Shown here one piece after another: positions 1 to 64,000 of a stretch of 64,000 nt of DNA. The notes below the pieces were generated by a model that saw nothing but the letters and a program-made list of their open reading frames with translations, was not told the DNA's origin and searched no databases. A program made the translations under genes and the position numbers. Within the stretch, counting starts at the first letter, position 1, and every line of letters starts with the position of its first letter. This stretch comes from Gammaproteobacteria bacterium. GTDB taxonomy: Bacteria > Pseudomonadota > Gammaproteobacteria > Steroidobacterales > Rariloculaceae. The stretch covers positions 1,135,987 through 1,199,986 of the forward strand of contig OY761822.1 in NCBI GenBank assembly GCA_963664945.1. The letters run 5' to 3'.

Positions 1-1279
1 GGCAGACGAGGTCCCACTCGCCTTGAACCTTGTCCAGGCCGCGCAGGCTGAAGCGGCGGAAGCCGAGCGCCTCCTTGATCCACCCGATCGGCGCCTCGGC
101 CAGCCATTTGCGTTGCGCGTACAGCGCCCGCCCCGCCTCCGTCGCCAGTTTCTCCGCCATGCCCGCCTTCGCCGGATGCTTCTCCGCGTCCACCGCGACC
201 CGGCGCCCGCCCTCCCGGCCCAGCGCCACGTAACCGTCCACCCCCCGGTCCTCCAGCGCCTCCAGGTCCGCCTCGTTGCAGTACCCGGCGTCGGCCAACA
301 CCGTCTCCGGGCGCTCCCCGTGGTTGGCCTCCACCTCCTCCACCAACGGGACCAACCGGCCCTGGTCGCTGGCGTTGCACGACACCTCCACCGCGACGAT
401 CAACTGGTTCTCCCCCTCCACCGCCACCTGGGCGTTGTAGCATTGCTGGAAACCGTCCTGGGACGTCTTCATGATCCGGCTTTGCGGATCCGTGAAATTG
501 TCCTGCGCCTTCCCGTCCGGCTCCCCGTATTCGCGCTTGTAGGGCCGCCCGCCCTTCGGATTGCGCGTCTGCCCGGGCTTTCGCCCACGGGCCTCGTCCG
601 CGTCGCGCTGGCGCGCCTCCAGCCGCGCCTTCGCCGCCCGGATCGCCGCCAAACGGTCCTCCCGCCGGCTCAATTCCCCCGGCAACTCGTCGCCCCGGAA
701 ATCCTCCCCGAACCGCGCGTCCTCCGCCGCGTCGGTCTCCCGCGCCCGCGACACCAACGCCTCGATCTCCCCCTGAAGACGCTTCTCCTCCTCGATCATC
801 CGGGAATAACTCATCGCCTTGCGCTTGGAGGCGTTCGCCCGCACCTTCGTCCCGTCGATGCACAGCTTGCCGAAGTTCGCCACCCCGGTCTCCGCCGCCA
901 ACCGCACCACCTCCACGAACAACCGCTTGAAATCGGCCAAATGACGCCGACGGAACTCGCAGATCGTGCGGTGGCTCGGAAAGTTCCCCGCCGCCAACAC
1001 CCGGAACGCCACGTCCTCCTCCAACTTGCGTGCGATCCCGCGCGAGGAAAACACCCCCGTCGCATAACCGTGGATCAGCACCTTCAGCATCATCCGCGGC
1101 TCGTACGGCGACTTGCGCCGACCGTCGCCCTCGTACGGGGCGTAAAACGCCGTCAGGTCCAATCCGTCCACCAAGTCGCCCACGTGCTCCGCCAAATGGC
1201 CCGGGGACAACCAGTCCCGCAAACTCGGTGGCAACAACAACGACTGATCCGGATGGTACGGGCGAAATCTCGTCGGCAT
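1..1279 (-). CDS. IS1182-family DDE transposase, partial (C-terminus continues past the left edge of the window)
   Basis: Not in the ORF track because it has no in-window stop. Hand translation of the minus strand from ATG 1279..1277 gives MPTRFRPYHPDQSLLLPPSLRDWLSPGHLAEHV...RMMLKVLIHGYATGVFSSRGIARKLEEDVAFRVLAAGNFPSHRTICEFRRRH...IDGTKVRANASKRKAMSY...YNAQVAVEGENQLIVAVEVS...VLADAGYCNEADLEALE. This is an InsH-type N-terminal domain plus a DDE core, as in IS1182 transposases. The listed 23..1345 + ORF is its low-complexity antisense shadow. Confidence 0.85.
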   Translation of the reverse strand, partial: MPTRFRPYHPDQSLLLPPSLRDWLSPGHLAEHVGDLVDGLDLTAFYAPYEGDGRRKSPYEPRMMLKVLIHGYATGVFSSRGIARKLEEDVAFRVLAAGNFPSHRTICEFRRRHLADFKRLFVEVVRLAAETGVANFGKLCIDGTKVRANASKRKAMSYSRMIEEEKRLQGEIEALVSRARETDAAEDARFGEDFRGDELPGELSRREDRLAAIRAAKARLEARQRDADEARGRKPGQTRNPKGGRPYKREYGEPDGKAQDNFTDPQSRIMKTSQDGFQQCYNAQVAVEGENQLIVAVEVSCNASDQGRLVPLVEEVEANHGERPETVLADAGYCNEADLEALEDRGVDGYVALGREGGRRVAVDAEKHPAKAGMAEKLATEAGRALYAQRKWLAEAPIGWIKEALGFRRFSLRGLDKVQGEWDLVC

Positions 1280-1330
1280 CCCAGACTCCTCAACAACCCA
1301 ACGAATGTATTATCCCATGCGAGTTTCTAC
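1..1330 (-). mobile_element. Partial IS1182-family insertion sequence whose end abuts the 3' end of the SNF2 helicase gene
   Basis: Transposase start at 1279 is preceded by about 50 bp of lower-GC terminal sequence (..gaatgtattatcccatgcgag..). The exact terminus cannot be set because the partner inverted repeat is off-window. Confidence 0.55.
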
Positions 1331-4111
1331 GGCGCAGGCTCCTAGGCGGACAGGGAAGGCGAGCGTCCGCACCCAGCGGTGAAAGGTCTCGCGCAGTTCG
1401 TTCACCGCAAGTTCCTCGACACTCAGCATCACGAGTGCGTCCGCGCCGTCGGGGACATCCCCTATCCGTACTGTCCAGCGCGAAACCTGATGTTCGCCCG
1501 GGTAGCGGCGCCGCGTGAGCATACCGAGCGCCCGCTGTATCAAGGGGTGAGCGAGATGCAACAGCAGGGCATCGCGGCGGGGCAGGAACACGCGCAGGCG
1601 GCCGAGCCGCTCGATGAACGGCTCGGGGCTGAAGGCGAGCTGCCGCATCGGGCCCAGTTCGCTGCCCAACGCGGGACGGCGCACGGCGTCGTCGATGACG
1701 TCGCGCCAGCCCCGAAGGCCGGGATTAACGACACGGTAGAATCCGGGCTCCTCGGCCACCTGGAGTTGCGGCCGCCCGCCCGCGATGGACATTGCGGTTT
1801 CAAGGGTTTCGCCAAGCGCGTCCGGGTCGAGGTCGATCTCCGCGGCCATGGCGTCCAGGAGCGCCGCTTCACCCAAGGAGTCGCCATCCGTGGCGAGCGT
1901 GGTATCGGCTTCGAGCGCTGTGCGTCCCCGCATCGCATCGAGACCCGCGTCCAGGTCCGCCTGCACGTGTGCGGTGTCCTCCCCGCGAATCAGCCGGCGA
2001 TGTGCGGCGCGATCGAATATCTCGTTGACCGAGCCGAGGTCCTCGCGAATCCCGTCCGCCTTGCGGATGACGTGGCCAAGAAAGCGCAGGTCGGCGTCCG
2101 CATCGCTGGCGAAGTGATGCACCGTCACGTCCCGGGCCTGCCCGTAGCGGTCGAGCCGCCCGTTGCGCTGCTCCAGGCGGGATGGGTTCCACGGGCAATC
2201 GTAGTGCAGAAGGTAGCGCGCCGTGCGGTGCAGATTGAGGCCCTCGGACGCGGCATCCGTGGCCACGAGAATGCGTACGGCCGAGGCCGGGTCGTTGAAG
2301 GCTGTCTTGACGTTCTCGCGATCCGACTCGTTCATCCCTTCGGGGCCGCCGGTGCCGAACAACGTCAGTACTCTCTCAGCGGGATACCGTTCTCGCAAGC
2401 GCCTCGCAACGTAGTCGAGCGTCGTCTTGTATTCGGTGAAGACGATCAGGCGTTCATCGTTTCGAAAACCGTCTGCTTCGACCGAATCCGGGGCGTTGAC
2501 CTGCGGGCGGTCGCGCAGCAAACGTTCGATCAAGGCGGTCAGCGCTTCGAATCGTGCATCCACGGCAGGCGTCTGCTCGGTTATCGGCATGTCGTCGAGA
2601 TCGAAGCCGATGGCCTCAAGCGCCCTTTCCATGCGGCGAATCTCCCCGCCTACATCGTCCGCAAAGTTCTTGAGCCAGGCACCCACGACCGTTGCCGCTG
2701 TGGCTTCGCGCTTCTGCGTTTCACGGTCGTCGCCGGTCTCCTGTCGCAACGCCCGTTCCGCTGCCGTCAACTCCGATTCGGAAGCCGCCTGGTCGGCAAG
2801 GCCCTGTCTGGTTCGGCTCCAGGATTCCGCGAACGCGGTGGGGCACGAAAGCAATCGCTTCCCGAGAATTTCCACGGCGAATGTGCCGGCGCGGCGCCGT
2901 TGTCCCGTTCCCTCGGCGATGAGGTCGCGAACGGCGGAGCGGAAGGCATCGAAAGCGGCGGACAACTCCGATTCCAGGGGGTCGGTAGCCAGGCTCAACG
3001 CCTTGGGAGGCTGTCGGGTGCAAAAGCGCGGCGCCGCGGCGCCCGCGTTGATGTCGCGTTTCAACCTGCGAATGACCACGTCGTTCACGCGCGACTGCAT
3101 CGCGGCGCCCATCTCGCTGGTGCGGGTGAAGCGGACCGGATCCATCATTTCCAGCAAGCCGGTAAATGAACGTGTGTGGCCGTTGTGGGGCGTGGCGGAA
3201 AGAAACAGCCGGTGCTCGAACCGTGGCGCCACGAGACGCAACGTCTGGCACAGCTCGCTGTCTTCGCCGAAGGGGGAGGGCATCAGGTTGTGGCATTCAT
3301 CGACGATCAGGAGATCCCAGGGCAGGTGGGGCGAACCCTCGGGCGTGTGGCAAGCCGACAGGAACTGCTCGCGCACGTCGGGCTGGCGCAGGTAGTGGTA
3401 CGAAGTAACGATACGGCTGAATGAACGCCACGGGTTCGCGTCCATGCCGAGCCGGCGGCGAAGGCGCTCCGAGCCTTGCCGGTCGACGACCTCAAAGCGC
3501 AACGAGAATTTTTCCCAAAGTTCATCCCGCCACTGCTGGCGCAGCGACGCTGGGGTGAGCACCAGCACGCGTTGGATGCGGCGGCGCAGCAGCAACTCCG
3601 TAAGGATCAAGCCGGCTTCGACGGTTTTGCCCAGCCCCACGTCGTCGGCGATCAGCAAGCTGACACGGGGCATGCGAAGCGCCTTAAGGAGGGGCACGAG
3701 TTGATAGTCCTCGATACAGACGCTGCCGTGGAACGGGCTTGCCACCGGCTCGCGGTTCAAGGGGCCGTCGCCGTCCGGGTCGAGGTAGGGCGACAGTGCT
3801 GTCCAACGGGCGGCCCGGACGAGGGCGTCGAATTCTTCCGCCGGCATGGCGTCCGTTGTTGCCGGATCGGGCAGCGCGTTGGGTTCGAGGAGATTGCGCC
3901 TGGGCTCGAGTTCCCACAGGAGCCGCTCCTCGGAGGGTGCGCGATTGTCCTGATATTCGAGATGCACGAGGTGAAGGCGTCCCGCGTCGCCATCGAATGG
4001 CTCGACGGCGGCTACCACACCGCGCCGATTGCGCACGGTTGCAAGCATTCCTGCGCGGGGGATCGCGATCTCCGTCGCGCGAGTATTCACGAGCCGCTCC
4101 ACGGCGGCCAA
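1310..4111 (-). CDS. SNF2/SWI2-family helicase of the defence-island type (DISARM DrmD-like), probably 3'-truncated by the IS1182 element
   Basis: 933-aa ORF with motif I ADDVGLGKT, motif II LLIVDECHNL, motif III FLSATPHNG and motifs V-VI ATDAASEGLNL / YDCPWNPSRLEQRNGRLDRYGQ. It has a long N-terminal leader and a long C-terminal extension. The last codons (..ACAVETRMG*) are read from IS-proximal sequence. Confidence 0.85.
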   Translation of the reverse strand: MAAVERLVNTRATEIAIPRAGMLATVRNRRGVVAAVEPFDGDAGRLHLVHLEYQDNRAPSEERLLWELEPRRNLLEPNALPDPATTDAMPAEEFDALVRAARWTALSPYLDPDGDGPLNREPVASPFHGSVCIEDYQLVPLLKALRMPRVSLLIADDVGLGKTVEAGLILTELLLRRRIQRVLVLTPASLRQQWRDELWEKFSLRFEVVDRQGSERLRRRLGMDANPWRSFSRIVTSYHYLRQPDVREQFLSACHTPEGSPHLPWDLLIVDECHNLMPSPFGEDSELCQTLRLVAPRFEHRLFLSATPHNGHTRSFTGLLEMMDPVRFTRTSEMGAAMQSRVNDVVIRRLKRDINAGAAAPRFCTRQPPKALSLATDPLESELSAAFDAFRSAVRDLIAEGTGQRRRAGTFAVEILGKRLLSCPTAFAESWSRTRQGLADQAASESELTAAERALRQETGDDRETQKREATAATVVGAWLKNFADDVGGEIRRMERALEAIGFDLDDMPITEQTPAVDARFEALTALIERLLRDRPQVNAPDSVEADGFRNDERLIVFTEYKTTLDYVARRLRERYPAERVLTLFGTGGPEGMNESDRENVKTAFNDPASAVRILVATDAASEGLNLHRTARYLLHYDCPWNPSRLEQRNGRLDRYGQARDVTVHHFASDADADLRFLGHVIRKADGIREDLGSVNEIFDRAAHRRLIRGEDTAHVQADLDAGLDAMRGRTALEADTTLATDGDSLGEAALLDAMAAEIDLDPDALGETLETAMSIAGGRPQLQVAEEPGFYRVVNPGLRGWRDVIDDAVRRPALGSELGPMRQLAFSPEPFIERLGRLRVFLPRRDALLLHLAHPLIQRALGMLTRRRYPGEHQVSRWTVRIGDVPDGADALVMLSVEELAVNELRETFHRWVRTLAFPVRLGACAVETRMG

Positions 4112-4772
4112 ATATGAGGCATAGGATTACTTGTTCAGTTGTTGTTCTTGGCGTCCGTGCGCTGCCTGCCGGCGGGATGCTGGCTGTAGCAATGTCGTGT
4201 CATTCCGGTATTCGGTCATAATATCAAGATGAATGCGAGGACGGGCTACCTCAACGTAAGCGGCTGTACGGGATTGCGAGAGATTCCGGAGGTTTCGGGC
4301 CTCCGAATAGTCGAAAATTTCCTGACTCCCAAGGAACAGGCAGACTGCGTTCGGCGAGTAATTGCGGCCAATGACCATTGGCGACATGACCTTAGTCGTC
4401 GGGTCCAGCACTATGGATGGCGGTACGACTATAAGGCCCGCGCCATTACGCCAGATATGGAAATAGGTGCCTTGCCTGAGTGGTTGGCAAGGTTGGCTCG
4501 CAAGCTGTATGAAGAATCAGGGTTGTTTGAAAGAGTACCGGATCAGGTGATAGTAAACGAATACCTTCCTGGGCAAGGTATTGCCATGCATACCGATCAT
4601 CCTGGATTTGGGCCGACCGTGTGCACGATCTCCTTGTTGGATGACTGGGAGATGGATTTTTCCAGAGATGGGAAACAAAAGTTTCCCGCGTTGTTGAAGC
4701 GCGGGTCTTGCGTCCTGCTTGCCGGTGACGCTCGGTCCATATGGAAACATGGGGTCGCACCGCGCAAGACGG

Positions 4773-6859
4773 CAGGGTGATTTCACGCTACGGATCGACG
4801 CCGGGCTAAGCGACGTTCCGCGGGCCGCTTGGGGGCCAAGGCGTGCGGAGGGTTCCGGGCTGGTGTATGGAGCGCGGCGTATTCGTCACCGGGTGGGTGG
4901 GGAAGCGGGTCCGGGAACGCGGCGCGGAGAGGGGTCGCCGGCGACGTTTGCGGGGGGGCGCGGTTTGCGGCGGCGGGGCCGGGTGTCTCAGTGCGGGGAC
5001 AGGATGGCGTCGAGCGCGTCTGCGCGGCGCATCATGAAGTGGAGGTTCGCCTCGGGCAGGTAGCGGAAGCCGCGGTGGAACACGACGGCGAGCGCGATGT
5101 TGTTCAAGATGGCGTTGTTGGCGGGTGCGTGGCCCTTGCGGACGCGGCTGGCGTCCTCGCCCATGGTGGCGTCGCGGCGGTAGTGGTTGGCGTTCTCGAC
5201 CTGCCAATGGCCGCGGTTCCAGGCCAGCAGCCGCGCCGGAGCGGCGCGTTCGGCGGGCACCGTGGTGATGCCGTAGGCGGTCTCGGCCGAGGTTGCACCG
5301 GTCTTGGCGTCGGTGCGCTCGCGCACGACGCGGAACGCCTGGCGGGCGCCGGGGAAGGGTCCGAGCGTCTTCGGCGGCAGGTCGCGCGCGGCGATGCGGC
5401 GCGCCTCGATGCGCCCGTGCGCCTTCGCGGGTTCGTCGGCGTGGTGGCGCACGTCGTTGCCGTCCCAGTCGATCGCCGTGAGTTGGGCGAAGGTGTCGGG
5501 GCAGTTCGCCTTGACCGACAGCACGTAGTCCGCGCCGTGCGTCTCGACGATGGTCCGTGCGGTGTCGCGGGTGGCGTGCAGGGCGTCCAGGGTGAGTACG
5601 CAGCCGCGCAGGTCGACATCCTCGAGCAGCGCACACAGGGCCGCGATCTCGCCGCCGTCGTCGCGGCAGCAGCGGCTCGCGACGGGGCGCCCGGCGTGGG
5701 TAACCAGCGTCACCGTCTCGAAGTACGTCGCGTCGTCGGTGTGCCGGTTGGCGCCGCGGATGCGCTTGCCGTCGGCGGCCAGCACCTGAGGGTCGTCCGC
5801 CGCCGCGAGGCGCGGCGCCGCCCACCGCGACAGCACCTCCTGCAACGCGTCCGGGTCGGTGTTCATCAGCACCCGGCAGACGGTCGAGTCCGACGGCGCG
5901 ACCCAGCGCCCCGCCGCCGGGTCGCGCCAAGCGTGCAGCGCGCGCAGTTCCTTCTGCTCCAGGTTCCTCGCGAAGCGCTCAGTCGCCGCCGGGCCGTGCT
6001 GCCCGGCGAGCCGCGCCAGCGCGCAGATCGCCAGCACCGTCGCGAGGCGGTGCTTGCGGCCCTGCCCGCGGCGCGCGTCCGGCACCTCCGCGAACAGGTC
6101 GCGCAGCGAACGCAACTCCGCGCGCGTGTAGCGCACCGGCACCGCCCGACACGACCACTCCGGGCGGTCCGCCGGGTCCGCGAGCCGCCGCCGCGCATCC
6201 CGACGCAACACCCGCACGTACATCTCCTTCGGCGCCCGGTGCGGGTCCGTGTACGAGCCGTTGTGGCGCGCGAAGCCCTTCGTGCGGCCCACCCGCGTCC
6301 AGTTCGACGCGTCGTAGCACGTGCCCCGAAACCGCGCCGGGTCCACGAACGTCTCGGCCAACTCCAGCGGATGCCCGTGCAGCGCCGCCCAGTCACCGCT
6401 CAGCCGCCGCACGCTCCGCGACAGCGCCCGCGACGCCAGGTTGGGCACCCCCGACGCCGCCGGCAGCACCAAAAACCGCGTGTTGTTCCCGATCAGGTGC
6501 AGGCGCCGGAACTGCACCGACCGGTGCCAGCCCAGCCAGCGGTCCCGCGGCGCGCACTTGAACGCCCCCGACTGCCAGCCCAAAAGCGCCAGCCAGTGCC
6601 CGCGCCACTCCGCAACATGGCGCAGACCACGCCCCGCGAACTGCCGAAAACCCAAGTAGTGGTGCTCCTCCATCAGCGCATCCCAGCGCCGCCGCTCCTC
6701 CGCGCGGACCGGACGCACCTCAACCTCCCCGACCACCACCGCCGCCTTGTCGAATTCCGCCGACATGCAGCGCGTTGTACACCAAACAACGCCGAAAAGC
6801 CAGACCCCCGAGACCAACCCCTCAAATCACCGACTTCCGGCTAGCGTGAAATAGCCCTG
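4773..6859 (-). mobile_element. ISAs1-family insertion sequence, 2,087 bp, complete with inverted repeats and a 10-bp target site duplication
   Basis: Left end is CAGGGTGATTTCACGCTA (4773..). Reverse complement of the right end is CAGGGCTATTTCACGCTA (..6859), matching 16/18. CAGGG termini are the ISAs1 hallmark as I recall it. Direct repeat CGCAAGACGG lies at 4763..4772 and 6860..6869. Confidence 0.85.
4988..6766 (-). CDS. ISAs1-family transposase with an N-terminal DUF4338 (Druantia DruA-like) domain
   Basis: C-terminal half has ..LDALHATRDTARTIVETHGADYVLSVKAN..LLAWNRGHWQVENANHYRRDATMGEDASRVRKGHAPANNAILNNIAL, typical of ISAs1. The N-terminal ~190 aa (WDALMEEHHYLGFRQFAGRGLRH..LLGWQSGAFKCAPRDRWLGW..IGNNTRFLVLP..ETFVDPARFRGTCYDASNW) match my memory of DUF4338. 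ATG at 6766 is preferred over the TTG at 6817 used by the ORF track. Confidence 0.8.
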   Translation of the reverse strand: MSAEFDKAAVVVGEVEVRPVRAEERRRWDALMEEHHYLGFRQFAGRGLRHVAEWRGHWLALLGWQSGAFKCAPRDRWLGWHRSVQFRRLHLIGNNTRFLVLPAASGVPNLASRALSRSVRRLSGDWAALHGHPLELAETFVDPARFRGTCYDASNWTRVGRTKGFARHNGSYTDPHRAPKEMYVRVLRRDARRRLADPADRPEWSCRAVPVRYTRAELRSLRDLFAEVPDARRGQGRKHRLATVLAICALARLAGQHGPAATERFARNLEQKELRALHAWRDPAAGRWVAPSDSTVCRVLMNTDPDALQEVLSRWAAPRLAAADDPQVLAADGKRIRGANRHTDDATYFETVTLVTHAGRPVASRCCRDDGGEIAALCALLEDVDLRGCVLTLDALHATRDTARTIVETHGADYVLSVKANCPDTFAQLTAIDWDGNDVRHHADEPAKAHGRIEARRIAARDLPPKTLGPFPGARQAFRVVRERTDAKTGATSAETAYGITTVPAERAAPARLLAWNRGHWQVENANHYRRDATMGEDASRVRKGHAPANNAILNNIALAVVFHRGFRYLPEANLHFMMRRADALDAILSPH

Positions 6860-6960
6860 CGCAAGACGGAGATGCTGGCGTGCGGCAAACGGAACCGTGA
6901 ACGTCGCTTGTCTCTGACATTCCGCACAGTGCTTAATCGCGAAAGTCGGAAACGATAGAG

Positions 6961-7074
6961 TCGATTCGCGATTTTCCGAGTCGCCCTGGAGCCGGTGCAT
7001 CGATCCGTTGACGATCTGACACCGAGTCAGAAGCGGCAGCTGGCGGATATCGTCAGGCAGTTGAAGTAGAGGTT
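6961..7074 (+). pseudogene. C-terminal remnant of a RelE-superfamily toxin gene
   Basis: Hand-translated frame ends ..IFRVALEPVHRSVDDLTPSQKRQLADIVRQLK*. It resembles the C-terminal tail of small toxins paired with XRE antitoxins. There is no start codon or N-terminal body because it begins right at the AlkB stop. Confidence 0.3.
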
Positions 7075-7080
7075 GAAGCT

Positions 7081-7272
7081 ATGGACGAAAAACTGTTTGA
7101 ACAGTTGATTGAAAGCGCCTCTCAGGCAGCCGAGATTGTGCGCGGGGAACGCAAACCTTCTCGGACCTTTGAGGTAACGTCAGATATTGTTCGGGAAATC
7201 CGGGAGACCACGGGGTTGTCCCAGGAACGCACGGTTCGGGGCGAAGTTTCCGTCACCAATGTCCGCTTGTCG
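7081..7272 (+). pseudogene. Remnant of an XRE/HTH antitoxin gene (COG2944-like), degraded after the start of the HTH
   Basis: MDEKLFEQLIESASQAAEIVRGERKPSRTFEVTSDIVREIRETTGLSQ.. is the typical N-terminus up to helix 1 of the HTH. The sequence then loses the family pattern, and the ORF runs into the 3' end of adhC on the opposite strand. Confidence 0.35.
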
Positions 7273-8445
<1,173 letters not shown>

Positions 8446-8450
8446 TTAAT

Positions 8451-9470
8451 TCAGAAGTTCGTGCATTCGTATGGCTTGACCGTCTCTCCGGGCCGCCAGA
8501 CCCACTGTTTGTTCATGGTGACCGGCGCGGTGAACGTTTCCGGATCGGTGACCGTGATGGTGTAGTCGAGATTCGCGCCGTCGCCGCTCAGCGAGAACCG
8601 CTCCTGGAATCGCGCCTGGCTGCTCTGTGGGATGCCCCCGGCATTGAAGTGATACCAGTCTGCGGAGTGCGTCTCCACGATCAGGTCATCGCCATCCCAG
8701 CTACCTGTCGAATAGCCCAGAAGAGTGGCTGACACATCGTCGGTTACGGCGTCCGGGTCCATGTGAATCCTCCGGACCAGGTCGTATTCTTCAATCAGGA
8801 ACAGAATGTCGTCGCCGTCCCGGGTGAATGCCACGGGGTAGGGCTGGTGCATGATCCATGGCATGCCCTTGGGGGTGCAGTCGCCGATGGGGTTGTCCAC
8901 CAGCGGATCGAATGCGGCGAGGGCGGCGGCTGCCGACTCCGTAAGGGGATATTCGTCCATACCCATGTACCGGCCCGGGCCGTTGAAGCGCGTGCTCCAG
9001 ACGCGAAAGATGCCCTGGTCCGCCGCGCCCGCATCGCCGTCACCGAGCCAGTAGTCGGACTGGCCGAGATGTTCTTCCGACCAGTGGGGCGCAACGCCCG
9101 GACGCGTCACGACTTCGCGGCCGTCGGACAGCAGGATGTTGTTGATCCACATTTCGGAGTCGCCGTCCCTGGCCGGGAAGCCGGCCACGGCGACCTGGTC
9201 CCCCTCGCTCAACAGGCTGGGACCGACGTCCATGCGGCTCAGGATGCTTACTGAGTTGGTCTCGATATCCCACGACTCGCCTTGTGCGGTCCGGATGGTG
9301 AACTGCACGTGTGGGTTCCGCCACATGAGCCGGGTGATCTCGCCCTCGAGCACCGTCAGGTTGTCCATATCGAAGACGCCGCTGAAGGCGTGGTGGCCGA
9401 TCGCCGAAACCGGCAGCAGGCCGAGCAATCCGAGTGACAGGGCGGCGACGCCGCGATACCTGCTTTTCAT
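8451..9470 (-). CDS. Secreted DUF6152-like protein, long form (paralogue 1 of 4)
   Basis: Start moved to MKSRYRGVAALSLGLLGLLPVSAIG|HHAFSGVFD.., with SD gggaga upstream of ATG 9470. Family signature is HH(S/A)F..FD....G.V....W.NPH, followed by a ~230-aa C-terminal domain shared with 14472..15545 and 32961..34031. Confidence 0.75.
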   Translation of the reverse strand: MKSRYRGVAALSLGLLGLLPVSAIGHHAFSGVFDMDNLTVLEGEITRLMWRNPHVQFTIRTAQGESWDIETNSVSILSRMDVGPSLLSEGDQVAVAGFPARDGDSEMWINNILLSDGREVVTRPGVAPHWSEEHLGQSDYWLGDGDAGAADQGIFRVWSTRFNGPGRYMGMDEYPLTESAAAALAAFDPLVDNPIGDCTPKGMPWIMHQPYPVAFTRDGDDILFLIEEYDLVRRIHMDPDAVTDDVSATLLGYSTGSWDGDDLIVETHSADWYHFNAGGIPQSSQARFQERFSLSGDGANLDYTITVTDPETFTAPVTMNKQWVWRPGETVKPYECTNF

Positions 9471-9682
9471 TGTTCGTTCTCCCGAGTACAGACTCAATGC
9501 CAGGTTACTTCCATGGCAAAGAAACGATCGAAGACCTCGCGCCCCGGATGGTTGTTTGCGTTCCGCTCCAGTGCTCATCGCGAGGTCATCGTGTTGCCTC
9601 TTTCATTGACCGATTCTACTACGGGCCCGGTCACTGCGGCGGGGGGGCACTGCGGCGGGGGGCACCGCAACGAATCCGGCGG

Positions 9683-11524
9683 CTATTCCACGACCAGGTG
9701 GCAGTGAACGCAGTTCTGCGTCTGCGACTGGCGGTCGATGACGTGGCCCGAAGCGTCGAAGGGACTCAGTTCCCGGTGGCATTCGCCGCAGTTCTGTTGC
9801 TCTGCGATGACGGCGCGGTGGACCCGCTCGAAGTGCGCGTATCCGGGCCGGGGATTCGCAACCAGTTCCTCAAGCCGATGGCATCCGTCGCAGGACGCTG
9901 ACTCAGCGGGTGACAGTGTGAGCGGCGGCAACCCGGTCTCGATCCTCAGTTCAGGCTGACGCAGCTCCCGAGTCTCGGCGACTTCGCGCAGCAGCGTTCG
10001 GCCGGCAACGCGGCCCGTCAGAATCGCCGGTCCCAGGAAGGTTCCCTCCAGACCTGCGGATCCGTTGACCCCCGCGAACCCCGTCAACTCGCCGGAGGCA
10101 TACAGTCCGGGTATGGGCGTCCCGTCTTCATGGACAACGCGCATCTGCCGGTCGACCATCACCCCGCCCATGCTCTTGCGGGTCATGGGAAAGAACTGGA
10201 TGGCGTAGAAGGGAGGTTGATCGATCCTGGCGAGTGCAACGAGGTCGTCGGCGCTTGCGAAGCGGCCGAAGTCCTCGTCGCGACCCTGATCGACCATCGC
10301 GTTGTAGCGCGCGACCGTGGTTTCGAGCCCGCCGGCATCCTGACCGATCGCCCCGGCCAGCTCGGCGAGGGTCGCCGCCTGCGTGGTCAGCAAGGCATTG
10401 TCGAGGATTTCCTCGCGAATACGCCGAAAATTGTCCCAGCCGCTGCCCGAGACGTAGAAGCGCTCGTTGTCATCGTCGTCGAAGATCGCCCAATAGGTTG
10501 AAGGGCTCTGCGCGACGACGGCCGCCAGCAACACCGTCGGGTCGGCCAGTTCATTGACGAAGCGCTGCCCGTCGGCGTTAACCCAGATCGACACTTCGTT
10601 TCTCGCCGCGAGCGCACGTCCTTCCCCGGGATACTGGGGATGGGGCAATCCCCAGGGATAGTTCCATTGGTGGTCCATGCGGTGAAAACCCGCCTCGACT
10701 TCTCTCGCCAGGTCATGGCCGGAACCCACGGAGTTCAGGCCGGAACCGATGAGCAGTTCGCCGGGTTCGGCCAGATGCGCCGGCCAGAAACGCCTGACCA
10801 TCTCCAGGTTGCTCTGAAAGCCCCCGGTTGCGAGAAGCACGCGCGGCGCACGCAGTTCGTCGGCTTCGCCGCTCCTGGTATTCTCGCCCCGCACGCCCAC
10901 GACGCGCCCCTGTTCGACCAGCAACTCCGTCACCCGGAAGTTCCAGCGGAACGACACATTGGCATGCCGCAACACCTCCCGGTAGATGGGCGTGACCAGT
11001 CCGAGGCCGCGGCCATCGGTGCGGTGAAAACGGCGCACGCTGTTGCCGGGCTGGGGATTCAGGCTGAGCCACCGCACCCCCAGCGATTCCAGCCACTGTC
11101 CCAGTTCGGTCCTGGAGTTCTGAGTGTAATAGTCCACCCAGTAGGGATCGGGATCGTCGCCCCGGTTGAAGAAGTCTTCGGACGCGAGTTCGGGCGTGTC
11201 CTCAATGCCCTGAGCGCGCTGAAAGTCGGAATCGATGACGGCGACACCGCCGCCGGACATCACCGCATGTCCGCCGAATACGGACCAGACGTCGACAAAC
11301 TGGACTTCCAAGCCGCCGCGAGCGGCTTCCAGTGCCGCGGAGAGCCCCGATATGCCGGCGCCCACGACGATGACGTCGGGATCCTGATGTGTTTGCGAGT
11401 GTGCGGGTGAGCCCGTGCCCAATGATCCGACGCCGATCAACGCAATGATCGCGGCGCGGGTCACGGAGAAGTGAGCGGCACCCGGCGATTTGTTCGCCGC
11501 TGCGCCGCCCCGCACCCGGAGCAA
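9683..11524 (-). CDS. Periplasmic flavocytochrome c: FAD-dependent (fumarate-reductase/KstD-like) oxidoreductase with a C-terminal tri-haem domain
   Basis: N-terminal signal-like segment, then the dinucleotide fold DVIVVGAGISGLSAALEAA and a flavoprotein body. The C-terminal ~75 aa carry three CxxCH motifs (CDGCH, CGECH, CVHCH). Confidence 0.8.
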   Translation of the reverse strand: MLRVRGGAAANKSPGAAHFSVTRAAIIALIGVGSLGTGSPAHSQTHQDPDVIVVGAGISGLSAALEAARGGLEVQFVDVWSVFGGHAVMSGGGVAVIDSDFQRAQGIEDTPELASEDFFNRGDDPDPYWVDYYTQNSRTELGQWLESLGVRWLSLNPQPGNSVRRFHRTDGRGLGLVTPIYREVLRHANVSFRWNFRVTELLVEQGRVVGVRGENTRSGEADELRAPRVLLATGGFQSNLEMVRRFWPAHLAEPGELLIGSGLNSVGSGHDLAREVEAGFHRMDHQWNYPWGLPHPQYPGEGRALAARNEVSIWVNADGQRFVNELADPTVLLAAVVAQSPSTYWAIFDDDDNERFYVSGSGWDNFRRIREEILDNALLTTQAATLAELAGAIGQDAGGLETTVARYNAMVDQGRDEDFGRFASADDLVALARIDQPPFYAIQFFPMTRKSMGGVMVDRQMRVVHEDGTPIPGLYASGELTGFAGVNGSAGLEGTFLGPAILTGRVAGRTLLREVAETRELRQPELRIETGLPPLTLSPAESASCDGCHRLEELVANPRPGYAHFERVHRAVIAEQQNCGECHRELSPFDASGHVIDRQSQTQNCVHCHLVVE

Positions 11525-11580
11525 GCGATCGTCATGCGGCTGCGAGCCCTTGGCTATTGGTTATCCCCGACGAGTGGCTG

Positions 11581-12333
11581 CTATTCACCTTGGGCCAATG
11601 GCTGTTGGACGCTCTCGGCCAGCGCTTCCAGCTTTGCGATGAGTTCGTCAGGCGCCAGGTAGCCGCCAAGTTGAACGCCGTCTTCTGTGAGTATGGTGGG
11701 CGTTCCGCGCACACTCACCTGGCGGCCCAGATCAAAGTGCGAGGCAACGGGGGTCGCGTCGCAGGATTGTTCAGGCAACGTGTCCTGAAGAATCGCTTCC
11801 GTGAAGGCGACCTGGCGGTCTGCGTCGCACCAGACCTTGTCGGCCTTGTCCCAGGAATCCGAGTCCGGCCCCGTTCTCGGGTAGGACAGGTAGCGGACCT
11901 CGACGCCCAGCGCGTTGATCTGGTCCATTTCCCGATGCAACTGGCGGCAGAAGCCGCAGTCGATGTCGGTGAACACGGTCACCGTGTGCCGTGCATCTAC
12001 CGAATCCGGGCTGAACACGATCATGGATTCGGGATCGACGCTGGCGAGGATGTCCGCCCGGGCCCGGGCGCGGCGCCGCTCGGTCAGGTTGCGCCTGTCC
12101 TGAAGGTCGAAGACATCGCCCTGGATCAGGAAGCTGCCGTCCCTTGAGATGTACACGACGTCGGAGTCGAGGACGATTTCGTACATGCCGGGGAGGGGCG
12201 AGTCATGGATGTCCTGTGCCTCGACGCCAGGCAGCGTCAAAGCCAGCTCTTCCCTGGTCAGCTCACCGTCCTGGGCGCTGGCGGACGCTACAAACATGAA
12301 CGGCGCCAGACAGAGTGTCCACTTCGGATTCAT
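11581..12333 (-). CDS. dsbC: Thiol:disulfide interchange protein DsbC
   Basis: 250 aa with a signal peptide, dimerisation domain and thioredoxin fold carrying TDIDCGFCRQLH (CxxC). Confidence 0.9.
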   Translation of the reverse strand: MNPKWTLCLAPFMFVASASAQDGELTREELALTLPGVEAQDIHDSPLPGMYEIVLDSDVVYISRDGSFLIQGDVFDLQDRRNLTERRRARARADILASVDPESMIVFSPDSVDARHTVTVFTDIDCGFCRQLHREMDQINALGVEVRYLSYPRTGPDSDSWDKADKVWCDADRQVAFTEAILQDTLPEQSCDATPVASHFDLGRQVSVRGTPTILTEDGVQLGGYLAPDELIAKLEALAESVQQPLAQGE

Positions 12334-12367
12334 TGCTCGTCCCTAGTCGGACCCTAAAGAAGGGATA

Positions 12368-12444
12368 GTAGCACCTGGGCGCCTGCGGCGCAGGCGAAGG
12401 GCTTGTCCGAGTGGCGCGGGCGGCTTTGGTAGCACCTGGGCGCC
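12368..12444. repeat. Two copies of a 16-nt direct repeat GTAGCACCTGGGCGCC upstream of dsbC, at the left edge of the low-GC islet
   Basis: Copies at 12368..12383 and 12429..12444. Copy 1 is followed by the palindrome CGCCTGC-GGC-GCAGGCG. Copy 2 is followed by cgaggctc-gaaga-cgaggctc. Confidence 0.6.
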
Positions 12445-12570
12445 CGAGGCTCGAAGACGAGGCTCTGATTTCAGGGTCGCTGGGCCTTTTGTCGACTTGA
12501 AAGCCGATGATTTGTTTTACCAGGACCGGATTAGTGCGGGGATGTAGTGACATAACTGGCAAACTAGATT

Positions 12571-13449
12571 CTACGGAAATTCAAACCCGAAGGATTCTGA
12601 ATCCGGGTCAATCGTTAATATCCCATTCTTCAATAGATCAATACCTATAATATTTCTTGTATAGTCGGATATTAGAACTGGAAAATCCTTAACTAGCACA
12701 TCACCAAACGAAAATGAAGGTACGATAGCGTGGGCAACTCGAACATTGCTTATTCCGTCGACCGTAATGCGAACACGATCCGAAAAAACGAGGTTCGATA
12801 GATCACCCAAAGCTCTTTCTGCTAAATCCATGGAAATCTGCGTTTGAAGCCCTCCAGAATCAATAATGAACTTATCGACAATACCATTGACATTCACTTC
12901 GGCATAGAGATATTGTTGAACAATTTCTAATGGATGCATGTTGATATTCTCTATAGAGAAACGACCATACGAAATAAAATTGTCTTTGAACGAAATTGAG
13001 TAGCGGTTACCATTAAAAAACCCTCCACCCACAATACCGTCAACTTCTCGCTGCACGATTTCTGAAGCAAGAACGGTATCCAATACAAAAAATACGCTTT
13101 CCCGCGTCCGCAACTTGCCGACACTGAATTGCCCCGGTCGGACTACGTCTATTTCCGTCTCACCACCATCAGGATTCTGGAATTTTGCTGCGGATACATC
13201 CAAATTGTATCGTTGAACAAAATCCTTTGATATGGCTGGCAAGCTACTGCCAGTGTCGACAAGCAAGTTGACGTTTCGTCCGTTAATGCGGCCTTCGACC
13301 CAATAGCTAGGATTCTCGTCATGAAAATCATGACGGTACATCGGAATCACAATGTGCGATGTGCATGATGAAAGGACCGACACTGAAGCTACAAGCAGTG
13401 CGATATGTCTGATCCATAACGGCGAATGGCCAATGCTGTTAGCTATCAT
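12571..13449 (-). CDS. Retropepsin-like (clan AA) aspartic protease lipoprotein with two catalytic-type motifs in one chain
   Basis: Low-GC gene. Start moved to MIANSIGHSPLWIRHIALLVASVSVLSSC (lipobox LSSC). Motifs are LLVDTGSS in the N-terminal half and FIIDSGG in the C-terminal half, giving a pseudo-dimeric layout. Confidence 0.7.
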   Translation of the reverse strand: MIANSIGHSPLWIRHIALLVASVSVLSSCTSHIVIPMYRHDFHDENPSYWVEGRINGRNVNLLVDTGSSLPAISKDFVQRYNLDVSAAKFQNPDGGETEIDVVRPGQFSVGKLRTRESVFFVLDTVLASEIVQREVDGIVGGGFFNGNRYSISFKDNFISYGRFSIENINMHPLEIVQQYLYAEVNVNGIVDKFIIDSGGLQTQISMDLAERALGDLSNLVFSDRVRITVDGISNVRVAHAIVPSFSFGDVLVKDFPVLISDYTRNIIGIDLLKNGILTIDPDSESFGFEFP

Positions 13450-13549
13450 ATGGTTCCAATAAGTTGTAGGTATAATCGTGTTCTGGGTGCGTTTGAACAG
13501 TAACGAAAAATGCAGCCCAAAACGTAGGCTAAACCGACTTATCTTGATG

Positions 13550-14203
13550 TCACCGAAAATCAACAGCTTGGATAGTAAGTGTCTTGGAAGTTGCGGGTGA
13601 TGTTACTTCAGCTACTGGAAACCCGTTAATCAATTCGTATACTCGCACATTCAAGTGTTCACCAGATCTAGCGTCCGTTATAATCTGGACAGTAGGTAAA
13701 GTCATTTTGAACGCTAGAGGCGCACCCTGCTCTTTCATCCTCTTGATCGCCCAACTGTAGACTTCGTCTGGGTTGCTCAGAGACTGTATAGTTCCAGATA
13801 CATGCCAATTTGTTTCCAGTCCATCCACAACGAATCCGTAATCATCAAGTACATTCAAAACACCGAATGTTTTTTCTTGAACAATGATTGCTTTATGGCC
13901 ATCTATCTGATAAACAAAGTCAAGAGAGAGGCCAGTTCGTACACGTTGGTATGCATCTGAAGAACTACTCCCGTGTGCCGATCTAGTGCTTCTTAGTGTA
14001 TAACTCGGAGGACAATCCCTCTCAGTAGGCGCAACACTTCCATCGGAACAAAATACTCCTTCGACAATTATTCCATATGTGCAATTGCCAAATTGATCTG
14101 GTACACAACCTAACCTAACGTATGAACACATCGATCCCATCATTAGGGCGCAAATAGAAACAAGTGAAAAGCGTTACACGATAGCATTGAAGCTGTTCAT
14201 CAT
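13550..14203 (-). pseudogene. Cys-rich hypothetical secreted protein; reading frame from the SD-preceded ATG 14203 is broken by an in-frame TAA at codon 10 (alternative: shorter CDS 13550..14143)
   Basis: Minus strand reads gagggagaatATGATGAACAGCTTCAATGCTATCGTGTAACGCTTTTCACTTGTTTCTATTTGCGCCCTAATGATGGGA.., which translates as MMNSFNAIV*RFSLVSICALMMGSMCSYV.. The signal-peptide-like segment spans the stop at 14174..14176. The ATG at 14143 has no SD. No family recognised. Confidence 0.5.
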
Positions 14204-14429
14204 ATTCTCCCTCATATGTTCGAAATATTGCGAAGACGTACATAGCCCATTAGCATAGACTTCGATGGAAGTCAAAGTTGCAGTTGGCAGCCTAGTGGAC
14301 GAATGCTACGCTGGATCGTCACATTGGGGGCGAATGGGGATCTGTTCCCCCGTTACCCTCCGGTAACGGGCAATGAACGGCGGAAACAGACACACCAGTC
14401 GTGAATTCCCGGGCCACGTCGGACGGTCG

Positions 14430-14499
14430 GCCGGTCGATCAGCCGTTTTCGGCGGGGCGGCCTTCCGCCCCATGCAGCAGAGCTTTCGCCGCGGGCTGC
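14430..14499 (+). repeat. Copy 1 of a ~70-nt repeated leader element containing the hairpin GGGGCGG-CCTT-CCGCCCC (partner at 48577..48645)
   Basis: gccggtcgatcagccgttttcggcggggcggccttccgccccATGcagcagagctttcgccgcgggctgc. It ends in the first codons of the DUF6152-like gene. Confidence 0.7.
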
Positions 14500-15545
14500 A
14501 GGGCTTTAGCCACGGGCTGAAGGGCTTCCGCAACGGACTGCTGGGCTTTGGCATATGGATGCTCGTGGGCTTCCCTGCGGCAGGCGCCTTCGCCCACCAC
14601 AGCTTTGCACCGCACTTCGACCCCGACGATACGCTGAGCATCACCGGCGTCATCACCGAGTTCGAGCCCCGCAACCCTCACGTCTACCTGCACATCAAGG
14701 GAACCGAGGGCGGAGGCGCGCCGCAGGCGTATGTGTGCGAATCCGCCGGTATTTCCTCATTGGAACGCAACGGGCTGACCCGCGACATGTTCGCCGTGGG
14801 AGCCAGCGTTCGCATCGATGGCGTCCGTGGCCGGCGCGACCCGAACTTCTGCTTCTTCCGGACCGTTCACCTGGCGGACGGCAGGACGTTGAACACCGGA
14901 GGAAACGGTGGCGACGGCGACGCTCCCGCCGCGCTTCCGAGCCGGGATTCCATCGAAGGCACATGGTTCATCATCCCCGCAGGAAGGACCAGCAGCGGGC
15001 CGTGGGAAATGATCAACTACCTGACCCCGGAGGGCGAGGCAGCGGTGGCCGCGTACGATCCTTTCCGCGACGACCCGACGCTGCGCTGCAGCCCGGTCGG
15101 CATACGCAGGGTCTGGTCGTCGCCGAGCACCCCGCTGAATATCCAGCGGGAGGGCGACACGGTCATCATCCACCACGAGTGGATGGACACCGTTCGCACG
15201 GTCCATCTCTACGCCGAACCGCCGGCGGACGTGGCGCCGTCGACATTGGGTTATTCCGTTGGGCGATTCGAGGACGGCGTTCTGGTGGTGGAGACGGCGA
15301 ATTTCGCACCCGGCGTGCTTCGCCAGTATGTGGAGGAAGAAGGCCAGCCGACCCGGGGACTGCTTCACTCCGAGGAACTGAGAGTCGTCGAGCGCATCAG
15401 TTTCGATCCTGATACACAGACGCTCAACGTGCTCATCGAACGTACGGACCCAAGGTTCTTCACCATCGAGTTTCCGCCGATATCCATCGATTACGCACCC
15501 TCCAGCCTGGAAATCGCACAATACGGTTGCGTACCGGAAGTCTGA
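14472..15545 (+). CDS. Secreted DUF6152-like protein, long form (paralogue 2 of 4), Tat-like signal peptide
   Basis: MQQSFRRGLQGFSHGLKGFRNGLLGFGIWMLVGFPAAGAFA|HHSFAPHFDPDDTLSITGVITEFEPRNPHVYLHI.. The start is uncertain (14373, 14472 or 14559); 14472 gives an SFRR Tat-like n-region. The signal contains a 3 x 21-nt tandem repeat (GLxGFxx). Confidence 0.7.
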   Translation: MQQSFRRGLQGFSHGLKGFRNGLLGFGIWMLVGFPAAGAFAHHSFAPHFDPDDTLSITGVITEFEPRNPHVYLHIKGTEGGGAPQAYVCESAGISSLERNGLTRDMFAVGASVRIDGVRGRRDPNFCFFRTVHLADGRTLNTGGNGGDGDAPAALPSRDSIEGTWFIIPAGRTSSGPWEMINYLTPEGEAAVAAYDPFRDDPTLRCSPVGIRRVWSSPSTPLNIQREGDTVIIHHEWMDTVRTVHLYAEPPADVAPSTLGYSVGRFEDGVLVVETANFAPGVLRQYVEEEGQPTRGLLHSEELRVVERISFDPDTQTLNVLIERTDPRFFTIEFPPISIDYAPSSLEIAQYGCVPEV

Positions 15546-15609
15546 CGCGCGGGTTTCGTCAGAACAGAAAGATGGCGCCGAGCCATGTCAGGCCAACGGC
15601 GGCTTCGCT

Positions 15610-16533
15610 TCAACCTCTCGGATGGTGCCTGGCGTGAAGCTCCTTCATGCGCTCTCGCGCCACGTGTGTGTAGATCTGGGTGGTCGAGACATCGCTGTGG
15701 CCCAGCAGCAGTTGTACCACGCGCAGATCCGCGCCGTGGTTGAGGAGGTGGGTGGCGAAGGCGTGCCGAACCGTGTGCGGGGAGAGCTTCTTCGAGATAC
15801 CCGCGTGGCCGGCGTGGCGCTTGATCAGGTACCAGAACGCCTGGCGCGTCATGGGTCCGCCGCGGCGCGTGGGGAACAGAAACTCGGTCTGACGCCCGCG
15901 GAGGATCTCCGCCCGCGGGCCCAGGACGAATTTCTCCAGCCAGTCCTGCGCTTCGTCGCCCAGGGGAATCAGCCGCTCCCTGTCACCCTTGCCGATGATC
16001 CTCAACACCCCCTGGTTCAGGTTCACCTGGGACAGTTTCAGACCAACCAGTTCGGACACCCGCACGCCCGTGGCGTACAGCAACTCCAGCATCGTGCGGT
16101 CACGGTGGCCCAGGGGTTGGGCGACATCGGGTGCGCCGAGCAGGGCCTCCACGTCCGCCTCGGTGAGCGAATGCGGAAGGCGCTGTCCGACCCTCGGCAT
16201 GTCGATCTGCGCGGTGGGATCCACCCTGATCGCGCCCTCTCTCAGCAGGTACCGGTAGAAGCGCCTGAAAGTGGAAAGCTGACGCGCGGTTGAACGCGGT
16301 TTCGCACCCGTGCTCACACGCCACGCCAGGTATTCAAGCAGATCGGCCTCGGCCGCGTTCATCAGGCTGGTTCCATGCTCGACGAAGTGCCTGTTGAGGG
16401 CGAGAAGATCGGAGCAGTAGGCGCGCAGCGTATTTTCCGAAAGGCCGCGCTCGGCCCAGATTCCGTCCAGGAACCAGTCGATGGCCGCCGCCGGATCCGC
16501 GAAACGGTCGGTCGTCATGGAATGGCCTGCCAT
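15610..16533 (-). CDS. xerD: Site-specific tyrosine recombinase XerD
   Basis: IDWFLDGIWAERGLSENTLRAYCSDLLAL.. N-terminal SAM-like domain, and a catalytic C-terminus with ..HTVRHAFATHLLNHGADLRVVQLLLGHSDVSTTQIYTHV. Start set at MAGHSMTTDRF (16533 or 16518), giving ~300 aa. The 373-aa track ORF over-extends. Confidence 0.9.
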   Translation of the reverse strand: MAGHSMTTDRFADPAAAIDWFLDGIWAERGLSENTLRAYCSDLLALNRHFVEHGTSLMNAAEADLLEYLAWRVSTGAKPRSTARQLSTFRRFYRYLLREGAIRVDPTAQIDMPRVGQRLPHSLTEADVEALLGAPDVAQPLGHRDRTMLELLYATGVRVSELVGLKLSQVNLNQGVLRIIGKGDRERLIPLGDEAQDWLEKFVLGPRAEILRGRQTEFLFPTRRGGPMTRQAFWYLIKRHAGHAGISKKLSPHTVRHAFATHLLNHGADLRVVQLLLGHSDVSTTQIYTHVARERMKELHARHHPRG

Positions 16534-16562
16534 GGCAGGCGGTAATATAAACTGACAGCGTT

Positions 16563-16622
16563 CCGGTGTGCCTGCCGGTGTGCCTGCCGGTGTGCCAGCC
16601 AGCGTGCCAGCCGGTGTGCCGG
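16563..16622. repeat. 5 x 12-bp tandem repeat (CCGGTGTGCCTG consensus) in the xerD / acyltransferase divergent intergenic region
   Basis: ccggtgtgcctg ccggtgtgcctg ccggtgtgccag ccagcgtgccag ccggtgtgccgg, read directly. Confidence 0.9.
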
Positions 16623-16688
16623 GTGCGAATTGCTCATGGCCATTGCGGTCCCAGCTTGCCATAGCGACGGTTCCGCGGAAACGAATTA

Positions 16689-17450
16689 ATGCTATGTTCA
16701 GCCTCCGTGACTCTCCGGAATCTGAAATCAATGCTGGCGCGGGCGGTTTACGGCCCCTACGTGTGGCTGATGCTGGCGGCCGCGGTGATCCCGACGCTGG
16801 CGCTGCTTCTGGTCACGCCGACGCTCGGCGCACGGCGGCATGTTGCTCACCGGGGCGCCCGGGTCTTCTTTCTGCTCATCGGCAGCCCCATCCGGATCGA
16901 AGGCGCCGGCAATCTTCCGGACGAACCCTGCGTCGTGGTCGCCAATCATGCCAGTTACCTGGACGGGATCATCCTCAAGGCCGCTTTGCCACCGCAATTC
17001 ACCTTCCTGATCAAGGCTGAAATGACGTCCGTACCGCTGGCGGGTTTCCTCCTGAAACGCATCGGTTCCGCATTTGTGAAACGCGGGGAGACCTCTCACC
17101 GGCTCAGGACGGGGCGCCGCCTGCTCAAGGGCGCCATGCAGGGTGAATCGCTGGCATTTTTCCCCGAGGGCACCTTCGACGGCAACCCGGGATTGAAGCC
17201 CTTTCGTCCGGGGGCTTTTGCTGCGGCGTGGCGGGCCGGATTGCCCGTCGTACCCATTGTCATCAGCGGTTCCCGGCACATGCTGCCCGCGCAAGTCTGG
17301 CTGTGCGCGCCGGCGCGAATATCCATTACGATATGCGAACCTGTCGATTCCGGAGTCCTCGAATCGGCTTCGGAATTGTCAGCGGTCAGCCGCACCCGAA
17401 TGCTCGAATATCTTGGGGAGCCCGACCTTCAGAAGGTAGACTCGAGATGA
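16689..17450 (+). CDS. Lysophospholipid (1-acyl-sn-glycerol-3-phosphate) acyltransferase family protein
   Basis: NHASYLD (HX4D block) and FFPEGTFDG blocks with an N-terminal TM segment. The start may be 16689 or 16731. The stop overlaps the next gene's start (ATGA at 17447..17450). Confidence 0.8.
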   Translation: MLCSASVTLRNLKSMLARAVYGPYVWLMLAAAVIPTLALLLVTPTLGARRHVAHRGARVFFLLIGSPIRIEGAGNLPDEPCVVVANHASYLDGIILKAALPPQFTFLIKAEMTSVPLAGFLLKRIGSAFVKRGETSHRLRTGRRLLKGAMQGESLAFFPEGTFDGNPGLKPFRPGAFAAAWRAGLPVVPIVISGSRHMLPAQVWLCAPARISITICEPVDSGVLESASELSAVSRTRMLEYLGEPDLQKVDSR

Positions 17451-19561
17451 CGAATCCCATCTGGACGCCATCGCCCGAGCGCGTCGCCGGAAGCAACATG
17501 CAGAGGTTCCTGCGGGCGCAGGCGCATCGGCTCGAGAAACCGGAATACGACGCCCTCTACCGGTGGAGCCTCGATCACAATTCCGAGTTCTGGGCCGCAT
17601 TCTGGGAATTCACCGGTATTCGCGCGATGACGCCCTACCGTAGCGTGCTGACCGACCCGGACCGCATGCCCGGCGCCCGCTGGTTCGAGGGCGCCCGGCT
17701 GAATTATGCGGACAATCTGCTGCGCCCGGAACATCGGGGGACCGCTCTGGTGTTCTACAGCGAGCGCGGCGACCGCATCGAGATGAGTTGGGACGAGTTG
17801 CGCCGCGATGTGGCAGTGCTGGCGCGTGCGCTCCGATCCACGGGCGTCGGCGAAGGGGACCGGGTCGCCGGGCTCCTGCCCAATCGACCCGAGGCAGTAG
17901 TGGCCATGCTGGCTTGCGCGAGTCTTGGCGCCGTATGGTCATCGTGTTCCCCGGATTTCGGCGCGGGCGCCGTACTCGACCGCTTCGGTCAGATCAGGCC
18001 CAGGGTGCTGTTCGCGACCGACGGTTACTTCTACAACGGCAAGACCATCGACTGCCGGCCCACGCTGGCTCGCGTCGCCGAACGGATCGACTCGCTGGAG
18101 GCGGTAATCGTCATCGGCTACGTCGAGCCTGAGCCGAACCTCTCCGCGGTACCGGGCGCCCGGCGGTACGGGGACATCCTGGCCGAGGGGTCGGGCGCGG
18201 AGGCATCAGGCGCCGAGGCATCCGGCGCGGAGGCGTCAGGCATGAGGGTAGCCGGAGCCGAAGCGTCAGGCATGAGGGTAGCCGGAGCCGAAGCGTCAGG
18301 CGACAGGGCAACCAGAGCCCACGCATCCGGCACCGAAGCATTCGGCACCGAGGCACCCGGCGCCAAGGTACCGGAATACAAGGCGTTGCCGTTCTCCCAG
18401 CCGCTCTACATCATGTATTCCTCCGGAACGACGGGCGTTCCCAAGTGCATCGTTCACGGCGCGGGCGGCACACTGATACAGCACCTCAAGGAACTCCAAC
18501 TCCACTGCGACATAAAGCCGGGCGATGCGGTGTTCTACTTCACGACTACCGGGTGGATGATGTGGAACTGGATGGTGTCCGCGCTTGCGCTCGGGGCGAC
18601 GCTGGTCCTGTTCGATGGCTCGCCCTTTCATCCGGACCCCGGGGTTCTGTGGCGGATAGCGGAGCGAGAGAACCTGGCAGTGTTCGGAACCAGCGCGAAG
18701 TACCTGAGCGCGCTGGAAAAATCGGGCTACCGGCCTGCGGAACACGTTCGGCTGGCCCGCCTGGCAAGCGTACTATCCACCGGTTCGCCCCTGGCGCCGT
18801 CCAGTTTCGACTTCGTCTACAAACACATCAAGGACGACCTCCAGTTATCATCGATTGCCGGCGGCACGGACATCATCGGCTGCTTCATCTCCGGCAATCC
18901 CATGCTGCCGGTCTACCGGGGCGAACTTCAGTGCAGCGCGCTGGGACTGGCTGTGGACGTGTTCGACGACGGTGGCAGGCCGGTACGCGGACAAAAGGGT
19001 GAACTGGTCTGCACTGCGCCCTTCCCGTCGATGCCGGTGTCGTTCTGGAACGATTCCGGCGACGCCATGTACCGCGCCGCCTATTTCGAGCGTTTTCCCG
19101 GCGTCTGGTGTCACGGCGACTACGTGGAAATGACCCCGAGCGGCGGCTTCGTCTTCCACGGCCGTTCGGATGCCATTCTCAATCCCGGCGGCGTACGCAT
19201 CGGCACTTCGGAAATCTACCGGATCGTAGAGAATTTCGAGGAGATCGCCGAAGCCATCGCGGTGGGCCAACAGTGGGAAGGGGATGTGCGCGTGGTGCTT
19301 TTCGTCAGGCTCCAGCCCGGCCATCGGCTGAACGACGACCTGGCGGAACGAATTCGGCTCGCAGTCAGGCGCGATGCCAGTCCGAGACACGTTCCGGCCA
19401 GGACTCTAGAAACTCCGGACATCCCCAGGACGCGAAGCGGCAAGATCGTCGAACTGGCGGTTCGGGACGTGATTCACGGGCGGGAGGCGGTCAATGCGGA
19501 TGCGCTTGCCAATCCCGAGGCGCTGGAATATTTCAGCAACCGCGCCGAACTGGCTTCCTGA
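17447..19561 (+). CDS. Acetoacetyl-CoA synthetase (acetoacetate-CoA ligase) carrying a ~55-aa tandem-repeat insertion
   Basis: MTNPIWTPSPERVAGSNMQRFLRAQ..YDALYRWSLDHNSEFWAAFWEFTGI.. and AMP-binding YIMYSSGTTGVPKCIVH. The 5' part of the track ORF 17228..19561 is out-of-gene read-through. Confidence 0.9.
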   Translation: MTNPIWTPSPERVAGSNMQRFLRAQAHRLEKPEYDALYRWSLDHNSEFWAAFWEFTGIRAMTPYRSVLTDPDRMPGARWFEGARLNYADNLLRPEHRGTALVFYSERGDRIEMSWDELRRDVAVLARALRSTGVGEGDRVAGLLPNRPEAVVAMLACASLGAVWSSCSPDFGAGAVLDRFGQIRPRVLFATDGYFYNGKTIDCRPTLARVAERIDSLEAVIVIGYVEPEPNLSAVPGARRYGDILAEGSGAEASGAEASGAEASGMRVAGAEASGMRVAGAEASGDRATRAHASGTEAFGTEAPGAKVPEYKALPFSQPLYIMYSSGTTGVPKCIVHGAGGTLIQHLKELQLHCDIKPGDAVFYFTTTGWMMWNWMVSALALGATLVLFDGSPFHPDPGVLWRIAERENLAVFGTSAKYLSALEKSGYRPAEHVRLARLASVLSTGSPLAPSSFDFVYKHIKDDLQLSSIAGGTDIIGCFISGNPMLPVYRGELQCSALGLAVDVFDDGGRPVRGQKGELVCTAPFPSMPVSFWNDSGDAMYRAAYFERFPGVWCHGDYVEMTPSGGFVFHGRSDAILNPGGVRIGTSEIYRIVENFEEIAEAIAVGQQWEGDVRVVLFVRLQPGHRLNDDLAERIRLAVRRDASPRHVPARTLETPDIPRTRSGKIVELAVRDVIHGREAVNADALANPEALEYFSNRAELAS
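18194..18358 (+). repeat. In-frame degenerate 15-nt / 30-nt tandem repeat inside the acetoacetyl-CoA synthetase gene
   Basis: ggcgcggaggcatca / ggcgccgaggcatcc / ggcgcggaggcgtca, then 2 x ggcatgagggtagccggagccgaagcgtca, then degenerate units. Encodes GAEAS GAEAS GAEAS GMRVAGAEAS GMRVAGAEAS GDRATRAHAS GTEAF GTEAP. Confidence 0.9.
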
Positions 19562-19623
19562 GCTGCGAGCGGGTCGCGAGGGTCAGGCTCGCCGACTCGC
19601 AGACCACCCCATCGTCGACCCGA

Positions 19624-19718
19624 AAAAAGATAACTAAACCGGCAAATTCCACCTTTTGTTTGCTTTTGTGTGATAAAAAGATAACTAAACCGCCGATTTG
19701 CGCGTATAGTTATCTTTT
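19624..19718 (+). promoter_or_regulatory. AT-rich iteron/operator-like region upstream of the AlbA_2 gene
   Basis: AAAAAGATAACTAAACCG at 19624..19641 and 19675..19692 (51-bp spacing), plus the inverted half-site AGTTATCTTTT at 19708..19718. SD ggaagggag sits before ATG 19746. Confidence 0.5.
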
Positions 19719-19745
19719 CTGCTGCGGTTCTGGAAGGGAGTCATC

Positions 19746-21497
19746 ATGGCATTCGGCGTTTCTGGAGCGGCACCGATCAACGCGCTCGTGGAGCAAGCGC
19801 TGCACCGATTGTCGCGAGGCGAACCGCCCGAAGGCATCGAGATGGAGCGGGTTGACTTCAAGGAGGAGCGGGGCCGGCGGGGTCCCGGAGGAACCGTTTC
19901 CCCTGGCGAGACGACCAACGAGCGTGCCGCCGACCACCTGGCGGCGGAAATGGCTTGCATGGCAAATACTCCGGGCGGCGGTGCGGTCATTGTAGGCGTC
20001 GCCGACGATGGCGACCGAATAGGTACGCGGCTCGACGCGGACTGGCTCCGCCATCGCATCTGGGAACTCACCTCGCATCAACTGACGATCGCGGTTGGCG
20101 AGGCACGACTTGACGAATGCCGCCTCTTGATCCTGACCTGCATCGAGGCGCTTGCGCCCGTCCGGTACGGCGGAAAGTTGCGGTGGCGGGTGGGTGCCAA
20201 CTGTGTCGAAGTCGATCCGGTCGTCTGGCAATCGCGGATGCTGGAGAGGATCGGTTTCGACTGGTCGGATCAGGCTTCCGGTCAGACCCTGGACGATGTG
20301 AGCCCGGGCGCCATCGAGGTCGCCCGACGTTACCTTCGGGAAGCGAACGGCGACGATTCCGACACCAGTCTGGCCAACGCCACCGACGCCGATCTTCTCC
20401 GGCGGCTGAATCTGGTCAAGGACTCGCGCGAACTCACCAACGCGGGGTCGCTGTTGTTCGTAGCGACTCCGTGGCCGGGGGTCGACTACATTCGCCGCGA
20501 CATGCCGGGGGGCGACAGCACCCTTCGCATCGAGGGTGCCGGACCGCTGCTCGTGCAAGTGCGCGAGGTCGAGCAGGCGAGCGAGGTGGCCAACCGTGTG
20601 ACGCACACGGCCGAGGGTTTTGCCCAAGGCAGGGTTCGGGCGATCCCTCCCAGGACGCTGCGCGAGGCCATCGTGAACGGTCTCGTCCACCGCGACTGGC
20701 TGGCGCCGCGGCCCACCGTCATCGAGCATGTCGGCGATACGCTGACCGTGACCTCGCCCGGCGGGTTCGTGGGCGGCGTAACGCCCGACAACATCATCAC
20801 CCATCCGGCGGTTCCCCGTTACCGAAACCTGTCCGAAGCCATGGCCGCCTTGGGTCTGGCCGAGCGCGAGGGGATCGGGGTCGACAGGATGGTGCGCGAC
20901 ATGCTCGCCATCGGGCGGCCCGCTCCGGTCATTGCCGAGGTTGACGGACCCTACGTGCGGGTCGCGCTGCTCGGCGGCGACCCCGATACCGCCGTCATCG
21001 ATCTGGTGGCTGCGCTAAACCCCGCATGGGCCAGCAATGTGGAGTCGCTTCTACTCATTGCACACATGACACGGCACGGTTGGGTGGACGCGGAGTCAGC
21101 GACTCCGCTTCTCCAGCGATCGTCGGTGGAAGAAGCCGAGCAGGCGATCCGCCGACTGGCAGATGCGCGCTTGGGCACCGATGATCCGGCCTCCGTGATC
21201 GCACGCGTGCAGGGGATTCCCCCTCACCTGCCCGATGCGTTTCGTCTATCCGACACGGTGCGGGGCCGGCTCGCCCACCGGGGCGCTTCGCCAAGCGTCC
21301 CCGAAAGCCGCGAAGCGCTCGTTCTGGAATGGTGCCGAGCCCGGGGACGTGTCTCCTCGACCGAGGTCGCCGACCTGACGGGGTTAAGCAAGGTCTACGC
21401 CGGCAAGCTCCTGACCAGGCTGGCCGCTGCCGGGCAACTCACGGCGGGGAGGCCTGTGCGCAGGGGCCGGGGATTCTTTTACGTTCTGGCTGAGTAG
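19746..21497 (+). CDS. AlbA_2 (Schlafen-like) + HATPase_c_4 + C-terminal wHTH protein (putative ATP-dependent DNA-binding regulator / defence-associated)
   Basis: EMERVDFKEERG.. and ..MANTPGGGAVIVGVADDGDRIG (AlbA_2 pattern). REAIVNGLVHRDW..THPAVPRYRNLSEAMAALGLAEREGIGVDRM (HATPase_c_4 pattern). C-terminal VSSTEVADLTGLSKVYAGKLLTRLAAAGQL (wHTH-like). Confidence 0.75.
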   Translation: MAFGVSGAAPINALVEQALHRLSRGEPPEGIEMERVDFKEERGRRGPGGTVSPGETTNERAADHLAAEMACMANTPGGGAVIVGVADDGDRIGTRLDADWLRHRIWELTSHQLTIAVGEARLDECRLLILTCIEALAPVRYGGKLRWRVGANCVEVDPVVWQSRMLERIGFDWSDQASGQTLDDVSPGAIEVARRYLREANGDDSDTSLANATDADLLRRLNLVKDSRELTNAGSLLFVATPWPGVDYIRRDMPGGDSTLRIEGAGPLLVQVREVEQASEVANRVTHTAEGFAQGRVRAIPPRTLREAIVNGLVHRDWLAPRPTVIEHVGDTLTVTSPGGFVGGVTPDNIITHPAVPRYRNLSEAMAALGLAEREGIGVDRMVRDMLAIGRPAPVIAEVDGPYVRVALLGGDPDTAVIDLVAALNPAWASNVESLLLIAHMTRHGWVDAESATPLLQRSSVEEAEQAIRRLADARLGTDDPASVIARVQGIPPHLPDAFRLSDTVRGRLAHRGASPSVPESREALVLEWCRARGRVSSTEVADLTGLSKVYAGKLLTRLAAAGQLTAGRPVRRGRGFFYVLAE

Positions 21498-21685
21498 GGG
21501 GAATGAGCGGGGTCGTCATGTGGTGGTGTGGTGGGAACGTGGATGCGCTTCGGGGAGGGCGGCTCGTGCCTCGTCCGACGATCTCGGGCGGTCCGAGGAC
21601 ACGAATTGCGGCGATATCGACTAAATTGATCATTTTGAGAACGAACTCCACGGGCTTCGAATTCAGACGACTATCACGCAAGACT

Positions 21686-23929
21686 TCACCGCTTGTTATC
21701 GGTGATTTCCCTTGCCAACGCTGGCAGTGAGGCGAGGTCAAGGCGACTATGTATTGTTTCCTCGCGGAGCAGATGTTCACCAAGGAAACGGTCGTATTTT
21801 TCCACGATCAGGTTCTGTCCACCCGATAAGACGCTTTCTGCATCCACAGACTTCGAACCGGCGATTTGTCGAAGCGCTGTTTCTACCGGTTCAACGTTTT
21901 CCTCATGGTCCACGTCAATAAATCCATCGAAAGCCGTCGTTCGATATCCTTTCGTCCGCAATGCCAGAGCGAGTGTCGATGTCTTCATCGTCCCCGCCCA
22001 GGTTGCGATCAGGCGACTTCGCTCACCGATTTCGCAGATTTGCCCTGTGTCCAATCGAAGCCTGCGGTACTGATGTCGCGCGTCGTCGAGTATCCGTACG
22101 GAGTTCTGGTCGAGATAAATCGGTACGTGCGCACCGGCCAATACCGCCCTCATCTTTTCCACGACCTTGTCATGGATCAAGCCCCCGCTTCCGCCGAAAC
22201 GAGGAGGTCGGCCCGTCCGATCGGCAACGACTTCAATCTCCTTCTCCTTGTCATGAATCGCCTTGATGCGCCAACGTCGTCCGGAAAATACGATCGTCAT
22301 CTTGGGCGCGAGCACCATGCTGACCGGAAGGGTTCCCAAAGTCTTGCGGTTGTGGGTGATTCTGAATTCTTCAGGTGTCTGAAACACCGCGTAGAAGCTG
22401 TAGTGCTCGACGATCCGCTCGCCCTGAGGTCCCAGCAGCAATACGCCGTCCGGCGCCTGTTCCACCAATGCCACGTCCCTCTCGCCAAGGCGTCTGAGCA
22501 GACGCGCGAAAAGCCCGGCATCGACGCGCTTGAACGGACCGCGCACACACAGCGTGACGAACAGTTGTTTGGCCCTCGCTCCGCCGTGCTCGGCTATGAC
22601 CGATAGAATCTGGTGTGTGAGCGTGGACAGGTGAAGCGCTTGCGGGGCCGGCGGCTCACACCACTTCTCGATCAGCAACTCCACCATTGCAATTGAACGC
22701 ACAAGTCTCAAGTGAAGCCGATCAATCGGATGACAATTGCCCCCGGGTTCATCCTCTATCGCATACATCCGCAGTACGGCCGCTTCGCCGCTGCGGCGCC
22801 CCGAGCGACCCAGACGTTGCCGGAGCGAGGCGACAGAGAACGGCGGTCCGACCTGCGCCACGCATTTGATCGCGCCGATGTCTATCCCAAGCTCAAGTGT
22901 CGATGTGCACACGGCCGTTGCGGCCGCACGCGTCTTCAGCCGCTTTTCCAGGTCTGTCCGGTGCATGCGGTCCAGATTGGCGTGATGTGGAAAGAACTCC
23001 ACCGGCACACGCGCCCGCTCCGACATGTCGCGCAGCGCGTCCGCGTACCATTCCACGTTCTGGCGAGATCCCGCGAAAACCAGGTTTCGGCTGCCGCGCA
23101 GCCTGTGGAACAGGTGCCGTGCCACGGCCCGTTGCGCCGCAAACGCCTCCTCGCCGGATTGCCCGTTCCTCGCCTGCTCCGGCTTCTTCATGTACCCGCG
23201 CAGCTGTACCCTGAGTTCCGGTCCTGTCGATTCGCTCTTCAGTAACTCCACTGTCTCGGATGCCTCCGGACGCAGGTACTTGCGAGCCAATTCCATCTCT
23301 CCCAAAGTCGCCGACAACCCGATTCGACGAATTCTGCGACCCACTGAAATTTCCAATCTCGTCAGGAGCGATCGCAGATGAATCCCCCGTTCGTTGTCGA
23401 GCAATGCGTGCAACTCGTCGACCACGACCGCGCGCGTGCTCTTGAACAGCCTGCAAATTTCAAGCCCGCGCAGCACGAAGAGCGCTTCGAGCGATTCGGG
23501 CGTTATCAGCAAGACACCACTCGGGGTCTCCCGCGCGCGTTTCTTGACCCCCCGGCCTATATCCCCGTGCCACGGATGGACCGCCAAGTCCATCTTGGCG
23601 CAAAGGTCTTCGAGACGCCCGAACTGGTCGTTGATCAACGCCCGCAACGGGCCGACATAGACGAGATCGAACCCCCCGTCACCCGGCTTGTCCAGCACCG
23701 AAGAAATCAACGGGAGGAACGCGGCTTCCGTCTTGCCTCCGGCGGTGGCCGCCGCGATGATCACGTCGACCTCTTCCTCCAGCAGCAACGGAATCGCCCG
23801 TTCCTGAATGTCGTGCAGGCTCTCCCAGCCCTTGTTCCAGATCCAGCGCCTGACGGGCGCCGCCAGCAAGTCAAACGATGTCGAGCGTTCAGAGCCTGAA
23901 GGATGCGAGTTCATCGTCCTCCACGTCAT
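21686..23929 (-). CDS. sngC: Lhr-like DEAD/DEAH-box helicase, Shango SngC / BREX BrxHI-like
   Basis: Motif I AATAGGKTEAAFLP, Ia VGPLRALINDQ, II VVVDELHAL, III GLSATLG. 747 aa; overlaps the upstream ATPase gene by 41 nt. Confidence 0.8.
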   Translation of the reverse strand: MTWRTMNSHPSGSERSTSFDLLAAPVRRWIWNKGWESLHDIQERAIPLLLEEEVDVIIAAATAGGKTEAAFLPLISSVLDKPGDGGFDLVYVGPLRALINDQFGRLEDLCAKMDLAVHPWHGDIGRGVKKRARETPSGVLLITPESLEALFVLRGLEICRLFKSTRAVVVDELHALLDNERGIHLRSLLTRLEISVGRRIRRIGLSATLGEMELARKYLRPEASETVELLKSESTGPELRVQLRGYMKKPEQARNGQSGEEAFAAQRAVARHLFHRLRGSRNLVFAGSRQNVEWYADALRDMSERARVPVEFFPHHANLDRMHRTDLEKRLKTRAAATAVCTSTLELGIDIGAIKCVAQVGPPFSVASLRQRLGRSGRRSGEAAVLRMYAIEDEPGGNCHPIDRLHLRLVRSIAMVELLIEKWCEPPAPQALHLSTLTHQILSVIAEHGGARAKQLFVTLCVRGPFKRVDAGLFARLLRRLGERDVALVEQAPDGVLLLGPQGERIVEHYSFYAVFQTPEEFRITHNRKTLGTLPVSMVLAPKMTIVFSGRRWRIKAIHDKEKEIEVVADRTGRPPRFGGSGGLIHDKVVEKMRAVLAGAHVPIYLDQNSVRILDDARHQYRRLRLDTGQICEIGERSRLIATWAGTMKTSTLALALRTKGYRTTAFDGFIDVDHEENVEPVETALRQIAGSKSVDAESVLSGGQNLIVEKYDRFLGEHLLREETIHSRLDLASLPALAREITDNKR

Positions 23930-25190
23930 CCCCGGAACCGCTCATGTCATCCCCGAAGTCCTTGCTTATTTCCACGCCGCCGATCAGACCGCGCCAGTCC
24001 GTGCCCGGGTTTTGCTCCAGCACCGAGAGCAGATTCACAAAAGCCGTCACCGTGGTCCGGGGCGTTTGGAAATAGGCGTTCCCGATTCGCTTTGAGCAGT
24101 GCGTCATGAACGCGGTCAACGCCTCGTCCGGGAAGGTGCTGTCGTCGCCAAAGACAACGCGCCGAATATTCGTGAGCAGAACGAACATGTCCTCCGGTGT
24201 CAGGCTCGCGAGCCTGACGACAGGTCCTGCAAGATCGACCAACCCGGCTCGAGCGAACGTGTTCTCCGCCAGCCGCGACTGCAACGCTTCGTAGCTGTAC
24301 AAGCCCCGACGGGTGTCCATCAGAAACTCGGGCGTCCCACCGAGCATGAACCCGAGATGCCTTGCCGTACCCTGCAGAACGTCGTTCAGGATGCGCAAGA
24401 TCTGCTCGTAGTTGGAATTTCGTGCCCGAGAGGAGGTCAACTTATACAGATTCACCAATTCGTCCAGTGAAACGACCAGTCCCCGATAGCCCGCTTTTCG
24501 AACAAACAGCGCGAGCAGCTTCAGATGGTCGTAGACATTGGCATCATGGATGATCGTTCGCACGCCGAGGGCCTTTCGGGCGTCCGTTCGGGTTGAAAAC
24601 TCCGCCCGGAGCCAGCGTATCGCGGCGGACTTCAGTGCCTCGTCACCGCGCTCGTAACCCTCCCAATAGCGCACGATCACGGTGGTGAAGTCGTACCCGC
24701 CGGTCAGCTCCTCAAGCTGTCCCAGGCTCTCGCGCATGACTGCATCCGGACTTCGGTCGGCCGCCTCCGCCTTGCGCAAGGACGCAGTGGCGAAGCGTTC
24801 GACAATCGATGTCATCGCTCCCCCATCGGGTTTGGTCCGAGTGGAAGCGTTGCGGGCCATTTCCGCATAAAGTGAACGCGCTTGCCCTCCCGTCGCATGA
24901 AGGCGGCGGTCCGGCGCCATATCCGCCGAGAGCACGACCATGCCCTTTTCCATCGCGATCAAGCGAGTCAGGTTGAGAAAAAACGTCTTTCCCGACCCGT
25001 ATTCGCCGATGATGAATCGAATCGCGGCGCCACCTTCATCGATCCGTTCGATGTCCCGCAGCATTTCCTGTACTTCGCGAGACCGCCCGACCTGGATGTG
25101 CTGCAGCCCAAGCTTGGGCACTACACCTGCGCGCAGCGCCTGTATGATCGAATCCCGGTCGCGTCGCTTCAGCCTTCCTCTTGCCTGCAT
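23889..25190 (-). CDS. sngB: DUF2791-family P-loop ATPase, Shango SngB / BREX BrxD-like
   Basis: IIQALRAGVVPKLGLQHIQVGRSREVQEMLRDIERI..FIIGEYGSGKTFFLNL (Walker A). 433 aa; SD aaggaag lies before the ATG, 11 nt after the sngA stop. Confidence 0.8.
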   Translation of the reverse strand: MQARGRLKRRDRDSIIQALRAGVVPKLGLQHIQVGRSREVQEMLRDIERIDEGGAAIRFIIGEYGSGKTFFLNLTRLIAMEKGMVVLSADMAPDRRLHATGGQARSLYAEMARNASTRTKPDGGAMTSIVERFATASLRKAEAADRSPDAVMRESLGQLEELTGGYDFTTVIVRYWEGYERGDEALKSAAIRWLRAEFSTRTDARKALGVRTIIHDANVYDHLKLLALFVRKAGYRGLVVSLDELVNLYKLTSSRARNSNYEQILRILNDVLQGTARHLGFMLGGTPEFLMDTRRGLYSYEALQSRLAENTFARAGLVDLAGPVVRLASLTPEDMFVLLTNIRRVVFGDDSTFPDEALTAFMTHCSKRIGNAYFQTPRTTVTAFVNLLSVLEQNPGTDWRGLIGGVEISKDFGDDMSGSGDDVEDDELASFRL

Positions 25191-25201
25191 GCTGAACTTC
25201 C

Positions 25202-27415
25202 TTAACTTTTCAACTGTTTAATCACGTCCGGATTGAGTTCAAATCCTTCATATTCCTCGATCAGGGCATCGTCGAACCGTTCGTAAGACCACTCGTTCAG
25301 CGATTCGAGCGCGCCATCTTGCATGAGTTGAAACCGCCCCGCCAACTTGCCCAAATCGGACTCCTCCCAGTGCGGCCGCGTCAGCAGCTCGTCAAGAAAT
25401 GCACCAAGCCTTGCATCGAGTCCCGGAAAGAGCCCGTTTGTACTCTCAACCGATTCTTCTTTTTCTTCGTCCGCCTCTTCGTCCTCGAAAATCTCTCCCA
25501 AGACGGACGATACGCGAGCGGTATCCGCCATCAGGGAAGCGATCCGCTCCGTGTTCAGTTCAACACGATGGTCGTGATCCGGAGCGGCGGGGATTGTAAA
25601 TTCTCCCGACCTTTTGGACGCCGACCGAACGGTGACCGGCCCGCCTGTCGCCGAATGCGCATGCAGACTCGAATAGATATCCCCGGTGGGCAAACCGATG
25701 GCCTTGAACAGCCTTTCGATCGCCTTGATCTCCTGGGGATCGATCACGCCGTCCGTCGCCGCCATGGCAAGCGCCAGATTGCCGAGTCGCCGACGCACTT
25801 CCTCCGACGCATCCTTCAGGCGCCGACGAAGCAAGCCCAAGTCCAGCGGCACGGACAACATCCACTTCAGGTTGGCATGAAGTCGAACGCTTTCTGCCGC
25901 CGGCAAATCCGCTCCGTCAATCCGCGCCTCCAGCGTTCGTCGCTCTTTTTCCTGGATGGCGCCGTCGGCGTGCGCAACGAAGCTTCCCAACGCAATGGAC
26001 ACAAGCAGCGTCTTGTACCTGTTGCTCACTTGTTCAAGCTTCGTGATTCCCCCGGGCAGGCGAAAAAGAACGACGGGTTCGCCCAGCTTCGGGCTGCGCA
26101 GGGCGAATCGAGGATCGGGGGCCATGCCAATCGATAGCCGGGCCAGCGCGTCAGCCGCACCGGTCAGTTGGCGTTTGCTCGTTTTCTCCGGCACCGAGCC
26201 TTCGAGCTGCCTGATGACCTGCTCAACCGCTGCCAGCCCGTCTTTTTCGATTATTCCGGTCGCCCAATCACGCAGATTCTCCATTTCCGTGCACGGGAAC
26301 AGATGCCAGATGCGTTCGGGCAAGAGCGCGTGGCCTTCAATGGTGGCACGTCCTTGAGGGTTGCGTCCCAGAAAACGACTGTATTTGTCGAGCTCACTGG
26401 TGGTAGTCTCCACCAACTTCTTCGCAAGGTTTGTTGTTCTTGTTGTACGCGATATGTCTGGAATATCGCCAACGAACCTTGTCAGACCAACGACAAACTC
26501 CCCGGAAGCCGCACTATATGTGGCACGAATCATTCGTTTCGGTGCTGCGACTTTTAACCCGTGTGGATATTTTTCGTCGAAAAGCACGTTGAACAACGCC
26601 CGACACTCTGGAAACGCCCGTTTCATCGGCATGCGCACCCTGGTTTCCGGATGCAGCATGTACCAACTGAGCACCCAGTCCGCGCTCAATCGCTCGCCTA
26701 GTTTGAGCTTCTGGCCGATAACGACGCGCAGGTCCAGCGGTAGTTCGTAATTCGTTCTTTCAAAACAAGGTTCGAAATCGGCTCCAATTGCCCGGTTGTT
26801 GATGATCCGCGCAGTTTCCAAGAATGTCCCGAAGTAGCGGCGAATCGAATTATTCTCCCCATATAGGCCGAGCAAGCGTTCGATTTCTGTCACGATTTGC
26901 CGGCTTTCTTCGGCAGGAGGCTCGTCTACAAAAAGTCTTCGTTCCATTCCGTAGAAAAAGAGGAAGACATACCCCGCACCAATTCTCCGATCCGAGCGTC
27001 CGCCCGCAAGCCAGTCCAGATAGGTTCCACGCGCCCGTGGCCCGATTTCGGTGTAGTTGGGCCAATATGGCATGGTGTTTCCGGAAAGATCTAATCCCCC
27101 TTGGTAGACCACCAAGCGCGGATTGATGATGCCGCGGCGCCAACCGCCGTCGGTCCGCGGTGCTTCGCCCACGTATACCATCCCGTCGATGGCACGGCCG
27201 GCAACGGTAACGGTGGTACCGAGTGGAACCCAGCCCGCCTTTGGCCGCGCTTGACGCGTGACACTGTCCACAGATAATGCTTGGGTACTTTTTGGCGCCG
27301 ATACCTTTCGTTTCTTGCCCGAATGCGTGGGCTTCCCAGTCTCCCCCTCAATAAAAACCAGAATTACAACCGCTAGCACGCCTATCACCGCGCCTATCAC
27401 CAAGAGAGCGTCCAT
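25202..27415 (-). CDS. sngA: TerB-N / TerB / TerB-C multidomain protein with an N-terminal TM helix, Shango SngA-like
   Basis: MDALLVIGAVIGVLAVVILVF (TM). WVPLGTTVTVAGRAIDGMVYVGE..YWPNYTEIGPRARGTYLDWLAGGR..YVFLFFYGMERR (TerB-N). ..FVAHADGAIQEKERRTLE..MAATDGVIDPQEIKAIERLFKAIGL (TerB). C-terminal ..LLTRPHWEESDLGKLAGRFQLMQDGALESLNEWSYERF (TerB-C). Confidence 0.8.
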   Translation of the reverse strand: MDALLVIGAVIGVLAVVILVFIEGETGKPTHSGKKRKVSAPKSTQALSVDSVTRQARPKAGWVPLGTTVTVAGRAIDGMVYVGEAPRTDGGWRRGIINPRLVVYQGGLDLSGNTMPYWPNYTEIGPRARGTYLDWLAGGRSDRRIGAGYVFLFFYGMERRLFVDEPPAEESRQIVTEIERLLGLYGENNSIRRYFGTFLETARIINNRAIGADFEPCFERTNYELPLDLRVVIGQKLKLGERLSADWVLSWYMLHPETRVRMPMKRAFPECRALFNVLFDEKYPHGLKVAAPKRMIRATYSAASGEFVVGLTRFVGDIPDISRTTRTTNLAKKLVETTTSELDKYSRFLGRNPQGRATIEGHALLPERIWHLFPCTEMENLRDWATGIIEKDGLAAVEQVIRQLEGSVPEKTSKRQLTGAADALARLSIGMAPDPRFALRSPKLGEPVVLFRLPGGITKLEQVSNRYKTLLVSIALGSFVAHADGAIQEKERRTLEARIDGADLPAAESVRLHANLKWMLSVPLDLGLLRRRLKDASEEVRRRLGNLALAMAATDGVIDPQEIKAIERLFKAIGLPTGDIYSSLHAHSATGGPVTVRSASKRSGEFTIPAAPDHDHRVELNTERIASLMADTARVSSVLGEIFEDEEADEEKEESVESTNGLFPGLDARLGAFLDELLTRPHWEESDLGKLAGRFQLMQDGALESLNEWSYERFDDALIEEYEGFELNPDVIKQLKS

Positions 27416-27677
27416 ACCAATCTCGCTGACCAGCTATTTAAAAGTAGCGCGAGCCCCTACGTCCAAGACGAGGAACCATGTTCGGAAAAAGGTGACAAGA
27501 ACCAAAACGACAATAATCGTGATCAGAGTAGTCAGACTGCTATCCTCCGGGCTGTAACGAAACTACCTTGTACCAGACATCTCACCGGTATTTTGTGCTG
27601 TCTTTTGAACAATGGCGCAGCCAAATCCGCTGATTGGCGGTAATTCCTTGAGTCGTGGGTCCGTTACGATTCTTCGT

Positions 27678-28295
27678 TTACGCGACAGCCTCGGCGACGG
27701 CGTCATAAAACACGGAGAAACTGCGGGATCGATTTCTCGCCGGATTCAAGTGTTCGCCAATTGCGGCGCCGGCCTGCCTTTTGGCCAACCCGGACCTGTA
27801 GTAACCGTGTTGCTTCAGGACCCGCTCGAATGCTTCCCATGTGCCGCCGCTGATGGCGTCTGGGTTCCGGTAGCGAGCTTGATTTGGAACAGTAGACGAT
27901 ACGTTCGGATAGGTTGCGCAAACCGCTGGCCAATCGCCGAAATACCAGGCTTCCAGTTCTTCGATCGCGATCCTTGTTACGACTTGCCAATCGGGCCTCC
28001 CGGCAACTCGTCTCGACCGGAGCCCAGCATGTTCACAGATGTCCTCGATCCTTGACTTGAGTTGTTCGCAGTCTTCGTTGTCCCGGTCCACGATCAGCAC
28101 GATTCGATAATCCGGTGGCAACCATGTGGAATAACCGTTGAGCCGATCCCCAATTCTTTTGAGGAGCGCGTGTTTGCCTTGATAGGGAAAAACCTGAAAG
28201 GTGACATCCTCCGGCAGCATCCTTGGCAACGCGGCTTCGAGAAATGCTTCCATGGAAACTTCTTCGACATGGAATTCCAAATGGGAAGCGGGCAT
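27678..28295 (-). CDS. DUF4276-like protein (Toprim-like candidate nuclease), partner of the ABC ATPase
   Basis: Start moved to MPASHLEFHVEEVSMEAF.. (ATG 28295, one nt after the ATPase stop). Acidic N-terminal Glu cluster and IVLIVDRDNEDC (DxD). 205 aa. Confidence 0.7.
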   Translation of the reverse strand: MPASHLEFHVEEVSMEAFLEAALPRMLPEDVTFQVFPYQGKHALLKRIGDRLNGYSTWLPPDYRIVLIVDRDNEDCEQLKSRIEDICEHAGLRSRRVAGRPDWQVVTRIAIEELEAWYFGDWPAVCATYPNVSSTVPNQARYRNPDAISGGTWEAFERVLKQHGYYRSGLAKRQAGAAIGEHLNPARNRSRSFSVFYDAVAEAVA

Positions 28296-28296
28296 A

Positions 28297-29535
28297 TCAG
28301 TTGCCAACTCCTTCACGGACCGGCATTCCGCCACGGGTCAGCGGATCGCCGACGCCGAAATGCCCCTCCATCCACAAGTCCCCCAACTGGGCGCCGGCGT
28401 CCATGAATGCCTTCACCTTGTCGTTACTGCTCAGCGAGTGACACTTCGTGTAGCCGGATTCATCGCGCCAGAGGACACGCACTTCATTCGGCCGTAGCGC
28501 GTCCAGGAAAAACGGCGAATGTGTGGTCACCAGAATCTGTGTCGACTCGGTGGCTGCACGGCATTCTTCCGCCAGGTCGTAGAGCAGGCGAGGGTGCAGA
28601 AAGTTTTCCGGTTCCTCGATACCGATAAACGGCGGCGGATCGGGATCGTTCAGCAAGATCAGATAGGACAGCATCTTTAGCGTACCGTCCGAAGCAAAGC
28701 GGGCCATCACAGGCTCAGCAAATGGGCCGTCCTTGATTTGCAGCAGCAGTCTTCCGTCCGGCATCGGGTTCGCCGATACACATTGAATCTTGGGGACCCT
28801 TTCCCTGAGCCTTTTGAAAATAAAATTCAGGCGGTCGTTGTGTTCCTCGACCAGGTACTGGATGACATTGGCCAGATTGTGCCCGGTCTTGCTCAGGCGT
28901 TCCTGCGGTCCGGCTTCCGGTTGTCCCCTCGCATCATCGGACGACAGATAGGACACGTGCCATCCTATGATGAAATCCCGCAGCGCGACGACGCGGGGGT
29001 TCTCGGCCAACTGACCGAGCGCATTGACGGCGAGAGTATCTGAAGACCTCAGGCGGACGCGGACCCGCCTATCTTGTGCATCCGGCAATTCTCCCGAAAC
29101 GACTCTCCCATCGCCGTGAGCGTAGTCGAGAAACCTGAAAGGCGCTCCGCGGCGATGCCGCTTCCATCGAAGCCATTCCTTCACCACTACGGGTCTACCG
29201 TTCGACTCATCCACTTCAAGATGATAGGTGGTCAGCGGCTGGCCCGGTTGTTCGCGATAGGCAATTTCGACGAGGATCGGCCCGCTGCCCCCACGTGATT
29301 TCAATTCACGTGCCCTGCCGCGCTTTTCCCATGCACGGCGCAGACCGTTCTCGAAGCTTTCCGCGAGAAAGGCAAAGACATCGAACACTGTGGATTTTCC
29401 GCTGCCGTTCGGACCCAGCAGCACGGTAAGCGGCGAGAGATTCCTTAACTCGACATCTCTCAATGCACGGAAATTCTGTATCTTGAGGCGCTCGATGCGA
29501 GGCGGCGCAGCGTCAGTGGAAATCATCTGGTTCAT
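28297..29535 (-). CDS. OLD/SMC-type ABC ATPase (AAA_15/AAA_21-like)
   Basis: Start moved to [44 protein letters not shown] (Walker A). ..[18 protein letters not shown] (Walker B / D-loop). ..[12 protein letters not shown] (H-loop). 412 aa. Confidence 0.8.
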
Positions 29536-29670
29536 ATCGTCATTCCGTGAAGCTGGGGGGCCAAGTTTCCGTCGATTGCCCGGAAACGAAATTCGGCAAG
29601 AGTGTATCGCACAGAAGTCCGCAGGGGGATTCACAATAACAGCCAGAAGGCTTGACTGTAGTTTGGCTGC

Positions 29671-29771
29671 GCCCGAACAATACCGGCGACATGAACGATT
29701 CCGTTACCCCAACGCGCGGGACGCTGGTTCTGGTCCGCCACGGCCAGAGCGAGCGAACGTGGGTGGCGTGA
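29671..29771 (+). pseudogene. Duplicated 5' end of gpmA (promoter-proximal 20 nt plus the first ~21 codons), ending in a premature stop
   Basis: gcccgaacaataccggcgacATGaacgat is identical to 31539..31567. It encodes [26 protein letters not shown], compared with authentic [25 protein letters not shown].. Confidence 0.8.
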
Positions 29772-29798
29772 GCCGCCAACCTGAGTATTTAGGTCCCG

Positions 29799-31287
29799 AT
29801 GAATTCGCAGATTGCGCAACTGGCGGCTGAGCTGCGGGCGGACGTCCGCGCCGGAATGACCGTCGCGAGCCTGTCGGCCGGTGTCACGTCGGGACTTGGG
29901 CTACTCGTTGCCCAGATCGCCTTCGCGACATTCATATTTTCGGGTCCATTGGCTCCGTACTCGTCCCAGGGCGTGGGTCTGGTGCTGTTCGGGAATTTCG
30001 CGGCCTGCCTGACCCTGGCTCTCGCCGGGAGCTATCGGGGCGTGATCGCCGGGCTGTCTCCGGCGCTGGTCATCGGCATGGCCGTGATCGGCTCTTCCAT
30101 GGACGCGACAGGCGATGCGCTGTTCGTCACGGCATCCGCAGCGCTCATTCTCAGTGCCGTGGTCACCGGTGCGGCTTGCCTGATGATCGGGCGGTTCCGG
30201 CTCGCCAATCTGCTGCGGTTCATTCCCTATCCGGTTTCGGCGGGATTCGTCGCCGGCATCGGCGGCGCCGTCTGTCTGGCCGCGATGACCCTGATGGGAG
30301 CGGAGCCTGTCTGGAGCGGCATTGTGCTGATTTTCGTCACCATCATCGCCTTTGGACTCCTGGAAGGCGTCGGCGTCGGCATGCTGGCTACGCTGGTGTT
30401 CTTTGCCGTGCGTCTCAGCCGCGTCGATGCCATCGAGTCCCGCTTTTCCGCGCGGGAGCGCCGCAGCAGGAAGACCCGGCCCGTACCGGAGCGCGCCATC
30501 CTGCTGGAAGAAGGCGAGCGCGTGCACGTCTACCAACTGCGCGGCTACGTCTTCTTCGGCAGTGTGGCGCCCCTTGCCGACCGGCTGAGAATGTCGCTCC
30601 GCGGCTCATCGCGTCCCGCCTGCCTGTTGCTGGACTTTGCCGCCGTCTCGGGTTTCGACTATTCGGCGGCAAACGTGCTCGGGCGATTGCTGCAGAAGGC
30701 CAATGCGGCTGGCGTACAAGCTCGTCCTGGGCGCCTTGCCGGAGCGGCTGAAGGCAAGACTGGAACGCAACGTCCCGGCGCCGGGTTTTGCAGAGTTCCT
30801 TGTCGAGGCAGACGGGGACGCCGCCCTCGAACGCTGCGAAGAGATTGTGATTGCTCAGTGGCGGGAAAACCCCTCCGAACTCCAGCGCGCCGCGCTGCTG
30901 GAGCAGGCCGGGGACGACCTCGAGCGCTATCTTGAACGCCAGATCGTTTTCGAGGCACTGATGGAGGAGCTGGAGCGCTGGCTGGACCCTGCGGACTACG
31001 CCGACGGGGAGACGTTGGCCGGAGCGGAAACTCCGCCGCAGGACTTGCAATTGCTGGTCGCGGGCCGGGTCTCCGCCTACGACTCGGCGGGTACACGACA
31101 GCACCAGCGCGGGCCCGGCGATGCCGTCTGGCCGGTGGATGCCGTGAGGCACAAGATAGTCGCGGTGGTCGCCGACGGACCTTGCAGGACTTTGGCATTG
31201 AGCAACGCTTCCCGGGACTGGCTGGAAACGCATCGCCCGGGACTCGCGCTCAAACTGTATCGCTATCTTCTCGCAGGTCACTGGTAG
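29799..31287 (+). pseudogene. Decayed SulP-family anion transporter-STAS-cNMP-binding gene (frameshift near 30710-30720, shortened TM domain)
   Basis: Frame 1 (29799..) gives SulP TM segments and the STAS start ..VHVYQLRGYVFFGSVAPLADRL..LLLDFAAVSGFDYSAANVLGRLLQKANAAG. The sequence then continues in the +1 frame (30637..31287 ORF) as ..KLVLGALPERLKARLERN.. plus a cNMP-binding-like tail. The TM region is only ~215 aa against the ~400 expected. Confidence 0.65.
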
Positions 31288-31438
31288 TTTTCGCCCCGGC
31301 GAGCGGAGCGTTGACGGACAGGGCAAAAGGGGTTTTCCATGCAAGTAGTGAACCCGGCGACGCCGGCCCGCGGACGGTAGGGAACAAACGACCGCCTCCA
31401 AGAGAAAATCAAGGAGTTACGTATTTGTTCCATGGAAG
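31288..31438 (+). repeat. Copy B of the pnuC leader region (inverted partner at 38157..38311), running from a TAG stop to ATGGAAG
   Basis: ..tttccatgcaagtagtgaacccggcgacgccggcccgcggacggtagggaacaaacgaccgcctccaagagaaaatcaaggagttacgtatttgttccATGgaag aligns by hand with the reverse complement of 38157..38263. Confidence 0.8.
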
Positions 31439-31520
31439 GCTGCCAGCCAGGACTGCCGCAGGTTGAAAGCCCTCGTGGGTAGCGGCAGCGCGCGCAAGGA
31501 CTGACCGTTCAGCCGTTCGC

Positions 31521-31558
31521 TTGATCTGCGTTCACTTTGCCCGAACAATACCGGCGAC
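31521..31558 (+). promoter_or_regulatory. Candidate gpmA promoter, implying a very short or absent 5' UTR
   Basis: TTGATC (31521..31526), 17-nt spacer, AACAAT (31544..31549), then 9 nt to ATG 31559. No SD is visible. The duplicated copy has TTGACT (29652..) with similar spacing to the same AACAAT. Confidence 0.35.
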
Positions 31559-32326
31559 ATGAACGATGCGACTTCCCGAAATCCCGGCACACTGGTCCTG
31601 GTTCGCCACGGCCAGAGCGAGTGGAACCTCAAGAACCTCTTTACCGGCTGGACCGACGTGGATCTCACGGACCGGGGCATTGGTGAGGCGCGGGCGGCCG
31701 GTGTCGCGCTAAGGGAAGAAGGCATCGCCTTCGACATCGCCTTTACCTCCGTCCTGACCCGCGCCATTCGTACCCTGTGGCAGATCCTCGATGAGATGGA
31801 TCTCATGTGGATCCCGATGCATCGCGACTGGCGTTTGAACGAGCGCCACTACGGGGCGCTGCAGGGCCTCGACAAGGCGGAGACAGCAGCACGCCACGGG
31901 GCCGATCAGGTGAAGATCTGGCGCAGGTCGTACGACATACTCCCGCCCGCCCTGAGCGACGATGACAACCGGCACCCTCGGTTCGATCCCCGCTACCGGG
32001 GGCTGGACGAAACGCACCTCCCGGCCACAGAATCCCTGGCGACGACGCTGGCACGCGTTGAGCCGTGCTGGGAGAGGTGTATCGCGCCGCAGCTTCGCGC
32101 CGGCCGCCATGTTCTGGTCGCCGCTCACGGTAACAGCCTCAGGGCGGTGGCAAAGATGCTCGAGGGAATTTCCGATCAGGCGATAACGGAGTTCAACATC
32201 CCCACCGGCGTGCCGCGCGTTTACGAATTCGATGCGCAGCTTCACCCGTTGCGGGGGGAGTACCTGGGCGATCCCGATGCCATCGCCGCGGCGGCCAGGG
32301 CCGTGGCGGATCAGGCGAAGGGATGA
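31559..32326 (+). CDS. gpmA: 2,3-bisphosphoglycerate-dependent phosphoglycerate mutase
   Basis: [45 protein letters not shown]..; 255 aa. Confidence 0.95.
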
Positions 32327-32387
32327 GCCGGACTGGTACGGCATTATCAGTTTGATACAGCGCCGGAATCGCGGAGGAACACACAAA

Positions 32388-32930
32388 ATGCTTTATGACC
32401 TGGACGAGTACCGTGTGCAGACAGTCGGCGACCGGTTTTTCGTGGCGCCCAATGCCGCGGTAATCGGTCAGGTGGTGCTGGGCAAGGACGCGAGCGTGTG
32501 GTTCAGCTCGGTGCTGCGGGCGGATAACGACAAGATCGTCATTGGCGACCGATGCAACATTCAGGACGGTTCGATGTTTCATGTCGACGAAGGCGCCCCC
32601 GTGGTACTGGAGGAAGAGGTGAACGTGGGTCATTCGGCGACCGTGCACGGCTGTTACATCGGCGCCGGGTCCCTGATCGGCATGGGTGCGACCATTCTCA
32701 GCCATGCCGTGCTCGGGAAATACTGCATTGTCGGGGCCCAGGCGCTGGTCACCGAGGGCAAGCGGTTCCCCGACCGTTCACTGATCGTGGGCACGCCGGG
32801 CAAGCGAATCCGCGAGGTGACCGACGCGGAAATCGAACACCTCAAGTGGAGCGCCGGGCACTACGTGCAGCGGGGCAGGTATTATCGTGAGCATCTGTCC
32901 GCCGTATCGGCCGGCGGCCCGCGCCGCTGA
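32388..32930 (+). CDS. Gamma-carbonic-anhydrase-like / PaaY-type hexapeptide-repeat protein
   Basis: Start moved to MLYDLDEYRVQTVGDRFFVAPNAAVIGQVVLGKDASVWFSSVLRADNDKIVIGDRCNIQDGSMFH..; left-handed beta-helix repeats; 180 aa. Confidence 0.85.
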   Translation: MLYDLDEYRVQTVGDRFFVAPNAAVIGQVVLGKDASVWFSSVLRADNDKIVIGDRCNIQDGSMFHVDEGAPVVLEEEVNVGHSATVHGCYIGAGSLIGMGATILSHAVLGKYCIVGAQALVTEGKRFPDRSLIVGTPGKRIREVTDAEIEHLKWSAGHYVQRGRYYREHLSAVSAGGPRR

Positions 32931-32960
32931 TGCAGCGGCGCATGCAGGGGAGGCATAGTA

Positions 32961-34031
32961 ATGAAGAAATTGACCGTACTCTTGGCGCCGGCGCTCCTGG
33001 CGCCCTGGATATCGTTACACGCACACCATTCGACCGCATCGTTCTTCTTTCTCGACCAGCGCATCAGCGTCGAGGGGAAGGTAGTCGAGTTCCACGCCCG
33101 CAATCCTCACGGCCTGATCGTGTTCGACGTGGTCAACGAGGCGGGCGAAACCGAGCGCTGGCGCGCCGAGATGCCGGCCTGGCAGGCGCTGCTGCGGTGG
33201 CTCGGCTGGTCGCCGGGGGATCTGCAGCCCGGCGACCAGATCGTCATCCACGGCGCGCCGCCGCGCATGAACGAGTCCTTCAGCATCCGCGCCGACGATG
33301 TCGTGATGCCGGACGGCTGGACGCGGCACCTGTTCCGCGACCCGGTCACGGGCAAGTACCGCGAGCCCACCCCGCCGCCCATGGTGGTCGCCGAACTCGA
33401 CGGCGTTTGGGAACTCAATCGCGGCTGGACGAATCACCCGGACGACAATCCGGATACCTATGAGCGCACCGACTTTCGGCCCTGGACGCTGCCCGCGGTA
33501 CTGGCGGCATGGGAGGCACGCGACCCCCTGAGCGACCCGAAGCTTGAATGCGAGCCGCCCACCGTCTCGGCGGCCATGTCGGGCATTCATGCGATTGCCA
33601 TCGATCAGTCGGGCGAGCACGTCAAGCTGTTTGCCGAGGCATTCGACGTGGATCGTACCGTCTACATGGATGGGCGGTCCCATCCGGGAGAGGATGCGCC
33701 GCACACCAATCTTGGCCACTCCGTCGGCAGGTACGACGGGGACACGCTGGTGGTGGATACCACGCACATCACCTCCGGTTGGAGTATCGGGCCCGGTGGT
33801 CCTCCCCACAGCGACCGGTTACAGGTCGTGGAGCGCTACCGCGTAATCGAAGACGGTCGGTTGCTTGAACAGGCGATCACCGTGGAAGATCCCCTGACAC
33901 TGACCCAGCCGGTGACTTATGTGCAGCACCTGCGCAGGGCGCCGATCCACGAACTGGTGCCCTACGACTGCATGCCGCTGAATACGGACCGCGGCGAGGA
34001 ATTGACGCCGGAGGAGTTCTACCAACCCTGA
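32961..34031 (+). CDS. Secreted DUF6152-like protein, long form (paralogue 3 of 4)
   Basis: MKKLTVLLAPALLAPWISLHA|HHSTASFFFLDQRISVEGKVVEFHARNPHGLIVFDV.. plus the shared C-terminal domain (..GHSVGRYDGDTLVVDTTHI..). Confidence 0.75.
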   Translation: MKKLTVLLAPALLAPWISLHAHHSTASFFFLDQRISVEGKVVEFHARNPHGLIVFDVVNEAGETERWRAEMPAWQALLRWLGWSPGDLQPGDQIVIHGAPPRMNESFSIRADDVVMPDGWTRHLFRDPVTGKYREPTPPPMVVAELDGVWELNRGWTNHPDDNPDTYERTDFRPWTLPAVLAAWEARDPLSDPKLECEPPTVSAAMSGIHAIAIDQSGEHVKLFAEAFDVDRTVYMDGRSHPGEDAPHTNLGHSVGRYDGDTLVVDTTHITSGWSIGPGGPPHSDRLQVVERYRVIEDGRLLEQAITVEDPLTLTQPVTYVQHLRRAPIHELVPYDCMPLNTDRGEELTPEEFYQP

Positions 34032-34120
34032 GGGTCGAGGACCGGGGCGCGGCGGGAGCTCCCTTCGCGCCTTGCCGCCGGTCAGACAGAATTTCAGTCC
34101 TCGGTTCGGGCGGAATCGCC

Positions 34121-34555
34121 TCAATTCGCCTCGAGGTCTTCCAGCGACCCCGTGCCCTGGGGCGAATAGAAGGTAGCCACATCGCCGCTGGGCAGGAGCG
34201 CGTGGGTGATGCGCAGCATGGTCGCGCCGTTGCGGCCCGGATTGCCCCTTATCGTGACTGTATCGCCGGGTTGAATCATGTCACGCTCCACACCGTTGCG
34301 GCGCATCATGTTGTTGGCGGGAAGTTCGGCGATCCACTCCGTCGCAGTGCCGTCTGCGTCGGTCATGGTGTAGACGAATCGGCCGTGAGGATTGGCCGGC
34401 GTGAAGGACACGGCGGTAACGTCGCGATGGATGACGACTGCCCCAAAATCGAAGTAGTGCCCCGGATTGTGGTGGGCGGCAACGGATGCCGCAGCCAACA
34501 ATCCAAACATCAGCAAACCGGGGAGCAGGGGATGTCGTGCAGACTTCATTCTCAA
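34121..34555 (-). CDS. Secreted DUF6152-like protein, short form (paralogue 4 of 4)
   Basis: MRMKSARHPLLPGLLMFGLLAAASVAA|HHNPGHYFDFGAVVIHRDVTAVSFTPANPHGRFVYTM..; 144 aa; convergent with paralogue 3. Confidence 0.7.
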   Translation of the reverse strand: MRMKSARHPLLPGLLMFGLLAAASVAAHHNPGHYFDFGAVVIHRDVTAVSFTPANPHGRFVYTMTDADGTATEWIAELPANNMMRRNGVERDMIQPGDTVTIRGNPGRNGATMLRITHALLPSGDVATFYSPQGTGSLEDLEAN

Positions 34556-34735
34556 CCTTCCTGTCCGATAGACGGTGTGCGGAAATCCTACTTCAGCCTT
34601 GTTGTGCCCGGCAACAGGCGATCAGGCAGGAGATTCTGGATGTACATGAACCAATAGCCCGTGTCGCCGGTCCGGCCGCGCTCAATAGCCAAAACCCCAT
34701 GCTGCTTGTCCGGCCGCGTTCAATCCCCGGCGCGT

Positions 34736-35605
34736 TCAATCCCCGGGCTGCGGCCATATGCGTATCAGCCCTTCCTGGGCGGTGGAGGCGACCAGCTTGC
34801 CCTTCTCATCGTAGAACCGGCCGGTGGCGAGTCCCCGCGAGCCGGAGGCGTTGGGGCTCTCCATGCAGTACAGCAGCCACCGGTCGGCGCGGAACGGGCG
34901 ATGGAACCACATCGCATGGTCCAGGCTCGCCATTTGCACGTTGTCCTGCTCCCAGCGTATTCCGTGGGGAAGGATGGTCGTGCCCACCAACTGGTAGTCG
35001 GAAATGTAGGCGAGCAGATTGCGGTGCAGGTCCGCGTCATCGGGCAGCTCGTCGACCGTTCGTATCCACAGGTGCCGGTGGGGTTCTCTCGGCGCCCGGG
35101 TCAGCAGATCCACCGACTCTACGGGCCTCATCTCGATGGGCCGCTCCCGCTTCAGGTACCGGCGCATCTTCTGGGGCACGTTCTGCATGCTGGCTGCCGG
35201 CACGTCCCGCAGTTCGGCAAGTTCTTCGGGGGGCGGTACGTCCGGGACCCTGGGTTGATGCTCGATGCCCGTCTCGGGCTTCTGGAACGATGCGGCCATG
35301 TTGAAGATCGGACGGCCATGCTGCACGGCGACCACCCGGCGGTTGCTGAAACTTCGGCCATCCCGGGCGCGGTCGACTTCGTACAGGATCGGCGCGCCGA
35401 TATCGCCGGCTCGCAGAAAGTAGGCATGCAGCGAGTGAACCGTGAAATTCTCCACCGTATAACTTGCGGCGCTCAGCGCCTGACCCACCACCTGACCGCC
35501 GAACACCCGCCTGCTGCCGATGTCCCGGCTCTCGCCGCGGAAGAAGTTGTCCTCCACTCGCTCCAGCTTCAGGAGCTTGAGCAGGTCGGCCAGGATCGGT
35601 TTCAT
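34736..35605 (-). CDS. tesB: Acyl-CoA thioesterase II
   Basis: MKPILADLLKLLKLERVEDNFFRGESRDIGSRRVFGGQVVGQALSAA..HSLHAYFLRAGD..; 289 aa. Confidence 0.9.
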   Translation of the reverse strand: MKPILADLLKLLKLERVEDNFFRGESRDIGSRRVFGGQVVGQALSAASYTVENFTVHSLHAYFLRAGDIGAPILYEVDRARDGRSFSNRRVVAVQHGRPIFNMAASFQKPETGIEHQPRVPDVPPPEELAELRDVPAASMQNVPQKMRRYLKRERPIEMRPVESVDLLTRAPREPHRHLWIRTVDELPDDADLHRNLLAYISDYQLVGTTILPHGIRWEQDNVQMASLDHAMWFHRPFRADRWLLYCMESPNASGSRGLATGRFYDEKGKLVASTAQEGLIRIWPQPGD

Positions 35606-35671
35606 GGCTCAAGGCCCGTCAACGCTTTGCGATTCATGGCGCAGGGCCTGTCTATGCAATCCCGGATAGCA

Positions 35672-36559
35672 CTAACCGGCCTTGCGCGGCTGGATTCGGT
35701 TGAGGCGCGCGATAAGGCTGCTGGTGTCCCAGCGTCCGCCACCCATGCCTTCGACATCGGAGTAGAACTGGTCGACCAGGGCGGCGACGGGCAGCTCCGC
35801 GCCGTTGCGCCGGGCCTCCTGAAGACAGATGCGGAGATCCTTGCGCATCCACTCCACGGCAAATCCGAACTCGAATTCTCCGGCCATCATGGTTTCCCAA
35901 CGGTTGTCCATTTGCCAGGACTGGGCGGCTCCCTGGCTGATGACCTCCACCGCCCGCTGCGGGTCCAGTTCGGCCTGGCGGGCGAAATTCAATGCCTCGG
36001 AAAGGCCCTGAACGAGTCCGGCGATGGCGATCTGGTTGACCATCTTGGTCAACTGGCCGCATCCGGCGCCGCCCATGAGCTTGACGGTGCCGGCGAAGCA
36101 GCGGATCAGCGGTTCGGCCCGGCGGAATGCTTCGGCGTCGCCGCCTGCCATGACGGTCAATTCCCCCTGCTCGGCGCCCGCCTGTCCGCCGGAAACAGGG
36201 GCATCCAGGCACTGCACGCCCCGTTCCGCGCCGGCGGAGGCCAGTTCCCTCGCCATGTCCGCGGAGGCCGTGGTGTGGTCGATCAATGTGGAACCGGGTT
36301 GCATGGCGTCGATGACACCCTGATCGAGGAAGATATCCCGAAGGTCGGGGTCATCTCCTAGACAGCTAAAGACGAACTCCTTGCCTGCGACGGCGTCCAC
36401 AGCAGCGTCGGCGCGAGAGCCTCCGTGCTGGTCGCACCAACGCCGCGCCTTCGCGGAGGTACGGTTGTAAACCGTCACGTCGTGCCCGGCGCTGCGCAAC
36501 CAGCCGGCCATGGGGTAGCCCATGACACCCAGACCCAGAAAGGCGACCTTGTTCGGCAC
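35672..36559 (-). CDS. NAD(P)-dependent oxidoreductase, 3-hydroxyisobutyrate dehydrogenase family
   Basis: KVAFLGLGVMGYPMAGWLRSAGHDVTVYNRT (Rossmann fold) plus the 6-PGDH-like C-terminal domain; 295 aa. Confidence 0.85.
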   Translation of the reverse strand: MPNKVAFLGLGVMGYPMAGWLRSAGHDVTVYNRTSAKARRWCDQHGGSRADAAVDAVAGKEFVFSCLGDDPDLRDIFLDQGVIDAMQPGSTLIDHTTASADMARELASAGAERGVQCLDAPVSGGQAGAEQGELTVMAGGDAEAFRRAEPLIRCFAGTVKLMGGAGCGQLTKMVNQIAIAGLVQGLSEALNFARQAELDPQRAVEVISQGAAQSWQMDNRWETMMAGEFEFGFAVEWMRKDLRICLQEARRNGAELPVAALVDQFYSDVEGMGGGRWDTSSLIARLNRIQPRKAG

Positions 36560-36593
36560 GTTGCACTCCCCTTGGACCGTGGAAAAATCGGCG

Positions 36594-37553
36594 CTACCTT
36601 AGCACCGTCGCCATTGCAGCGGCAAAGCGTTTCCGGTCGTCGGTTGAATCGGCGCCGCCGTGGGCAAGGGCCCAGAAATACGCCATTAGCTGAACCAGCC
36701 TTACAACCCGACTCCACTGCGAAACGGAAACAGGAGCAGCGTCCGGTCCATAGTAGGCATCCATCAGGCGACGGCAGTGGGCTTGTCCGAAACCATTCAG
36801 TCCGGCGAGCCCTGCCAAATCAAGGATGGGGTGGGCCCGAACCGCGAATTCGAAGTCCACCAGCCAGAGTCGCCCATCGTCGAGGATGTTGGCCGCCACC
36901 AGATCGTTGTGGCACGGGGCAGTCGGTTTGAATGCCGCTTCGTACGCCTGTGCCAGGTGTCTGAACTCCGCGCTCCACCGGCGCAGTTCGTCCGCGTCCC
37001 CGTGTGGCGCGCCGGTCGGTCTACACGCCGCATCGATGTAGCTTCGCGCCAATTCCGTTGGCCGAAAGGTACGAAGCCCGGCGGGCGCGGGCAGGTTGTG
37101 AAGACGGCGCAGCATGGCCGCCGCCCGATCGATATTCGCAGGATACCGAATCCGCTCGGGGTTCAGGGTTGTCGCCCCCCGAAGGTACCGGGTTATCAGG
37201 GTGCCGGTTTCGGTGTCGCAGGCGATTACCGGGGGGCTCAATTTCGCTTCGGCGGTCAACGCCAGCACTTGTCTTTCGCTATCGAGACTCAGCGTTTCGT
37301 TGGCGCACGAAACCTCGCCGGAGGAGGACGCATCGCCGGAGGAGGACGGCCCGCCTGGGGAGGACGGCCCGCCTGGGGACGACGCCTCGCCGGAGCGGGA
37401 ACCCAGCGGCAGGCGAACTGCCCAGCGGTCTCTCCCGCGGCTCAGCAGGCAACTCCGATTGCTGAGCCCGCCGGGCAACGGCTGTGCCCGCAATTCCGCA
37501 GCCTCGATCCCAAGGAGCCTGGCCAGTTTCGCAAGCGTCGCCGGTTCGATCAT
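36594..37553 (-). CDS. APH/choline-kinase-family phosphotransferase (possible vitamin kinase coupled to pnuC)
   Basis: GGLSNRSCLL (nucleotide loop) and CHNDLVAANILDDGRLWLVDFEFA (Brenner/catalytic motif). ATG 37553 lies 4 nt after the pnuC stop. Contains the S/G/P-rich repeat insertion. Confidence 0.75.
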   Translation of the reverse strand: MIEPATLAKLARLLGIEAAELRAQPLPGGLSNRSCLLSRGRDRWAVRLPLGSRSGEASSPGGPSSPGGPSSSGDASSSGEVSCANETLSLDSERQVLALTAEAKLSPPVIACDTETGTLITRYLRGATTLNPERIRYPANIDRAAAMLRRLHNLPAPAGLRTFRPTELARSYIDAACRPTGAPHGDADELRRWSAEFRHLAQAYEAAFKPTAPCHNDLVAANILDDGRLWLVDFEFAVRAHPILDLAGLAGLNGFGQAHCRRLMDAYYGPDAAPVSVSQWSRVVRLVQLMAYFWALAHGGADSTDDRKRFAAAMATVLR

Positions 37554-37557
37554 GGGC

Positions 37558-38163
37558 TCACGCGGCGTCCGCCAGATATTCTCGCCTCCAACGCCGGTAG
37601 CCAACGACAGCCATGACCAGGTAGAACACGAACAGCAGGGCGGTCAGGTAAAGCTCTCTGGCCACGTAAAGATAGACGGCGATGCTGTCGATGACGAACC
37701 AATACAGCCAGTGCTCCAGCACCTTTTGCGCCACCATGAAGGTCGTCACGATGGCCGCCACGGTGATGAAGGCTTCGGCGTAAGGGAAGGCGGTGTCGGT
37801 CATGCTCATGATCCAGCCCAGGAGCAAGGCGGCGGCGCCGGTTCCTGCGATCACCTGAATGTGGCGGACAATCGACAAGGTGTGAATCCGCACCCCGGCG
37901 CCTTCGTCCCCGGCGTAACGCCACTGGTACCAACCGTAAATTGCCATGCCCACGTAGAATATCTGCAGCGCGGATTGCATGTAGAGGAGGGCGGAATAGA
38001 AGACCCCCATGAAGATCAGGGCGCTGGTCATCCCAGCCGCCCAGCAAAGGATGTTCTGGTGTATGGCCAGCACCAGATAGGCGATGGCCAGCAGGACCGC
38101 CGCCGTTTCGGGAATGGACAGCGTCGAGAAGGCGGCAACTAGATATTCGAGCATGGCTTCCAT
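37558..38163 (-). CDS. pnuC: PnuC-family nicotinamide riboside / vitamin transporter
   Basis: Start moved to MEAMLEYLVAAFSTLSIPETAAVLLAIAYLVLAIHQNILCWAAGMTSALIFMGVFYSALLYMQSALQIFYVGMAIYGWYQW..; multi-TM; about 201 aa. Confidence 0.85.
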   Translation of the reverse strand: MEAMLEYLVAAFSTLSIPETAAVLLAIAYLVLAIHQNILCWAAGMTSALIFMGVFYSALLYMQSALQIFYVGMAIYGWYQWRYAGDEGAGVRIHTLSIVRHIQVIAGTGAAALLLGWIMSMTDTAFPYAEAFITVAAIVTTFMVAQKVLEHWLYWFVIDSIAVYLYVARELYLTALLFVFYLVMAVVGYRRWRREYLADAA

Positions 38164-38311
38164 GGAACAAACACGTAACTCATTGATTCTCTGTTGGAGG
38201 GCGGTCGTTTGTCCTCTCGCGTCCGCGGGCCGGCCGCCGCCGGGTTCACTGCTTGCATGGAAATACTCGTTTCCCTCCGCGTCAGCGCACCGGCGACCGG
38301 AGCGAAAATCG
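38157..38311 (-). repeat. Copy A of the pnuC leader region (authentic, between the DUF77 stop and the pnuC start)
   Basis: Minus strand reads TAGcgattttcgctccggtcgccggtgcgctgacgcggagggaaacgagtatttccatgcaagcagtgaacccggcggcggccggcccgcggacgcgagaggacaaacgaccgccctccaacagagaatcaatgagttacgtgtttgttccATGgaag. Confidence 0.8.
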
Positions 38312-38584
38312 CTAGATACCCAGATCCGGAGGCTCGTCAAGCGGCAGGTCGACGTTCAGAAACTTGACCACCAGTGCCTGCGATCCGCCGTTCTCAAAGG
38401 ACCGCCGCAGGCCCGTCTCGACCGCCCGGCATACGTCGCCGAGCTCACCGGTGAGCTGGGTACTCATCTGGTTGACGCGGATCCGCAGGCCCGGCATATC
38501 CTGGATTACATGGATGAAGGATTGAACAGCGGGAATATAGTCGTCCGTCAGGGGATACAGGCTGAGCTCGGCGGTGATTCGCAT
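38312..38584 (-). CDS. MTH1187/YkoF-family (DUF77) small ligand-binding protein
   Basis: MRITAELSLYPLTDDYIPAVQSFIHVIQDMPGLRIRVNQMSTQLTGELGDV..; 90 aa ferredoxin-like family associated with thiamine/HMP binding. Confidence 0.75.
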   Translation of the reverse strand: MRITAELSLYPLTDDYIPAVQSFIHVIQDMPGLRIRVNQMSTQLTGELGDVCRAVETGLRRSFENGGSQALVVKFLNVDLPLDEPPDLGI

Positions 38585-38670
38585 GACTTGTTCGGTTCCT
38601 CGTTGTGCCTCGCGGGTTGTTGTGGGCGGATCGCCGCCTGCAATTGCGGCTGCATGACAGGCATGAGCAG

Positions 38671-39201
38671 TCAGCCGCTTTCCTTGAGGCGCGGCAACAA
38701 CTCGGCCAGGTTGCAGGGCCGGGTGCGGTAGTCCAGTTGCATGGCGATGATCCTGTCCCAGCCGGTGGCGCAGGCGTTGGTGGAGCCGGGGAGGCAGAAA
38801 ACGTACGTGCCGTTGGCCACACCGGCGAGGCAGCGGGACTGGATGCTCGAGGTGCCGATCTCCTCAAACGAGATCGCCCGGAAAAGCTCGCCGAAGCCGT
38901 CGATGGTTTTCTCCAGAAGGGGTTCGACCGCCTCGGGCGTGCCGTCGCGGCCGGTCACGCCGGTCCCCCCGGTGGTGATCACCACCTCGACTTCGGGAGC
39001 GCCGATCCAACCGGAAACACGGGCGCCGATGGCATCGAGATCGTCGCGTACGATCGCTTTCTCGCGCAGACGGTGACCGGCGTCCGTCAGGCGCCGCGCC
39101 AGCAGCGCGCCCGAGCGGTCGGTGTGCTCGTCACGGGTATCGGATACGGTGAGTACCGCGATGTTGAGCGGGATCAAGTCCCTGGGTTTCGCCTCCGGCA
39201 T
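38671..39201 (-). CDS. moaB: Molybdenum cofactor biosynthesis protein B
   Basis: NIAVLTVSDTRDEHTDRSGALLARRLTDAGH..VVITTGGTGVTGRDGTPEAV; 176 aa. Confidence 0.9.
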   Translation of the reverse strand: MPEAKPRDLIPLNIAVLTVSDTRDEHTDRSGALLARRLTDAGHRLREKAIVRDDLDAIGARVSGWIGAPEVEVVITTGGTGVTGRDGTPEAVEPLLEKTIDGFGELFRAISFEEIGTSSIQSRCLAGVANGTYVFCLPGSTNACATGWDRIIAMQLDYRTRPCNLAELLPRLKESG

Positions 39202-39279
39202 GGGGCGATAACATGGCAGGATATCCGGCGCCCCGCAAGCATGCGGGGCGCCGGCCGGCTCCGATAAAGCTTCGAGCGA

Positions 39280-39909
39280 TCAGTCCAGGGTCATGTATCG
39301 CTCGAACCGGGCAACCTCGGCCTCGTCGACGTATTTGCCGATCTCCCGGCGGAAATGATCCATGTCCGAATAGGGCTGGTACTCGAGAAACTCGCGCACC
39401 ATGCGGTTGCTGGCTCCGGGCACGGTCGCGAAGTCGTCCCGGGTTGCGGAATTGAGGTTCAGCGGCACGAATACGTACTGCTCGAGCCGAGCGACTTCGG
39501 CGTCGTCCACGTATTTGCCGATCTCCCGGCGAAATTGCTCCAGCGACGTATAGGGCCGGTACTCCTCGAACTCGTGGGTCATGCGGTTGTTCATGCCGGG
39601 AATCAGCATGATCTCGTCGCCCGACGCGGTATTGAGATTCAGCGGTATGAACAGCTCCGCGTAAACCTCCGCACGTTGCTCGTCACTCAGCGAACCGCTC
39701 AGGAGCGCATCGACTTCCAGGGTGCTGGCGAACGGTCGTCCCTCGACGATGCCGGCAACGAGACCCTCGTCGAGATGCGCCACGCCGGCCAACTCACCCT
39801 CGTCGGCGAGGTTCGGATTGAGAATGCTGTCGTTGTTGCCGACCTGGGCCTGCGCCAAGCTCCAGCAAAGGCCGACTGTCAGGAAAAGGGCCGCTTTGAT
39901 TCTATCCAT
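39280..39909 (-). CDS. Secreted helix-hairpin-helix repeat protein (ComEA-like HhH units)
   Basis: Start moved to MDRIKAALFLTVGLCWSLAQAQ (SD gggaggg). Internal ~55-aa repeats: LNLNTASGDEIMLIPGMNNRMTHEFEEYRPYTSLEQFRREIGKYVDDAEVARLEQY / LNLNSATRDDFATVPGASNRMVREFLEYQPYSDMDHFRREIGKYVDEAEVARFERY. Confidence 0.7.
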   Translation of the reverse strand: MDRIKAALFLTVGLCWSLAQAQVGNNDSILNPNLADEGELAGVAHLDEGLVAGIVEGRPFASTLEVDALLSGSLSDEQRAEVYAELFIPLNLNTASGDEIMLIPGMNNRMTHEFEEYRPYTSLEQFRREIGKYVDDAEVARLEQYVFVPLNLNSATRDDFATVPGASNRMVREFLEYQPYSDMDHFRREIGKYVDEAEVARFERYMTLD

Positions 39910-40143
39910 TTGTTCCCTCCCGGGAATGCCTGTTTCGGTTTTCCCAATAGACATGCACCAAACTGCGCCAGACGAATGTTGGTGACTTTAACTATCGTAT
40001 TGATTGCACGCTGCCCATCGTAGGAGCCCCCGTCGGAGGGGGTCAAGACACTCCCACCAAACTTGAGCAATCTTTACATTTTGGCGCCTTCAGGCGATGC
40101 GCGGGGGCGCGGACGGAAGGCAGATGCGGGCTATACTTCGAAA

Positions 40144-40737
40144 ATGCTCCGCCGCCTGTTCGATTCGCACTGGTTCCTCTGGGTTCTGCTCGCGTTGCCG
40201 GCCGCGGTGACCATCGTCCGCTATGCAACCGGTGCGACCTTCTACGGAGAAGTGGTGCATTCCACGGGCCAACTCTCCGCGCAACTGCTCATTCTCACCA
40301 TGGCGGTGACCCCGGCGCAGTTGATGTTTCCCCGTCGGGCATGGGTCAGATGGCTATTGCGAAGGCGGCGCCATTTCGGCGTGGCGTCGTTCGGTTACGC
40401 GGTCCTTCATACGGCCGTCTACCTGATTCGTACCGGCGCTTTCGGCGATATCCTGGCCGATGCCGCGGAGCCCGGTCTGCTGACGGGCTGGATCGCGCTG
40501 GCGATATTCGTTCCGCTGGCCATCACCAGCAACGACGCCTCGGTGCGGCGGTTGCGGCGGCTGTGGAAGCGCCTGCACCGCTGGGTCTACGCGGCTGCCA
40601 TCCTGACCTTCGCCCATTGGGTCCTGACTGCGTTCGATCCCGTTCCCGGCCTGATTCACCTGGCCGTGCTGGCCGCGCTCGAGGGATATCGGCTCTGCAA
40701 GACGGCACGCTCAAGGCGCCGCCGCTTTGCCCGCTGA
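40144..40737 (+). CDS. Ferric-reductase-like / MsrQ (YedZ)-like haem-b membrane protein
   Basis: Start moved to MLRRLFDSHWFLWVLLALP..; multiple TM helices with conserved His (..FGYAVLHTAVYL.., ..ILTFAHWVL..). No msrP partner is adjacent. Confidence 0.65.
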   Translation: MLRRLFDSHWFLWVLLALPAAVTIVRYATGATFYGEVVHSTGQLSAQLLILTMAVTPAQLMFPRRAWVRWLLRRRRHFGVASFGYAVLHTAVYLIRTGAFGDILADAAEPGLLTGWIALAIFVPLAITSNDASVRRLRRLWKRLHRWVYAAAILTFAHWVLTAFDPVPGLIHLAVLAALEGYRLCKTARSRRRRFAR

Positions 40738-41350
40738 CCTCTGGAGCCTGGTGCTGGCGGCGGGGGCGTCCCGCCGTCTGGGCACCGCGAAACAGTTGCT
40801 GAGAATCCGCGGCCGGAGACTTCTAAGCCGAACCATCGACGCGGCCGAAGCCGTCACTCCGAACCGGGTCGTCGTCGTCGTCGGCGCTGACGCGCTCAGG
40901 ATACGGTTGCTGATCCGACGCCACCATCCGGGCACCCATAGCGTTGACAATTCCCATTGGGCCGAGGGCATGGCCGGTTCGCTGCAGGCGGGGCTGGCGG
41001 TTCTGCCCGCGCGGGCAACGGCCGCGTTGTTGCTGTTGAGCGATCAGCCGGCGGTGGGTGAAGCGACCCTGCGGCGGCTGATTCGCGCTTGGTGGAGTCG
41101 TCCCGGCAAGGCGGCGGCCGCCGCCTACGGGAGCGTCGTGGGAGTGCCTGCGATTCTTCCGAGGACGCTCTGGAGGGAGGCGCGTCGTCTCAGTGGCGAC
41201 ACCGGCGCCCGCAAGCTGCTACGCGTGGGACAGACGGTCGCCACGGTGGATATGCCCGAGGCGGCGTGGGATATCGACACGCCGGAGGACCTGCAATGGC
41301 AGACACAGGGACATCCCGCGCCAGGCAATCGCTGGAGACGGACCGCCTGA
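40727..41350 (+). CDS. MobA/MocA-like molybdenum cofactor nucleotidyltransferase
   Basis: LVLAAGASRRLGTAKQLL.. (NTP-transferase P-loop-like motif) ..LLLSDQPAV..WDIDTPEDL. TTG start at 40727 overlaps the upstream gene's end. Confidence 0.75.
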   Translation: MPADLWSLVLAAGASRRLGTAKQLLRIRGRRLLSRTIDAAEAVTPNRVVVVVGADALRIRLLIRRHHPGTHSVDNSHWAEGMAGSLQAGLAVLPARATAALLLLSDQPAVGEATLRRLIRAWWSRPGKAAAAAYGSVVGVPAILPRTLWREARRLSGDTGARKLLRVGQTVATVDMPEAAWDIDTPEDLQWQTQGHPAPGNRWRRTA

Positions 41351-41637
41351 AAATTGTGGTGGCCGATGCCCCGGGGATATACTCGTCAGCTCTCAATCCC
41401 ATGAATCGAAGTCGGCGACGTCACCTGTACCACCGGCCAGGTCGGCGGTCAGCCGGTCATCTCAAGCACGATAAAGATCGGCGATGTCAGATACACCACG
41501 GGTCAATCCGGTCAGTGACTGGCGCCGCCGCCCAAGACATGGAAGGACCGTTGGCTGCCCATTGGTCGCCCGTGCGTTGACATTGGCTGCTAGCGTACGA
41601 TAGCAATCTCACACATGCTCGTTTCACGGAGGCAACA

Positions 41638-41862
41638 ATGGACACTGTGCAAATCAGCGCAAGAATACACCCGTCGTTGAAATCCGCGATCGAAACGCAT
41701 TGCAAGTCCAGGGGGTTGGTGATGAACCATTTCGTTCAGGAGGCGTTAGTTGACCGCTTGGAAGAATTTGAGGATATCGATGACCTGAAGCGCATCCGGC
41801 ACGAGCCGTCACGTCCGTTGGCCGAGGTGCTCAAGGAAATCGAGCCCGATGGCGGGCTATAG
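41638..41862 (+). CDS. Type II antitoxin, RHH (RelB/ParD-like)
   Basis: 74 aa, MDTVQISARIHPSLKSAIETHCKSRGLVMNHFVQEALVDRLEE..; overlaps the downstream toxin by 14 nt. Confidence 0.75.
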   Translation: MDTVQISARIHPSLKSAIETHCKSRGLVMNHFVQEALVDRLEEFEDIDDLKRIRHEPSRPLAEVLKEIEPDGGL

Positions 41863-42109
41863 GATCGAAATTGCACAATCCGCTGAAAAACAGCTCAGAA
41901 AAATACCCGGTCCGGACCGGAAACGCCTCGCCCGCACGATGCTGCGCCTCGCGGATGAGCCGTTTCCCAGGGGAACAAGGAAACTGTCGGGATACGATGA
42001 CGTTTATCGCGTCCGGGCAGGCCGTTACCGAATCCTCTACAGCGTTTCCAATGCCAGGTTGATTGTCCTGGTTCTGAAAATCGGGCATCGCAAGGGCATT
42101 TTCAGATAG
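41849..42109 (+). CDS. Type II toxin, RelE/ParE family
   Basis: 86 aa, ..AEKQLRKIPGPDRKRLARTMLRLADEPFPRGTRKLSGYDDVYRVRAGRYRILYSVSNARLIVLVLKIGHRKGIF. Confidence 0.85.
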   Translation: MAGYRIEIAQSAEKQLRKIPGPDRKRLARTMLRLADEPFPRGTRKLSGYDDVYRVRAGRYRILYSVSNARLIVLVLKIGHRKGIFR

Positions 42110-42113
42110 ACCC

Positions 42114-42165
42114 GCGCCGCGGGAATTCGCGACAGTGGCTTTGCGACCGCGAATTCCCGCGGCGC
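42114..42165. terminator. Perfect 18-bp inverted repeat between the convergent relE-like and moaE genes (bidirectional terminator or REP-type hairpin)
   Basis: GCGCCGCGGGAATTCGCG - 16 nt - CGCGAATTCCCGCGGCGC; followed by the GGGGAATTCCCC palindrome at 42174..42185. No U-tract. Confidence 0.5.
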
Positions 42166-42202
42166 AGGCTTCAGGGGAATTCCCCGCTCTGGAATCGGCG
42201 AG

Positions 42203-42652
42203 TCAGCGCTTCTTTCCCGTGATGCAGTTGATCCAGCCCGAGTCGCCGTCGGCGTAGTGCTCCTTCTTCCAGATGGGCAGGCGGCTCTTGAGCTCATCGA
42301 TCACGTAGCGGCAACCGTCGAACGCGGCGCCCCTGTGCGCGGCGCTGACCCCCACCCACACGGCGCAGTCGCCAATCTGCAGGTGACCCACGCGGTGGGC
42401 GGCGGCGACCTTCAGCAGATTGAACCGCTCCAGCGCTTCGGCCAGTACGCGTTCGCCTTCCGATACGGCGATGGGGCCGTAGGCTTCATACTCCAGTGAT
42501 TCAACCGCTCGCCCCTCGTTGTGATTGCGCACCCAGCCCTGGAACGCTGCGAACGCCCCGGCGCGGTCGTTCTCCAAGTCGCGTTTCAGGGCATCGACGT
42601 CGATGCCCTGGTCGGTGATCTCAAAGTCGGCATTGTCGGCGAACATATCCAT
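42203..42652 (-). CDS. moaE: Molybdopterin synthase catalytic subunit
   Basis: ..AFAAFQGWVRNHNEGRAVESLEYEAYGPIA..IGDCAVWVGVSAAHRGAAF..LKSRLPIWKKEHY; 149 aa. Confidence 0.9.
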   Translation of the reverse strand: MDMFADNADFEITDQGIDVDALKRDLENDRAGAFAAFQGWVRNHNEGRAVESLEYEAYGPIAVSEGERVLAEALERFNLLKVAAAHRVGHLQIGDCAVWVGVSAAHRGAAFDGCRYVIDELKSRLPIWKKEHYADGDSGWINCITGKKR

Positions 42653-42697
42653 CTCTTTCTCTAGCAGCCATCGCCCCGGCGAGCGGAGCGAAAACTG

Positions 42698-42940
42698 CTA
42701 GCCCCCGGCCACGGGCGGGAAGAACAGCACCACGTCGCCTTCGGACAAGGCCCGGTCCCAACCGGCGAGTTCGTCGTTGATCGCCACCTTGCAATGGGCG
42801 ATGGGGTCCTCAAGGCCGTGCCGGTCGGCAACCTCCGCGAAAAGTTCCGCCGCGGTAGTGGCCCGTGTCGTCAGCGACTCGGCGGCCGTCCCCGCCTGCT
42901 CGCGAAAAACCGCGAAGTAACGCGCCGTGACATCGATCAT
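42698..42940 (-). CDS. moaD: Molybdopterin synthase sulfur-carrier subunit
   Basis: MIDVTARYFAVFREQAG...GDVVLFFPPVAGG* (C-terminal GG). Start uncertain (42940, 42958 or 42997). Confidence 0.85.
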   Translation of the reverse strand: MIDVTARYFAVFREQAGTAAESLTTRATTAAELFAEVADRHGLEDPIAHCKVAINDELAGWDRALSEGDVVLFFPPVAGG

Positions 42941-42983
42941 CGGGCCGTGATTCGCCATCGCGTCGCCACTCGGCAAAAGGCCA

Positions 42984-43454
42984 TCATTCATCGGCATTGA
43001 AATCGGACTTGCCGCCCGACTTTGCCACCAGCCTGACGTCCCGGATGCGGATGCCGTGAGACAGCGACTTGCACATGTCGTAGACGGTCAATGCCGCTGC
43101 GGCAGCGCCGGTCAGGGCTTCCATCTCCACGCCGGTCTTGTGGGTGGCGCGCACCGAACAGTCGATGACCAACTCACCTGATTCGTTCCAGTCCACCTCG
43201 ATCGAGCAGTCCTCCAGCGGTATCGGGTGGCAGAACGGGATCAGGTGGTGGGTCTGCTTCGCCGCCAGCACGCCGGCCACGATCGCGGTGTCGACGACCG
43301 GCCCCTTCTTCGTCTGCAACGGATCGCCATCGCCGCCCGACACGTCCCGGGGGAAGGTCACCACCGCGCGGGCACGGGCGATTCGCGTGGTCACTGCCTT
43401 GTCGCCCACATCGACCATGGAGGGGCGGTTGCCCGGTCCTACGTGGGTCAGCAT
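42984..43454 (-). CDS. moaC: Cyclic pyranopterin monophosphate synthase
   Basis: MLTHVGPGNRPSMVDVGDKAVTTRIARA...IPFCHPIPL..KTGVEMEALTGAAAAALTVYDMCK; 156 aa. Confidence 0.92.
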   Translation of the reverse strand: MLTHVGPGNRPSMVDVGDKAVTTRIARARAVVTFPRDVSGGDGDPLQTKKGPVVDTAIVAGVLAAKQTHHLIPFCHPIPLEDCSIEVDWNESGELVIDCSVRATHKTGVEMEALTGAAAAALTVYDMCKSLSHGIRIRDVRLVAKSGGKSDFNADE

Positions 43455-44507
43455 TCAGCCGCCCATCCGGTACATTTCGACCCGGGCTTCCCCGGGCTGG
43501 CCCTCGCGGCCCCGGCGCTCGCTGTATCGGTCCGTGCGTCCGCGCCAGACGCTCTGCAGAAGCCCGATCAGGTCGGCGTCGCTGGCGCCGGCGCGCAGCG
43601 CTTCCCGCAGGGAGGCGCCGAGCTTTGCGAACAGGCAGGTATAGACCGTTCCATCCGCCGAAAGCCGGGCGCGGTGGCAATCGCCGCAGAACGGTTCGCT
43701 GACCGATGAAATGAAGCCGACCTCCCCCTGTCCATCCTCGAACGCATAACGCCGTGCAACTTCCCCGCGATAGTTCGGTTTCACCGGCGCCAGCGGCCAG
43801 CGCCCCGAAATGCGTTCCAGGAGCGTCTTCGACGTGACCACCTCGTCCATGCGCCAGCCGTTCAGGGTGCCCACGTCCATGTATTCGATGAAACGCACGA
43901 TGATGCCGGTGCCGCGAAAATGCTCCAGCAGGTCCAGCGCCGTGTGTTCGTTCCTGCCCTTCTGGATGACGACGTTCAGCTTGATGGGGGCAAGACCCGC
44001 CCCCTGCGCCGCGTCGATTCCTTCCAGCACCTGCACGACGCCGCCCCGGTCGCCGTTCATCGTCCTGAACACGCCTTCGTCCAGGCTGTCCAGACTCACG
44101 GTGATGCGCTTCAGGCCGGCTTCCCGCAACGCCTGGGCATGCGCCCTCAGTCGCGAGCCGTTGGTGGTCAGCGCCAGGTCCGTGAGGCCGGGAAGGCTGC
44201 TCAGGCCGCTGACGATCTCGATCGCGTCCCGGCGCAGCAGCGGTTCGCCACCGGTAAGTCGAATCTTGGTGACACCGAGTTGCATGAACAGCCCGGCGAC
44301 CCGCTTGATTTCGCCGGGTGTAAGCCAATGCCGGCGGGGCAGGAACTCGTAGCCTTCCCCGTAGACATCCGCGGGCATGCAGTACGGGCAGCGGTAGTTG
44401 CAGCGGTCGATCACCGAGATGCGCAGGTCGCGCAGGGGCCGGCCCCAAGTGTCCGCCACCCGGCCTGACGATTGCCACTGCGCTACCTTGCCGCTCATGG
44501 GGAGCAT
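43455..44507 (-). CDS. moaA: GTP 3',8-cyclase (radical SAM)
   Basis: LRISVIDRCNYRCPYCMP (CxxxCxxC) ..LTGGEPLLR.. and the C-terminal second cluster CGDCHRARLSADG; 350 aa. Confidence 0.92.
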   Translation of the reverse strand: MLPMSGKVAQWQSSGRVADTWGRPLRDLRISVIDRCNYRCPYCMPADVYGEGYEFLPRRHWLTPGEIKRVAGLFMQLGVTKIRLTGGEPLLRRDAIEIVSGLSSLPGLTDLALTTNGSRLRAHAQALREAGLKRITVSLDSLDEGVFRTMNGDRGGVVQVLEGIDAAQGAGLAPIKLNVVIQKGRNEHTALDLLEHFRGTGIIVRFIEYMDVGTLNGWRMDEVVTSKTLLERISGRWPLAPVKPNYRGEVARRYAFEDGQGEVGFISSVSEPFCGDCHRARLSADGTVYTCLFAKLGASLREALRAGASDADLIGLLQSVWRGRTDRYSERRGREGQPGEARVEMYRMGG

Positions 44508-44705
44508 TTTAGCGCAATCCCCCTTCCTGGAAGGGCGCTAGTGTCGAGTCAAGACTATGAGGGGGCGTGAGAGTCGCGGTGAAAACCGGTGGAGTGTTGA
44601 GTTTCCTGGCGGATCGGCGTGTTTTGGATCGGGACCCTGTGCATCCATTCCGATAACGTGCATGGGCAACACTATCGGAGGGCGCGCCTACGGTTTGCTC
44701 CGGCG
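44508..44705 (-). promoter_or_regulatory. moaA 5' leader with a probable Moco (molybdenum cofactor) riboswitch
   Basis: Minus strand reads ..ccggagcaaaccguaggcgcgcCCUCCGAUAguguugcccaugcacguUAUCGGAAUGGaugcacaggguCCCGauccaaaacacgccgauCCGCCAGGAAACucaacaCUCCaCCGG.. It recalls the conserved CUCCGAG / AAAGG / CCGCCUGGAAA blocks of the Moco RNA motif. It is followed by the hairpin cccuucc-agg-aaggggg, which sequesters the SD before ATG 44507. Confidence 0.5.
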
Positions 44706-44766
44706 CAATAGGCGCGCACCCGCTTGTTGTTTTGTTACCTGAGTAGTGATAGGTTACAGCTAAAGC

Positions 44767-45045
44767 ATGATTGTTGGGTTTCGTCACCGGGGTCTCCGGC
44801 GATTGTTCGAGAACGGAGATCGCAGGCGGATTTCTCCACAGATCATTGCCAAGGTTGAGCGGGTTCTCGCTCGTCTCGATGTAGCCGCCGGGCCTTCAGA
44901 CATGAACCTTCCGGGCTTTGGACTCCACCCATTGAAAGGGGATCTGGCTGGACATTGGTCAGTAACGGTATCCGGCAACTGGCGTATCGTGTTTCGCTTC
45001 GACGGACCCGACGTCAGGGACGTGGAATTGATTGACTATCACTAG
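44767..45045 (+). CDS. higB: Type II toxin HigB (plasmid-maintenance-system-killer family)
   Basis: MIVGFRHRGLRRLFENGDRRRISPQIIAKVERVLARLD..LPGFGLHPLKGDLAGHWSVTVSGNWRIVFRFDGPDVRDVELIDYH; 92 aa. Confidence 0.9.
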   Translation: MIVGFRHRGLRRLFENGDRRRISPQIIAKVERVLARLDVAAGPSDMNLPGFGLHPLKGDLAGHWSVTVSGNWRIVFRFDGPDVRDVELIDYH

Positions 45046-45057
45046 GAGGAACCAGTT

Positions 45058-45348
45058 GTGTCCATGAAGAATCTGCCTCATCCGGGTCTTTCGGTTCGCC
45101 ACGACTGTCTTGAGCCCCTGGGACTCAGCGTGTCCGAGGCGGCGCGCAAGCTCGGGGTCAGCCGCAAGCAGCTTTCGGACATTGTCAATTGCCGTGCGGG
45201 AATCTCTCCGGAGATGGCCATCCGTCTGGACATGGCGTTCGGGGGTGGCGCAGAAACCTGGTACCGGCTTCAATCGGCCTATGCGCTGGCTCAGGCAATG
45301 AAGCGGGCCGACCGGATCAGCGTCGAGCGGGTGTCGCCAGTGACATGA
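45058..45348 (+). CDS. higA: Type II antitoxin HigA (XRE HTH)
   Basis: ..[68 protein letters not shown]; GTG start. Confidence 0.9.
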
Positions 45349-45355
45349 CTGGTGC

Positions 45356-46480
45356 CTAGCGGGCATGCTCCGGCGTGTAGCCATCCCGCACGCCGTCGGC
45401 GGACAACACGAGCTGCCAGAGCTGATTTCCCCGGGCCCGGAACCCGCCTGCGGAGATGAGCAGGTAGTAGGTCCACATGCGGTAGAAGCGCTCGTCGTAG
45501 TTGGCCTTGAGTTCGTCCCAGGCCGATACGAAGTTGTCGTGCCAGCACATCAGAGTGCGGTCATAGTCCTGGGGAAAGTTGTGCCAGTCCTCCAGCAGCA
45601 GGATGTCCTCCGCGGCAGCGGTGACCTGTTTCGCCGACGGCAGCTGGCCGTTCGGGAAGATGTACTTGTGGATCCAGGCGTCGGTCTTGGGGAGGCTGCG
45701 TACGCTGCCGATGGTGTGCAGCAGAAACAAGGCGTCCGGCTTGAGACACCGGCGCACGACTTCCATGTACGCGCGGTAATTCTTGTAGCCGACGTGTTCG
45801 AACATGCCGATGGAGTAGATCCGGTCGAATCGCTCATCGAGTTCGCGGTAGTCCCGCAGGCGGATCTCGATGGGCAGGCCCGCGCAACGGGCCTGCGCCG
45901 TCTCGCACTGGTCGCGGGAGACAGTGATTCCCACGCCGCCGACGCCGTACTTCCCGGCGAAATAGTGCAGCGCACCTCCCCAGCCGCAGCCGATATCCAG
46001 CACCTTCATCCCCGGCTCGAACTGCAGCTTGCGCGCGATCAGGTCGAGTTTGTGTTCCTGGGCCTCGTCCAGGGTTTCGGCGCGCCGCCAATAGCCGCAA
46101 CTGTAGATCATGCGCTTGTCGAGCATCGCCCGGAACAGGTCGTTACCCAGATCGTAGTGGCGCTCGGCGACCTGGAAGGCGCGCCTGCGTCGCTGGAGGT
46201 TCATGAGCCGCGCCTGCAGCGTGAATAGAAGGTCGCGGACCGGCCGAACGCGCCGATGAAACCCGGCGCGATAGGCACGGCAGATCATTTCGGGGAGCTG
46301 TTCGCAGTCCCACCAACCGTCCATGTAGCTTTCGCCGATGCCTAGCTGGCCCTGGGCGAATATCCGGGAATAGAGCCCTTCGTTGTGGACCTGTACGTCC
46401 CATGGGCGGTCGCCGTTGATCCGAATATCGGCGACAGCCAACAGCGCTTCCAGTCGTTTTCGATACCGCCGCGAACTCAC
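45356..46480 (-). CDS. cfa: Cyclopropane-fatty-acyl-phospholipid synthase
   Basis: ..HYDLGNDLFRAMLDKRMIYSCGYW..MKVLDIGCGWGG (SAM motif I)..; 374 aa. Confidence 0.9.
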   Translation of the reverse strand: MSSRRYRKRLEALLAVADIRINGDRPWDVQVHNEGLYSRIFAQGQLGIGESYMDGWWDCEQLPEMICRAYRAGFHRRVRPVRDLLFTLQARLMNLQRRRRAFQVAERHYDLGNDLFRAMLDKRMIYSCGYWRRAETLDEAQEHKLDLIARKLQFEPGMKVLDIGCGWGGALHYFAGKYGVGGVGITVSRDQCETAQARCAGLPIEIRLRDYRELDERFDRIYSIGMFEHVGYKNYRAYMEVVRRCLKPDALFLLHTIGSVRSLPKTDAWIHKYIFPNGQLPSAKQVTAAAEDILLLEDWHNFPQDYDRTLMCWHDNFVSAWDELKANYDERFYRMWTYYLLISAGGFRARGNQLWQLVLSADGVRDGYTPEHAR

Positions 46481-46793
46481 GTCAGGGTCGTTTCATTGTG
46501 GCCGCCGGAATCTTATCAGACCAGAAGGCAATCCGGCGACGGTGGGCGGTCCGCCCCAGCAATTCCCGCTAACGACGCTCGCTCATCCATCTTGGCCCGA
46601 ATAAACGGCGAAATTCGCCATTGGGGCGTGATCCTGGAGGCGATTGTCGGGTCTCTCGGCGCCTGGCGGGAATTGCTGGGTCCGCCCAACCAACCGCACC
46701 CGCCCGGCAGCGCGGACCGGAGCCGGCCTGCGCGCCGCATCGGTCGATCTGCGTTTAAGACGAGGCGGTCTTTCGCCCGAAGCCGCGGGACGC

Positions 46794-48503
46794 CTACCGC
46801 CGGCTTCCGGACGCGGCGGCTTCCCGCAGGGCCTGCCGCTCGATCTTCGCCCAGGAATCGCTCATCGCGATGGTGCGCAGAAAGACCGCTCGCCCGGCCG
46901 CGTGAAGGACCGGGTCCAGCGTGAAATAACCCAGCCGTTCGAACTGGAAGCGCTCCTCTGGCGTTGCATCGGCCAGGCCGGGTTCGAGCGCTGCTTCGAG
47001 CACTTCCAGCGAGTTGGCGTTGAGGAATCGCAGGAAGTCGCCGGGTCCCTGATCCGGGTTGGGCGCCGTGAACAGGCGATCGTACAGCCGCACTTCCCGG
47101 CGCAGCGCGTGCCGGGCCGAGACCCAGTGGATCGTTCCCCTGACCTTGCGCTGTGCCCGCTCCATGCCGCTTCGGGTGAGCGGATCGTAGCTGCAGCGCA
47201 ATTCAACGACCTCCCCCGACGCATCCTTGATGACGTCCTCGCACTTGACGATGTAGGCGTAGCGCAGCCGCACTTCGCCGCCGGGCCGCAGGCGGCGGAA
47301 TTTTCGCGGCGGGTCTTCCATGAAGTCGTCGCGCTCGATAAAGATTTCCCGCGAAAGCGGCACTTGCCGGCTGCCCATTTCAGGGTTGTTGGGATGGTTC
47401 GCCGCGGTCAGCCATTCCTCGCCGTCATCCGGGTAGTTCTCGATGACCACCTTCAGCGGCCGCAGCACGCCGAAGCGCCGTGGGGCCGATTCATTGAGAT
47501 TCTCCCGTACGCAGGTTTCCAGCGCGCCCAACTCGATCAGGTTGTCCTTCCTGGTCACGCCGATCCTGCCGATGAACTTGCGGATAGCCGCGGCGGGATA
47601 GCCGCGCCGGCGCATGCCCGATAACGTCGGCATCCGCGGATCGTCCCAGCCCTCCACATGCCCGTCGGCCACCAGCCGGGCGAGCTTGCGCTTGCTCATG
47701 ATCGTGAACATCAGGTTGAAGCGCGAGAATTCCGTCTGCTTGGGGCGATTGCGCACCGGCAGGTTGTCCAGGAACCACTCGTAAAGCGGCCGGTGGTCCT
47801 CGAATTCCAGGGTGCAGAAGGAGTGCGTCGTGCCTTCCAGTTCATCCGACAGGGTATGGGCGAAGTCGTACATCGGGTAGATGCACCAGGCGTCCCCGGT
47901 GCGCTGGTGGGCGACCTTGCGAATGCGGTACAGGGTCGGGTCCCGCAGGTTCATGTTCGGCGACGCCATGTCGATCCTGGCGCGCAGCACATGCTCGCCC
48001 TCCTCGAATTCGCCGCGCCGCATGGCGGAGAACAGCTCGAGGTTCTCGGCGATGGACCGGTCCCGATACGGGCTCTCCCGGCCCGGCTCGGAGTACGTGC
48101 CCCGAAAGGCCCTGATTTCCTCCGCGCTCAGGCTGTCGACATAGGCCTTGCCCGTCCCGATCAGATGCACGGCGTAGTCATAAAGTTGCTCGAAGTAATC
48201 GGAGGCATGCGCCAAACGGTCCCCCCAGTCAAAACCGAGCCAGCGGACATCCTCCTTGATCGCCTCCACGTACCGGAGTTCTTCCTTCTCCGGATTGGTG
48301 TCGTCGAAGCGCAGGAAGCAGGCGCCGCCGAACTCTTCGGCGATGCCGAAGTCCAGGCAGATGGCCTTGGCGTGCCCGATGTGAAGAAAGCCGTTGGGCT
48401 CGGGGGGGAAGCGGGTCTGCACGCGTCCGCCGTGCTTTCCGGCCGCCACATCGGCGGTGACGAGCTGGCGCAGGAAGTCCTGCGGTCTGTTTTCGGTCTC
48501 CAT
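46794..48503 (-). CDS. glnS: Glutamine--tRNA ligase
   Basis: ..VQTRFPPEPNGFLHIGHAKAICLDFG (HIGH) ..LMFTIMSKRKL (KMSKS-like); 569 aa. Confidence 0.95.
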   Translation of the reverse strand: METENRPQDFLRQLVTADVAAGKHGGRVQTRFPPEPNGFLHIGHAKAICLDFGIAEEFGGACFLRFDDTNPEKEELRYVEAIKEDVRWLGFDWGDRLAHASDYFEQLYDYAVHLIGTGKAYVDSLSAEEIRAFRGTYSEPGRESPYRDRSIAENLELFSAMRRGEFEEGEHVLRARIDMASPNMNLRDPTLYRIRKVAHQRTGDAWCIYPMYDFAHTLSDELEGTTHSFCTLEFEDHRPLYEWFLDNLPVRNRPKQTEFSRFNLMFTIMSKRKLARLVADGHVEGWDDPRMPTLSGMRRRGYPAAAIRKFIGRIGVTRKDNLIELGALETCVRENLNESAPRRFGVLRPLKVVIENYPDDGEEWLTAANHPNNPEMGSRQVPLSREIFIERDDFMEDPPRKFRRLRPGGEVRLRYAYIVKCEDVIKDASGEVVELRCSYDPLTRSGMERAQRKVRGTIHWVSARHALRREVRLYDRLFTAPNPDQGPGDFLRFLNANSLEVLEAALEPGLADATPEERFQFERLGYFTLDPVLHAAGRAVFLRTIAMSDSWAKIERQALREAAASGSRR

Positions 48504-48576
48504 GGGCGCAATTGTCGTTCAAGCGGGCCATCCTGCACAATCGGGCAAGCACGGCAGCAGCCGGCCAGGATGCATC

Positions 48577-48645
48577 GCCGGTCGATCAGCCGTATTCGGC
48601 GGGGCGGTCTTCCGCCCAATCCGCGGGACTTTTGCCGCGGGCTGC
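48577..48645 (+). repeat. Copy 2 of the ~70-nt repeated leader element (partner at 14430..14499), here with ATG degraded to ATC
   Basis: gccggtcgatcagccgtattcggcggggcggtcttccgcccaATCcgcgggacttttgccgcgggctgc, in the glnS / TRAP-SBP divergent intergenic region. Confidence 0.7.
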
Positions 48646-48659
48646 CTGGGAGTGGCAGA

Positions 48660-49730
48660 ATGAACCTCATGCGCAGGCGTCATTTTCTTGTCGGCGGGGT
48701 GGGTGCGCTCGCCGCGTGCGCCGAAACCCAACAAACCGCCGCCCCGGTGGCCACCGGGGAACAGCACCTGTGGCGCATGGTGACCTCCTGGCCGCCGAAC
48801 TTTCCCGGCCACGGAGTGTCGGCCAATCGTTTGGCCGGCCGGTTGGAGGAGCTGTCCGGCGGCCGGCTCCAGGTGGAGGTGTTCGCCGCGGGCGAGCTGG
48901 TGCCCGCCTTCGAGGTGCTCGACGCCGTTTCCCGCGGAACCGTGCAACTGGGCCACTCCGCGCCCATTTACTGGCGCGGCAGCATCCCGGCGGCGCAGCT
49001 TTTCGGCAGCGTGCCGTTCGGCATGCTGGCCGATCAGTTCAACGCCTGGTTGTATTTCGGCGGTGGGCTTGAACTATGGCGTGAAGCCTACGCGGGCCAT
49101 GGCGTGATTCCGTTTCCCGCAGGAAATACCGGCGCGCAGATGGGCGGCTGGTTCAACCGCGAGATCAACTCGCTGGCCGACCTCAATGGGCTGAAAATGC
49201 GCATTCCGGGCCTGGGCGGCGAAGTCATGCAGCGTGCCGGCGCACTGCCGGTGAATTTGCCCGGCTCGGAAATCTTTACCGCGTTGCAGACCGGCGCCAT
49301 CGACGCCACGGAGTGGGTTGGACCCTACAACGACACCGCTTTCGGCCTGCACCAGGCGGCGCAGTACTACTACCATCCGGGCTGGCAGGAGCCGTCGGGC
49401 GCGCTGGAGTGCTTTGTCTCGGCGCCGGCTTACGAATCGCTCTCCGATGAACTGAAGGGTATTCTGGAAATCGCCTGCATGGCGGAGAACGACTACCTGC
49501 TGGCGGAGTTCAATACCCGCAATCACACCTCGCTGAAGACCCTGGTCGAGGAGCACGGGGTGGAACTGCGCCGGTTCCCGGATGACGTGCTCGAGGCGCT
49601 GCGCGGCTACAGTCTTGAGGTCGTGGGGGAACTGGCCGCCACGGACCCCATGAGCGGGCGGGTCTACGAGTCCTACCGGGCGTTCGCCGATGAAGTCAGC
49701 GCCTGGCTGAGGATTTCCGAGGGTAGCTGA
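48660..49730 (+). CDS. TRAP-transporter DctP-type periplasmic substrate-binding protein (orphan, Tat signal)
   Basis: MNLMRRRHFLVGGVGALAACA.. then ..WRMVTSWPPNFPGHGVSANRLAGRLEELSGGRLQVEVFAAGELVPAFEVLDAVSRGTVQLGH... No dctQM follows. The 5' 1 kb of track ORF 47658..49730 is glnS antisense. Confidence 0.8.
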   Translation: MNLMRRRHFLVGGVGALAACAETQQTAAPVATGEQHLWRMVTSWPPNFPGHGVSANRLAGRLEELSGGRLQVEVFAAGELVPAFEVLDAVSRGTVQLGHSAPIYWRGSIPAAQLFGSVPFGMLADQFNAWLYFGGGLELWREAYAGHGVIPFPAGNTGAQMGGWFNREINSLADLNGLKMRIPGLGGEVMQRAGALPVNLPGSEIFTALQTGAIDATEWVGPYNDTAFGLHQAAQYYYHPGWQEPSGALECFVSAPAYESLSDELKGILEIACMAENDYLLAEFNTRNHTSLKTLVEEHGVELRRFPDDVLEALRGYSLEVVGELAATDPMSGRVYESYRAFADEVSAWLRISEGS

Positions 49731-49876
49731 CCGAGGGCCCTGGCGTTCTATCCGACCGATCCGAATGTATCGATTGGATGGAGCACTGGTTCCCGGCGTG
49801 GGCGCCGGCTGCGGCGGCTGGCGCGCCTCCGGCGCCGTGAGGAAATTGCGCAGCCAGACGAGCGAAACCACGCCGG

Positions 49877-50431
49877 TCAGAAGCGCTGTTCCAGGCTGTA
49901 AACGAAGCTGCGGCACGCCGGCCGTGCCGGACCGTCCGGATCGTCGGACCAACCCTGGTACTGGGACTGCATCAGCGCATTCAGGCTGGGATCGCGGAAA
50001 ATTTCATCGGAAAGCTCGACGAACTCCGGGTCGCGGACGAACCCCTGCGGGTTGACCTGGAAACAGATGACCACGCGGCCCTCCCTGGCTTCGCGAATCG
50101 CCTGGCGCGGGTAGGTGGGGCTGGCCGTGATCTCCTGGAGGAGCGGTTCGGTCATGGCCGTGGGTTCTCCGGTCGGACGGGTGTAGATGGCCGAAGCCGT
50201 GGCCGGGTCGGCTTCGGAACACCACCAGCCCCCAAGGACCTCTTCGGTCCGCCATTCCCCGCCGAGGGTCGAGCGATTCAGGCCGGCGGAAAATTCCCGC
50301 TCGGTCCTGGAATCCGCGAACGTGAGCAAATCGTCGTCCAGTTGCCAGCGGGACAACGGAAACCACGGCCGCCGCACGTCCTCGCTGGGAATGGCCATGC
50401 GCGTGGCGCCGTCGGCGCCGAAATTGAGCAC
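49877..50431 (-). CDS. TonB-C-terminal-domain-like protein; N-terminus unresolved
   Basis: C-terminal ..SPTYPRQAIREAREGRVVICFQVNPQGFVRDPEFVE.. is a TonB_C-like fold motif. The frame stays open upstream to 50593 and encodes a signal-like ..ATARFIPACVLVCLAPWIAGQAQQ, but with no ATG/GTG/TTG. Confidence 0.55.
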   Translation of the reverse strand: MLNFGADGATRMAIPSEDVRRPWFPLSRWQLDDDLLTFADSRTEREFSAGLNRSTLGGEWRTEEVLGGWWCSEADPATASAIYTRPTGEPTAMTEPLLQEITASPTYPRQAIREAREGRVVICFQVNPQGFVRDPEFVELSDEIFRDPSLNALMQSQYQGWSDDPDGPARPACRSFVYSLEQRF

Positions 50432-50589
50432 GACCCGTTCGTCGCCCGTCCGCGGGTCACCGTAGAGGATGCAATTCCATACACCCCGATGATCGACGGG
50501 TTCGGGATCCTCAGGTTGCTGGGCCTGGCCAGCGATCCAGGGCGCCAGGCAGACGAGTACGCAAGCAGGGATGAATCGCGCGGTTGCAA

Positions 50590-51075
50590 CTATTGATGGT
50601 CCTCCACAATGACTCGCGGAATCAGGCCGCGTTCGTTGATCATACCCCTGAGCTGCAACACTTGTCTGGCGTTGGGATTGATCGCCGCTGCGGCGTCAAG
50701 GTCGAACGTCGCCTCCGACAACAGTCCCAACAGGTAATATGCGTAGGAGCGGTTGCTGTAGGCGCGCCAATTCCGGCCCTCCAGCCGCAACGACTCCGTG
50801 CAGTGATCGATGGCGATGTCCGGCTCCCCGCTGGCCGCGAATGCGGCGCAAAGATTGGACTCCGCGGCGGCCCGGTCGGCCGGGCTGGGTTGATAGCGCG
50901 TCAGCCCGAGTCGGGTGAGCCGGATGCCCTCGTCATATTGGCCCATCCTGATCGAAAAGGCGCCCGCGGAAAGGAACTCGTTGCCGGAGCCGATTATCGT
51001 GCGGTTGTCCGCCTGCCCCCATAGCCCGGTGGAGGCCAGCGAGGCGGCTACACCGAAAAGAATTAGGCGGCCCAT
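50590..51075 (-). CDS. Secreted tetratricopeptide-repeat protein
   Basis: MGRLILFGVAASLASTGLWGQA signal followed by TPR-like helices (..YDEGIRLTRLGL.., ..NLCAAFAASGEPDIAIDHCTESLRL.., ..AYSNRSYAYYLLG..). Confidence 0.7.
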   Translation of the reverse strand: MGRLILFGVAASLASTGLWGQADNRTIIGSGNEFLSAGAFSIRMGQYDEGIRLTRLGLTRYQPSPADRAAAESNLCAAFAASGEPDIAIDHCTESLRLEGRNWRAYSNRSYAYYLLGLLSEATFDLDAAAAINPNARQVLQLRGMINERGLIPRVIVEDHQ

Positions 51076-51234
51076 CTGTGTTTCCTCCGTTCGTTTAGTA
51101 TAGCACCGGCACTTGGTTCTCCCGCCCGCGCCAGCGGGCGCCGCAGTTTACACGTGGATGCCGGTTTGCGCGGAATTTCCACTGTAGAGGCTTAGAATGA
51201 CGATCAGGCGTTTGGTTCAACAGGAGCGCACCGG

Positions 51235-52434
51235 ATGACCGACGTTTCCGAGGCCCAAGCCCTGATTCTCGAGCGCATGGATCCATTTTCCGCTCGGGAC
51301 ACGGCGCTGGATGACAGCATCGGAGCGGTGCTTCGCGAAGACGTCCACGCGGAACGCGACCAACCCCCATTTGACCGCGTCACGATGGACGGCATTGCCA
51401 TCGACCATCGTGCGTGGGAGGCGGGTTGCCGCAGCTACCGAATCGTCGGCGCCCAGGGCGCCGGCGCGCCGGCGCTGTCGATCGCGGGACCCGGTGAGTG
51501 CGTGGAGATCATGACCGGCGCGATGCGGCCGCGCGGGACCGATACGGTCATTCCCGTCGAACGCCTGACAGTCGACGACGGGAAGGCGGTGGTGCAGTCA
51601 TCGGCCGTGGTTTCGCGACGCCAGTTCATTCATCCCCGGGGTTCGGACCGGACCGCGGGCAGCCGGGTGCTGAGCAGCGGACAACGTATCGGGCCGGCCG
51701 AGGTGGCGATCCTGGCCGGCGCGGGCCGCGCGCGGGTTCGCACCACGATGCCGCCGCGCGTGGCGGTGGTTTCCACCGGCGACGAACTCGTCGAGGTCGG
51801 CGAGCCGATCCAGCCGTACCAGATCCGTTCAAGCAATGACCGGGCCATCGAGGCAGCCCTGGTCCGCCGCTTCGGGGCGCGTGTCACGCGGGCGAGCCTC
51901 AGGGACGATCCGGCCGAAATCCTCGAATCCATCGCTCGTCTGCACGATCGGCACGACGTCGTCATCCTCACCGGCGGCGTGTCCATGGGCAAGTATGACT
52001 TTGTCCCCGGCGTGCTCGAACGGCTTGGCGTGGAACTGGTCTTCCATCGCATCGAGCAACGCCCGGGCCGTCCCATGTGGTTCGGTGTCAGCCAGGCGGC
52101 CAAGCCCGTCTTCGCCCTGCCGGGCAACCCGGTTTCCACGCTGGTCTGCCTGATTCGCTACGTGGTTCCGGCCTTGTGGAAGGCCATGGGCGCCGATCCG
52201 GAAACCGAGGAGTGGGTGCAGTTGGCCCGAGAAGTGGAGTTCCCGGCCGATCTCGCCTATTTCCTGCCGGTGACGATGCACGCGAATGCGCATGGATCCC
52301 CGCAGGCCGAGCCGCGGCCCACCAATACTTCCGGAGACTATGCCGCGCTTGGGGGAACGGATGGTTTCGTCGAGCTGCCCCGGGGCGCCGCCGTGTTCCC
52401 GGAGGGTACTTCCGCGCGGCTGTTTCGCTGGTAG
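51235..52434 (+). CDS. moeA: Molybdopterin molybdotransferase
   Basis: ..PPFDRVTMDGIAI.. and ..VVILTGGVSMGKYDFV..LPGNPVSTLV..; 399 aa. Confidence 0.9.
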   Translation: MTDVSEAQALILERMDPFSARDTALDDSIGAVLREDVHAERDQPPFDRVTMDGIAIDHRAWEAGCRSYRIVGAQGAGAPALSIAGPGECVEIMTGAMRPRGTDTVIPVERLTVDDGKAVVQSSAVVSRRQFIHPRGSDRTAGSRVLSSGQRIGPAEVAILAGAGRARVRTTMPPRVAVVSTGDELVEVGEPIQPYQIRSSNDRAIEAALVRRFGARVTRASLRDDPAEILESIARLHDRHDVVILTGGVSMGKYDFVPGVLERLGVELVFHRIEQRPGRPMWFGVSQAAKPVFALPGNPVSTLVCLIRYVVPALWKAMGADPETEEWVQLAREVEFPADLAYFLPVTMHANAHGSPQAEPRPTNTSGDYAALGGTDGFVELPRGAAVFPEGTSARLFRW

Positions 52435-52497
52435 CGGGAGCGCTTCCCCGGCTGCGGTCTCGGCGGTCCCGGTGCGACGCGGGGCTGTCGGCGCGGG

Positions 52498-53478
52498 TTA
52501 CCGGGCGTGGTCCAGCAGGGTCCTGATCTGGCGCGGCTCGGCGCCGAAATCGGCAGGCACGCCGTGCTCGAAATAGCCCAGCCACTCTTCGTGAAACGCC
52601 TGCCAGCGCGCCTCGCGAGGGTCGTCCGAGTGGCTCACCGGCAGCAGCCGCACCTCGAGCGGGCAATGCATGTGGTTGACGATGGCGAGCACCGTTCTGG
52701 AAGGCACGACATCGTCGTCCAGCCCGATACCGACCAGGGTGGGCGCCCTGACGAGGGGTGCGAAATTCAACGTATCGAAGTACTTCAGCGTGTCGTTCAC
52801 GGTATCGTGGCGCCACCGGTACTTTTCCACGTACTGCTTGACCTCGAGCGCCGATCCGCCCAGTGCCAGCCGGCGCCGCTCCTCGTTCCAGCCGAACGTC
52901 GGCTGGCCCAGGACGACAAGGTCGGCGTCGCTGCTGTTCGCCGCGGCCATGAGCGCCAGGGCGCCGCCGAAGCTGAACCCGTAAAAGACCAGCGTGCCGA
53001 CATCGTCATCCAGCAGTTGCCTGGCGGCCCGGACCCCCTGCAGATAGTCGGCAACAGCGCCTCGCAGGATGCTGGTGGCGGGCGATTCGATACCGGTGAG
53101 CAGGTAACCGTCCTCCGAAACGGTGTTCGCGGATGCCGAGCGGCCGAATCCCCGGGCGTCGAAGCCGAATACACTCAGTCCCCGCCGCGCCCAGTCAACG
53201 CGGTGCTCGTAGCGGTCCTGGTACCCATGGGCGTGCACCACCAGCGGGCACGGCTGCCCCGAGATGGGGCGTAACAGGTAACCCCGGATTCGTGTGCCGC
53301 CCAGGGACCGGTACGCAAGATGATGAAGCGTCAGGCCGTCGTCTGTTGTCCGGCTCGACAGGATTTCGGGATTCGGCGCGATTTTGGCGAGTTTCGCCAC
53401 CGTGGACTCCCAGAAACCCAGGAATCCCGGCGGTCTGACGGTGTTCGGTTTGAAACGTTCCAGTCCCTTTACCGGCAT
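52498..53478 (-). CDS. Acetyl xylan esterase / cephalosporin-C deacetylase-like (AXE1) alpha/beta hydrolase
   Basis: Start moved to MPVKGLERFKPNTVRPPGFLGFWESTV... Nucleophile elbow GFSFGG. Only this C-terminal third of the 1044-aa track ORF looks like a real protein. Confidence 0.8.
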   Translation of the reverse strand: MPVKGLERFKPNTVRPPGFLGFWESTVAKLAKIAPNPEILSSRTTDDGLTLHHLAYRSLGGTRIRGYLLRPISGQPCPLVVHAHGYQDRYEHRVDWARRGLSVFGFDARGFGRSASANTVSEDGYLLTGIESPATSILRGAVADYLQGVRAARQLLDDDVGTLVFYGFSFGGALALMAAANSSDADLVVLGQPTFGWNEERRRLALGGSALEVKQYVEKYRWRHDTVNDTLKYFDTLNFAPLVRAPTLVGIGLDDDVVPSRTVLAIVNHMHCPLEVRLLPVSHSDDPREARWQAFHEEWLGYFEHGVPADFGAEPRQIRTLLDHAR

Positions 53479-53526
53479 CGGGGTCGACTGCGCGCGCGAT
53501 GGCACGTTTCCTGCTGCTCTGACGGT

Positions 53527-55602
53527 ATGACATCGGCCATCGACGCTTTCCTGGATCACCCGGTCTGGCGCGACACGCATCGCGCCAGGCTGATTCCCCT
53601 GGGCGAGACAGCGAACGTACGCCGCCACGACTCCGGGGAGATACTCTTTAAACGATTCCACCCCGCGGATCAATTGCTGTTGCTGCGAACGGGATCCGTG
53701 GGGCACGAAATCGGTGGTAACGGCGAGGGCGGCGCCTGGCCCATGGGCAACGTGGCCTGGCCCTGGGCCGCGCTGGGCTGGAGCGGCTTCCTTCCGCCAC
53801 GCCGCAACGGCACCACGGCGCGCGCCCTGACCGGCGTCGAGCTTCTGAGCTGGGAGCATGACGATCTTGCGCGGATTTTCTATTCCGATCCGTTGCTTGC
53901 GGTGAGCTTCTTTCAGATCGTTCTGGACAGCGTCCGGCGTCAGTTCGAATGGATCCGCGGCGAGCGCCTGGCCGCTCAGGGCCCGGGCCCCATCCATGAT
54001 CGTCGGCCTGCAACCGGCGAACAACACGCTCGGCAAGCGTTTGCGCCGGGCATCATCACCGCATTGAGGCGATCGGCGTTTTTCGCCCAGTTCGAGGACT
54101 CCGCCCTGCAGGGACTGGCCGCGAGCGCCAGGCTGACCCGGTGCGGTCCCGGGACCGAATTGGTGCGGCAGGACGAAGCGTTGACAGGGCTCTGGGTGTT
54201 GGCGGGAGGAAGCGCAGTCAGTTATTTCTCCGCGCTCGAAGACGGCGGCGGCAGCAAGGGCCATAGCAGTGGCGAAGGCGGCAGCGTGGTTGCCAATGCC
54301 GACGAAGCCACCGGGGAAAGTCAGGGCGAACGCCTGGTGCGCTTTCTGTCCCTGCCCGCCAGGGGCGGAGTGGCCGCGGGGGTGCCAACCGTGGCTGGCG
54401 GATACCGGGCGGAGGCCACCGTTCGCGCGGTGTCCCCATGCTGGTTCTACCGGATACCAACGCAGTCCATCGAGAACCTGATCGCGAAGGATCCGGAGTT
54501 CGGCCGCAGCTTCGTGCAGCGTCACCTGGCGCGGCTCTCCCATCTCATTACCGCAGCCAGGGTCCCGCGGCCCAGTGCCGACGAGGAACCGGAAATCGTT
54601 GCCCTGAAGTCCGTACTGCAGCAAAACCGGGCACGAATTCCGGTCACCTCGGAGTTGCACAAGGTTCCGCACCTGCTCGCCCACCGGTTGACGACGCGCA
54701 GCGCACTTGCGTGCCTCGATAACGTGCAAGGTACCGGCAGCTATGCCGAGCGTGCCGTCGCGAGGGTCTGCGCCGACGTGCTCGCCGGCATACAGGCCGA
54801 AGTGGGGTTCTACGAGGAGGTCCTGAATGCCTACGCAGCCGTGACCGGCGCTCCGGACGACACGCTGCCCGCGTCGTTGCGGCGTCGTTGCGACCGGATC
54901 ATGGCAATGGCGTTCAACCATTTGCGCGCCGAGATTCGCGGTACGGACCATCTGCCCGGATCGCCCGGACACATCGTGATCATCAACCACCTGTGCTGCC
55001 CGGCCTACTATCAACTGCCGAACGACTACCACTTTTCGTTCGATACGGCCTTCATCAGCGTCCTGCTCAATACCTGTTACGGCGAGTCCCCCGTGCGCGT
55101 GGTCCGCCAGAGTCCGGGCGCGGAATACGGCCACAGTCTGTTCTACAGCCGACTCGGCCACATCACGGTGCCGACGCTCGAATCGGGGATAGAAACGACT
55201 TCGCCCGAGGAGTTGGAGAGGCTGCGGCGTGAAGCGGCCGAAGCGTTTTTCCGACGCGGCCAGGCGGCCATCGGCCGGGGGGAGAACGTGCTGATCTGTC
55301 CGGAAGGGCAGTGCCAGAAGTCGGTGAATTCCCCCGCACGGTTCTATAGCGGCGCGTTCCGCCTGGCGCTGAAAACAGAGCCGGAGCCGTACATCGTCCC
55401 CATCGCCATTGCAGGATTCGACCGTCGCTTCAAGAATGCCGGGCTGGTCGCCCTGGTCCAGCCGCCGTATCGCCTTTCCGAGGCCATGGCGCAACATGGT
55501 ACGGACGATCTGCGCGAGTTCCTGGACGACTACCGTGCCAAATTCGCCGCAGCGGTCAAGGAGGCGCAGCACTTGAGCCAAAGCGCTGTTTCGGTGCCCT
55601 GA
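53527..55602 (+). CDS. Tandem cyclic-nucleotide-binding-like domains fused to a C-terminal PlsC-type acyltransferase-like domain
   Basis: Start moved to MTSAIDAFLDHPVW... The second cNMP-like unit has ..LRRSAFFAQFEDSALQGLAASARLTRCGPGTELVRQDEALTGLWVLAGG... The C-terminus has IVIINHLCCPAYY.. and ..VLICPEGQC (FPEGT-like block); the HX4D aspartate is not obvious. Confidence 0.65.
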   Translation: MTSAIDAFLDHPVWRDTHRARLIPLGETANVRRHDSGEILFKRFHPADQLLLLRTGSVGHEIGGNGEGGAWPMGNVAWPWAALGWSGFLPPRRNGTTARALTGVELLSWEHDDLARIFYSDPLLAVSFFQIVLDSVRRQFEWIRGERLAAQGPGPIHDRRPATGEQHARQAFAPGIITALRRSAFFAQFEDSALQGLAASARLTRCGPGTELVRQDEALTGLWVLAGGSAVSYFSALEDGGGSKGHSSGEGGSVVANADEATGESQGERLVRFLSLPARGGVAAGVPTVAGGYRAEATVRAVSPCWFYRIPTQSIENLIAKDPEFGRSFVQRHLARLSHLITAARVPRPSADEEPEIVALKSVLQQNRARIPVTSELHKVPHLLAHRLTTRSALACLDNVQGTGSYAERAVARVCADVLAGIQAEVGFYEEVLNAYAAVTGAPDDTLPASLRRRCDRIMAMAFNHLRAEIRGTDHLPGSPGHIVIINHLCCPAYYQLPNDYHFSFDTAFISVLLNTCYGESPVRVVRQSPGAEYGHSLFYSRLGHITVPTLESGIETTSPEELERLRREAAEAFFRRGQAAIGRGENVLICPEGQCQKSVNSPARFYSGAFRLALKTEPEPYIVPIAIAGFDRRFKNAGLVALVQPPYRLSEAMAQHGTDDLREFLDDYRAKFAAAVKEAQHLSQSAVSVP

Positions 55603-55672
55603 TTGGCGCGGCCACGGATCCGGCAGTGCCATCCCGGATGACCGTACGGGGCCCGATAGCGGGGCCGGAAAG

Positions 55673-56740
55673 TCAATCCGCTGAGGTCAACGTACGTCCC
55701 GAAGCGCCGGCGAGCACGGCGTGCATTTCCGCCAGCAGCGACAGTGCGATGGATTCCGGGTCGTCGGCGCCGATGTCGAGCCCCACCGGGCCCTTCAGTC
55801 TGCCCTGGAGCGACTCGCCGGCGTCGCCGAGCGCAGCCAGCAGACGCTCGCGGCGGTCCTTCGGGCCCAGCACGCCCAGGTAGTCCACCTGTACCCCGGC
55901 AAGCTGCCGCAGATAGGCCTGATCGGTCATCAGGTGATGGCTCATGACGATGATGGCGTCGAATCGTGCCGGCTCGAGTTCGCTGCTCATCCGCGCCGGA
56001 TCGATCAGCCGGGCGACCTCGGCTGCTTCGAAAACCCCCTTTTCCAGGTAGGCCGGCCGGTGATCGGCAACGGTGACCCGCCAGCCCAACTCTGCGGCCA
56101 TGTTGACGACCGGCACGGCGTCCAGCCCGGCGCCGAGGACCAGCAGTTGCCGGATCGGTTCGAGCGGTGCGTAGAGCACGGCGGCGCCATCCGCCTCGGT
56201 TCGGTAGATGGCCCTGCTGGCCGCCAGAGCGTCCCGGCATCCGGGTACCAGATGCGCTGAGAGGTCAGGGTCTGCGTCACCCTCCTCCCATACGAGTGTC
56301 GTACCCGGTTCAATCGCGCTGTCAGCGCCCGACTTCGCAATGACCGTCGCGATCACAGCCGATTTCGCCAGCAGCAGGCGCTCGGCGATGCCCGCAAACG
56401 GCTGGTAGTCTTCTGCGCAAGTCAGGGGCTGCAACAGGACGCGGATCAGCCCATTGCAACCCACGCCCAGGCCCCACAGGTCATCGGCCTCGTCGCGCAT
56501 GTCGAAGGTGATCGCCAGCGCCACGCCGGTTTCAATCACCCCGCGTGCCCGTTCCGCCAGGTCGCCCTCCAGGCACCCGCCGCTTACCAGGCCCTGGTAG
56601 TCCCCGTTGGCGGCGATCAGTATTCGGTGGCCGGCCTTGCTGTAGGTGGAGCCGATCGTTTCGTAGACCGTCGCAAGAACCATGGGCTCACCGGTCTTTC
56701 GCCAGCGCTCGAAGGTCCGGATGAGTCCGCGCGTGCTCAC
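55673..56740 (-). CDS. XdhC/CoxI-family molybdoenzyme maturation factor
   Basis: ..PMVLATVYETIGSTYSKAGHRILIAANGDYQGLVSGGCLEGDL.. and a Rossmann-like second half LLVLGAGLDAVPV. GTG start overlaps the upstream stop (GTGA). Confidence 0.85.
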   Translation of the reverse strand: MSTRGLIRTFERWRKTGEPMVLATVYETIGSTYSKAGHRILIAANGDYQGLVSGGCLEGDLAERARGVIETGVALAITFDMRDEADDLWGLGVGCNGLIRVLLQPLTCAEDYQPFAGIAERLLLAKSAVIATVIAKSGADSAIEPGTTLVWEEGDADPDLSAHLVPGCRDALAASRAIYRTEADGAAVLYAPLEPIRQLLVLGAGLDAVPVVNMAAELGWRVTVADHRPAYLEKGVFEAAEVARLIDPARMSSELEPARFDAIIVMSHHLMTDQAYLRQLAGVQVDYLGVLGPKDRRERLLAALGDAGESLQGRLKGPVGLDIGADDPESIALSLLAEMHAVLAGASGRTLTSAD

Positions 56741-57633
56741 TCGCCCTCGCCCTCGTCATCGCCCCCGCCCCCGCCCTCGCCGTCGCCCCCGCCCTCGCCG
56801 TCGCCCTCGCCGTCGGCCGGCAGGAAGCGGCCGTTCCCCAGGAACGCGACGACCTGCTCCATGACATCCGCGTCAGTGAGTATGAACGTATGGCTTTCGT
56901 CGACGGCAAGAAAGTCCTGCATTTCCTCGAGGCGCGCGCTGTCCAGGCTGACCTTGCCGTCGTTCGGCTCGGGCAGCGGCGCAGCCTGAAGGAGCATTGC
57001 GTCGAGGCTCGTGCGCGTGCCCGCGATGATGCCGACTTCCAGGTCCACCGGGCCGAGATTCGCCGGCACGCCGTCGGCGCCGGTACCCAACTGCAGCGCG
57101 GCGGGACCCATCACCGCAAACCAGGGTTCATCGGCGAATTCGTCGATCAGTTCGCTGCCGTGATTGGGCGGACCCAGCATCACCATCCGGCTGCCGTCCG
57201 GAACGTCGTGGTCCTGCAGGTAGTGACGCACCAGGATGCCTCCCAGCGAGTGCGCCACGAAGTGCACCGGCGCATCGGGGGGCGACGCGCACTTCGCCAG
57301 GGCCTCCGGGACGTGGGAGCCGGACAACTCCTCAATTGGATCGACAAGCGAAGGGTAACCCTGGTTCACGGTCCGGTACCCTGAGCGGTCCAGGGCGAAC
57401 TTGAGCGGCAGCATGGACAACGAAGTTCGGCCGAGCCCGTGCAGCAGGATCACGCAGGTTTCGGAGTCGGCAGGCGTTGCGACGGATGGCGCCAGGGCGC
57501 CAGCCGCGGCCAGCACGACCGCTAGCAGCCAATGGCAAAAGTCCCCCGTCGCACCGAGACCGGCGCGGCGCCCGGCTGATCGGCCGGGCGCGCTTCCCTC
57601 GCGCGTCGGTGGTCTGTTCGGGCGGACATTCAT
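56737..57633 (-). CDS. Secreted alpha/beta-fold hydrolase (lipase/esterase-like) with an acidic Gly/Glu/Asp-repeat tail
   Basis: ..CVILLHGLGRTS.. and nucleophile elbow AHSLGG. C-terminal ..PADGEGDGEGGGDGEGGGGGDDEGEGE*. Confidence 0.75.
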   Translation of the reverse strand: MNVRPNRPPTREGSAPGRSAGRRAGLGATGDFCHWLLAVVLAAAGALAPSVATPADSETCVILLHGLGRTSLSMLPLKFALDRSGYRTVNQGYPSLVDPIEELSGSHVPEALAKCASPPDAPVHFVAHSLGGILVRHYLQDHDVPDGSRMVMLGPPNHGSELIDEFADEPWFAVMGPAALQLGTGADGVPANLGPVDLEVGIIAGTRTSLDAMLLQAAPLPEPNDGKVSLDSARLEEMQDFLAVDESHTFILTDADVMEQVVAFLGNGRFLPADGEGDGEGGGDGEGGGGGDDEGEGE

Positions 57634-57651
57634 TGTGTCGACAGGCCTGAA

Positions 57652-59040
57652 TCAAGAGTGCGTTGCATGTTCGGTCCGAAGCGATTCGACGAAGCGGCTG
57701 CACCACGCATGGATGTCGTTGCGCTGCAATATTCCGATCATGGACTCGAAGCGTTCCCGGCGCTCTCCCAGGCGCATTTCCACAGCCTGTTGCATGCCGT
57801 CGGCAACGCCCTCCCGGTCATAGGGATTGACCAGTACCGCCCCGCCAAGTTCCTGCGCGGCGCCGGCCAGCGTCGATAACACCAGGACCCCCGGATTTTC
57901 CGGATCCTGCGTGGCCAGGTATTCCTTGGCGACCAGGTTCATGCCGTCGCGAATAGGCGTCACAAGGCCGATGTCCGTCAGCCTGAGCAGCGACATGAGC
58001 ACGCCCCGGTCGTAAGCGCGGTTCAGGTAGCGGATGGGCACCCAGTCCATTTCGGCGAATCGCCCGTTGATGTTGCCGGAGGCGAGTTCCAGTTCCTCCC
58101 GGATGGCGTCATAGGTCCGTACGCCGGTGCGCGTCGGCGGCGCGATCTGCAGGAAAACCACCTGCCCCCGATTGGTCGGATATTTCTTGAGCAAGCGCTG
58201 GAAGGAACGAAAGCGCAACTCCAGCCCCTTGCTGTAGTCCAGCCGGTCGACCCCCATGATCAATTTCCGCTCCCGCAGGCTGTCGGTCAGGCGGTGAACG
58301 CGGCGGTCATCGATATTCTTGGTGGCCAGCCTTCGGCAATCCTCCACATCCACGCCGATGGGAAAAACGTCTGCGCAGAAGGTACGTCCGTACGCCTCGA
58401 TGCGTCGGCCATCCAGCAGCCGCCCGCCGATCCCGGGTTGCCGCATGGAGTCCTGGAAGGCGCGCAGGTCCGTCTCCGTCTGAAACCCGATCACGTCATA
58501 GGACGACATGGAGCGAAGCAGGTGTTCATACGGAGGCAGCGCGCGCAGGGCATCGAAGCTTGGGAAGGGCACGTGAAGAAAGAATCCGATCGGATTGGTG
58601 ACACCCGCCCTGCGCAGTTCCGCGGCCAGGGGGATCAGGTGGTAGTCGTGCACCCAGATGATGTCGCCGGGTTCCAGGAGCGGGACGAGCTTGCGGGCGA
58701 ACAGTTCGTTGACCCGGCAGTAGGCGTCGTACTGGAAGCGCCTGAAGGAGAAGAATCCGAGCATGTAGTGGCACAGCGGCCAGAGGCTGTTGTTGGAGAA
58801 TCCGTTGTAGTAATTCTCGAAATCCCCCCTCTTCAGATCGATGGTGGCGTAGGTGATGCGTCCGCGGGTTTCCAGCACGGGATCGCGCGGGTCCTGGCCG
58901 GTCTTCTTGCCGCTCCAGCCGAACCAGATGCCGCCCTGCTCTTCAAGCGCCGCCAACACGCCCACGGCAAGCCCTCCGGCGACCTTGCCCTTCTTGGGAA
59001 TGGCCACCCGGTTGGAGACGGCGATCAGTCTACCCTGCAT
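57652..59040 (-). CDS. otsA: Alpha,alpha-trehalose-phosphate synthase
   Basis: [50 protein letters not shown]..; 462 aa. Confidence 0.92.
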
Positions 59041-59180
59041 GGCTCACGAGCCTCCCTTGTCGGCCGGGCGCCTGGCGGAGCGGTGCTCCGCCTCGCGCCC
59101 GGTGATCGGCTCGAACCCTCGCCGGTCGAATGTTCCCGATGTTTTCTCATCCCGCGCCTTGCCGGTCCCGGCGCCCGCGC

Positions 59181-59246
59181 GAGTCCCGCCGCGGGCCGCC
59201 GGATGTGACGCGCGACTCCCGCCGCGGGCCGCCGGATGCGACGCGT
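59181..59246. repeat. 2 x 33-bp tandem repeat in the GH15-otsA intergenic spacer
   Basis: gagtcccgccgcgggccgccggatgtgacgcgc / gactcccgccgcgggccgccggatgcgacgcgt. Confidence 0.85.
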
Positions 59247-59283
59247 GATTTTCGCCGCCGCCCGCCAGCGGTCGTTGGTGTTG

Positions 59284-61071
59284 TCACAGCGCCTCCTCCC
59301 ATGAACGGCTCAGGCGCGTCGCGCCGTTGACGATGCCCACCATGCTGTAGGTCTGGGGAAAGTTGCCCCAGAGTTCTCCGGTATCGGGGTCCAGGTCCTC
59401 GGAGAGCAATCCAAGCTCGTTGCGCCTTTCCAGCATATTGCAGAAAAGCTCTCTGGCCTCGCGGCGCCGCCCCACGGCCGCGAGGGCGTCAATGTACCAG
59501 AACGTGCAGATGTTGAAGGCCGTCTCGGGCATCCCGAAGTCGTCCGGGTTGGCGTAGCGGAACATGTAAGGGCCCTGGCGAAGTTCGTTTTCCACCGCTT
59601 GCAGGGTGCCCACGAAACGCGGGTCCTGGGCGCGGACGAAGCCCAGGTCCGCAAGCGTCAGCAGGCTCGCATCCAGCGTGTTGCCGCCGAAGGTCCCCAT
59701 GAAGGTCTTCCGCTCGTCGTTCCAGGCGGCGGCAGAAATCGTCTCGTGCAACCGGGCGGCAATCCCGGTCCAGTGATCGGCGCGGTCGTTCATTTTCAGG
59801 TTTCGGGCGATTCTCGCCAGCCGGTCGCAGGCCGCCCAGCACATGGCGCTGGAGTAGGTATGCACTTCCTGCCGGCCCCGATACTCCCAAAGGCCCGCAT
59901 CGGGCTGATCGAACAGTTCCACGGCACGGCCGCCGAGCGCCTCCAGCCGCACGAACTCCTGGCGCCCGCCCTGGCGAGCGAGCCGGCGGTCGAAAAACTG
60001 CTGGGTCGCGGCCAGCACCACGGCGCCATAGACATCGTTCTGGATCTGCAGATAGGCCTGGTTGCCGACGCGAACCGGGCCCATGCCGCGATATCCGGGT
60101 AGCGTCTCGACGATTCGTTCCTCCAGCCGGGCCCGCCCGGACACGCCATATACGGGCTGAAGTTGTTCCGGGCTTCCAAGTTCCCCAACGATGTTGTTCA
60201 GGTAGCCGAGAAACGCCTCCATGGTCTTGGTGACGCCGAGCCTGTTGAGCGCCTTGACCACGTAGTAGCTGTCCCGCAACCAGCAGAAACGGTAGTCCCA
60301 GTTGCGGCCGCTGTGGGCGGCTTCGGGTATCGACGTGGTCAGCGCCGCCAGCACCGCGCCGGTGTCTTCATGGGTGCAGAGCTTGAGGGTGATCGCGGCT
60401 CGGATGACTTCGTCCTGCCACTCGAAGGGCACCGAGAGGCCACGTACCCAGACGTGCCAGTATCTCCGGGTTTCCTCGAGCATCTCCTGGCTGATCTTGT
60501 TCGGATGCTCGGGGATGGTCTCGTCCGCGCCCAGGATCAGGCTGAGGGGTTCCTCGAGCACGATGGCGCGCTCCTCCAGAACCGAGGTCAACGACGCATT
60601 CGTGGTCAGCCGCAGGGTGAATCGGCTGTCCACATAACGGATGTGATTGCTGCCATAGGTGACCTGGGCGCGAGCGCCGCCGTAGTCGGCGGCGGGGCGC
60701 AGACGGATGCGCACGGTCGGGCTGCCCGACAGAGGCGTGATCCGGCGCATGATCGTGATGGGACGGAACGTCCGGCCGAACTGTTCGTAGCGCGGCGCGA
60801 AATCCTCGATGCGCACGCGGCCTCCCGACTTGTCGTGCAGGGTCGTTACCAGGATGGCCGTGTTGCCGTCGTAGGCCTGCTCCGAGCGCTCGAAGTCCAG
60901 GAGTTCCACGGCGAAGAATCCCGTCTCGGCCTCGCCTTCGCCACCAAGCAGCGAGCAGAACGCCGGATCGCTGTCCACGCGCGGAAAGCAGCCCCAGACG
61001 AACCGCCCGAGCGGATCGACCAGCGCACCCACCTGGCAGTTGCCGACGAGCCCGAGGTTCAGCGTGCTCAT
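59284..61071 (-). CDS. Glycoside hydrolase family 15 (glucoamylase/trehalase-like)
   Basis: Start moved to MSTLNLGLVGNCQVGALVDPLGRFVWGCFPR... ..NWDYRFCWLRDSYYV... ATG overlaps the otsB stop (ATGA at 61068..61071). Confidence 0.88.
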   Translation of the reverse strand: MSTLNLGLVGNCQVGALVDPLGRFVWGCFPRVDSDPAFCSLLGGEGEAETGFFAVELLDFERSEQAYDGNTAILVTTLHDKSGGRVRIEDFAPRYEQFGRTFRPITIMRRITPLSGSPTVRIRLRPAADYGGARAQVTYGSNHIRYVDSRFTLRLTTNASLTSVLEERAIVLEEPLSLILGADETIPEHPNKISQEMLEETRRYWHVWVRGLSVPFEWQDEVIRAAITLKLCTHEDTGAVLAALTTSIPEAAHSGRNWDYRFCWLRDSYYVVKALNRLGVTKTMEAFLGYLNNIVGELGSPEQLQPVYGVSGRARLEERIVETLPGYRGMGPVRVGNQAYLQIQNDVYGAVVLAATQQFFDRRLARQGGRQEFVRLEALGGRAVELFDQPDAGLWEYRGRQEVHTYSSAMCWAACDRLARIARNLKMNDRADHWTGIAARLHETISAAAWNDERKTFMGTFGGNTLDASLLTLADLGFVRAQDPRFVGTLQAVENELRQGPYMFRYANPDDFGMPETAFNICTFWYIDALAAVGRRREARELFCNMLERRNELGLLSEDLDPDTGELWGNFPQTYSMVGIVNGATRLSRSWEEAL

Positions 61072-61844
61072 GCCGAGTCCGCTCCCTTGAACGAGTGCTG
61101 ACCGGCGATCGCCTCGGCCAGCCAATCGAGCACGTGAGACACGTCGGGCAGGGCCCGGTTCGCCACCGTGGAGCCAGCCCCGACCTTGACCGAGACGCCG
61201 CCGAGTTCGTTGACGACTGCGAAACCGGACTCGTCAGTCACGTCATCGCCCACGAATACCGGTGTTCGGCCGGCAAATGGCGGCTCGGACATGTAGGCGC
61301 GAATGGCTGTGCCCTTGTTCACTTGCCGAGGCTTGACATCCACCACCTTGCGGCCCTGCAGCCGTTCGGCAGCGACCGGAAGCTCCAGGCTTGCGACGAA
61401 TTGCTGCACGGTGTCCTCCAGATCGGGCCGACTTCGGTAGTGTAATGCCAGACTCGCGCCCTTGTTTTCCAACAGGAGTCCGGGATGGGACTCAACGAAG
61501 CGTTCCATGGCGTTACGGGCGCCGCGCATCCAGTCGAGCGAAACGGCTGAGCGGGTGAAATCCCCGGCCGCGCTCCGCCGCTCCAGCCCGTGTATGCCCG
61601 CTACCGCCAGCCTGTGGGGAGAGAGCAGCCGGTCCACATCCGCGACCGTACGCCCGCTGACGATGGCAAGCGCATTTCCCGTAACGGCGGGCAGGCGCTC
61701 GAGCAACGCGTCCAGGCGTTGGCTGCGCCTGACGGCATCCGGGCGTGGGGCGATCTCGATCAAGGTGCCGTCGAGGTCGAGGAAGACGGCGGGCTCCGGC
61801 GGCCAGGGAGGTTGAAGTGCGCGTGTCACGCGCGCACGATACAA
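61068..61844 (-). CDS. otsB: Trehalose-phosphate phosphatase
   Basis: VFLDLDGTLIEIAPRPD (HAD motif I) ..VFVGDDVTDE (motif III); 258 aa. Confidence 0.9.
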   Translation of the reverse strand: MYRARVTRALQPPWPPEPAVFLDLDGTLIEIAPRPDAVRRSQRLDALLERLPAVTGNALAIVSGRTVADVDRLLSPHRLAVAGIHGLERRSAAGDFTRSAVSLDWMRGARNAMERFVESHPGLLLENKGASLALHYRSRPDLEDTVQQFVASLELPVAAERLQGRKVVDVKPRQVNKGTAIRAYMSEPPFAGRTPVFVGDDVTDESGFAVVNELGGVSVKVGAGSTVANRALPDVSHVLDWLAEAIAGQHSFKGADSA

Positions 61845-61910
61845 CGCTGTTGAGCGGCCCGCAAAAGCGTTCCGATATGGCGCGAAGAGCCGCTACGAAG
61901 ACAAAGGAGA

Positions 61911-62255
61911 TTGATAATGCAGGTTCCGGCATCGAACATCACGACGACTCCCGACTATCCAGGCCGCGAGATCCGCGAAGTCATGGGAATCGTCACCGCG
62001 GAATGCGTGCTAGGCGTGAACATCTTTCGTGATGTTCTTGGCAGCCTGCGCGATATAGTCGGAGGCCGCAGCGGCACGCATCAGAAGGCGCTGCAGCAGG
62101 CCAGGGAGACCTGCCTTGAAGATCTCGCGCAGAAGGCGGGGGAACTCGGTGCAAATGCCGTCGTCGGGGTGGATATGGATTACAACGAGATTAGCGGCGG
62201 AGGCAAGGGAATGTTGTTCCTGGTGGCTTCCGGGACGGCGGTGCGGATTCGTTGA
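61911..62255 (+). CDS. ybjQ: YbjQ-family (UPF0145) protein
   Basis: ..ITTTPDYPGREIREVMGIVTAECVLGVNIFRDVLGSLRDIVGGRSG..GANAVVGVDMDY..MLFLVASGTAVRI. Confidence 0.85.
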   Translation: MIMQVPASNITTTPDYPGREIREVMGIVTAECVLGVNIFRDVLGSLRDIVGGRSGTHQKALQQARETCLEDLAQKAGELGANAVVGVDMDYNEISGGGKGMLFLVASGTAVRIR

Positions 62256-62277
62256 CGTACTGTCGCGCGACGGCGGC

Positions 62278-62612
62278 TCACCACCCGTAGCGCACCGACA
62301 GCCCAACGCCGTGCTGGTTTACCTGCGCGTGTGTCGGCGCCAGGTCGAGCGCGACGGTCCGGCTACCGTCGCCGACAGTGCCCAGTGCTCCACTCTGACC
62401 GCTTGCTCGCGCTCCGGCGCCAGGAAATTCGCCCGTCCCTCGAACGGCACATTCGGACGGTAGTCGAGTTGCAACCCGATCGACAAGGCCGGCGTGACAG
62501 CGTAGCCGGCCCCGGTCCCGAGCCCGGCTGTCGCGGCAAACTCGCCTGTGGCGCTCAGCGGTGCGCTGTCATGGTGCTCGCGGTAGTCAGAATGGTTGAC
62601 GCTTCGATCAGT
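62278..62612 (-). pseudogene. 3' remnant of an outer-membrane beta-barrel (porin-family) gene, N-terminally truncated and frameshifted
   Basis: Hand translation gives ..GEFAATAGLGTGAGYAVTPALSIGLQLDYRPNVPFEGRANFLAPEREQAVRVEHWALSATVAG. After a frameshift near 62360-62375 it continues ..VALDLAPTHAQVNQHGVGLSVRYGW* (aromatic C-terminal beta-signal). An in-frame TAA lies at 62613..62615. Confidence 0.55.
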
Positions 62613-62654
62613 TTAGCTATATGTTTAGCTAAACCGTCTGTCGGGTAGCCATCA

Positions 62655-62885
62655 ATGCAAATGGTGAATGTCCATCAAGCGAAGACGCAGTTGTCGCGGT
62701 TGCTCGCGCGAGTCGAGGACGGCGAGGAGGTCGTCATCGCCCGAAACGGCATGCCGGTTGCGCGGCTCGTGCTCTACCAGCCCCCGGGAAAACCGCAATT
62801 CGGTTCGTGGAAGGATCGAATCGTGATCGACGACAGTTTTTTCGACCCGCTCCCGGAAACCGAGCTTTCCGCTTGGGAAAATTGA
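62655..62885 (+). CDS. Type II antitoxin, Phd/YefM family
   Basis: MQMVNVHQAKTQLSRLLARVEDGEEVVIARNGMPVARLV..; 76 aa. Preceded by the duplicated GTTTAGCTA operator-like motif at 62610..62632. Confidence 0.85.
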   Translation: MQMVNVHQAKTQLSRLLARVEDGEEVVIARNGMPVARLVLYQPPGKPQFGSWKDRIVIDDSFFDPLPETELSAWEN

Positions 62886-62888
62886 GTC

Positions 62889-63275
62889 TTGCGGTTACTG
62901 CTCGACACCCACGCGTTCATATGGTGGCTCGCCGGCAACGACCGGCTTCCGGTCGCTGCCCGTCGCGCCATCTTTGACGAAGCCAATGAGAAGCTGATCA
63001 GCGCGGCATCGGCTTGGGAGATTGCAGCCAAGTATCGCCTCGGCAAGATGCCCGGCGCCGCGGCGCTTGCCAACGACATTGCCGGAGCCATCGCCGGGGA
63101 AGGATTCGCCGAGTTGCCCATAACCGTTTCGGACGCCGTTCGCGCCGGGAGCTTGCGGGGACCGCACCGGGATCCGTTTGATCGTATGCTCATTGCGCAG
63201 GCGCTGGCACACGACCTCGTTCTGATATCCAATGAATCGCCTTTCGACCTTTACGGCGTTCGTCGCATGTGGTGA
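62889..63275 (+). CDS. vapC: Type II toxin VapC (PIN domain)
   Basis: (TTG)RLLLDTHAFIWWLAGNDRLP..ISAASAWEIAAKYRLGK..HRDPFDRMLIAQA..; 128 aa. Confidence 0.85.
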   Translation: MRLLLDTHAFIWWLAGNDRLPVAARRAIFDEANEKLISAASAWEIAAKYRLGKMPGAAALANDIAGAIAGEGFAELPITVSDAVRAGSLRGPHRDPFDRMLIAQALAHDLVLISNESPFDLYGVRRMW

Positions 63276-63344
63276 TCTCGAACGACGGCGACGCAATTAT
63301 GCGCTTGACCGCGTCCGGGCTCGGTGATCTTGATCGGAGAACCG

Positions 63345-64000
63345 TCAGCGCAACAGCTTGCGCACTCTTGCCTCTGCGCGCGAATCGGGGCGGCCGTTAG
63401 CGAGATATTCGAAGAATCGGTCGTGGTCGATTTCCGAAACGATGCGGGGCTCCCCTGGCAAGTCGATGTGGACGGACCCACCGCTCACGGAGAGCCGGTA
63501 CTCGCCTTTCGCGATACTCACTCGCGTCGTGATGCAGTCCCACTTGCCGGCTCGCGAGAGTTCGACCGCGGCGGCGCGTTGCCGGGCATGCCAGACGCCG
63601 CTCTCGTCAAGAAGTTCGCGTAGCGGTCGTGCCCTTGGCGGGCACGGGCCGAGATCAAGATCGGTACCGGCCATCCGGTGCGCCAGTCGCGCCATGCGGT
63701 GGGAGACAGCGGTTGCCAGTTCGCCGCGCGCAAGGCCCGGAAGGGTGCGCAATTCGCGAGGCATGCCCAGCCATCCGTCGCGGGCGCCAAACAGGGTCGC
63801 GGCCGCCAGCCAGTCCCGCTCGCAAAGCGCGGGATGGTCGAAGTCGAGGAAGTCGGCACAGCTCCGGCGCAGGCAGAACAGGATCATGGCGCGTGCGAGC
63901 GGGGTCTGGTGCCGCTCGAACAGTTCGCTGGGGGTCGCGCCGGTGAGGCCTGCGATGGACTTCAGCGCCCCGAATAGATTGTCCGCCCCGTCCTTGAGTC
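63345..64000 (-). CDS. Hypothetical protein, 5' end probably off-window
   Basis: The frame of track ORF 63345..63887 stays open upstream to the window edge (..LKDGADNLFGALKSIAGLTGATPSELFERHQTPLARAMILFCLRR..). No family recognised. Confidence 0.4.
   Translation of the reverse strand, partial: LKDGADNLFGALKSIAGLTGATPSELFERHQTPLARAMILFCLRRSCADFLDFDHPALCERDWLAAATLFGARDGWLGMPRELRTLPGLARGELATAVSHRMARLAHRMAGTDLDLGPCPPRARPLRELLDESGVWHARQRAAAVELSRAGKWDCITTRVSIAKGEYRLSVSGGSVHIDLPGEPRIVSEIDHDRFFEYLANGRPDSRAEARVRKLLR

What the first reader, a model, noticed from the sequence alone, without database searches (positions are those of the whole stretch)
1310..4111. Defence-type SNF2 helicase (DrmD-like) whose 3' end abuts an IS1182-family element; the rest of its system may lie off-window or be lost
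This 933-aa SNF2 ATPase has complete helicase motifs and long non-helicase N- and C-terminal regions. It resembles the stand-alone SNF2 proteins of DISARM-like and other methylase/helicase defence operons rather than RapA. Transcription runs toward the left edge, but the ORF ends in nine unrelated codons. An IS1182-family transposase gene starts about 30 bp beyond that end. Downstream partners (methyltransferase, DUF1998 helicase, PLD nuclease or similar) would be beyond the IS. The locus may therefore be an inactivated system or an orphaned helicase.
Basis: partly seen in the sequence, partly recalled or inferred. Interest (0 to 1): 0.55.

Follow-up and report, generated by a model that had tools for sequence, protein, structure and literature searches.

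The report
Transposon-truncated phage-defence helicase gene remnant
A phage-defence helicase gene of the DrmD/ArmA type has lost its last 182 codons to an insertion sequence and sits without its usual methylase and helicase-nuclease partners anywhere in the 64-kb window; it is an ordinary case of a mobile element breaking a defence system.

Summary
ORF 1310..4111 (-) exists, though the likely start is GTG at 4090. It scores above NCBIfam's curated cut-off for the DISARM SNF2 helicase DrmD. It is 97% identical over residues 1-917 to a 1099-aa homologue (P0001). Homology stops exactly at window 1341/1340. Nine unrelated codons and a stop follow. An IS1182-family (ISKpn6-like) transposase gene starts 30 bp further on and runs off the window.

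The missing 182 residues are conserved in 62 full-length homologues, so the gene is truncated.

In 73 of 81 related loci the helicase is followed by a large PglX/Eco57I-like methyltransferase. The third partner is one 1800-2100-aa helicase with a fused DUF1998 domain that scores as DruE, not DrmA. No separate DrmB or PLD gene was seen. That architecture is ARMADA (Bell et al. 2025), most like its Type I, not canonical class 1 DISARM.

No armB, armC or armA 3' end lies anywhere in the window. Whether they sit just beyond the IS or are lost cannot be decided, because the source genome is in none of the collections.

dN/dS of 0.15 and no internal stops suggest recent inactivation. Ordinary; low interest.

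The parts
1340..4090 (-). armA/drmD-like SNF2 helicase gene, codons 1-917 of about 1099 (5' 83% of the gene). Start GTG at 4090. No internal stop or frameshift.
   Evidence: NF038317 DISARM_DrmD 653 bits, cut-off 610. PADLOC DrmD 641 bits. 97% identical to P0001 residues 1-917. tblastn places the match at window 4090..1340. dN/dS is 0.15 with 0 stops.
1310..1339 (-). Nine IS-derived codons (ACAVETRMG) plus the TAA stop that close the truncated reading frame.
   Evidence: There is no homology to P0001 or to any of the 80 related loci beyond residue 917.
4091..4241 (-). Upstream region of armA retained with the gene. It contains GGAG 7 nt before the GTG start and presumably the promoter. Homology to the intact relative ends at 4241.
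   Evidence: blastn gives window 4241..1341 = L001 9831..12750. The sequences were compared.
1..1339 (-). IS1182-family insertion sequence (ISKpn6-like), partial. One terminus lies at about 1339/1340. The transposase ORF runs from ATG 1279 off the window edge; 426 aa are seen, without a stop.
   Evidence: NF033551 350.8 bits, cut-off 270. The translation has no stops. It is 64-67% identical at nucleotide level to annotated IS1182/ISKpn6 transposase genes on plasmids. There is no second copy in the window.
4229..6958 (+). Context, not part of the defence system: a divergent AlkB-like 2OG-Fe(II) oxygenase gene (4229-4771 plus 6869-6958). It is split by an ISAs1-family IS (4772-6860) that has 19-bp inverted repeats and an 8-bp target duplication, GCAAGACG.
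   Evidence: Pfam 2OG-FeII_Oxy_2, and DruA + DDE_Tnp_1_assoc + DDE_Tnp_1. NF033564 ISAs1 166 bits. Inverted repeats are pair I9. The target duplication and the restored 210-aa ORF with RLSLTFR are shown.

Best explanation
This is the 5' 83% of an armA/drmD gene. That gene encodes the Swi2/Snf2-type translocase of a DISARM-related restriction-modification-like anti-phage system, most likely ARMADA of the Type I kind.

An IS1182-family element inserted after codon 917. It removed the conserved last 182 residues and added a 9-codon tail.

In intact relatives armA is translationally coupled to armB, a roughly 1800-aa PglX/Eco57I-like adenine methyltransferase. The pair works with armC, a roughly 1800-2100-aa YprA/DruE-like helicase with a fused DUF1998 domain.

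By analogy with tested ARMADA and DISARM systems, methylation marks self DNA and the helicase(-nuclease) components act on unmodified invading DNA. In the E. coli ARMADA tested so far, every gene is needed. This step is inferred, not shown here.

The copy in this window should therefore be non-functional for defence, for two reasons. The protein is truncated, and anything downstream is cut off from the armA promoter.

Two sub-scenarios remain open. My estimates are:
- about 0.55 that it is a simple recent insertion, with the armA 3' end, armB and armC directly beyond the IS, whose far end I estimate lies a few hundred bp off-window;
- about 0.45 that an IS-associated deletion or rearrangement left an orphan fragment.
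For: **Family.** NF038317 scores 653 bits, above its 610 cut-off, covering profile positions 2-830 of 1021. PADLOC DrmD covers profile positions 7-847 of 1040.

**Truncation.** P0001 is 1099 aa and 97% identical over residues 1-917, and then continues. Sixty-two full-length homologues end at about P0001 residue 1099. The missing segment is as conserved as the rest of the protein, with 38 positions conserved at 90% or more. The AF2 model predicts it as two long helices plus a terminal strand, with local pLDDT 60-87.

**Sharp junction with an IS.** Searches show the break; searches identify the IS.

**Synteny.** armB follows armA in 73 of 81 loci. In L001 the armB start overlaps the armA stop by 4 nt. 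The third gene scores DruE at 341 bits against DrmA at 45 bits, and carries DEAD + Helicase_C + MZB in one protein. This matches the published ARMADA definition.

**Essentiality.** All ARMADA genes, and the ArmA Walker A and B motifs, are essential for defence in E. coli.

**Recency.** dN/dS is 0.15 and there is no stop in 917 codons. The neighbouring ISAs1 still has a perfect 8-bp target duplication.

**Absence.** No armB, armC or armA 3' end is found in the 64 kb.
Against: - The other side of the IS is not visible, so neither a target-site duplication nor the fate of the partners can be checked.
- The ARMADA assignment rests on relatives (97% and 60-80% identical), not on this locus.
- In the closest relative, L001, the armC gene runs off the fetched locus. 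The presence or absence of a GajB-like ArmD (Type II) or of a downstream nuclease gene was therefore not seen.
- The curated models still name the protein DrmD.
- The low dN/dS is equally compatible with a fragment that retains some function.
- The global AF2 model is poor (mean pLDDT 58), so the structural role of the lost C-terminus is only suggested.
Confidence: 0.85

Rival explanations
1. [quoted passage not shown]
For: The NCBIfam equivalog DISARM_DrmD is passed. The best PADLOC models are named DrmD. Plasmid homologues annotated drmD sit in drmD-methyltransferase-drmA-DUF1998 operons, for example Oscillatoria pOSC7112.01.
Against: - Those canonical drmD genes are only about 33% identical to this one.
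- All close relatives (57-97% identical) that show a third gene have a single fused helicase-DUF1998 protein. It scores DruE at 341 bits against DrmA at 45 bits.
- No separate DrmB and no PLD gene were seen in the flanks.
- ARMADA was defined after the PADLOC models used here (2023), and its ArmA is described as DrmD-like. The model names therefore do not discriminate.
Confidence: 0.1
2. The 926-aa product is a functional short form: a stand-alone SNF2 protein that works without the C-terminal segment and without ArmB or ArmC.
For: The promoter region, the ribosome-binding site and all ATPase motifs are intact. There is no stop in 917 codons, and dN/dS is 0.15.
Against: - The C-terminus is conserved, and is present in all 62 full-length homologues.
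- The tail is IS sequence.
- Deleting any ARMADA gene abolishes defence.
- The low dN/dS is what a recent insertion would give, because most of the divergence from L001 predates the insertion.
Confidence: 0.04
3. The armA-IS junction is an assembly chimera at a repeated IS, and the gene is intact in the real genome.
For: IS copies are classic break points or mis-join points in metagenome-assembled genomes. The source genome could not be found for cross-checking.
Against: - A mis-join happens inside a repeat, not at its exact terminus. Here unique armA sequence abuts the IS end 61 bp upstream of the transposase ATG.
- No second copy of the IS exists in the window.
- Comparable decayed loci occur in independent assemblies: L073, L013, L016 and NC_008697.
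Confidence: 0.04

Closest known systems
[quoted passage not shown] 2025, bioRxiv 10.1101/2025.09.15.676423; EHEC study PMC13463889)
   Same: ArmA is a BrxHII/RapA/DrmD-like Swi2/Snf2 helicase. In relatives of this gene it is paired with a PglX-like methyltransferase and with one large YprA-family helicase that has a fused DUF1998 domain and resembles DruE most closely. Both published gene orders occur, C-A-B and A-B-C.
   Different: - Here only a truncated armA remains; armB and armC are not in the window.
- Direct sequence comparison with E. coli ArmA was not possible.
- Some related ArmC proteins end in a Peptidase_S24 domain, which is not mentioned in the paper.
- Relatives often carry an extra Schlafen/AlbA_2 gene, or a TcmP-DUF5131 pair, between armB and armC.
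Class 1 DISARM, DrmD (Ofir et al. 2018, from my own knowledge; Aparicio-Maldonado et al. 2021, bioRxiv 10.1101/2021.12.28.474362)
   Same: It is an SNF2-like helicase placed in front of an adenine methyltransferase. It passes the NCBIfam DISARM_DrmD equivalog cut-off.
   Different: Canonical DISARM has the core triplet DrmA (helicase), DrmB (a separate DUF1998 protein) and DrmC (PLD). Relatives of this gene have a fused DruE-like protein instead. Annotated plasmid drmD genes are only about 33% identical.
BREX BrxHII and RNA-polymerase-associated RapA
   Same: They share the Swi2/Snf2 ATPase core. RapA is the best solved-structure match (E 5e-33). BrxHII scores 237 bits.
   Different: The scores are far lower than for DrmD. 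The N- and C-terminal regions are not shared. RapA scores 154 bits against a cut-off of 576.
ISKpn6 and other IS1182-family insertion sequences
   Same: The transposase passes the IS1182 model. It is 64-67% identical at nucleotide level to annotated IS1182/ISKpn6 transposase genes.
   Different: Only one end is visible. The inverted repeats, the target duplication and the last few dozen codons are off-window. No second copy was found in the window or in the JGI metagenomes.

Membership tests
ARMADA | BrxHII/RapA-like (DrmD-like) Swi2/Snf2 helicase ArmA with intact Walker A and B motifs | tested here: met
   The protein has SNF2-rel_dom + Helicase_C. DrmD-type models score 641-653 bits. GLGKT and DECH are present. 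It is, however, truncated after residue 917 of about 1099.
ARMADA | Adjacent PglX-like methyltransferase ArmB | tested here: not met
   It is absent from the whole 64-kb window (tblastn). It is present directly downstream in 73 of 81 related loci. Its presence beyond the IS cannot be tested.
ARMADA | YprA-family helicase ArmC with fused OB-CON-DUF1998, of the ARMADA/Druantia clade | tested here: not met
   It is absent from the window. In relatives a 1800-2100-aa DEAD + Helicase_C + MZB protein scores DruE at 341 bits against DrmA at 45 bits. Clade placement by phylogeny was not done.
ARMADA Type II | GajB-like UvrD helicase ArmD (RelE fusion) after ArmC | tested here: inconclusive
   No such gene appears in the C-A-B loci L031 and L047. 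In the A-B-C loci armC runs off the 10-kb flank, so the position after armC was not seen.
DISARM class 1 | SNF2-like helicase DrmD | tested here: met
   NF038317 equivalog, 653.2 bits against a cut-off of 610.
DISARM class 1 | Core triplet: DrmA helicase, separate DrmB (DUF1998) and DrmC (PLD) | tested here: not met
   None is in the window. In close relatives the helicase and DUF1998 are fused in one DruE-like protein, and no PLD gene was detected in the flanks examined. A canonical drmD-methyltransferase-drmA-DUF1998 operon was seen only with a homologue at 33% identity.
IS1182 family insertion sequence | IS1182-type DDE transposase | tested here: met
   NF033551 350.8 bits, cut-off 270. The 426 aa seen are open. 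It is related to ISKpn6.
IS1182 family insertion sequence | Terminal inverted repeats and target-site duplication | not testable with these tools
   Only one terminus (about 1339/1340) lies in the window, and the other end is off-window. A metagenome scan with the terminal 21-mer gave only a chance match.
ISAs1 family insertion sequence (neighbour at 4772-6860) | ISAs1 transposase, terminal inverted repeats, 8-10-bp target duplication | tested here: met
   NF033564 165.8 bits, cut-off 70. The inverted repeats are 19 bp and 89% complementary (pair I9). The 8-bp duplication is GCAAGACG, and removing the IS restores the AlkB-like ORF. The 8-10-bp expectation for the family comes from my own knowledge of ISfinder.

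The most novel reading that the evidence does not exclude
The truncated ArmA (917 aa plus a 9-aa IS-derived tail) keeps its promoter region, ribosome-binding site and every ATPase motif. On this reading it is expressed and retains a role of its own. It could act as a stand-alone or dominant-negative translocase, or the IS1182 insertion could act as a reversible off-switch for an ARMADA system whose methylase and effector genes survive just beyond the IS.
Probability: 0.05. Interest if true: 0.4.

Novelty: new member of a known kind. Interest (0 to 1): 0.15.

Why it matters
It matters little in itself. Insertion sequences breaking defence genes is a familiar route of defence-system loss, and four other decayed loci of the same family turned up among the relatives and plasmids examined.

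The case has two modest uses.

- **Annotation.** Curated DrmD models (NCBIfam, PADLOC 2023) also capture ArmA of the recently defined ARMADA systems. A "DISARM DrmD" call with a fused DruE-like partner should be read as ARMADA.
- **Distribution.** This ARMADA lineage is shared at 60-80% protein identity by metagenome-assembled genomes of many phyla, which points to frequent horizontal transfer and turnover.

Tried and rejected
**Recovering the sequence left of the window.** Exact-protein look-ups of three window proteins found nothing: the 933-aa ORF, the AlkB-like ORF and the class III alcohol dehydrogenase. The genome-contig scan returned only relatives of 81% identity or less. The source genome is therefore not in the collections.

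**Other copies of the IS.** A metagenome scan with the 21-nt IS terminus gave one contig, L082. It shares nothing else with the window, so it is a chance match. There is no second IS copy in the window.

**Relocated system parts.** tblastn of all L001 proteins, and of all 838 ORFs from the 81 loci, against the window found no armB, armC, c3 or armA 3' end.

**Structure.** The AF2 model of the full-length homologue has mean pLDDT 57.9 and pTM 0.38. That is too poor for a fold search, so none was run. Only the local secondary structure of the C-terminus is used.

**RNA genes.** The Rfam and tRNA scans of the window found none, so no tRNA-linked integration site is evident.

**RapA reading.** Considered and rejected: 154 bits against a cut-off of 576.

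**Natural short isoform.** Considered and rejected on the evidence.
Full report
**Observation.** It carries SNF2-rel_dom and Helicase_C domains. The stop codon TAA lies at 1312-1310. The next ATG on the same strand is at 1279-1277, a 30-bp gap. From that ATG a 426-aa reading frame runs without a stop to the window edge. It scores 350.8 bits on NCBIfam NF033551, IS1182 family transposase, whose cut-off is 270. At the nucleotide level it is 64-67% identical to annotated IS1182/ISKpn6 transposase genes on plasmids.

**What the helicase is.** NCBIfam's equivalog model for the DISARM SNF2-like helicase DrmD is passed, at 653.2 bits against a cut-off of 610. RapA scores only 154 bits against a cut-off of 576. 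The best PADLOC model is DrmD at 641 bits, while BrxHII and DpdE score far lower. Both DrmD models are matched only up to position 830-847 of 1021-1040, which already indicates a missing C-terminus.

**The truncation.**
- A search of the large protein collection gave thousands of homologues. The best 120 are almost all 1075-1150 aa long.
- The closest, P0001 (1099 aa), aligns to ORF residues 8-924 with 889/917 identities and then continues for 182 more residues. The last nine residues of the window ORF match nothing.
- At the DNA level, window 4241..1341 equals L001 9831..12750 at 95.8% identity. The two sequences part immediately after CCTAGG at window 1341.
- P0001 starts at the GTG that corresponds to window 4090, which has GGAG 7 nt upstream. 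The true product is therefore probably 926 aa.
- In an alignment of 62 full-length homologues, all end at about P0001 residue 1099. The missing segment is about as conserved as the rest of the protein and has 38 positions conserved at 90% or more.
- An AlphaFold2 model of P0001 is poor overall (mean pLDDT 57.9). It does predict residues 940-1078 as two long helices followed by a terminal strand, with local pLDDT of 60-87.

The gene is truncated by the IS.

**Age of the event.** Over the 917 shared codons the window copy has no stop or frameshift. It differs from L001 with dS 0.086, dN 0.013 and dN/dS 0.15. Most of the divergence was therefore under purifying selection, so the insertion is probably recent. 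A retained function cannot be excluded on this evidence alone.

**Which system it belonged to.** In the closest relative, L001, the helicase gene is followed by these genes:
- an 1848-aa Eco57I/PglX-like methyltransferase (PADLOC DrmMI / type IIG), whose start overlaps the helicase stop by 4 nt;
- an embedded TcmP-DUF5131 pair (PADLOC candidate PDC-M30);
- a large DEAD + Helicase_C + MZB(DUF1998) helicase.

I fetched 80 further loci from species-representative genomes and clustered their ORFs. The methyltransferase follows the helicase in 73 of 81 loci. The large helicase is seen in 25 loci, a count limited by the 10-kb flank. Two gene orders occur: A-B-(Schlafen/AlbA_2 gene)-C, and C-A-B in four Ca. 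Azotimanducaceae loci.

A full-length example of the large helicase, L031:4002-9959 (1985 aa), scores DruE at 341 bits but DrmA at only 45 bits, and has helicase and DUF1998 in one chain. No separate DrmB and no PLD gene appeared.

This is the architecture published as ARMADA:
- ArmA is a BrxHII/RapA/DrmD-like Swi2/Snf2 helicase.
- ArmB is a PglX-like methyltransferase.
- ArmC is a YprA-like helicase closest to Druantia DruE.
- Type I has the order C-A-B, or the reverse; Type II adds a GajB-like ArmD.

Canonical class 1 DISARM is defined by DrmA, a separate DrmB and the PLD protein DrmC. Plasmid genes annotated drmD that sit in such operons are only about 33% identical to the window protein. 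I therefore file the window gene as a DrmD-family protein of an ARMADA-type lineage. ARMADA membership of this locus itself remains unproven, because its partners are not visible.

**What is left in the window.** tblastn with every L001 protein, and with all 838 ORFs of the 81 loci, found no armB, no armC and no armA 3' end anywhere in the 64 kb. The 150 bp upstream of armA are retained. Beyond them lies a divergently oriented AlkB-like oxygenase gene that does not occur next to armA in any relative.

That gene is itself split by an ISAs1-family IS at 4772-6860. The IS has 19-bp inverted repeats and a perfect 8-bp target duplication. Removing it restores a 210-aa ORF with the RLSLTFR motif. 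IS activity in this stretch is therefore recent.

**How it most likely works, or no longer works.** In the E. coli Type II system, deleting any gene, or mutating the ArmA Walker A or B motif, abolishes protection, and defence is direct and non-abortive. In class 1 DISARM, deleting drmD and drmMI together almost abolished protection against one of the tested phages.

From this I infer that the truncated product lacks a conserved domain. I also infer that the insertion separates any surviving armB and armC from the armA promoter and from translational coupling. The locus should therefore be inactive for defence.

Whether it is a simple insertion or an orphan left by deletion cannot be decided. 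Both outcomes have precedents among the relatives:
- L016 has a 9-kb insert with an IS1182-like element between an intact armA and armB.
- L073 keeps ArmA residues 1-637, then a transposase-like element, then only ArmB residues 1607-1848.
- L013 has ArmA residues 5-976 joined to the ArmB tail.
- A Nocardioides plasmid has drmD split by an IS1380.

**Failed attempts.** The source genome is not in any collection. The IS terminus has no other copy in the JGI metagenomes; the single hit is a chance match. No solved structure exists for the family beyond RapA-level similarity.

**Verdict.** The finding is an ordinary IS-inactivated defence gene, a new member of a known kind and of low interest.

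Noticed in passing
window 19746-29634: A cluster of other defence genes lies about 15 kb from the armA remnant. It holds a complete Shango system: SngC 21686-23929 (876 bits), SngB 23889-25190 (568 bits) and SngA 25202-27415 (293 bits), all on the minus strand. It also holds a HEC-01 pair at 27678-28334 and 28297-29634. A 583-aa ORF at 19746-21497 gives weak matches to PADLOC 'Aga' (SIR2-PNTD) models.
   Followed up: partly
window 4772-6860 (and 4229-4771, 6869-6958): An ISAs1-family IS with 19-bp inverted repeats and an 8-bp duplication (GCAAGACG) splits an AlkB-like 2OG-Fe(II) oxygenase gene. Its 609-aa transposase has an N-terminal DruA (PF14236) domain in front of DDE_Tnp_1_assoc and DDE_Tnp_1. 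A similar DruA-domain protein (37% identical) occurs twice in the decayed ARMADA locus L073.
   Followed up: partly
window 12368-12450: Two direct copies of GTAGCACCTGGGCGCCYGMGGC lie 61 bp apart, and occur nowhere else in the window. They flank a 39-bp stretch, 34 bp of which match (32/34, E 1e-7) the DUF5131 gene embedded in the intact ARMADA locus L001 (19224-19257). The site lies at the edge of a low-GC block. It could be a relic of an excised or deleted element, or a spacer-like capture. It is unexplained.
   Followed up: partly
window 12500-14300: A low-GC block (39-46% against about 64% for the surroundings) encodes a retropepsin-like aspartyl protease (12571-13563, minus strand) and a 197-aa protein without family matches. 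It is probably foreign DNA. A XerC/D-type integrase gene lies at 15610-16731.
   Followed up: no
L031:4002-9959, L045:677-6991, L047:4014-9977, L081:3175-9228: The ArmC-like helicases of four Ca. Azotimanducaceae loci (gene order C-A-B) end in a Peptidase_S24 (LexA/UmuD-like) domain with GDSM...VKRY. The ARMADA paper describes a Vsr-type nuclease C-terminus, and its text does not mention S24, LexA or peptidase.
   Followed up: partly
L001 4364-23300; loci L002-L081: The intact relative sits in a defence island: TmtA (1422 bits) lies upstream, and a TcmP-DUF5131 pair (PDC-M30) lies between armB and armC. ArmA homologues 60-80% identical occur in metagenome-assembled genomes of Binatia, Vicinamibacterales, Spirochaetia, Gemmatimonadota, Planctomycetota and Gammaproteobacteria. 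This suggests wide horizontal transfer. About 16 loci carry a Schlafen/AlbA_2 + HATPase_c_4 gene after armB.
   Followed up: partly
window 62655-63250: A small gene on the minus strand is homologous to a 202-216-aa protein found in ARMADA-containing loci L021 and L013. It matches in two different frames (62876-63232 and 62655-62879), so it is probably frameshifted.
   Followed up: no

What the first reader, a model, noticed from the sequence alone, without database searches (positions are those of the whole stretch)
12346..14372. Low-GC two-gene islet breaks the conserved xerD-dsbC neighbourhood: lipoprotein retropepsin-like protease plus a Cys-rich partner
xerD and dsbC are immediate neighbours in E. 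coli and many gammaproteobacteria. Here they are 3.3 kb apart. The gap contains a strikingly AT-rich block with two overlapping minus-strand genes. Upstream is a Cys-rich 197-217-aa protein with no family I recognise. Downstream is a lipoprotein (lipobox LSSC) with two retropepsin-type motifs in one chain (LLVDTGSS and FIIDSGG), a pseudo-dimeric bacterial aspartic protease. The block is bounded on the left by 16-nt direct repeats (12368, 12429) and on the right by a perfect 9-bp hairpin (CCCGTTACC-CTCC-GGTAACGGG, 14349..14370). Single-chain two-lobe retropepsin-like proteases in bacteria are rare and functionally obscure. The partner could be its substrate, inhibitor or cargo.
Basis: partly seen in the sequence, partly recalled or inferred. 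Interest (0 to 1): 0.55.

Follow-up and report, generated by a model that had tools for sequence, protein, structure and literature searches.

The report
Foreign islet: fused-dimer retropepsin lipoprotein operon
A 1.9-kb piece of foreign, AT-rich DNA next to dsbC carries a rare but conserved two-gene unit: a small lipoprotein, disabled here by a stop codon, and a membrane-anchored aspartic protease built like two fused retroviral protease halves; it is a real, undescribed gene pair of moderate interest.

Summary
Window ~12391-14282 is the only low-GC island in 64 kb (GC3 0.35-0.41 against 0.77-0.79). It is missing from a ~90%-identical metagenome contig (L018), where dsbC and the DUF6152 gene are adjacent.

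The downstream gene (12571-13449, minus strand, 292 aa) is a lipoprotein. Each of its two lobes alone passes Pfam Asp_protease_2. DTG and DSG are invariant in eight homologues, and the lobes align to each other (HHalign 92.7%).

The upstream "Cys-rich" gene belongs to a very rare, unannotated lipoprotein family: 13 hits among 1.84 billion representatives. Members at 23-43% identity sit directly upstream of a two-lobed Asp_protease_2 gene in five further contexts, so the pair is co-inherited.

- The genes do not overlap; there is a 100-nt gap.
- The window's partner gene carries a TAA in its signal peptide (AAA in a relative, whose copy has a different TGA).
- The hairpin and the first repeat copy are native flank, not islet boundaries.
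- A native DUF6152 gene also separates xerD from dsbC.

I think the partner is most likely the protease's client or substrate. A dedicated inhibitor is the main rival. This step is inferred, not shown.

The parts
12391..14282 (.). DNA present in the window but absent from the ~90%-identical relative L018. The AT-rich core is ~12506-14280. Positions 12391-12505 are GC-rich and hold the second repeat copy.
   Evidence: L018 aligns to window 15188-14283 and 12390-9624 with only ~35 nt between the two blocks. L021, a second carrier at 83% identity, starts matching at window 14275. GC and GC3 profiles agree.
12571..13449 (-). Single-chain two-lobed retropepsin-like (clan AA) lipoprotein, 292 aa. 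Start ATG 13449.
   Evidence: Pfam Asp_protease_2 matches twice, E 4e-19. Each half alone is above the gathering score. The start and the lipobox are shared with P0003, P0004 and P0006. dN/dS among homologues is 0.11-0.17.
13363..13449 (-). Signal peptide with lipobox L-S-S-C (residues 1-29). Cys29 is the predicted lipidation site and +2 is Thr.
   Evidence: The sequence is MIANSIGHSPLWIRHIALLVASVSVLSSC|TSH. SC or AC at the same column is conserved in the homologues that include this region.
12970..13308 (-). N-terminal retropepsin lobe (residues ~48-160). Catalytic D65-T66-G67 is at 13249-13257 and the GIVGGG motif at residues 138-143.
   Evidence: Pfam PF13650 scores 44.4 bits for this half alone. 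D65, T66, G67, G138 and G141 are invariant in 8 sequences.
12574..12927 (-). C-terminal retropepsin lobe (residues ~175-292). Catalytic D197-S198-G199 is at 12853-12861 and the NIIGIDLL motif at residues 266-273.
   Evidence: Pfam PF13650 scores 31.7 bits for this half alone. D197, G199, N266, G269, D271 and L273 are invariant. HHalign of N-lobe against C-lobe gives 92.7% probability, E 4.4e-7, with DTG on DSG. The best PDB sequence matches are Ddi1, ASPRV1 and ApRick protease domains.
13550..14203 (-). Partner gene. It was originally a ~216-217-codon lipoprotein (ATG 14200 or 14203, with GGAG just upstream) and is now interrupted. The surviving ORF 13550-14143 (197 aa) lacks a signal peptide.
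   Evidence: Homologous partners align to window 14200-13601 straight through the stop. The 3- and 11-sequence alignments show the lipobox Cys, four conserved Cys, a linker and a C-terminal domain. dN/dS against L021 is 0.26.
14174..14176 (-). Premature TAA at codon 9-10 of the partner, inside the signal peptide (MMNSFNAIV*RFSLVSICALMMGSMC).
   Evidence: The sequence was read directly. The relative L021 has AAA (Lys) at this position and its own TGA at codon 44, where the window has GGA.
12368..12389 (+). Direct repeat, copy 1. It is native: in L018 it is the left arm of a 17-bp palindrome.
12429..12450 (+). Direct repeat, copy 2 (91% over 22 nt). It lies in the GC-rich part of the extra DNA. 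The origin of this 61-nt local duplication is unresolved.
14349..14370 (+). Perfect 9-bp hairpin. It is native intergenic sequence upstream of the DUF6152 gene and is conserved in the islet-free relative. It is not an islet terminus.
11581..12333 (-). dsbC (left flank, native).
   Evidence: Pfam DsbC_N plus Thioredoxin_2. 91% identical to the L018 protein.
14373..15545 (+). DUF6152 gene (right flank, native). It lies between the islet and xerD (15610-16731, minus strand).
   Evidence: Pfam PF19649. 87% identical to the protein in L018, where the gene abuts dsbC.

Best explanation
The block is a ~1.8-1.9 kb horizontally acquired islet carrying a conserved two-gene lipoprotein operon.

Gene 1 encodes a ~200-aa lipoprotein. 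After the lipidated Cys comes a short four-Cys module predicted as a beta-hairpin, then a disordered Ser/Pro/Asp-rich linker, then a ~115-aa beta-sandwich with one helix.

Gene 2 encodes a lipoprotein aspartic endopeptidase in which two retropepsin-like lobes are fused in one chain. Each lobe supplies one catalytic Asp (D65 in DTG, D197 in DSG). One polypeptide would therefore form the active site that retroviral, Ddi1 and APRc proteases form as homodimers.

Both proteins have lipoboxes and a non-Asp residue at +2. They are therefore predicted to be exported, lipidated and sent to the outer membrane. That sorting prediction uses the E. coli +2 rule and is an inference.

Most likely mechanism (inferred): the small lipoprotein is the protease's dedicated client. 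The protease would cut it in its exposed linker or tail, maturing or shedding the beta-sandwich domain from the envelope.

In this genome the partner has just been knocked out by a nonsense codon in its signal peptide. Only the protease is likely still made.

Shown: foreign origin and the presence/absence polymorphism; the two-lobe clan AA assignment; lipoboxes; conservation of the pair; purifying selection; the nonsense mutation. Inferred: localisation, catalytic activity, and the partner's role.
For: Foreign islet:
- GC 0.43 against 0.63, and GC3 0.35-0.41 against 0.77-0.79.
- Absent from L018, whose flanks are 88-91% identical.
- A second carrier, L021, shares the right end at window 14275, and its remaining 157 nt upstream of that point match nothing in the window.

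Protease:
- PF13650 matches twice, and each lobe alone is above threshold.
- The catalytic and hydrophobic-hydrophobic-Gly motifs are invariant in 8 sequences down to 25% identity.
- The two lobes are homologous to each other.
- The family profile hits Ddi1, ASPRV1 and ApRick domains at 1e-6 to 1e-4.
- Foldseek top hits are 9IY9, tethered HIV-1 protease dimers, plasmepsins and APRc.

Pair conservation:
- Partner then protease, same strand, 17-373 nt apart, in six independent contexts.
- The partner family is tiny: 13 hits at E<=1e-3 in 1.84e9 representatives.

Selection:
- Partner omega is 0.26 at dS 0.37.
- Protease omega is 0.17 at dS 0.61.

Client reading:
- The predicted linker is disordered, with pLDDT below 50 at residues 43-70.
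- Characterised bacterial retropepsin-like enzymes process envelope proteins. APRc/RC1339 is the example (PMC4140852), and a Rickettsia rickettsii autotransporter-maturing peptidase is reported in a paper that uses the term retropepsin-like (PMC10414592, title and abstract only).
- RimB and RloA are encoded in operons with functional partners (PMC11957791, PMC12239564).
- From my own knowledge, SpoIIGA/pro-sigmaE and HybD/HybC are protease genes that sit beside their substrate genes.
Against: - No experiment or complex model links the two proteins. The AF2 model of the protease is poor (pLDDT 47.8), so the single-active-site geometry is inferred from sequence.
- The protease stays under purifying selection in L001 and L005, which have no intact partner upstream. 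The partner therefore cannot be its only substrate, unless paralogues act in trans. One such paralogue, P0009, exists in the Rariloculaceae chromosome.
- The partner is broken or lost in 4 of 6 close copies: window, L021, L003/L007 and L001/L008.
- Small beta-sandwich proteins encoded next to secreted proteases are often inhibitors.
- Partner paralogues also sit beside a HExxH lipoprotein with no aspartic protease present.
Confidence: 0.55

Rival explanations
1. The partner is a dedicated inhibitor or chaperone of the protease. It would be made first from the same operon to keep the envelope-anchored enzyme silent until it reaches its destination. This would resemble staphostatin/staphopain or the B. 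fragilis Bfi/Bfp lipoprotein pairs.
For: - The partner gene always lies upstream on the same strand.
- It is a small beta-sandwich with one helix and no enzymatic motif.
- Both proteins would share a compartment, since both have lipoboxes.
- The distant subfamily has a conserved extended Gly/Pro-rich C-terminal tail (..GGPP....FGGPN) that could occupy a cleft.
- The inhibitor analogies themselves come from my own knowledge and were not tested.
Against: - There is no sequence or fold similarity to any known inhibitor. The best Foldseek PDB hit has E 0.03 and TM <=0.35. Pfam, NCBIfam, PADLOC and PHROGs give nothing.
- The protease is retained under purifying selection where the partner is lost. 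That would be unexpected if unrestrained enzyme were harmful.
- The same C-terminal domain is paired with a metallopeptidase-like HExxH lipoprotein in L009-L011. An active-site inhibitor rarely spans catalytic classes.
Confidence: 0.25
2. In this genome the islet is only a decaying remnant of a larger mobile element, with no current function. The protease ORF is intact only because the acquisition is recent.
For: - The partner carries a nonsense codon.
- The islet has no mobility gene, tRNA or clear att site.
- Related copies lie among IS3, IS630 and IS66 elements, toxin-antitoxin genes and an integrase, and they often carry frameshifts or deletions.
- The GC3 of 0.35-0.41 has not moved towards the host's 0.78.
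Against: - A 292-codon ORF in 43%-GC DNA is unlikely to stay open by chance.
- The family-wide protease omega is 0.11-0.17, including in lineages without the partner.
- The partner's omega of 0.26 shows it was functional until recently.
- This rival concerns the present state of the window copy. It does not say what the module is.
Confidence: 0.15
3. The pair is an anti-phage or other conflict system related to the PADLOC candidate PDC-M08.
For: - The C-lobe gives a weak hit to PDC-M08B (E 9.5e-7, 26.9 bits).
- The module sits in accessory regions rich in IS elements and toxin-antitoxin genes.
Against: - The hit is a domain-level match of a ~127-position retropepsin profile to one lobe.
- The partner and the HExxH protein hit no PADLOC model.
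- Both proteins are exported lipoproteins, which is an unusual place for a phage sensor or effector.
- There are no phage or plasmid homologues.
Confidence: 0.05

Closest known systems
APRc / RC1339 of Rickettsia conorii (ApRick; PDB 5C9B/5C9D/5C9F); TIGR02281 clan_AA_DTGA family
   Same: It is a bacterial clan AA retropepsin-like fold with a DTG site. It is envelope-associated and reported to process surface proteins (PMC4140852). The family profile hits ApRick at E 1.2e-4. Foldseek aligns 84-89 residues at rmsd 2.6-2.8.
   Different: APRc is a single lobe that must homodimerise, and by the TIGR02281 family description (my own knowledge) it carries N-terminal transmembrane helices rather than a lipobox. 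The window protein scores 43.4 bits against the TIGR02281 cut-off of 57.95, so it is not a member. No partner lipoprotein is described for APRc.
Bacteroides fragilis 'putative endopeptidase / Exported protein', PDB 9IY9 (420 aa)
   Same: It is the best structural match (Foldseek E 6.3e-8, 260 aligned columns). This suggests a single bacterial chain spanning both lobes. It is an exported protein.
   Different: Sequence similarity is marginal: E 1.8e-3, with only the N-lobe aligned. It is about 130 aa longer. The TM-score is low (0.32) because my model is of low confidence. I found no paper on it. Its gene neighbourhood was not examined.
Retroviral protease, Ddi1 RVP and ASPRV1 homodimers (MEROPS A2/A28/A33-type)
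   Same: The D-T/S-G and hydrophobic-hydrophobic-Gly motifs are the same. These are the best sequence hits for the C-lobe, with Ddi1 at 1.4e-6 and ASPRV1 at 6e-5. Engineered tethered HIV-1 protease dimers are among the top fold hits over ~220-235 columns.
   Different: Those are obligate homodimers of one lobe. Here the two lobes are fused naturally, have diverged (20% identity over the 88 HHalign-aligned columns) and are lipid-anchored.
Pepsin family A1, including bacterial pepsin homologues such as the shewasins (PMC2761423, PMC4814920)
   Same: The architecture is the same: a bilobed single chain with one catalytic Asp per lobe. Plasmepsins appear among the fold hits.
   Different: PF00026 is not met (E 0.095, 12.6 bits against a cut-off of 19.9). 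The lobes are ~115-125 aa and retropepsin-sized. The fusion is therefore probably an independent, later event.
RimB and RloA retropepsin-like proteases of Pseudomonas (PMC11957791, PMC12239564)
   Same: They are bacterial retropepsin-like enzymes. The RloA proteins are secreted, and both are encoded in operons with the proteins they act with.
   Different: The RloA proteins are described as dimers (PMC12239564). No lipoprotein is mentioned in the RloA paper. The operon partners are unrelated (ATP-grasp and transglutaminase-like proteins). No sequence match was seen here.
Protease plus inhibitor, or protease plus substrate, gene pairs (staphopain/staphostatin, B. fragilis Bfp/Bfi, SpoIIGA/pro-sigmaE). 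Recalled from my own knowledge; not tested.
   Same: A protease gene is co-transcribed with a small dedicated partner. Some of these pairs are lipoproteins and some lie on mobile elements.
   Different: Different catalytic classes or folds. The partner here has no homology to any of those partners.

Membership tests
Pfam PF13650 Asp_protease_2 (clan AA, retropepsin-like), two copies | Each lobe scores above the curated gathering score | tested here: met
   N half 44.4 bits and C half 31.7 bits, against a cut-off of 24.3. Whole protein 69.5 bits with 2 stretches.
Pfam PF13650 Asp_protease_2 (clan AA, retropepsin-like), two copies | Catalytic Asp-Thr/Ser-Gly in each lobe, plus the hydrophobic-hydrophobic-Gly motif | tested here: met
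   D65-T66-G67 is invariant. D197 and G199 are invariant, with Ser or Thr between them. G138/G141 (GIVGGG) and N266/G269/D271/L273 (NIIGIDLL) are invariant in 8 sequences. DTG aligns to DSG in the lobe-lobe HHalign.
Pfam PF13650 Asp_protease_2 (clan AA, retropepsin-like), two copies | Retropepsin fold, with both Asp residues facing one cleft | tested here: inconclusive
   The AF2 model has pLDDT 47.8. Foldseek still ranks 9IY9, tethered HIV protease dimers, APRc and Ddi1 at the top, but with TM 0.2-0.33 over the whole chain.
Pfam PF13650 Asp_protease_2 (clan AA, retropepsin-like), two copies | Aspartic endopeptidase activity (acidic optimum, loss on D-to-A mutation) | not testable with these tools
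   Needs biochemistry.
TIGR02281 clan_AA_DTGA (APRc-type membrane retropepsins) | Score above the NCBIfam cut-off; a single C-terminal protease domain after a transmembrane region | tested here: not met
   43.4 bits against a cut-off of 57.95. The architecture is a lipobox plus two lobes.
Pepsin family A1 (PF00026) | Match to the A1 profile | tested here: not met
   E 0.095, 12.6 bits against a cut-off of 19.9, and only around the DTG motif.
Bacterial lipoprotein (signal peptidase II substrate): protease | Positively charged n-region, hydrophobic h-region, lipobox [LVI][ASTVI][GAS]C | tested here: met
   The sequence is ...WIRHIALLVASVSVLSS-C29. The equivalent Cys is conserved in P0003, P0004, P0006, L012 and L015. 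This was assessed by eye; no dedicated predictor was run.
Bacterial lipoprotein (signal peptidase II substrate): partner | Intact signal peptide with lipobox | tested here: not met
   The window copy has TAA inside the signal peptide, and the surviving ORF starts 4 residues before the lipobox Cys. Homologues have intact signal peptides ending ..MTSC..IASC..LSAC..VSGC..MAGC. In this subclade the -1 residue is Met (GSMC), which is non-canonical.
Horizontally acquired genomic islet | Compositional deviation and presence/absence between close relatives | tested here: met
   GC3 0.35-0.41 against 0.77-0.79. The empty site is seen in L018. The same module is seen next to non-matching flank sequence in L021.
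Horizontally acquired genomic islet | Recognisable mobility machinery or termini (integrase, tRNA target, target-site duplication or inverted repeats) | tested here: not met
   The window has no tRNA and no Rfam match, and no transposase or integrase ORF in the islet. Non-coding ends are not conserved across loci. Only a weak 9-nt imperfect repeat was found: TTGAAAGCC at 12497 and TTGGCAGCC at 14282. In L015 the pair is bracketed by a 246-nt direct repeat at 96% identity.
PADLOC candidate defence system PDC-M08 | Both components (A and B) present | tested here: not met
   Only a weak B-profile hit to one lobe (26.9 bits). No hit for the partner.

The most novel reading that the evidence does not exclude
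The small lipoprotein and the fused-dimer retropepsin form a self-contained, horizontally moving envelope module. The protease would specifically cut its co-encoded partner, releasing the beta-sandwich domain as a surface or extracellular effector. The partner would be lost repeatedly under selection, which would explain the independent nonsense, frameshift and IS-deletion events.

The enzyme would also be a natural, independent replay of the retropepsin-to-pepsin gene fusion. It would be caught at a stage where both lobes are still recognisable as retropepsin domains.
Probability: 0.15. Interest if true: 0.65.

Novelty: new variant of a known kind. Interest (0 to 1): 0.42.

Why it matters
Bacterial retropepsin-like proteases have only recently been characterised (APRc, RimB, RloA), and all of those are homodimers. 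This family offers a naturally fused two-lobe form, lipid-anchored, with a conserved and otherwise unknown partner protein.

It is therefore a tractable case for two questions:
- How did bilobed aspartic proteases arise from dimeric ones?
- What do envelope retropepsins act on?

The co-encoded partner is an obvious first candidate substrate or regulator. The clean empty site and the independent knock-outs of the partner also make this a tidy small example of gain and decay of accessory envelope genes in uncultured marine Gammaproteobacteria.

It does not overturn anything. The protease domain is Pfam-covered, and a two-lobe bacterial structure (9IY9) already exists.

Tried and rejected
- **Partner family search.** Pfam, NCBIfam, PADLOC and PHROGs gave nothing. 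The first word-indexed homologue search returned only the query itself. Homologues were found only by reading the genes upstream of protease homologues, then by profile search.
- **Partner fold.** The AF2 model is usable for the C-terminal domain (pLDDT 80-94). Foldseek against PDB and BFVD gave only weak beta-sandwich matches to pilin Ig-like domains and tail fibres, with TM <=0.35. I treat these as no match.
- **Repeat proteins.** P0012 and P0019 from the profile search have 8 and 6 short matched stretches. I judged them spurious.
- **Protease structure.** The alignment has only 5 sequences and the model has pLDDT 47.8.
- **Islet termini.**
  - No tRNA and no Rfam family in the window.
  - No conserved non-coding ends across loci.
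  - The DNA fold of 12360-12520 is unremarkable, z = -1.9.
  - I looked by eye for integron attC-like cores and found none.
  - The repeat at 12368/12429 and the hairpin at 14349 were rejected as boundaries because L018 has them.
  - The 10-nt direct repeat D9 and the 12-nt inverted repeat I4, which span the two start codons, were not pursued; I4 lies in sequence that L018 shares with only a few mismatches, and I took D9 for chance.
- **Plasmid or phage origin.** tblastn of the protease against plasmids and phages, and of the partner against plasmids, found no match.
- **Source record.** Its relatives are Ca. Rariloculaceae MAGs.
- **Promoter and terminator scan.** Counts were at or below the shuffle expectation.
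- **Literature.** I found no paper on two-lobed bacterial Asp_protease_2 lipoproteins or on 9IY9.
Full report
**1. What is there**

GC drops from 0.63-0.67 to 0.38-0.46 between ~12500 and ~14300. The third-position GC of the two ORFs inside is 0.41 and 0.35. It is 0.77-0.79 for dsbC, xerD, the flavocytochrome gene and the two DUF6152 genes around them. No other part of the 64-kb window falls as low.

The flanks are as follows:

| Gene | Coordinates | Strand | Evidence |
|---|---|---|---|
| dsbC | 11581-12333 | - | DsbC_N + Thioredoxin_2 |
| DUF6152 gene | 14373-15545 | + | PF19649 |
| xerD | 15610-16731 | - | Pfam Phage_integrase plus Phage_int_SAM_1 domains |

The repeat GTAGCACCTGGGCGCC at 12368 and 12429 and the hairpin at 14349-14370 exist and are unique in the window.

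**2. Gene models**

The longest protease ORF starts at TTG 13563 and would overlap the upstream gene. All homologues instead begin at the position of ATG 13449 (MIANS.., MLTNG.., MLTRN..). They share the signal peptide ending in a lipobox Cys, which is LSS-C29 here. The protease is therefore 12571-13449, 292 aa, and lies 100 nt downstream of the partner's stop codon.

The partner ORF called mechanically is 13550-14143 (197 aa). Homologous partners, however, align to the window from 14200 down to 13601. The frame upstream reads MMNSFNAIV*RFSLVSICALMMGSMC|SYV, with a GGAG a few bases before the two ATGs at 14203 and 14200. The original gene was thus a lipoprotein of about 216-217 codons, and it now carries a TAA at 14174-14176 inside its signal peptide.

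**3. The protease**

- Pfam Asp_protease_2 matches twice. Each half alone exceeds the gathering score, at 44.4 and 31.7 bits against 24.3.
- In an alignment of eight family members down to 25% identity, these residues are invariant:
  - D65-T66-G67
  - D197 and G199 (Ser or Thr between them)
  - G138 and G141 (GIVGGG)
  - N266, G269, D271 and L273 (NIIGIDLL)
- A profile-profile comparison of the N-lobe columns with the C-lobe columns gives 92.7% probability and E 4.4e-7, and places DTG on DSG. The chain is therefore an internal duplication of a retropepsin-like domain.
- The family profile finds Ddi1 RVP domains (1.4e-6), ASPRV1 (6e-5), the Rickettsia ApRick protease (1.2e-4) and, weakly, PDB 9IY9 (1.8e-3).
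- The AF2 model is poor (pLDDT 47.8 from only 5 sequences). I do not rely on its geometry. Its Foldseek ranking is nevertheless coherent: 9IY9 (B. fragilis putative endopeptidase, E 6e-8 over 260 columns), engineered single-chain HIV-1 protease dimers, plasmepsins, APRc and Ddi1.
- It is not a member of TIGR02281 (43.4 against 57.95 bits) or of pepsin family A1.

**4. The partner and the pair**

The partner has no Pfam, NCBIfam, PADLOC or PHROGs family. An exhaustive profile search of 1.84 billion representatives gave 13 hits at E<=1e-3, and I judged two of those (repeat proteins) spurious.

The family architecture, read, is:
- a signal peptide with a lipobox;
- a Cys-containing module with four conserved Cys (C-x7-C-x10-C-x11-C in the window), predicted as a beta-hairpin;
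- a variable Ser/Pro/Asp-rich linker with pLDDT below 50;
- a ~115-aa beta-sandwich with one helix, with pLDDT 80-94.

No solved or viral predicted structure resembles it convincingly.

Every partner homologue whose neighbourhood extended far enough downstream and that belongs to the retropepsin-linked groups is followed on the same strand by a 279-310-aa protein with Asp_protease_2 hits; the translated L012, L015 and L016 proteins carry both D-T/S-G lobes:

| Locus | Partner identity to window partner | Intergenic gap |
|---|---|---|
| L002/L003 | 40% | 373 nt |
| L004 | 43% | 335 nt |
| L012-L014 | 23% | 79 nt |
| L015 | 23% | 17 nt |
| L016/L017 | 25% | 137 nt |

Sequences and gaps are; identities are.

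**5. A third gene in some copies**

- In L004 the pair is followed by a lipoprotein of ~440 aa with a HExxH...E motif. It has weak Pfam hits to M1, BSP and zincin families.
- In L009, L010 and L011, a partner paralogue (P0009, P0010) is followed directly by that HExxH protein, with no aspartic protease.
- The window has no trace of it.

**6. Origin and boundaries**

*Empty site.* A metagenome contig, L018, encodes a DsbC 91% identical, a flavocytochrome 93% identical and a DUF6152 protein 87% identical to those of the window. It aligns to window 15188-14283 and 12390-9624 with only ~35 nt between the blocks. The window therefore has ~1.9 kb extra (12391-14282). In this lineage the DUF6152 gene is the native neighbour of dsbC.

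*More distant relatives.* In L019 and L020, xerD and dsbC are directly adjacent.

*Native features.* L018 contains the 14349 hairpin and the 12368 repeat copy. There the repeat is the left arm of a 17-bp palindrome. Both are native sequence, not islet boundaries. The 12429 copy lies in a GC-rich 115-nt stretch of the extra DNA that I cannot explain.

*Possible target duplication.* An imperfect 9-nt repeat brackets the AT-rich core: TTGAAAGCC at 12497 and TTGGCAGCC at 14282. L018 has a single TTGACAGCC. This is weak evidence.

*A second carrier.* L021 is 83% identical in DNA to the window islet. Its match begins at window 14275, and its first 157 nt match nothing in the window.

*Other contexts:*
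- In L015 the pair is bracketed by a 246-nt direct repeat at 96% identity. The repeat duplicates the 3' end of a hlyIII gene.
- Other copies lie among IS3, IS630 and IS66 elements and toxin-antitoxin genes. In L011 the partner plus HExxH pair lies next to an integrase, Toprim and SSB block.
- All copies are lower in GC than their surroundings.
- No copy is on a known plasmid or phage.
- Named hosts are Ca. Rariloculaceae MAGs, in the Gammaproteobacteria.

**7. Selection and decay**

- Window against L021 partner: dS 0.37, dN 0.097, omega 0.26. L021 has AAA (Lys) where the window has TAA. L021 has its own TGA at codon 44, where the window has GGA. These are two independent, recent nonsense mutations in a gene that had been under constraint.
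- The partner is also frameshifted in L003/L007, although intact in the near-identical L002.
- In L001/L008 an IS3-type element sits upstream of the protease where the partner would be. In L001 a 43-aa inverted remnant lies downstream of the protease.
- The protease ORF is intact in every copy whose sequence is complete. Its omega is 0.17 at dS 0.61 between L001 and L005, which both lack an upstream partner.

**8. How it probably works**

*Shown:*
- a foreign two-gene lipoprotein operon;
- a fused two-lobe clan AA protease with both catalytic motifs conserved;
- a conserved partner;
- purifying selection on both genes.

*Inferred:*
- Both proteins are lipidated and, with Thr, Ser or Ala at +2, sorted to the outer membrane.
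- The two lobes form one pepsin-like active site.
- The partner is the enzyme's client. It would be cut in the linker or tail so that the beta-sandwich is matured or released.

I favour the client reading at roughly 0.35-0.4 of the total, for three reasons:
- Characterised bacterial retropepsin-like enzymes act on specific envelope or operon-encoded proteins (PMC4140852, PMC10414592, PMC11957791, PMC12239564).
- The linker is exposed.
- The same partner domain travels with two different peptidase classes.

The main rival is a co-encoded inhibitor or chaperone, at about 0.25. Against both readings, the protease persists under selection without the partner. The partner is therefore neither its only substrate nor an indispensable safeguard, unless paralogues act in trans. 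One such paralogue exists in the Rariloculaceae chromosome. For this particular genome, the partner is most likely dead and only the protease is functional.

**9. Verdict**

The pair is a genuine, very rare and undescribed module. Several details needed correction: the overlap, the boundaries, the state of the partner, and the native DUF6152 gene.

The protease belongs to a known superfamily, and a bilobed bacterial relative has a solved structure. I therefore rate this as a new variant of a known kind, with interest 0.42.

Limits of this analysis:
- only 8 protease and 11 partner sequences;
- no confident protease structure;
- no complex model;
- no expression data;

Noticed in passing
L004 2263-3622; L009 7174-8388; L010 6925-7662; L011 6920-8392: An unannotated ~440-490-aa lipoprotein family with a HExxH(x19)E gluzincin-like motif. 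Pfam hits to M1, BSP and zincin families are only sub-threshold. It follows the partner (L009-L011) or the partner plus protease pair (L004). The L004 copy is split by a frameshift, and the L009 gene call lacks the N-terminal region.
   Followed up: partly
L015 126-371 and 2493-2738: A 246-nt direct repeat at 96% identity duplicates the 3' end of a hlyIII gene and brackets the partner plus protease pair. This looks like Campbell-type integration of a small element that carries its own copy of the target's end. No recombinase is on the 5.6-kb contig.
   Followed up: partly
window 12391-12505: A GC-rich ~115-nt stretch is absent from L018. It holds the second copy of the 22-nt repeat, 61 nt from the first. 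In L018 the single copy is one arm of a 17-bp perfect palindrome (CCTGGGCGCCTGCGCCG / CGGCGCAGGCGCCCAGG) between the divergent dsbC and DUF6152 genes. The window has lost most of the second arm.
   Followed up: partly
window 8451-9578 (-) and 14373-15545 (+): Two DUF6152 paralogues (375 and 390 aa as called) flank a flavocytochrome-c-like FAD_binding_2 gene (9683-11524) and dsbC. A DUF6152 gene also lies near the partner paralogue in L009 (9441-10520). The function of DUF6152 is unknown.
   Followed up: no
window 18182-18361: In-frame tandem repeats of period 15 and 30 nt (up to 94% matches) lie inside the large acetoacetyl-CoA-synthetase-like ORF 17228-19561. They encode an (AEASG)n / GMRVAGAEAS low-complexity insert.
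   Followed up: no
window 16563-16620 and 14477-14549: A 12-nt tandem repeat (4.8 copies) lies in the 5' extension of the xerD ORF and encodes GTPA-type repeats, so the true xerD start is probably downstream of it. A 21-nt tandem repeat (3.5 copies) lies in the 5' part of the DUF6152 ORF and encodes repeated GFxxGL units ahead of the probable signal peptide.
   Followed up: no
window 13513-13531 (-): A terminator-like hairpin followed by a T-run lies in the 100-nt gap between the partner stop and the protease start. The scan found fewer such sites than expected by chance (1 against 2.2), so it may mean nothing.
   Followed up: no
L021 990-1114: The close relative of the window islet has ~125 extra nucleotides immediately upstream of the protease start codon, compared with the window.
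   Followed up: no
L012 1527-3241 and L013 900-2962: Upstream of the distant partner plus protease pair, across an IS3-family insertion, lie a weak Peptidase_M10-like gene and a HEAT-repeat gene. This is another metallopeptidase in the neighbourhood of the module.
   Followed up: no

Follow-up and report, generated by a model that had tools for sequence, protein, structure and literature searches.

The 83-nt direct repeat at the start of gpmA is an ordinary recombination scar of a known kind, unusually well resolved here, because the gpmA stub that forms its distal copy came with a neighbouring defence island and the DNA between the two copies is the genome's own SulP transporter gene. We consider it probable that two alternative occupants of a chromosomal hotspot were stacked in tandem, through homologous recombination at the left end and illegitimate joining at the right end, and that a stub of the donor's gpmA was dragged along. 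The locus was studied within a 64-kb window (the whole stretch of DNA that was analysed) and compared with related assemblies, which carry L numbers below. The comparators are all metagenome-assembled and chimeras are conceivable, though four independent assemblies agree. Scans for gpmA in genomes and metagenomes yielded none closer than 85% amino acid identity, and the informative relatives were drawn from the genomic contexts of SulP, HEC-01A and SngB homologues.

The repeat pair and the DNA between its copies

The features on the gpmA side of the locus are as follows.

29671 to 29753, + strand: copy 1 of the repeat, a foreign, L163-type gpmA stub comprising the -10, a short leader and coding sequence through codon 21
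29691 to 29771, + strand: dead-end 26-codon ORF opening in copy 1, its stop being the TGA of the junction TGAG
29769 to 29798, + strand: right-hand TGAG copy and the terminal 30 nt of the Slfn-like gene in their displaced position, aligning with L161 9971-10000
29799 to 31287, + strand: native SulP-STAS pseudogene (Pfam STAS; 84% amino acid identity to the intact 739-aa P0001)
31283 to 31438, + strand: ectopic copy of the spacer upstream of a PnuC-like gene (source at 38157-38308, minus strand)
31514 to 31621, + strand: native gpmA promoter including copy 2 (31539-31621), TTGATC-N17/18-AACAAT, 8 nt to the ATG
31559 to 32326, + strand: gpmA, intact, 255 aa, 2,3-bisphosphoglycerate-dependent phosphoglycerate mutase family (His_Phos_1, E = 3e-35)

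The first-pass annotation had described an 83-bp direct duplication of the gpmA promoter and 5' end, and this is borne out by a repeat search and computed alignment: 29671-29753 and 31539-31621 align without gaps at 70/83 positions (84% identity; BLAST E = 3.6e-12) with a spacing of 1868 nt. Its division of the repeat into 29 identical nucleotides, about 24 diverged ones and a final stretch matched at 28 of 30 positions also agrees with the counted mismatches (0/29, 11/24 and 2/30), the clustering of which is non-random (permutation P = 2.5e-4). Gapped local alignment did not extend the repeat beyond 83 nt. Additional copies of the 29-mer were sought within the 64-kb window, where the 29-mer and the 30-mer each occur twice with up to 3 mismatches allowed (shuffles expect none), both times in the two known copies, and a third copy of the repeat was not found in the window by blastn-short at word size 7 or by 3-mismatch patterns. 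Translation likewise recovered the 26-codon dead-end ORF that had been seen to start in copy 1.

The DNA between the repeats can be judged from L161, a close island-free relative with 92-95% nucleotide identity over window positions 10242-39869 but without 21495-29768. Its gene order is acs, Slfn-like gene, intact 739-aa SulP gene and gpmA, the last three contiguous, and since this order exists there without the island, the inter-repeat block is native, and so is copy 2 together with its promoter. From 29769 to 31538 the block follows L161 colinearly at 94-95% nucleotide identity and has the GC content of the backbone (0.645 for the DNA between the repeats and about 0.64 for the backbone, against 0.579 for the insert described below). 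By this comparison it is the genome's own DNA, a decaying transporter gene, and not the 1.87-kb remnant of a decayed element that had been proposed; a genome lacking the island keeps the block, and does so with SulP intact. A deletion between the repeats, which had been expected to restore a clean locus, would drop the native SulP and leave the island abutting gpmA.

The SulP gene is intact in L161, L162 and L168 and inactivated in the window only, by the in-frame loss of 681 nt near 30320, flanked by GGCAT microhomologies, and by a +1 nt frameshift near 30721. Of the earlier description of this gene as a frameshifted SulP-STAS-cNMP gene, the frameshift and the STAS domain stand; a cNMP-binding domain is undetected by Pfam in the SulP of the window and annotated only in some homologues. 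The leader copy reported between the repeats is also real: 31283-31438 is 82% identical to 38157-38308 (minus strand) over 153 nt. This ectopic spacer copy is common to the window and L162 and absent from L161 and L168, and Rfam searches of 29400-31800 and 38000-38450 returned chance sub-threshold matches only, with no family.

The two copies of the repeat differ in their affinities. Copy 2 is identical to L161 at 81/83 positions and to L162 at 80/83, and the promoter that contains it is colinear with both of these relatives and, from 31514 onward, with L001. It is thus identified as native, and the idea that an element had brought it as a replacement 5' end falls. Copy 1 matches the gpmA 5' end of L163 at 77/83 positions, compared to 70/83 for copy 2, L161 and L162 (6/83 differences from the functional L163 allele versus 13/83), and it has in common with L163 the VTPT tail (MNEAVTPTPG in L163) and the synonymous CTGGTTCTGGTC. 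Copy 1 is the foreign allele.

Syntenic orthologues of gpmA were available from 160 loci, and the family-wide promoter of the gene is GTTGATCT-N17-AACAAT-N8-ATG. The region from -20 to +5 is invariant in L161, L163 and L166, the 29 nt that are identical between the copies are invariant or nearly so in the functional gpmA genes of the clade, and the differences between the copies fall at sites that also vary among functional gpmA alleles. On these alignments, the identical 29 nt would represent a clade-wide conserved -10 with its short leader and not an att core; because the same stretch is invariant clade-wide in functional gpmA, its identity is uninformative on a crossover. An identical segment followed by a diverged and then a near-identical one is what normal conservation produces between gpmA alleles from two lineages, in which the promoter -10 and short leader are invariant, the N-terminal tail is hypervariable and the catalytic RHGQSE motif is conserved.

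If the genome had duplicated its own gpmA promoter and 5' end locally in tandem, with neutral decay of the spare copy and later insertions, this would account for the direct orientation, the distance of 1.87 kb and the non-functional state of the distal copy. Such a duplication is nonetheless extremely improbable, as copy 1 has 6 differences from L163 but 13 from its neighbour copy 2, and as 11 of these 13 lie in the hypervariable tail (P = 2.5e-4), unlike uniform decay. Real decay looks otherwise, as can be seen from the L168 stub, in which substitutions are scattered through the conserved motif.

The insert, its junctions and its cargo

Comparison with the empty site of L161 defines the insert and its neighbours.

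19746 to 21497, + strand: Slfn/AlbA_2-HATPase_c_4 gene (Pfam), left flank of the hotspot
21491 to 21494: left copy of the TGAG duplication, from comparison with the L161 empty site ...GGCTGAGCCGTC...
21495 to 29768: insert relative to L161, 8,274 bp (BLAST and junctions), consisting of the defence island, copy 1 and a 15-nt filler
21558 to 21597, + strand: 3'-end remnant of a MazE/AbrB-like antitoxin gene, matching the 3' terminus of the L162 gene at 97.5%
21686 to 27415, - strand: predicted Shango system (SngC 21686-23929, SngB 23889-25190, SngA 25202-27415)
27678 to 29535, - strand: candidate HEC-01 pair (DUF4276 protein 27678-28334, AAA_21 ATPase 28297-29535)
29652 to 29681, + strand: promoter-like site TTGACT-18-AACAAT (promoter scan, 9/12 match)
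29754 to 29768: 15-nt filler CGAACGTGGGTGGCG, between gpmA +62 and the TGAG junction

The insert is flanked by a 4-bp TGAG duplication and lies within the last 10 codons of the Slfn-like gene, which it cuts off, leaving a window version that ends ...FYVLAE*. This gene is colinear with its L161 counterpart until 21494; the L161 gene is 30 nt longer and overlaps the SulP start, and the stub occupies the position where the insertion severed SulP from its operon. The left junction is identical in L162 and L167, and the L168 alignment also crosses it. At the distal junction, gpmA +62 is followed by the 15-nt filler and by TGAG (a 4-bp overlap with the empty site), with SulP and gpmA kept downstream; an illegitimate distal junction with filler and retained resident DNA is the form expected of a scar of homology-facilitated illegitimate recombination. 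The filler resembles neither gpmA from +63 onward nor the Slfn flank to any significant degree, and a related 15-mer is found at the same position in L162, while L168 has none.

All three Shango proteins have full-length PADLOC matches (SngC E = 6e-264, SngB E = 4e-171, SngA E = 2e-87), together with DEAD/Helicase_C, BrxC_BrxD and TerB_N/TerB/TerB_C Pfam domains, and the adjacency of SngA (TerB), SngB (ATPase) and SngC (helicase) on one strand supports the prediction of a Shango system. A database protein (P0241) is 100% identical to SngB. The second module pairs an AAA_21/AAA_15 ATPase with a DUF4276 protein and is a candidate HEC-01 defence pair (PADLOC HEC-01B E = 5e-82, HEC-01A E = 2e-155), with homologues at 90-95% amino acid identity; the start of the ATPase was set at MNQMIS, following 412-aa homologues. 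The antitoxin gene of which the window keeps a remnant is intact in L162 (86 aa, PF04014). According to the L163/L165 alignment, the promoter-like site at 29652-29681 draws its -35 from the end of the HEC-01 module and its -10 from the gpmA fragment. A -35 that seemed to be shared by copy 1 and copy 2 was rejected, as the TTGA region of copy 1 belongs to the HEC-01 module.

These junctions bear on the proposal that an integrative element targets the 5' end of gpmA, in the style of SXT at prfC, with the repeats as attL and attR and the block between them as the decayed element. Such an event would be in line with a perfectly identical 29-nt segment spanning the start codon and with an island home site that abuts gpmA in relatives. 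We nevertheless find it very improbable, given that the inter-repeat block is native and colinear with L161, that the gene-proximal copy is the native one and the distal copy the foreign one, that the 29-nt identity is explained by clade-wide promoter conservation, and that the true insertion point lies in the Slfn-like gene. Moreover, Pfam and PADLOC searches of all large ORFs in the 19.7-31.5 kb interval detected no integrase or recombinase; the sole tyrosine recombinase nearby (15610-16731) is XerD-like, syntenic and also present in island-free relatives. tRNA genes, considered as candidate att sites, are absent from the 64-kb window. The claim that gpmA is the attachment point of the island survives in part, since gpmA forms the right boundary of the home site in L163, L166 and L167, but the insertion in the window is in the 3' end of the Slfn-like gene. 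Similarly, the duplication does appear to be a by-product of island acquisition, but the inserted DNA is on the left-hand side of copy 1 and not between the repeats.

The hotspot and a proposed origin of the arrangement

In this gammaproteobacterial clade, the region bounded by acs plus the Slfn-like gene on one side and by gpmA on the other is a variable hotspot, which occurs in at least two alternative forms. L001, L002, L081 and L085 retain the order xerD, acs, variable region, gpmA, hexapeptide-repeat gene and tesB, L087 retains it in part (the examined stretch of L087 is without xerD), and L161-L163 and L166-L168 share parts of it. The acs-to-gpmA gap measures 1.2 to 12 kb and its gene content differs among relatives, in which SNF2, BrnT, GmrSD_N, HNH and DUF4143 genes are found as cargo. 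The conserved flanks and variable content, with defence-rich and compositionally distinct cargo, characterize a core-gene-flanked defence hotspot.

The S form, exemplified by L161, consists of the Slfn-like gene, the SulP transporter gene and gpmA; the I form consists of the Slfn-like gene, an island that ends in HEC-01, and gpmA, without SulP. L163, L166 and L167 carry the HEC-01 island upstream of gpmA and lack the SulP gene. In L163 and L166 only the right side of the I form is visible, while L167 shows both flanks, including a Slfn remnant with the window-type left junction. The Shango and HEC-01 island of the window recurs in L168, together with an intact SulP gene and the copy 1 stub, which is shortened there and has scattered substitutions, including some within the conserved motif; L162 has lost both the stub and the end of the HEC-01 module. 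The stub, present in L168 and deleted in L162, is old. IS elements are active at the hotspot in L168.

HEC-01 lies directly upstream of gpmA in L163, with about 380 nt between them, and is about 90% identical to that of the window, the region upstream of HEC-01 being only moderately similar. L163 was rejected as the literal donor on account of these extra ~380 nt, which comprise a 74-aa ORF and the native -35, and of the HEC-01 identity of only about 90%. The search for a mosaic in HEC-01 yielded nothing decisive.

The stacking of two occupants that we favour would have proceeded as follows. DNA of an I-form relative would have entered an S-form chromosome in an ancestor common to the lineages of the window, L168 and L162, and SulP would not have been swapped out by double homologous recombination; the island would have been placed in front of it. 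On the left side, homologous recombination would have taken place in acs or in the Slfn-like gene, an anchor that we infer and do not observe, because the left flank shows no donor-derived tract (a sliding-window comparison across acs and the Slfn-like gene found roughly equal similarity among the window, L161 and L162, and the sequenced I-form left flanks are too distant to compare). The right end of the incoming fragment would have fallen at codon 21 of the donor gpmA and would have been joined illegitimately, with the 15-nt filler and the 4-bp TGAG overlap, where the homology between S and I forms stops. The product would be two tandem occupants, each with its own copy of the right flank, copy 1 being the donor's and copy 2 the resident and functional one. 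Later, independent decay would have inactivated SulP in the window, eroded the stub in L168 and deleted it in L162. The mechanism would be homology-facilitated illegitimate recombination, which has been experimentally demonstrated in several bacteria (PMC3240628). As to direction, backbone similarity, the single line of evidence that bears on it, suggests that the island moved into an S-form chromosome rather than a SulP segment into an I-form one.

Alternatively, the 8.27-kb unit of island, gpmA stub and filler may have been put, as a single linear fragment, into a staggered double-strand break at TGAG without homology, by end-joining or by a transposase acting in trans, the TGAG then being a target-site duplication. 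The TGAG duplication and the discrete insert, with its sharp boundaries against the empty site, also fit this sequence of events and in that measure speak against stacking; the left flank without a donor tract and the IS activity at the locus in L168 point the same way. Of the hallmarks of a transposon or IS, only the TGAG duplication fits: the insert ends share no terminal inverted repeats (shuffle P = 0.997), and neither Pfam nor PADLOC found a transposase in the insert. Landing 1.8 kb from the resident's own gpmA, at the boundary of I/S homology, would in addition be a large coincidence, on a scale of roughly 4 kb in a genome of ~5.9 Mb. Finally, L167 has the same left junction in an I-only arrangement, which points to a boundary older than the stacking event. 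We regard insertion into a staggered break as unlikely on these grounds.

It is conceivable, though rather doubtful, that the stub was retained for restoring SulP transcription, as a complete, near-leaderless predicted gpmA core promoter combined with a good TTGACT -35. If this were true, the flank stubs of defence islands would in general act as portable homology and promoters, making it easier for the islands to pass from one hotspot variant to another.

Significance and comparison with known systems

How defence islands without mobility genes pass from one chromosome to another is a practical question for which direct evidence is scarce, because clean homologous replacement leaves no trace. 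In the present case, a 62-nt coding stub with its core promoter reveals the type of donor lineage and the previous address of the island, directly upstream of gpmA, and the scar indicates that the event was non-homologous at one of its ends. The empty site, the stacked form and scar erosion at two stages are all documented by five related assemblies. The locus also calls for caution in annotation, as a gene-start repeat beside an island resembles an att site, while the "perfect core" is here a conserved promoter.

SXT/R391 is said, from work of Hochhut and Waldor in 1999, to integrate into the 5' end of prfC and to supply a new promoter and 5' end. The window resembles it in having a duplicated gene start next to an acquired island, with the gene still functional. 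SXT differs by its integrase, its short att core, the position of the element between the repeats and the element-borne nature of the gene-proximal 5' end; when tested at the window locus, none of these four points spoke for an SXT-like event. Phage 21 and e14 reportedly integrate into icd and carry an alternative gene end with clustered substitutions (a finding attributed to Campbell and colleagues in the 1990s). There, as at the window locus, the substitutions that distinguish the two gene-end versions are clustered, a result of their separate evolution in different lineages, but theirs is a 3' end, the event is integrase-mediated and a prophage is left between the copies.

Closer parallels are offered by core-gene-flanked defence hotspots without mobile-element hallmarks, such as cDHS1 and cDHS2 of P. 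aeruginosa, for which flank recombination has been proposed as the transfer route (PMC10250203). The hotspot described here shares with them the conserved flanks, the variable, defence-rich and lower-GC cargo and the lack of consistent mobile-element hallmarks. It belongs to another clade and has other flanking genes, and it bears a physical flank-stub scar, whereas clean homologous replacement would leave none.

For T6SS effector-immunity arrays and Rhs orphan arrays, a mechanism has been put forward in which a homologous anchor is combined with an illegitimate distal join and the resident module stays downstream (PMC5361080). At the window locus, the modules consist of a defence island and a transporter gene, the duplicated flank is a housekeeping promoter with a 5' coding stub and not the end of a toxin gene, and the homologous anchor is reasoned, not seen. 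The architecture is otherwise that of the displacement or orphan arrays at T6SS effector-immunity clusters of Vibrio cholerae and at Rhs loci: one conserved flank is shared, the resident module is pushed downstream, and part of this flank recurs as a duplicate at the seam with no recombinase.

The 83-nt repeat and its two alleles

The segments 29671-29753 (copy 1) and 31539-31621 (copy 2, the gpmA promoter and 5' end) align without gaps as an 83-nt direct repeat, 70 of 83 positions being identical (BLAST E = 3.6e-12), its last 30 nt coding for the catalytic segment of gpmA. The differences, none in the first 29 nt, 11 in the next 24 and two in the last 30, are clustered non-randomly (permutation P = 2.5e-4). 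Even at 3 mismatches, the window has only two occurrences of the 29-mer and two of the 30-mer, where chance predicts none, and copy 1 opens a 26-codon ORF; the first-pass description of the repeat was thus fully borne out.

Copy 1 differs from the functional gpmA 5' end of L163, a locus of a relative, at 6 of 83 positions, compared with 13 for copy 2 and for the relatives' loci L161 and L162. Its N-terminal tail is of the L163 type (MNEAVTPTPG in L163) and differs from the resident tail, and both make the same synonymous choices (CTGGTTCTGGTC). Copy 2 shows only two differences from L161. The stretch from -20 to +5, CCCGAACAATACCGGCGACATGAA, does not vary among L161, L163 and L166. Functional alleles, too, vary at the positions where the copies differ, so the identical/diverged/near-identical mosaic is, on the alignment, the usual pattern of conservation between alleles of two lineages. 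It does not point to an att core with diverged arms, nor to a duplicate decaying evenly; a local duplication that then decayed is contradicted by the allele affinity of copy 1 and the clustering of differences.

CCCGAACAATACCGGCGACATGAA is part of a family-wide promoter, GTTGATCT-N17-AACAAT-N8-ATG, kept at 31514-31561 and in the gpmA loci L001, L002, L006, L041 and L081-L088 from collection scans. Because it stands only about 8 nt from the ATG, it suggests that the gpmA mRNA is leaderless or near-leaderless across the group. In copy 1 the -10 is intact and now has a consensus-like -35 in front of it (TTGACT, 18-nt spacer), so this promoter-like site may, speculatively, yet fire into the upstream ORF and the SulP gene. 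Within gpmA, some 240 nt (31839-32078) reach no more than 68-88% identity with any relative sampled, whereas in the part that diverges most (31936-32085) L161 and L162 agree with each other at about 98%. This stretch was probably acquired by recombination from a lineage outside the sample, in a gene otherwise inherited vertically.

The defence island and the resident block

To the left of copy 1, GC falls to 0.55-0.60 over a stretch that codes for two defence systems, Shango and HEC-01 (Pfam and PADLOC); the backbone has about 0.64. The following features stand on this side:

15610-16731, XerD-like recombinase, left of acs
17228-19561, acs, left of the Slfn-like gene
19746-21497, Slfn/AlbA_2-HATPase_c_4 gene, left of the island
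21686-23929, minus strand, Shango SngC
23889-25190, minus strand, Shango SngB
25202-27415, minus strand, Shango SngA
27678-28334, minus strand, HEC-01 DUF4276 protein
28297-29535, minus strand, HEC-01 AAA_21 ATPase

Between the repeats, a SulP-STAS gene in two frames (Pfam), a 156-nt ectopic spacer copy and the gpmA promoter region have a GC of 0.645, the backbone level.

An empty site is given by L161 (5.9-Mb contig), which matches the window DNA at 92-95% identity across 10242-39869 and carries acs, the Slfn-like gene, SulP and gpmA in this order, without the island. Its SulP homologue P0001 (739 aa) is the closest intact one (84% aa identity), its start overlapping the Slfn-like stop. Compared with L161, an insert of 8,274 bp (21495-29768) stands in the window 30 nt short of the Slfn-like gene end, bordered by a 4-bp TGAG duplication; it contains Shango and HEC-01 as well as copy 1 and a 15-nt filler. 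The window SulP has lost 681 nt in frame and carries a +1 frameshift, and the SulP-gpmA spacer has an extra 156-nt ectopic segment; copy 2 and the promoter are colinear with L161. The left edge of copy 1 (29671) is a deletion junction within donor-type flank, and the right edge (29753) a seam with the filler.

The first-pass annotation had read the repeats as the mark of an element that integrated into the gpmA 5' end and brought a replacement for it. This interpretation is reversed: the block is native, copy 2 is resident and copy 1 is of the L163 type. Integration of the SXT-prfC type at the gpmA 5' end fails on its three tested defining features, as the integrase is absent, the block native and the copy polarity reversed; a transposon fails too, with neither inverted repeats nor transposase present. 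No tRNA genes were found in the window, no recombinase genes across 19.7-31.5 kb and no Rfam matches around the repeats and intervening block. Nor would a RecA-mediated deletion restore a clean locus, as had been proposed: the native SulP pseudogene would be lost and the island left abutting gpmA. Tracts of 29 identical nt and of 28/30 matches are about as short as RecA-dependent exchange allows, and recombination between the repeats would be rare.

Several smaller segments were also observed. The ectopic segment belongs to a stretch of about 150 nt present twice (31283-31438 and, on the minus strand, 38157-38308; 82% identity; no Rfam family matched), consisting of the spacer from a YkoF/thiamine-binding-like to a PnuC/NMN-transporter-like gene plus the first PnuC-like codons. 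The PnuC-like gene with the original spacer lies 7 kb from the ectopic copy, which is common to L162 and missing from L161 and L168; about 85 nt of the segment at the pnuC locus are window-specific. One 20-mer, TCGCCCCGGCGAGCGGAGCG, stands unchanged at 31291-31310 and at 42671-42690, the latter site lying between MoaE-like and MoaD-like ORFs where the surrounding sequence resembles a short hairpin; it may be a small REP-like repeat. A 1.9-kb segment of very low GC (0.45-0.51; 12391-14282) separates dsbC from a DUF6152 gene and codes for an aspartyl-protease-like ORF (12571-13563) and a 197-aa ORF; L161 lacks it, a sulfotransferase gene adjoining xerD there instead. Three DUF6152 paralogues were found in the window (Pfam; 8451-9578, 14373-15545, 32961-34031), the last also in L161, L162 and L168 and missing from the more distant L001; the short ORF 34121-34555 is probably a fourth copy (weak tblastn matches overlapping relatives' DUF6152 genes).

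A variable hotspot upstream of gpmA

Genome and metagenome collections scanned with gpmA gave 160 loci, the closest gpmA (L001) having only 85% protein identity. Gene order is kept as xerD, acs, a variable gap, gpmA, a hexapeptide-repeat gene and tesB; because the gap differs in size (1.2 to 7.4 kb) and content (ZapE-like gene, large gdh-like gene, DUF4143 ATPase), the interval 5' of gpmA is a variable hotspot.

The decisive relatives were found through homologues of the neighbours: SulP (L161), HEC-01A (L162, L163, L165-L167) and SngB (L168). L163 (about 81% nt backbone identity) has HEC-01A upstream of gpmA and no SulP gene, the two being separated by about 380 nt with a small ORF and the native -35. 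In L166 and L167 a HEC-01 island stands upstream of gpmA with one gene between, again without SulP; a Slfn remnant and the left junction are also visible in L167. The unrelated surroundings of HEC-01 in L165 delineate the module limits.

L162 (93-96% nt identity) shares the left junction and the TGAG right junction and has an intact SulP. Its middle cargo is unlike the window's, and copy 1 and the HEC-01 module end, common to the window, L163 and L165, are deleted; the window HEC-01A 5' region is closest to that of L162. In L168 the Shango and HEC-01 island recurs together with an intact SulP; its copy 1 is shorter, with substitutions throughout the conserved motif, and ends in ...CACGGCC joined to TGAGCC. 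By parsimony, the stub would go back to the ancestor that the window shares with L168 and L162.

At 21558-21597 the window keeps no more than the 40 nt at the 3' end of a MazE/AbrB-like antitoxin gene, which L162 has intact and L167 in recognisable form. This remnant, and Shango here versus a SNF2 helicase and a 480-aa protein in L162, show cargo turnover within the island. In the otherwise window-like L168, two DDE_Tnp_1 IS elements (locus coordinates 13829-15556 and 17472-19268) break the Slfn-like gene and the island left end, making the hotspot an IS target as well.

Proposed origin of the scar

The island and a donor gpmA stub stand ahead of the resident SulP-gpmA unit, and the seam is the exact point where island-bearing and SulP-bearing forms of the hotspot lose homology (TGAG/CC, Slfn 3' end). 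We infer recombination between DNA of an island-bearing relative and a chromosome with SulP, using homology on the left side and an illegitimate join at the heteroduplex end on the right, so that both occupants would have been stacked, not exchanged. Neither inverted repeats at the insert nor similarity of the filler to either flank was found. This scheme is weakest in the left flank, where no donor tract can be seen; a live rival is therefore that the unit was inserted whole at a staggered break.

The scheme is known as homology-facilitated illegitimate recombination, which has been shown by experiment in several bacteria (PMC3240628) and put forward to explain T6SS effector-immunity and Rhs orphan arrays (PMC5361080). 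Defence hotspots flanked by core genes and without mobile-element hallmarks have also been described, with transfer through flank homology proposed (PMC10250203). The repeat is a scar that recombination left at a defence hotspot, a well-documented case of a known kind of event.
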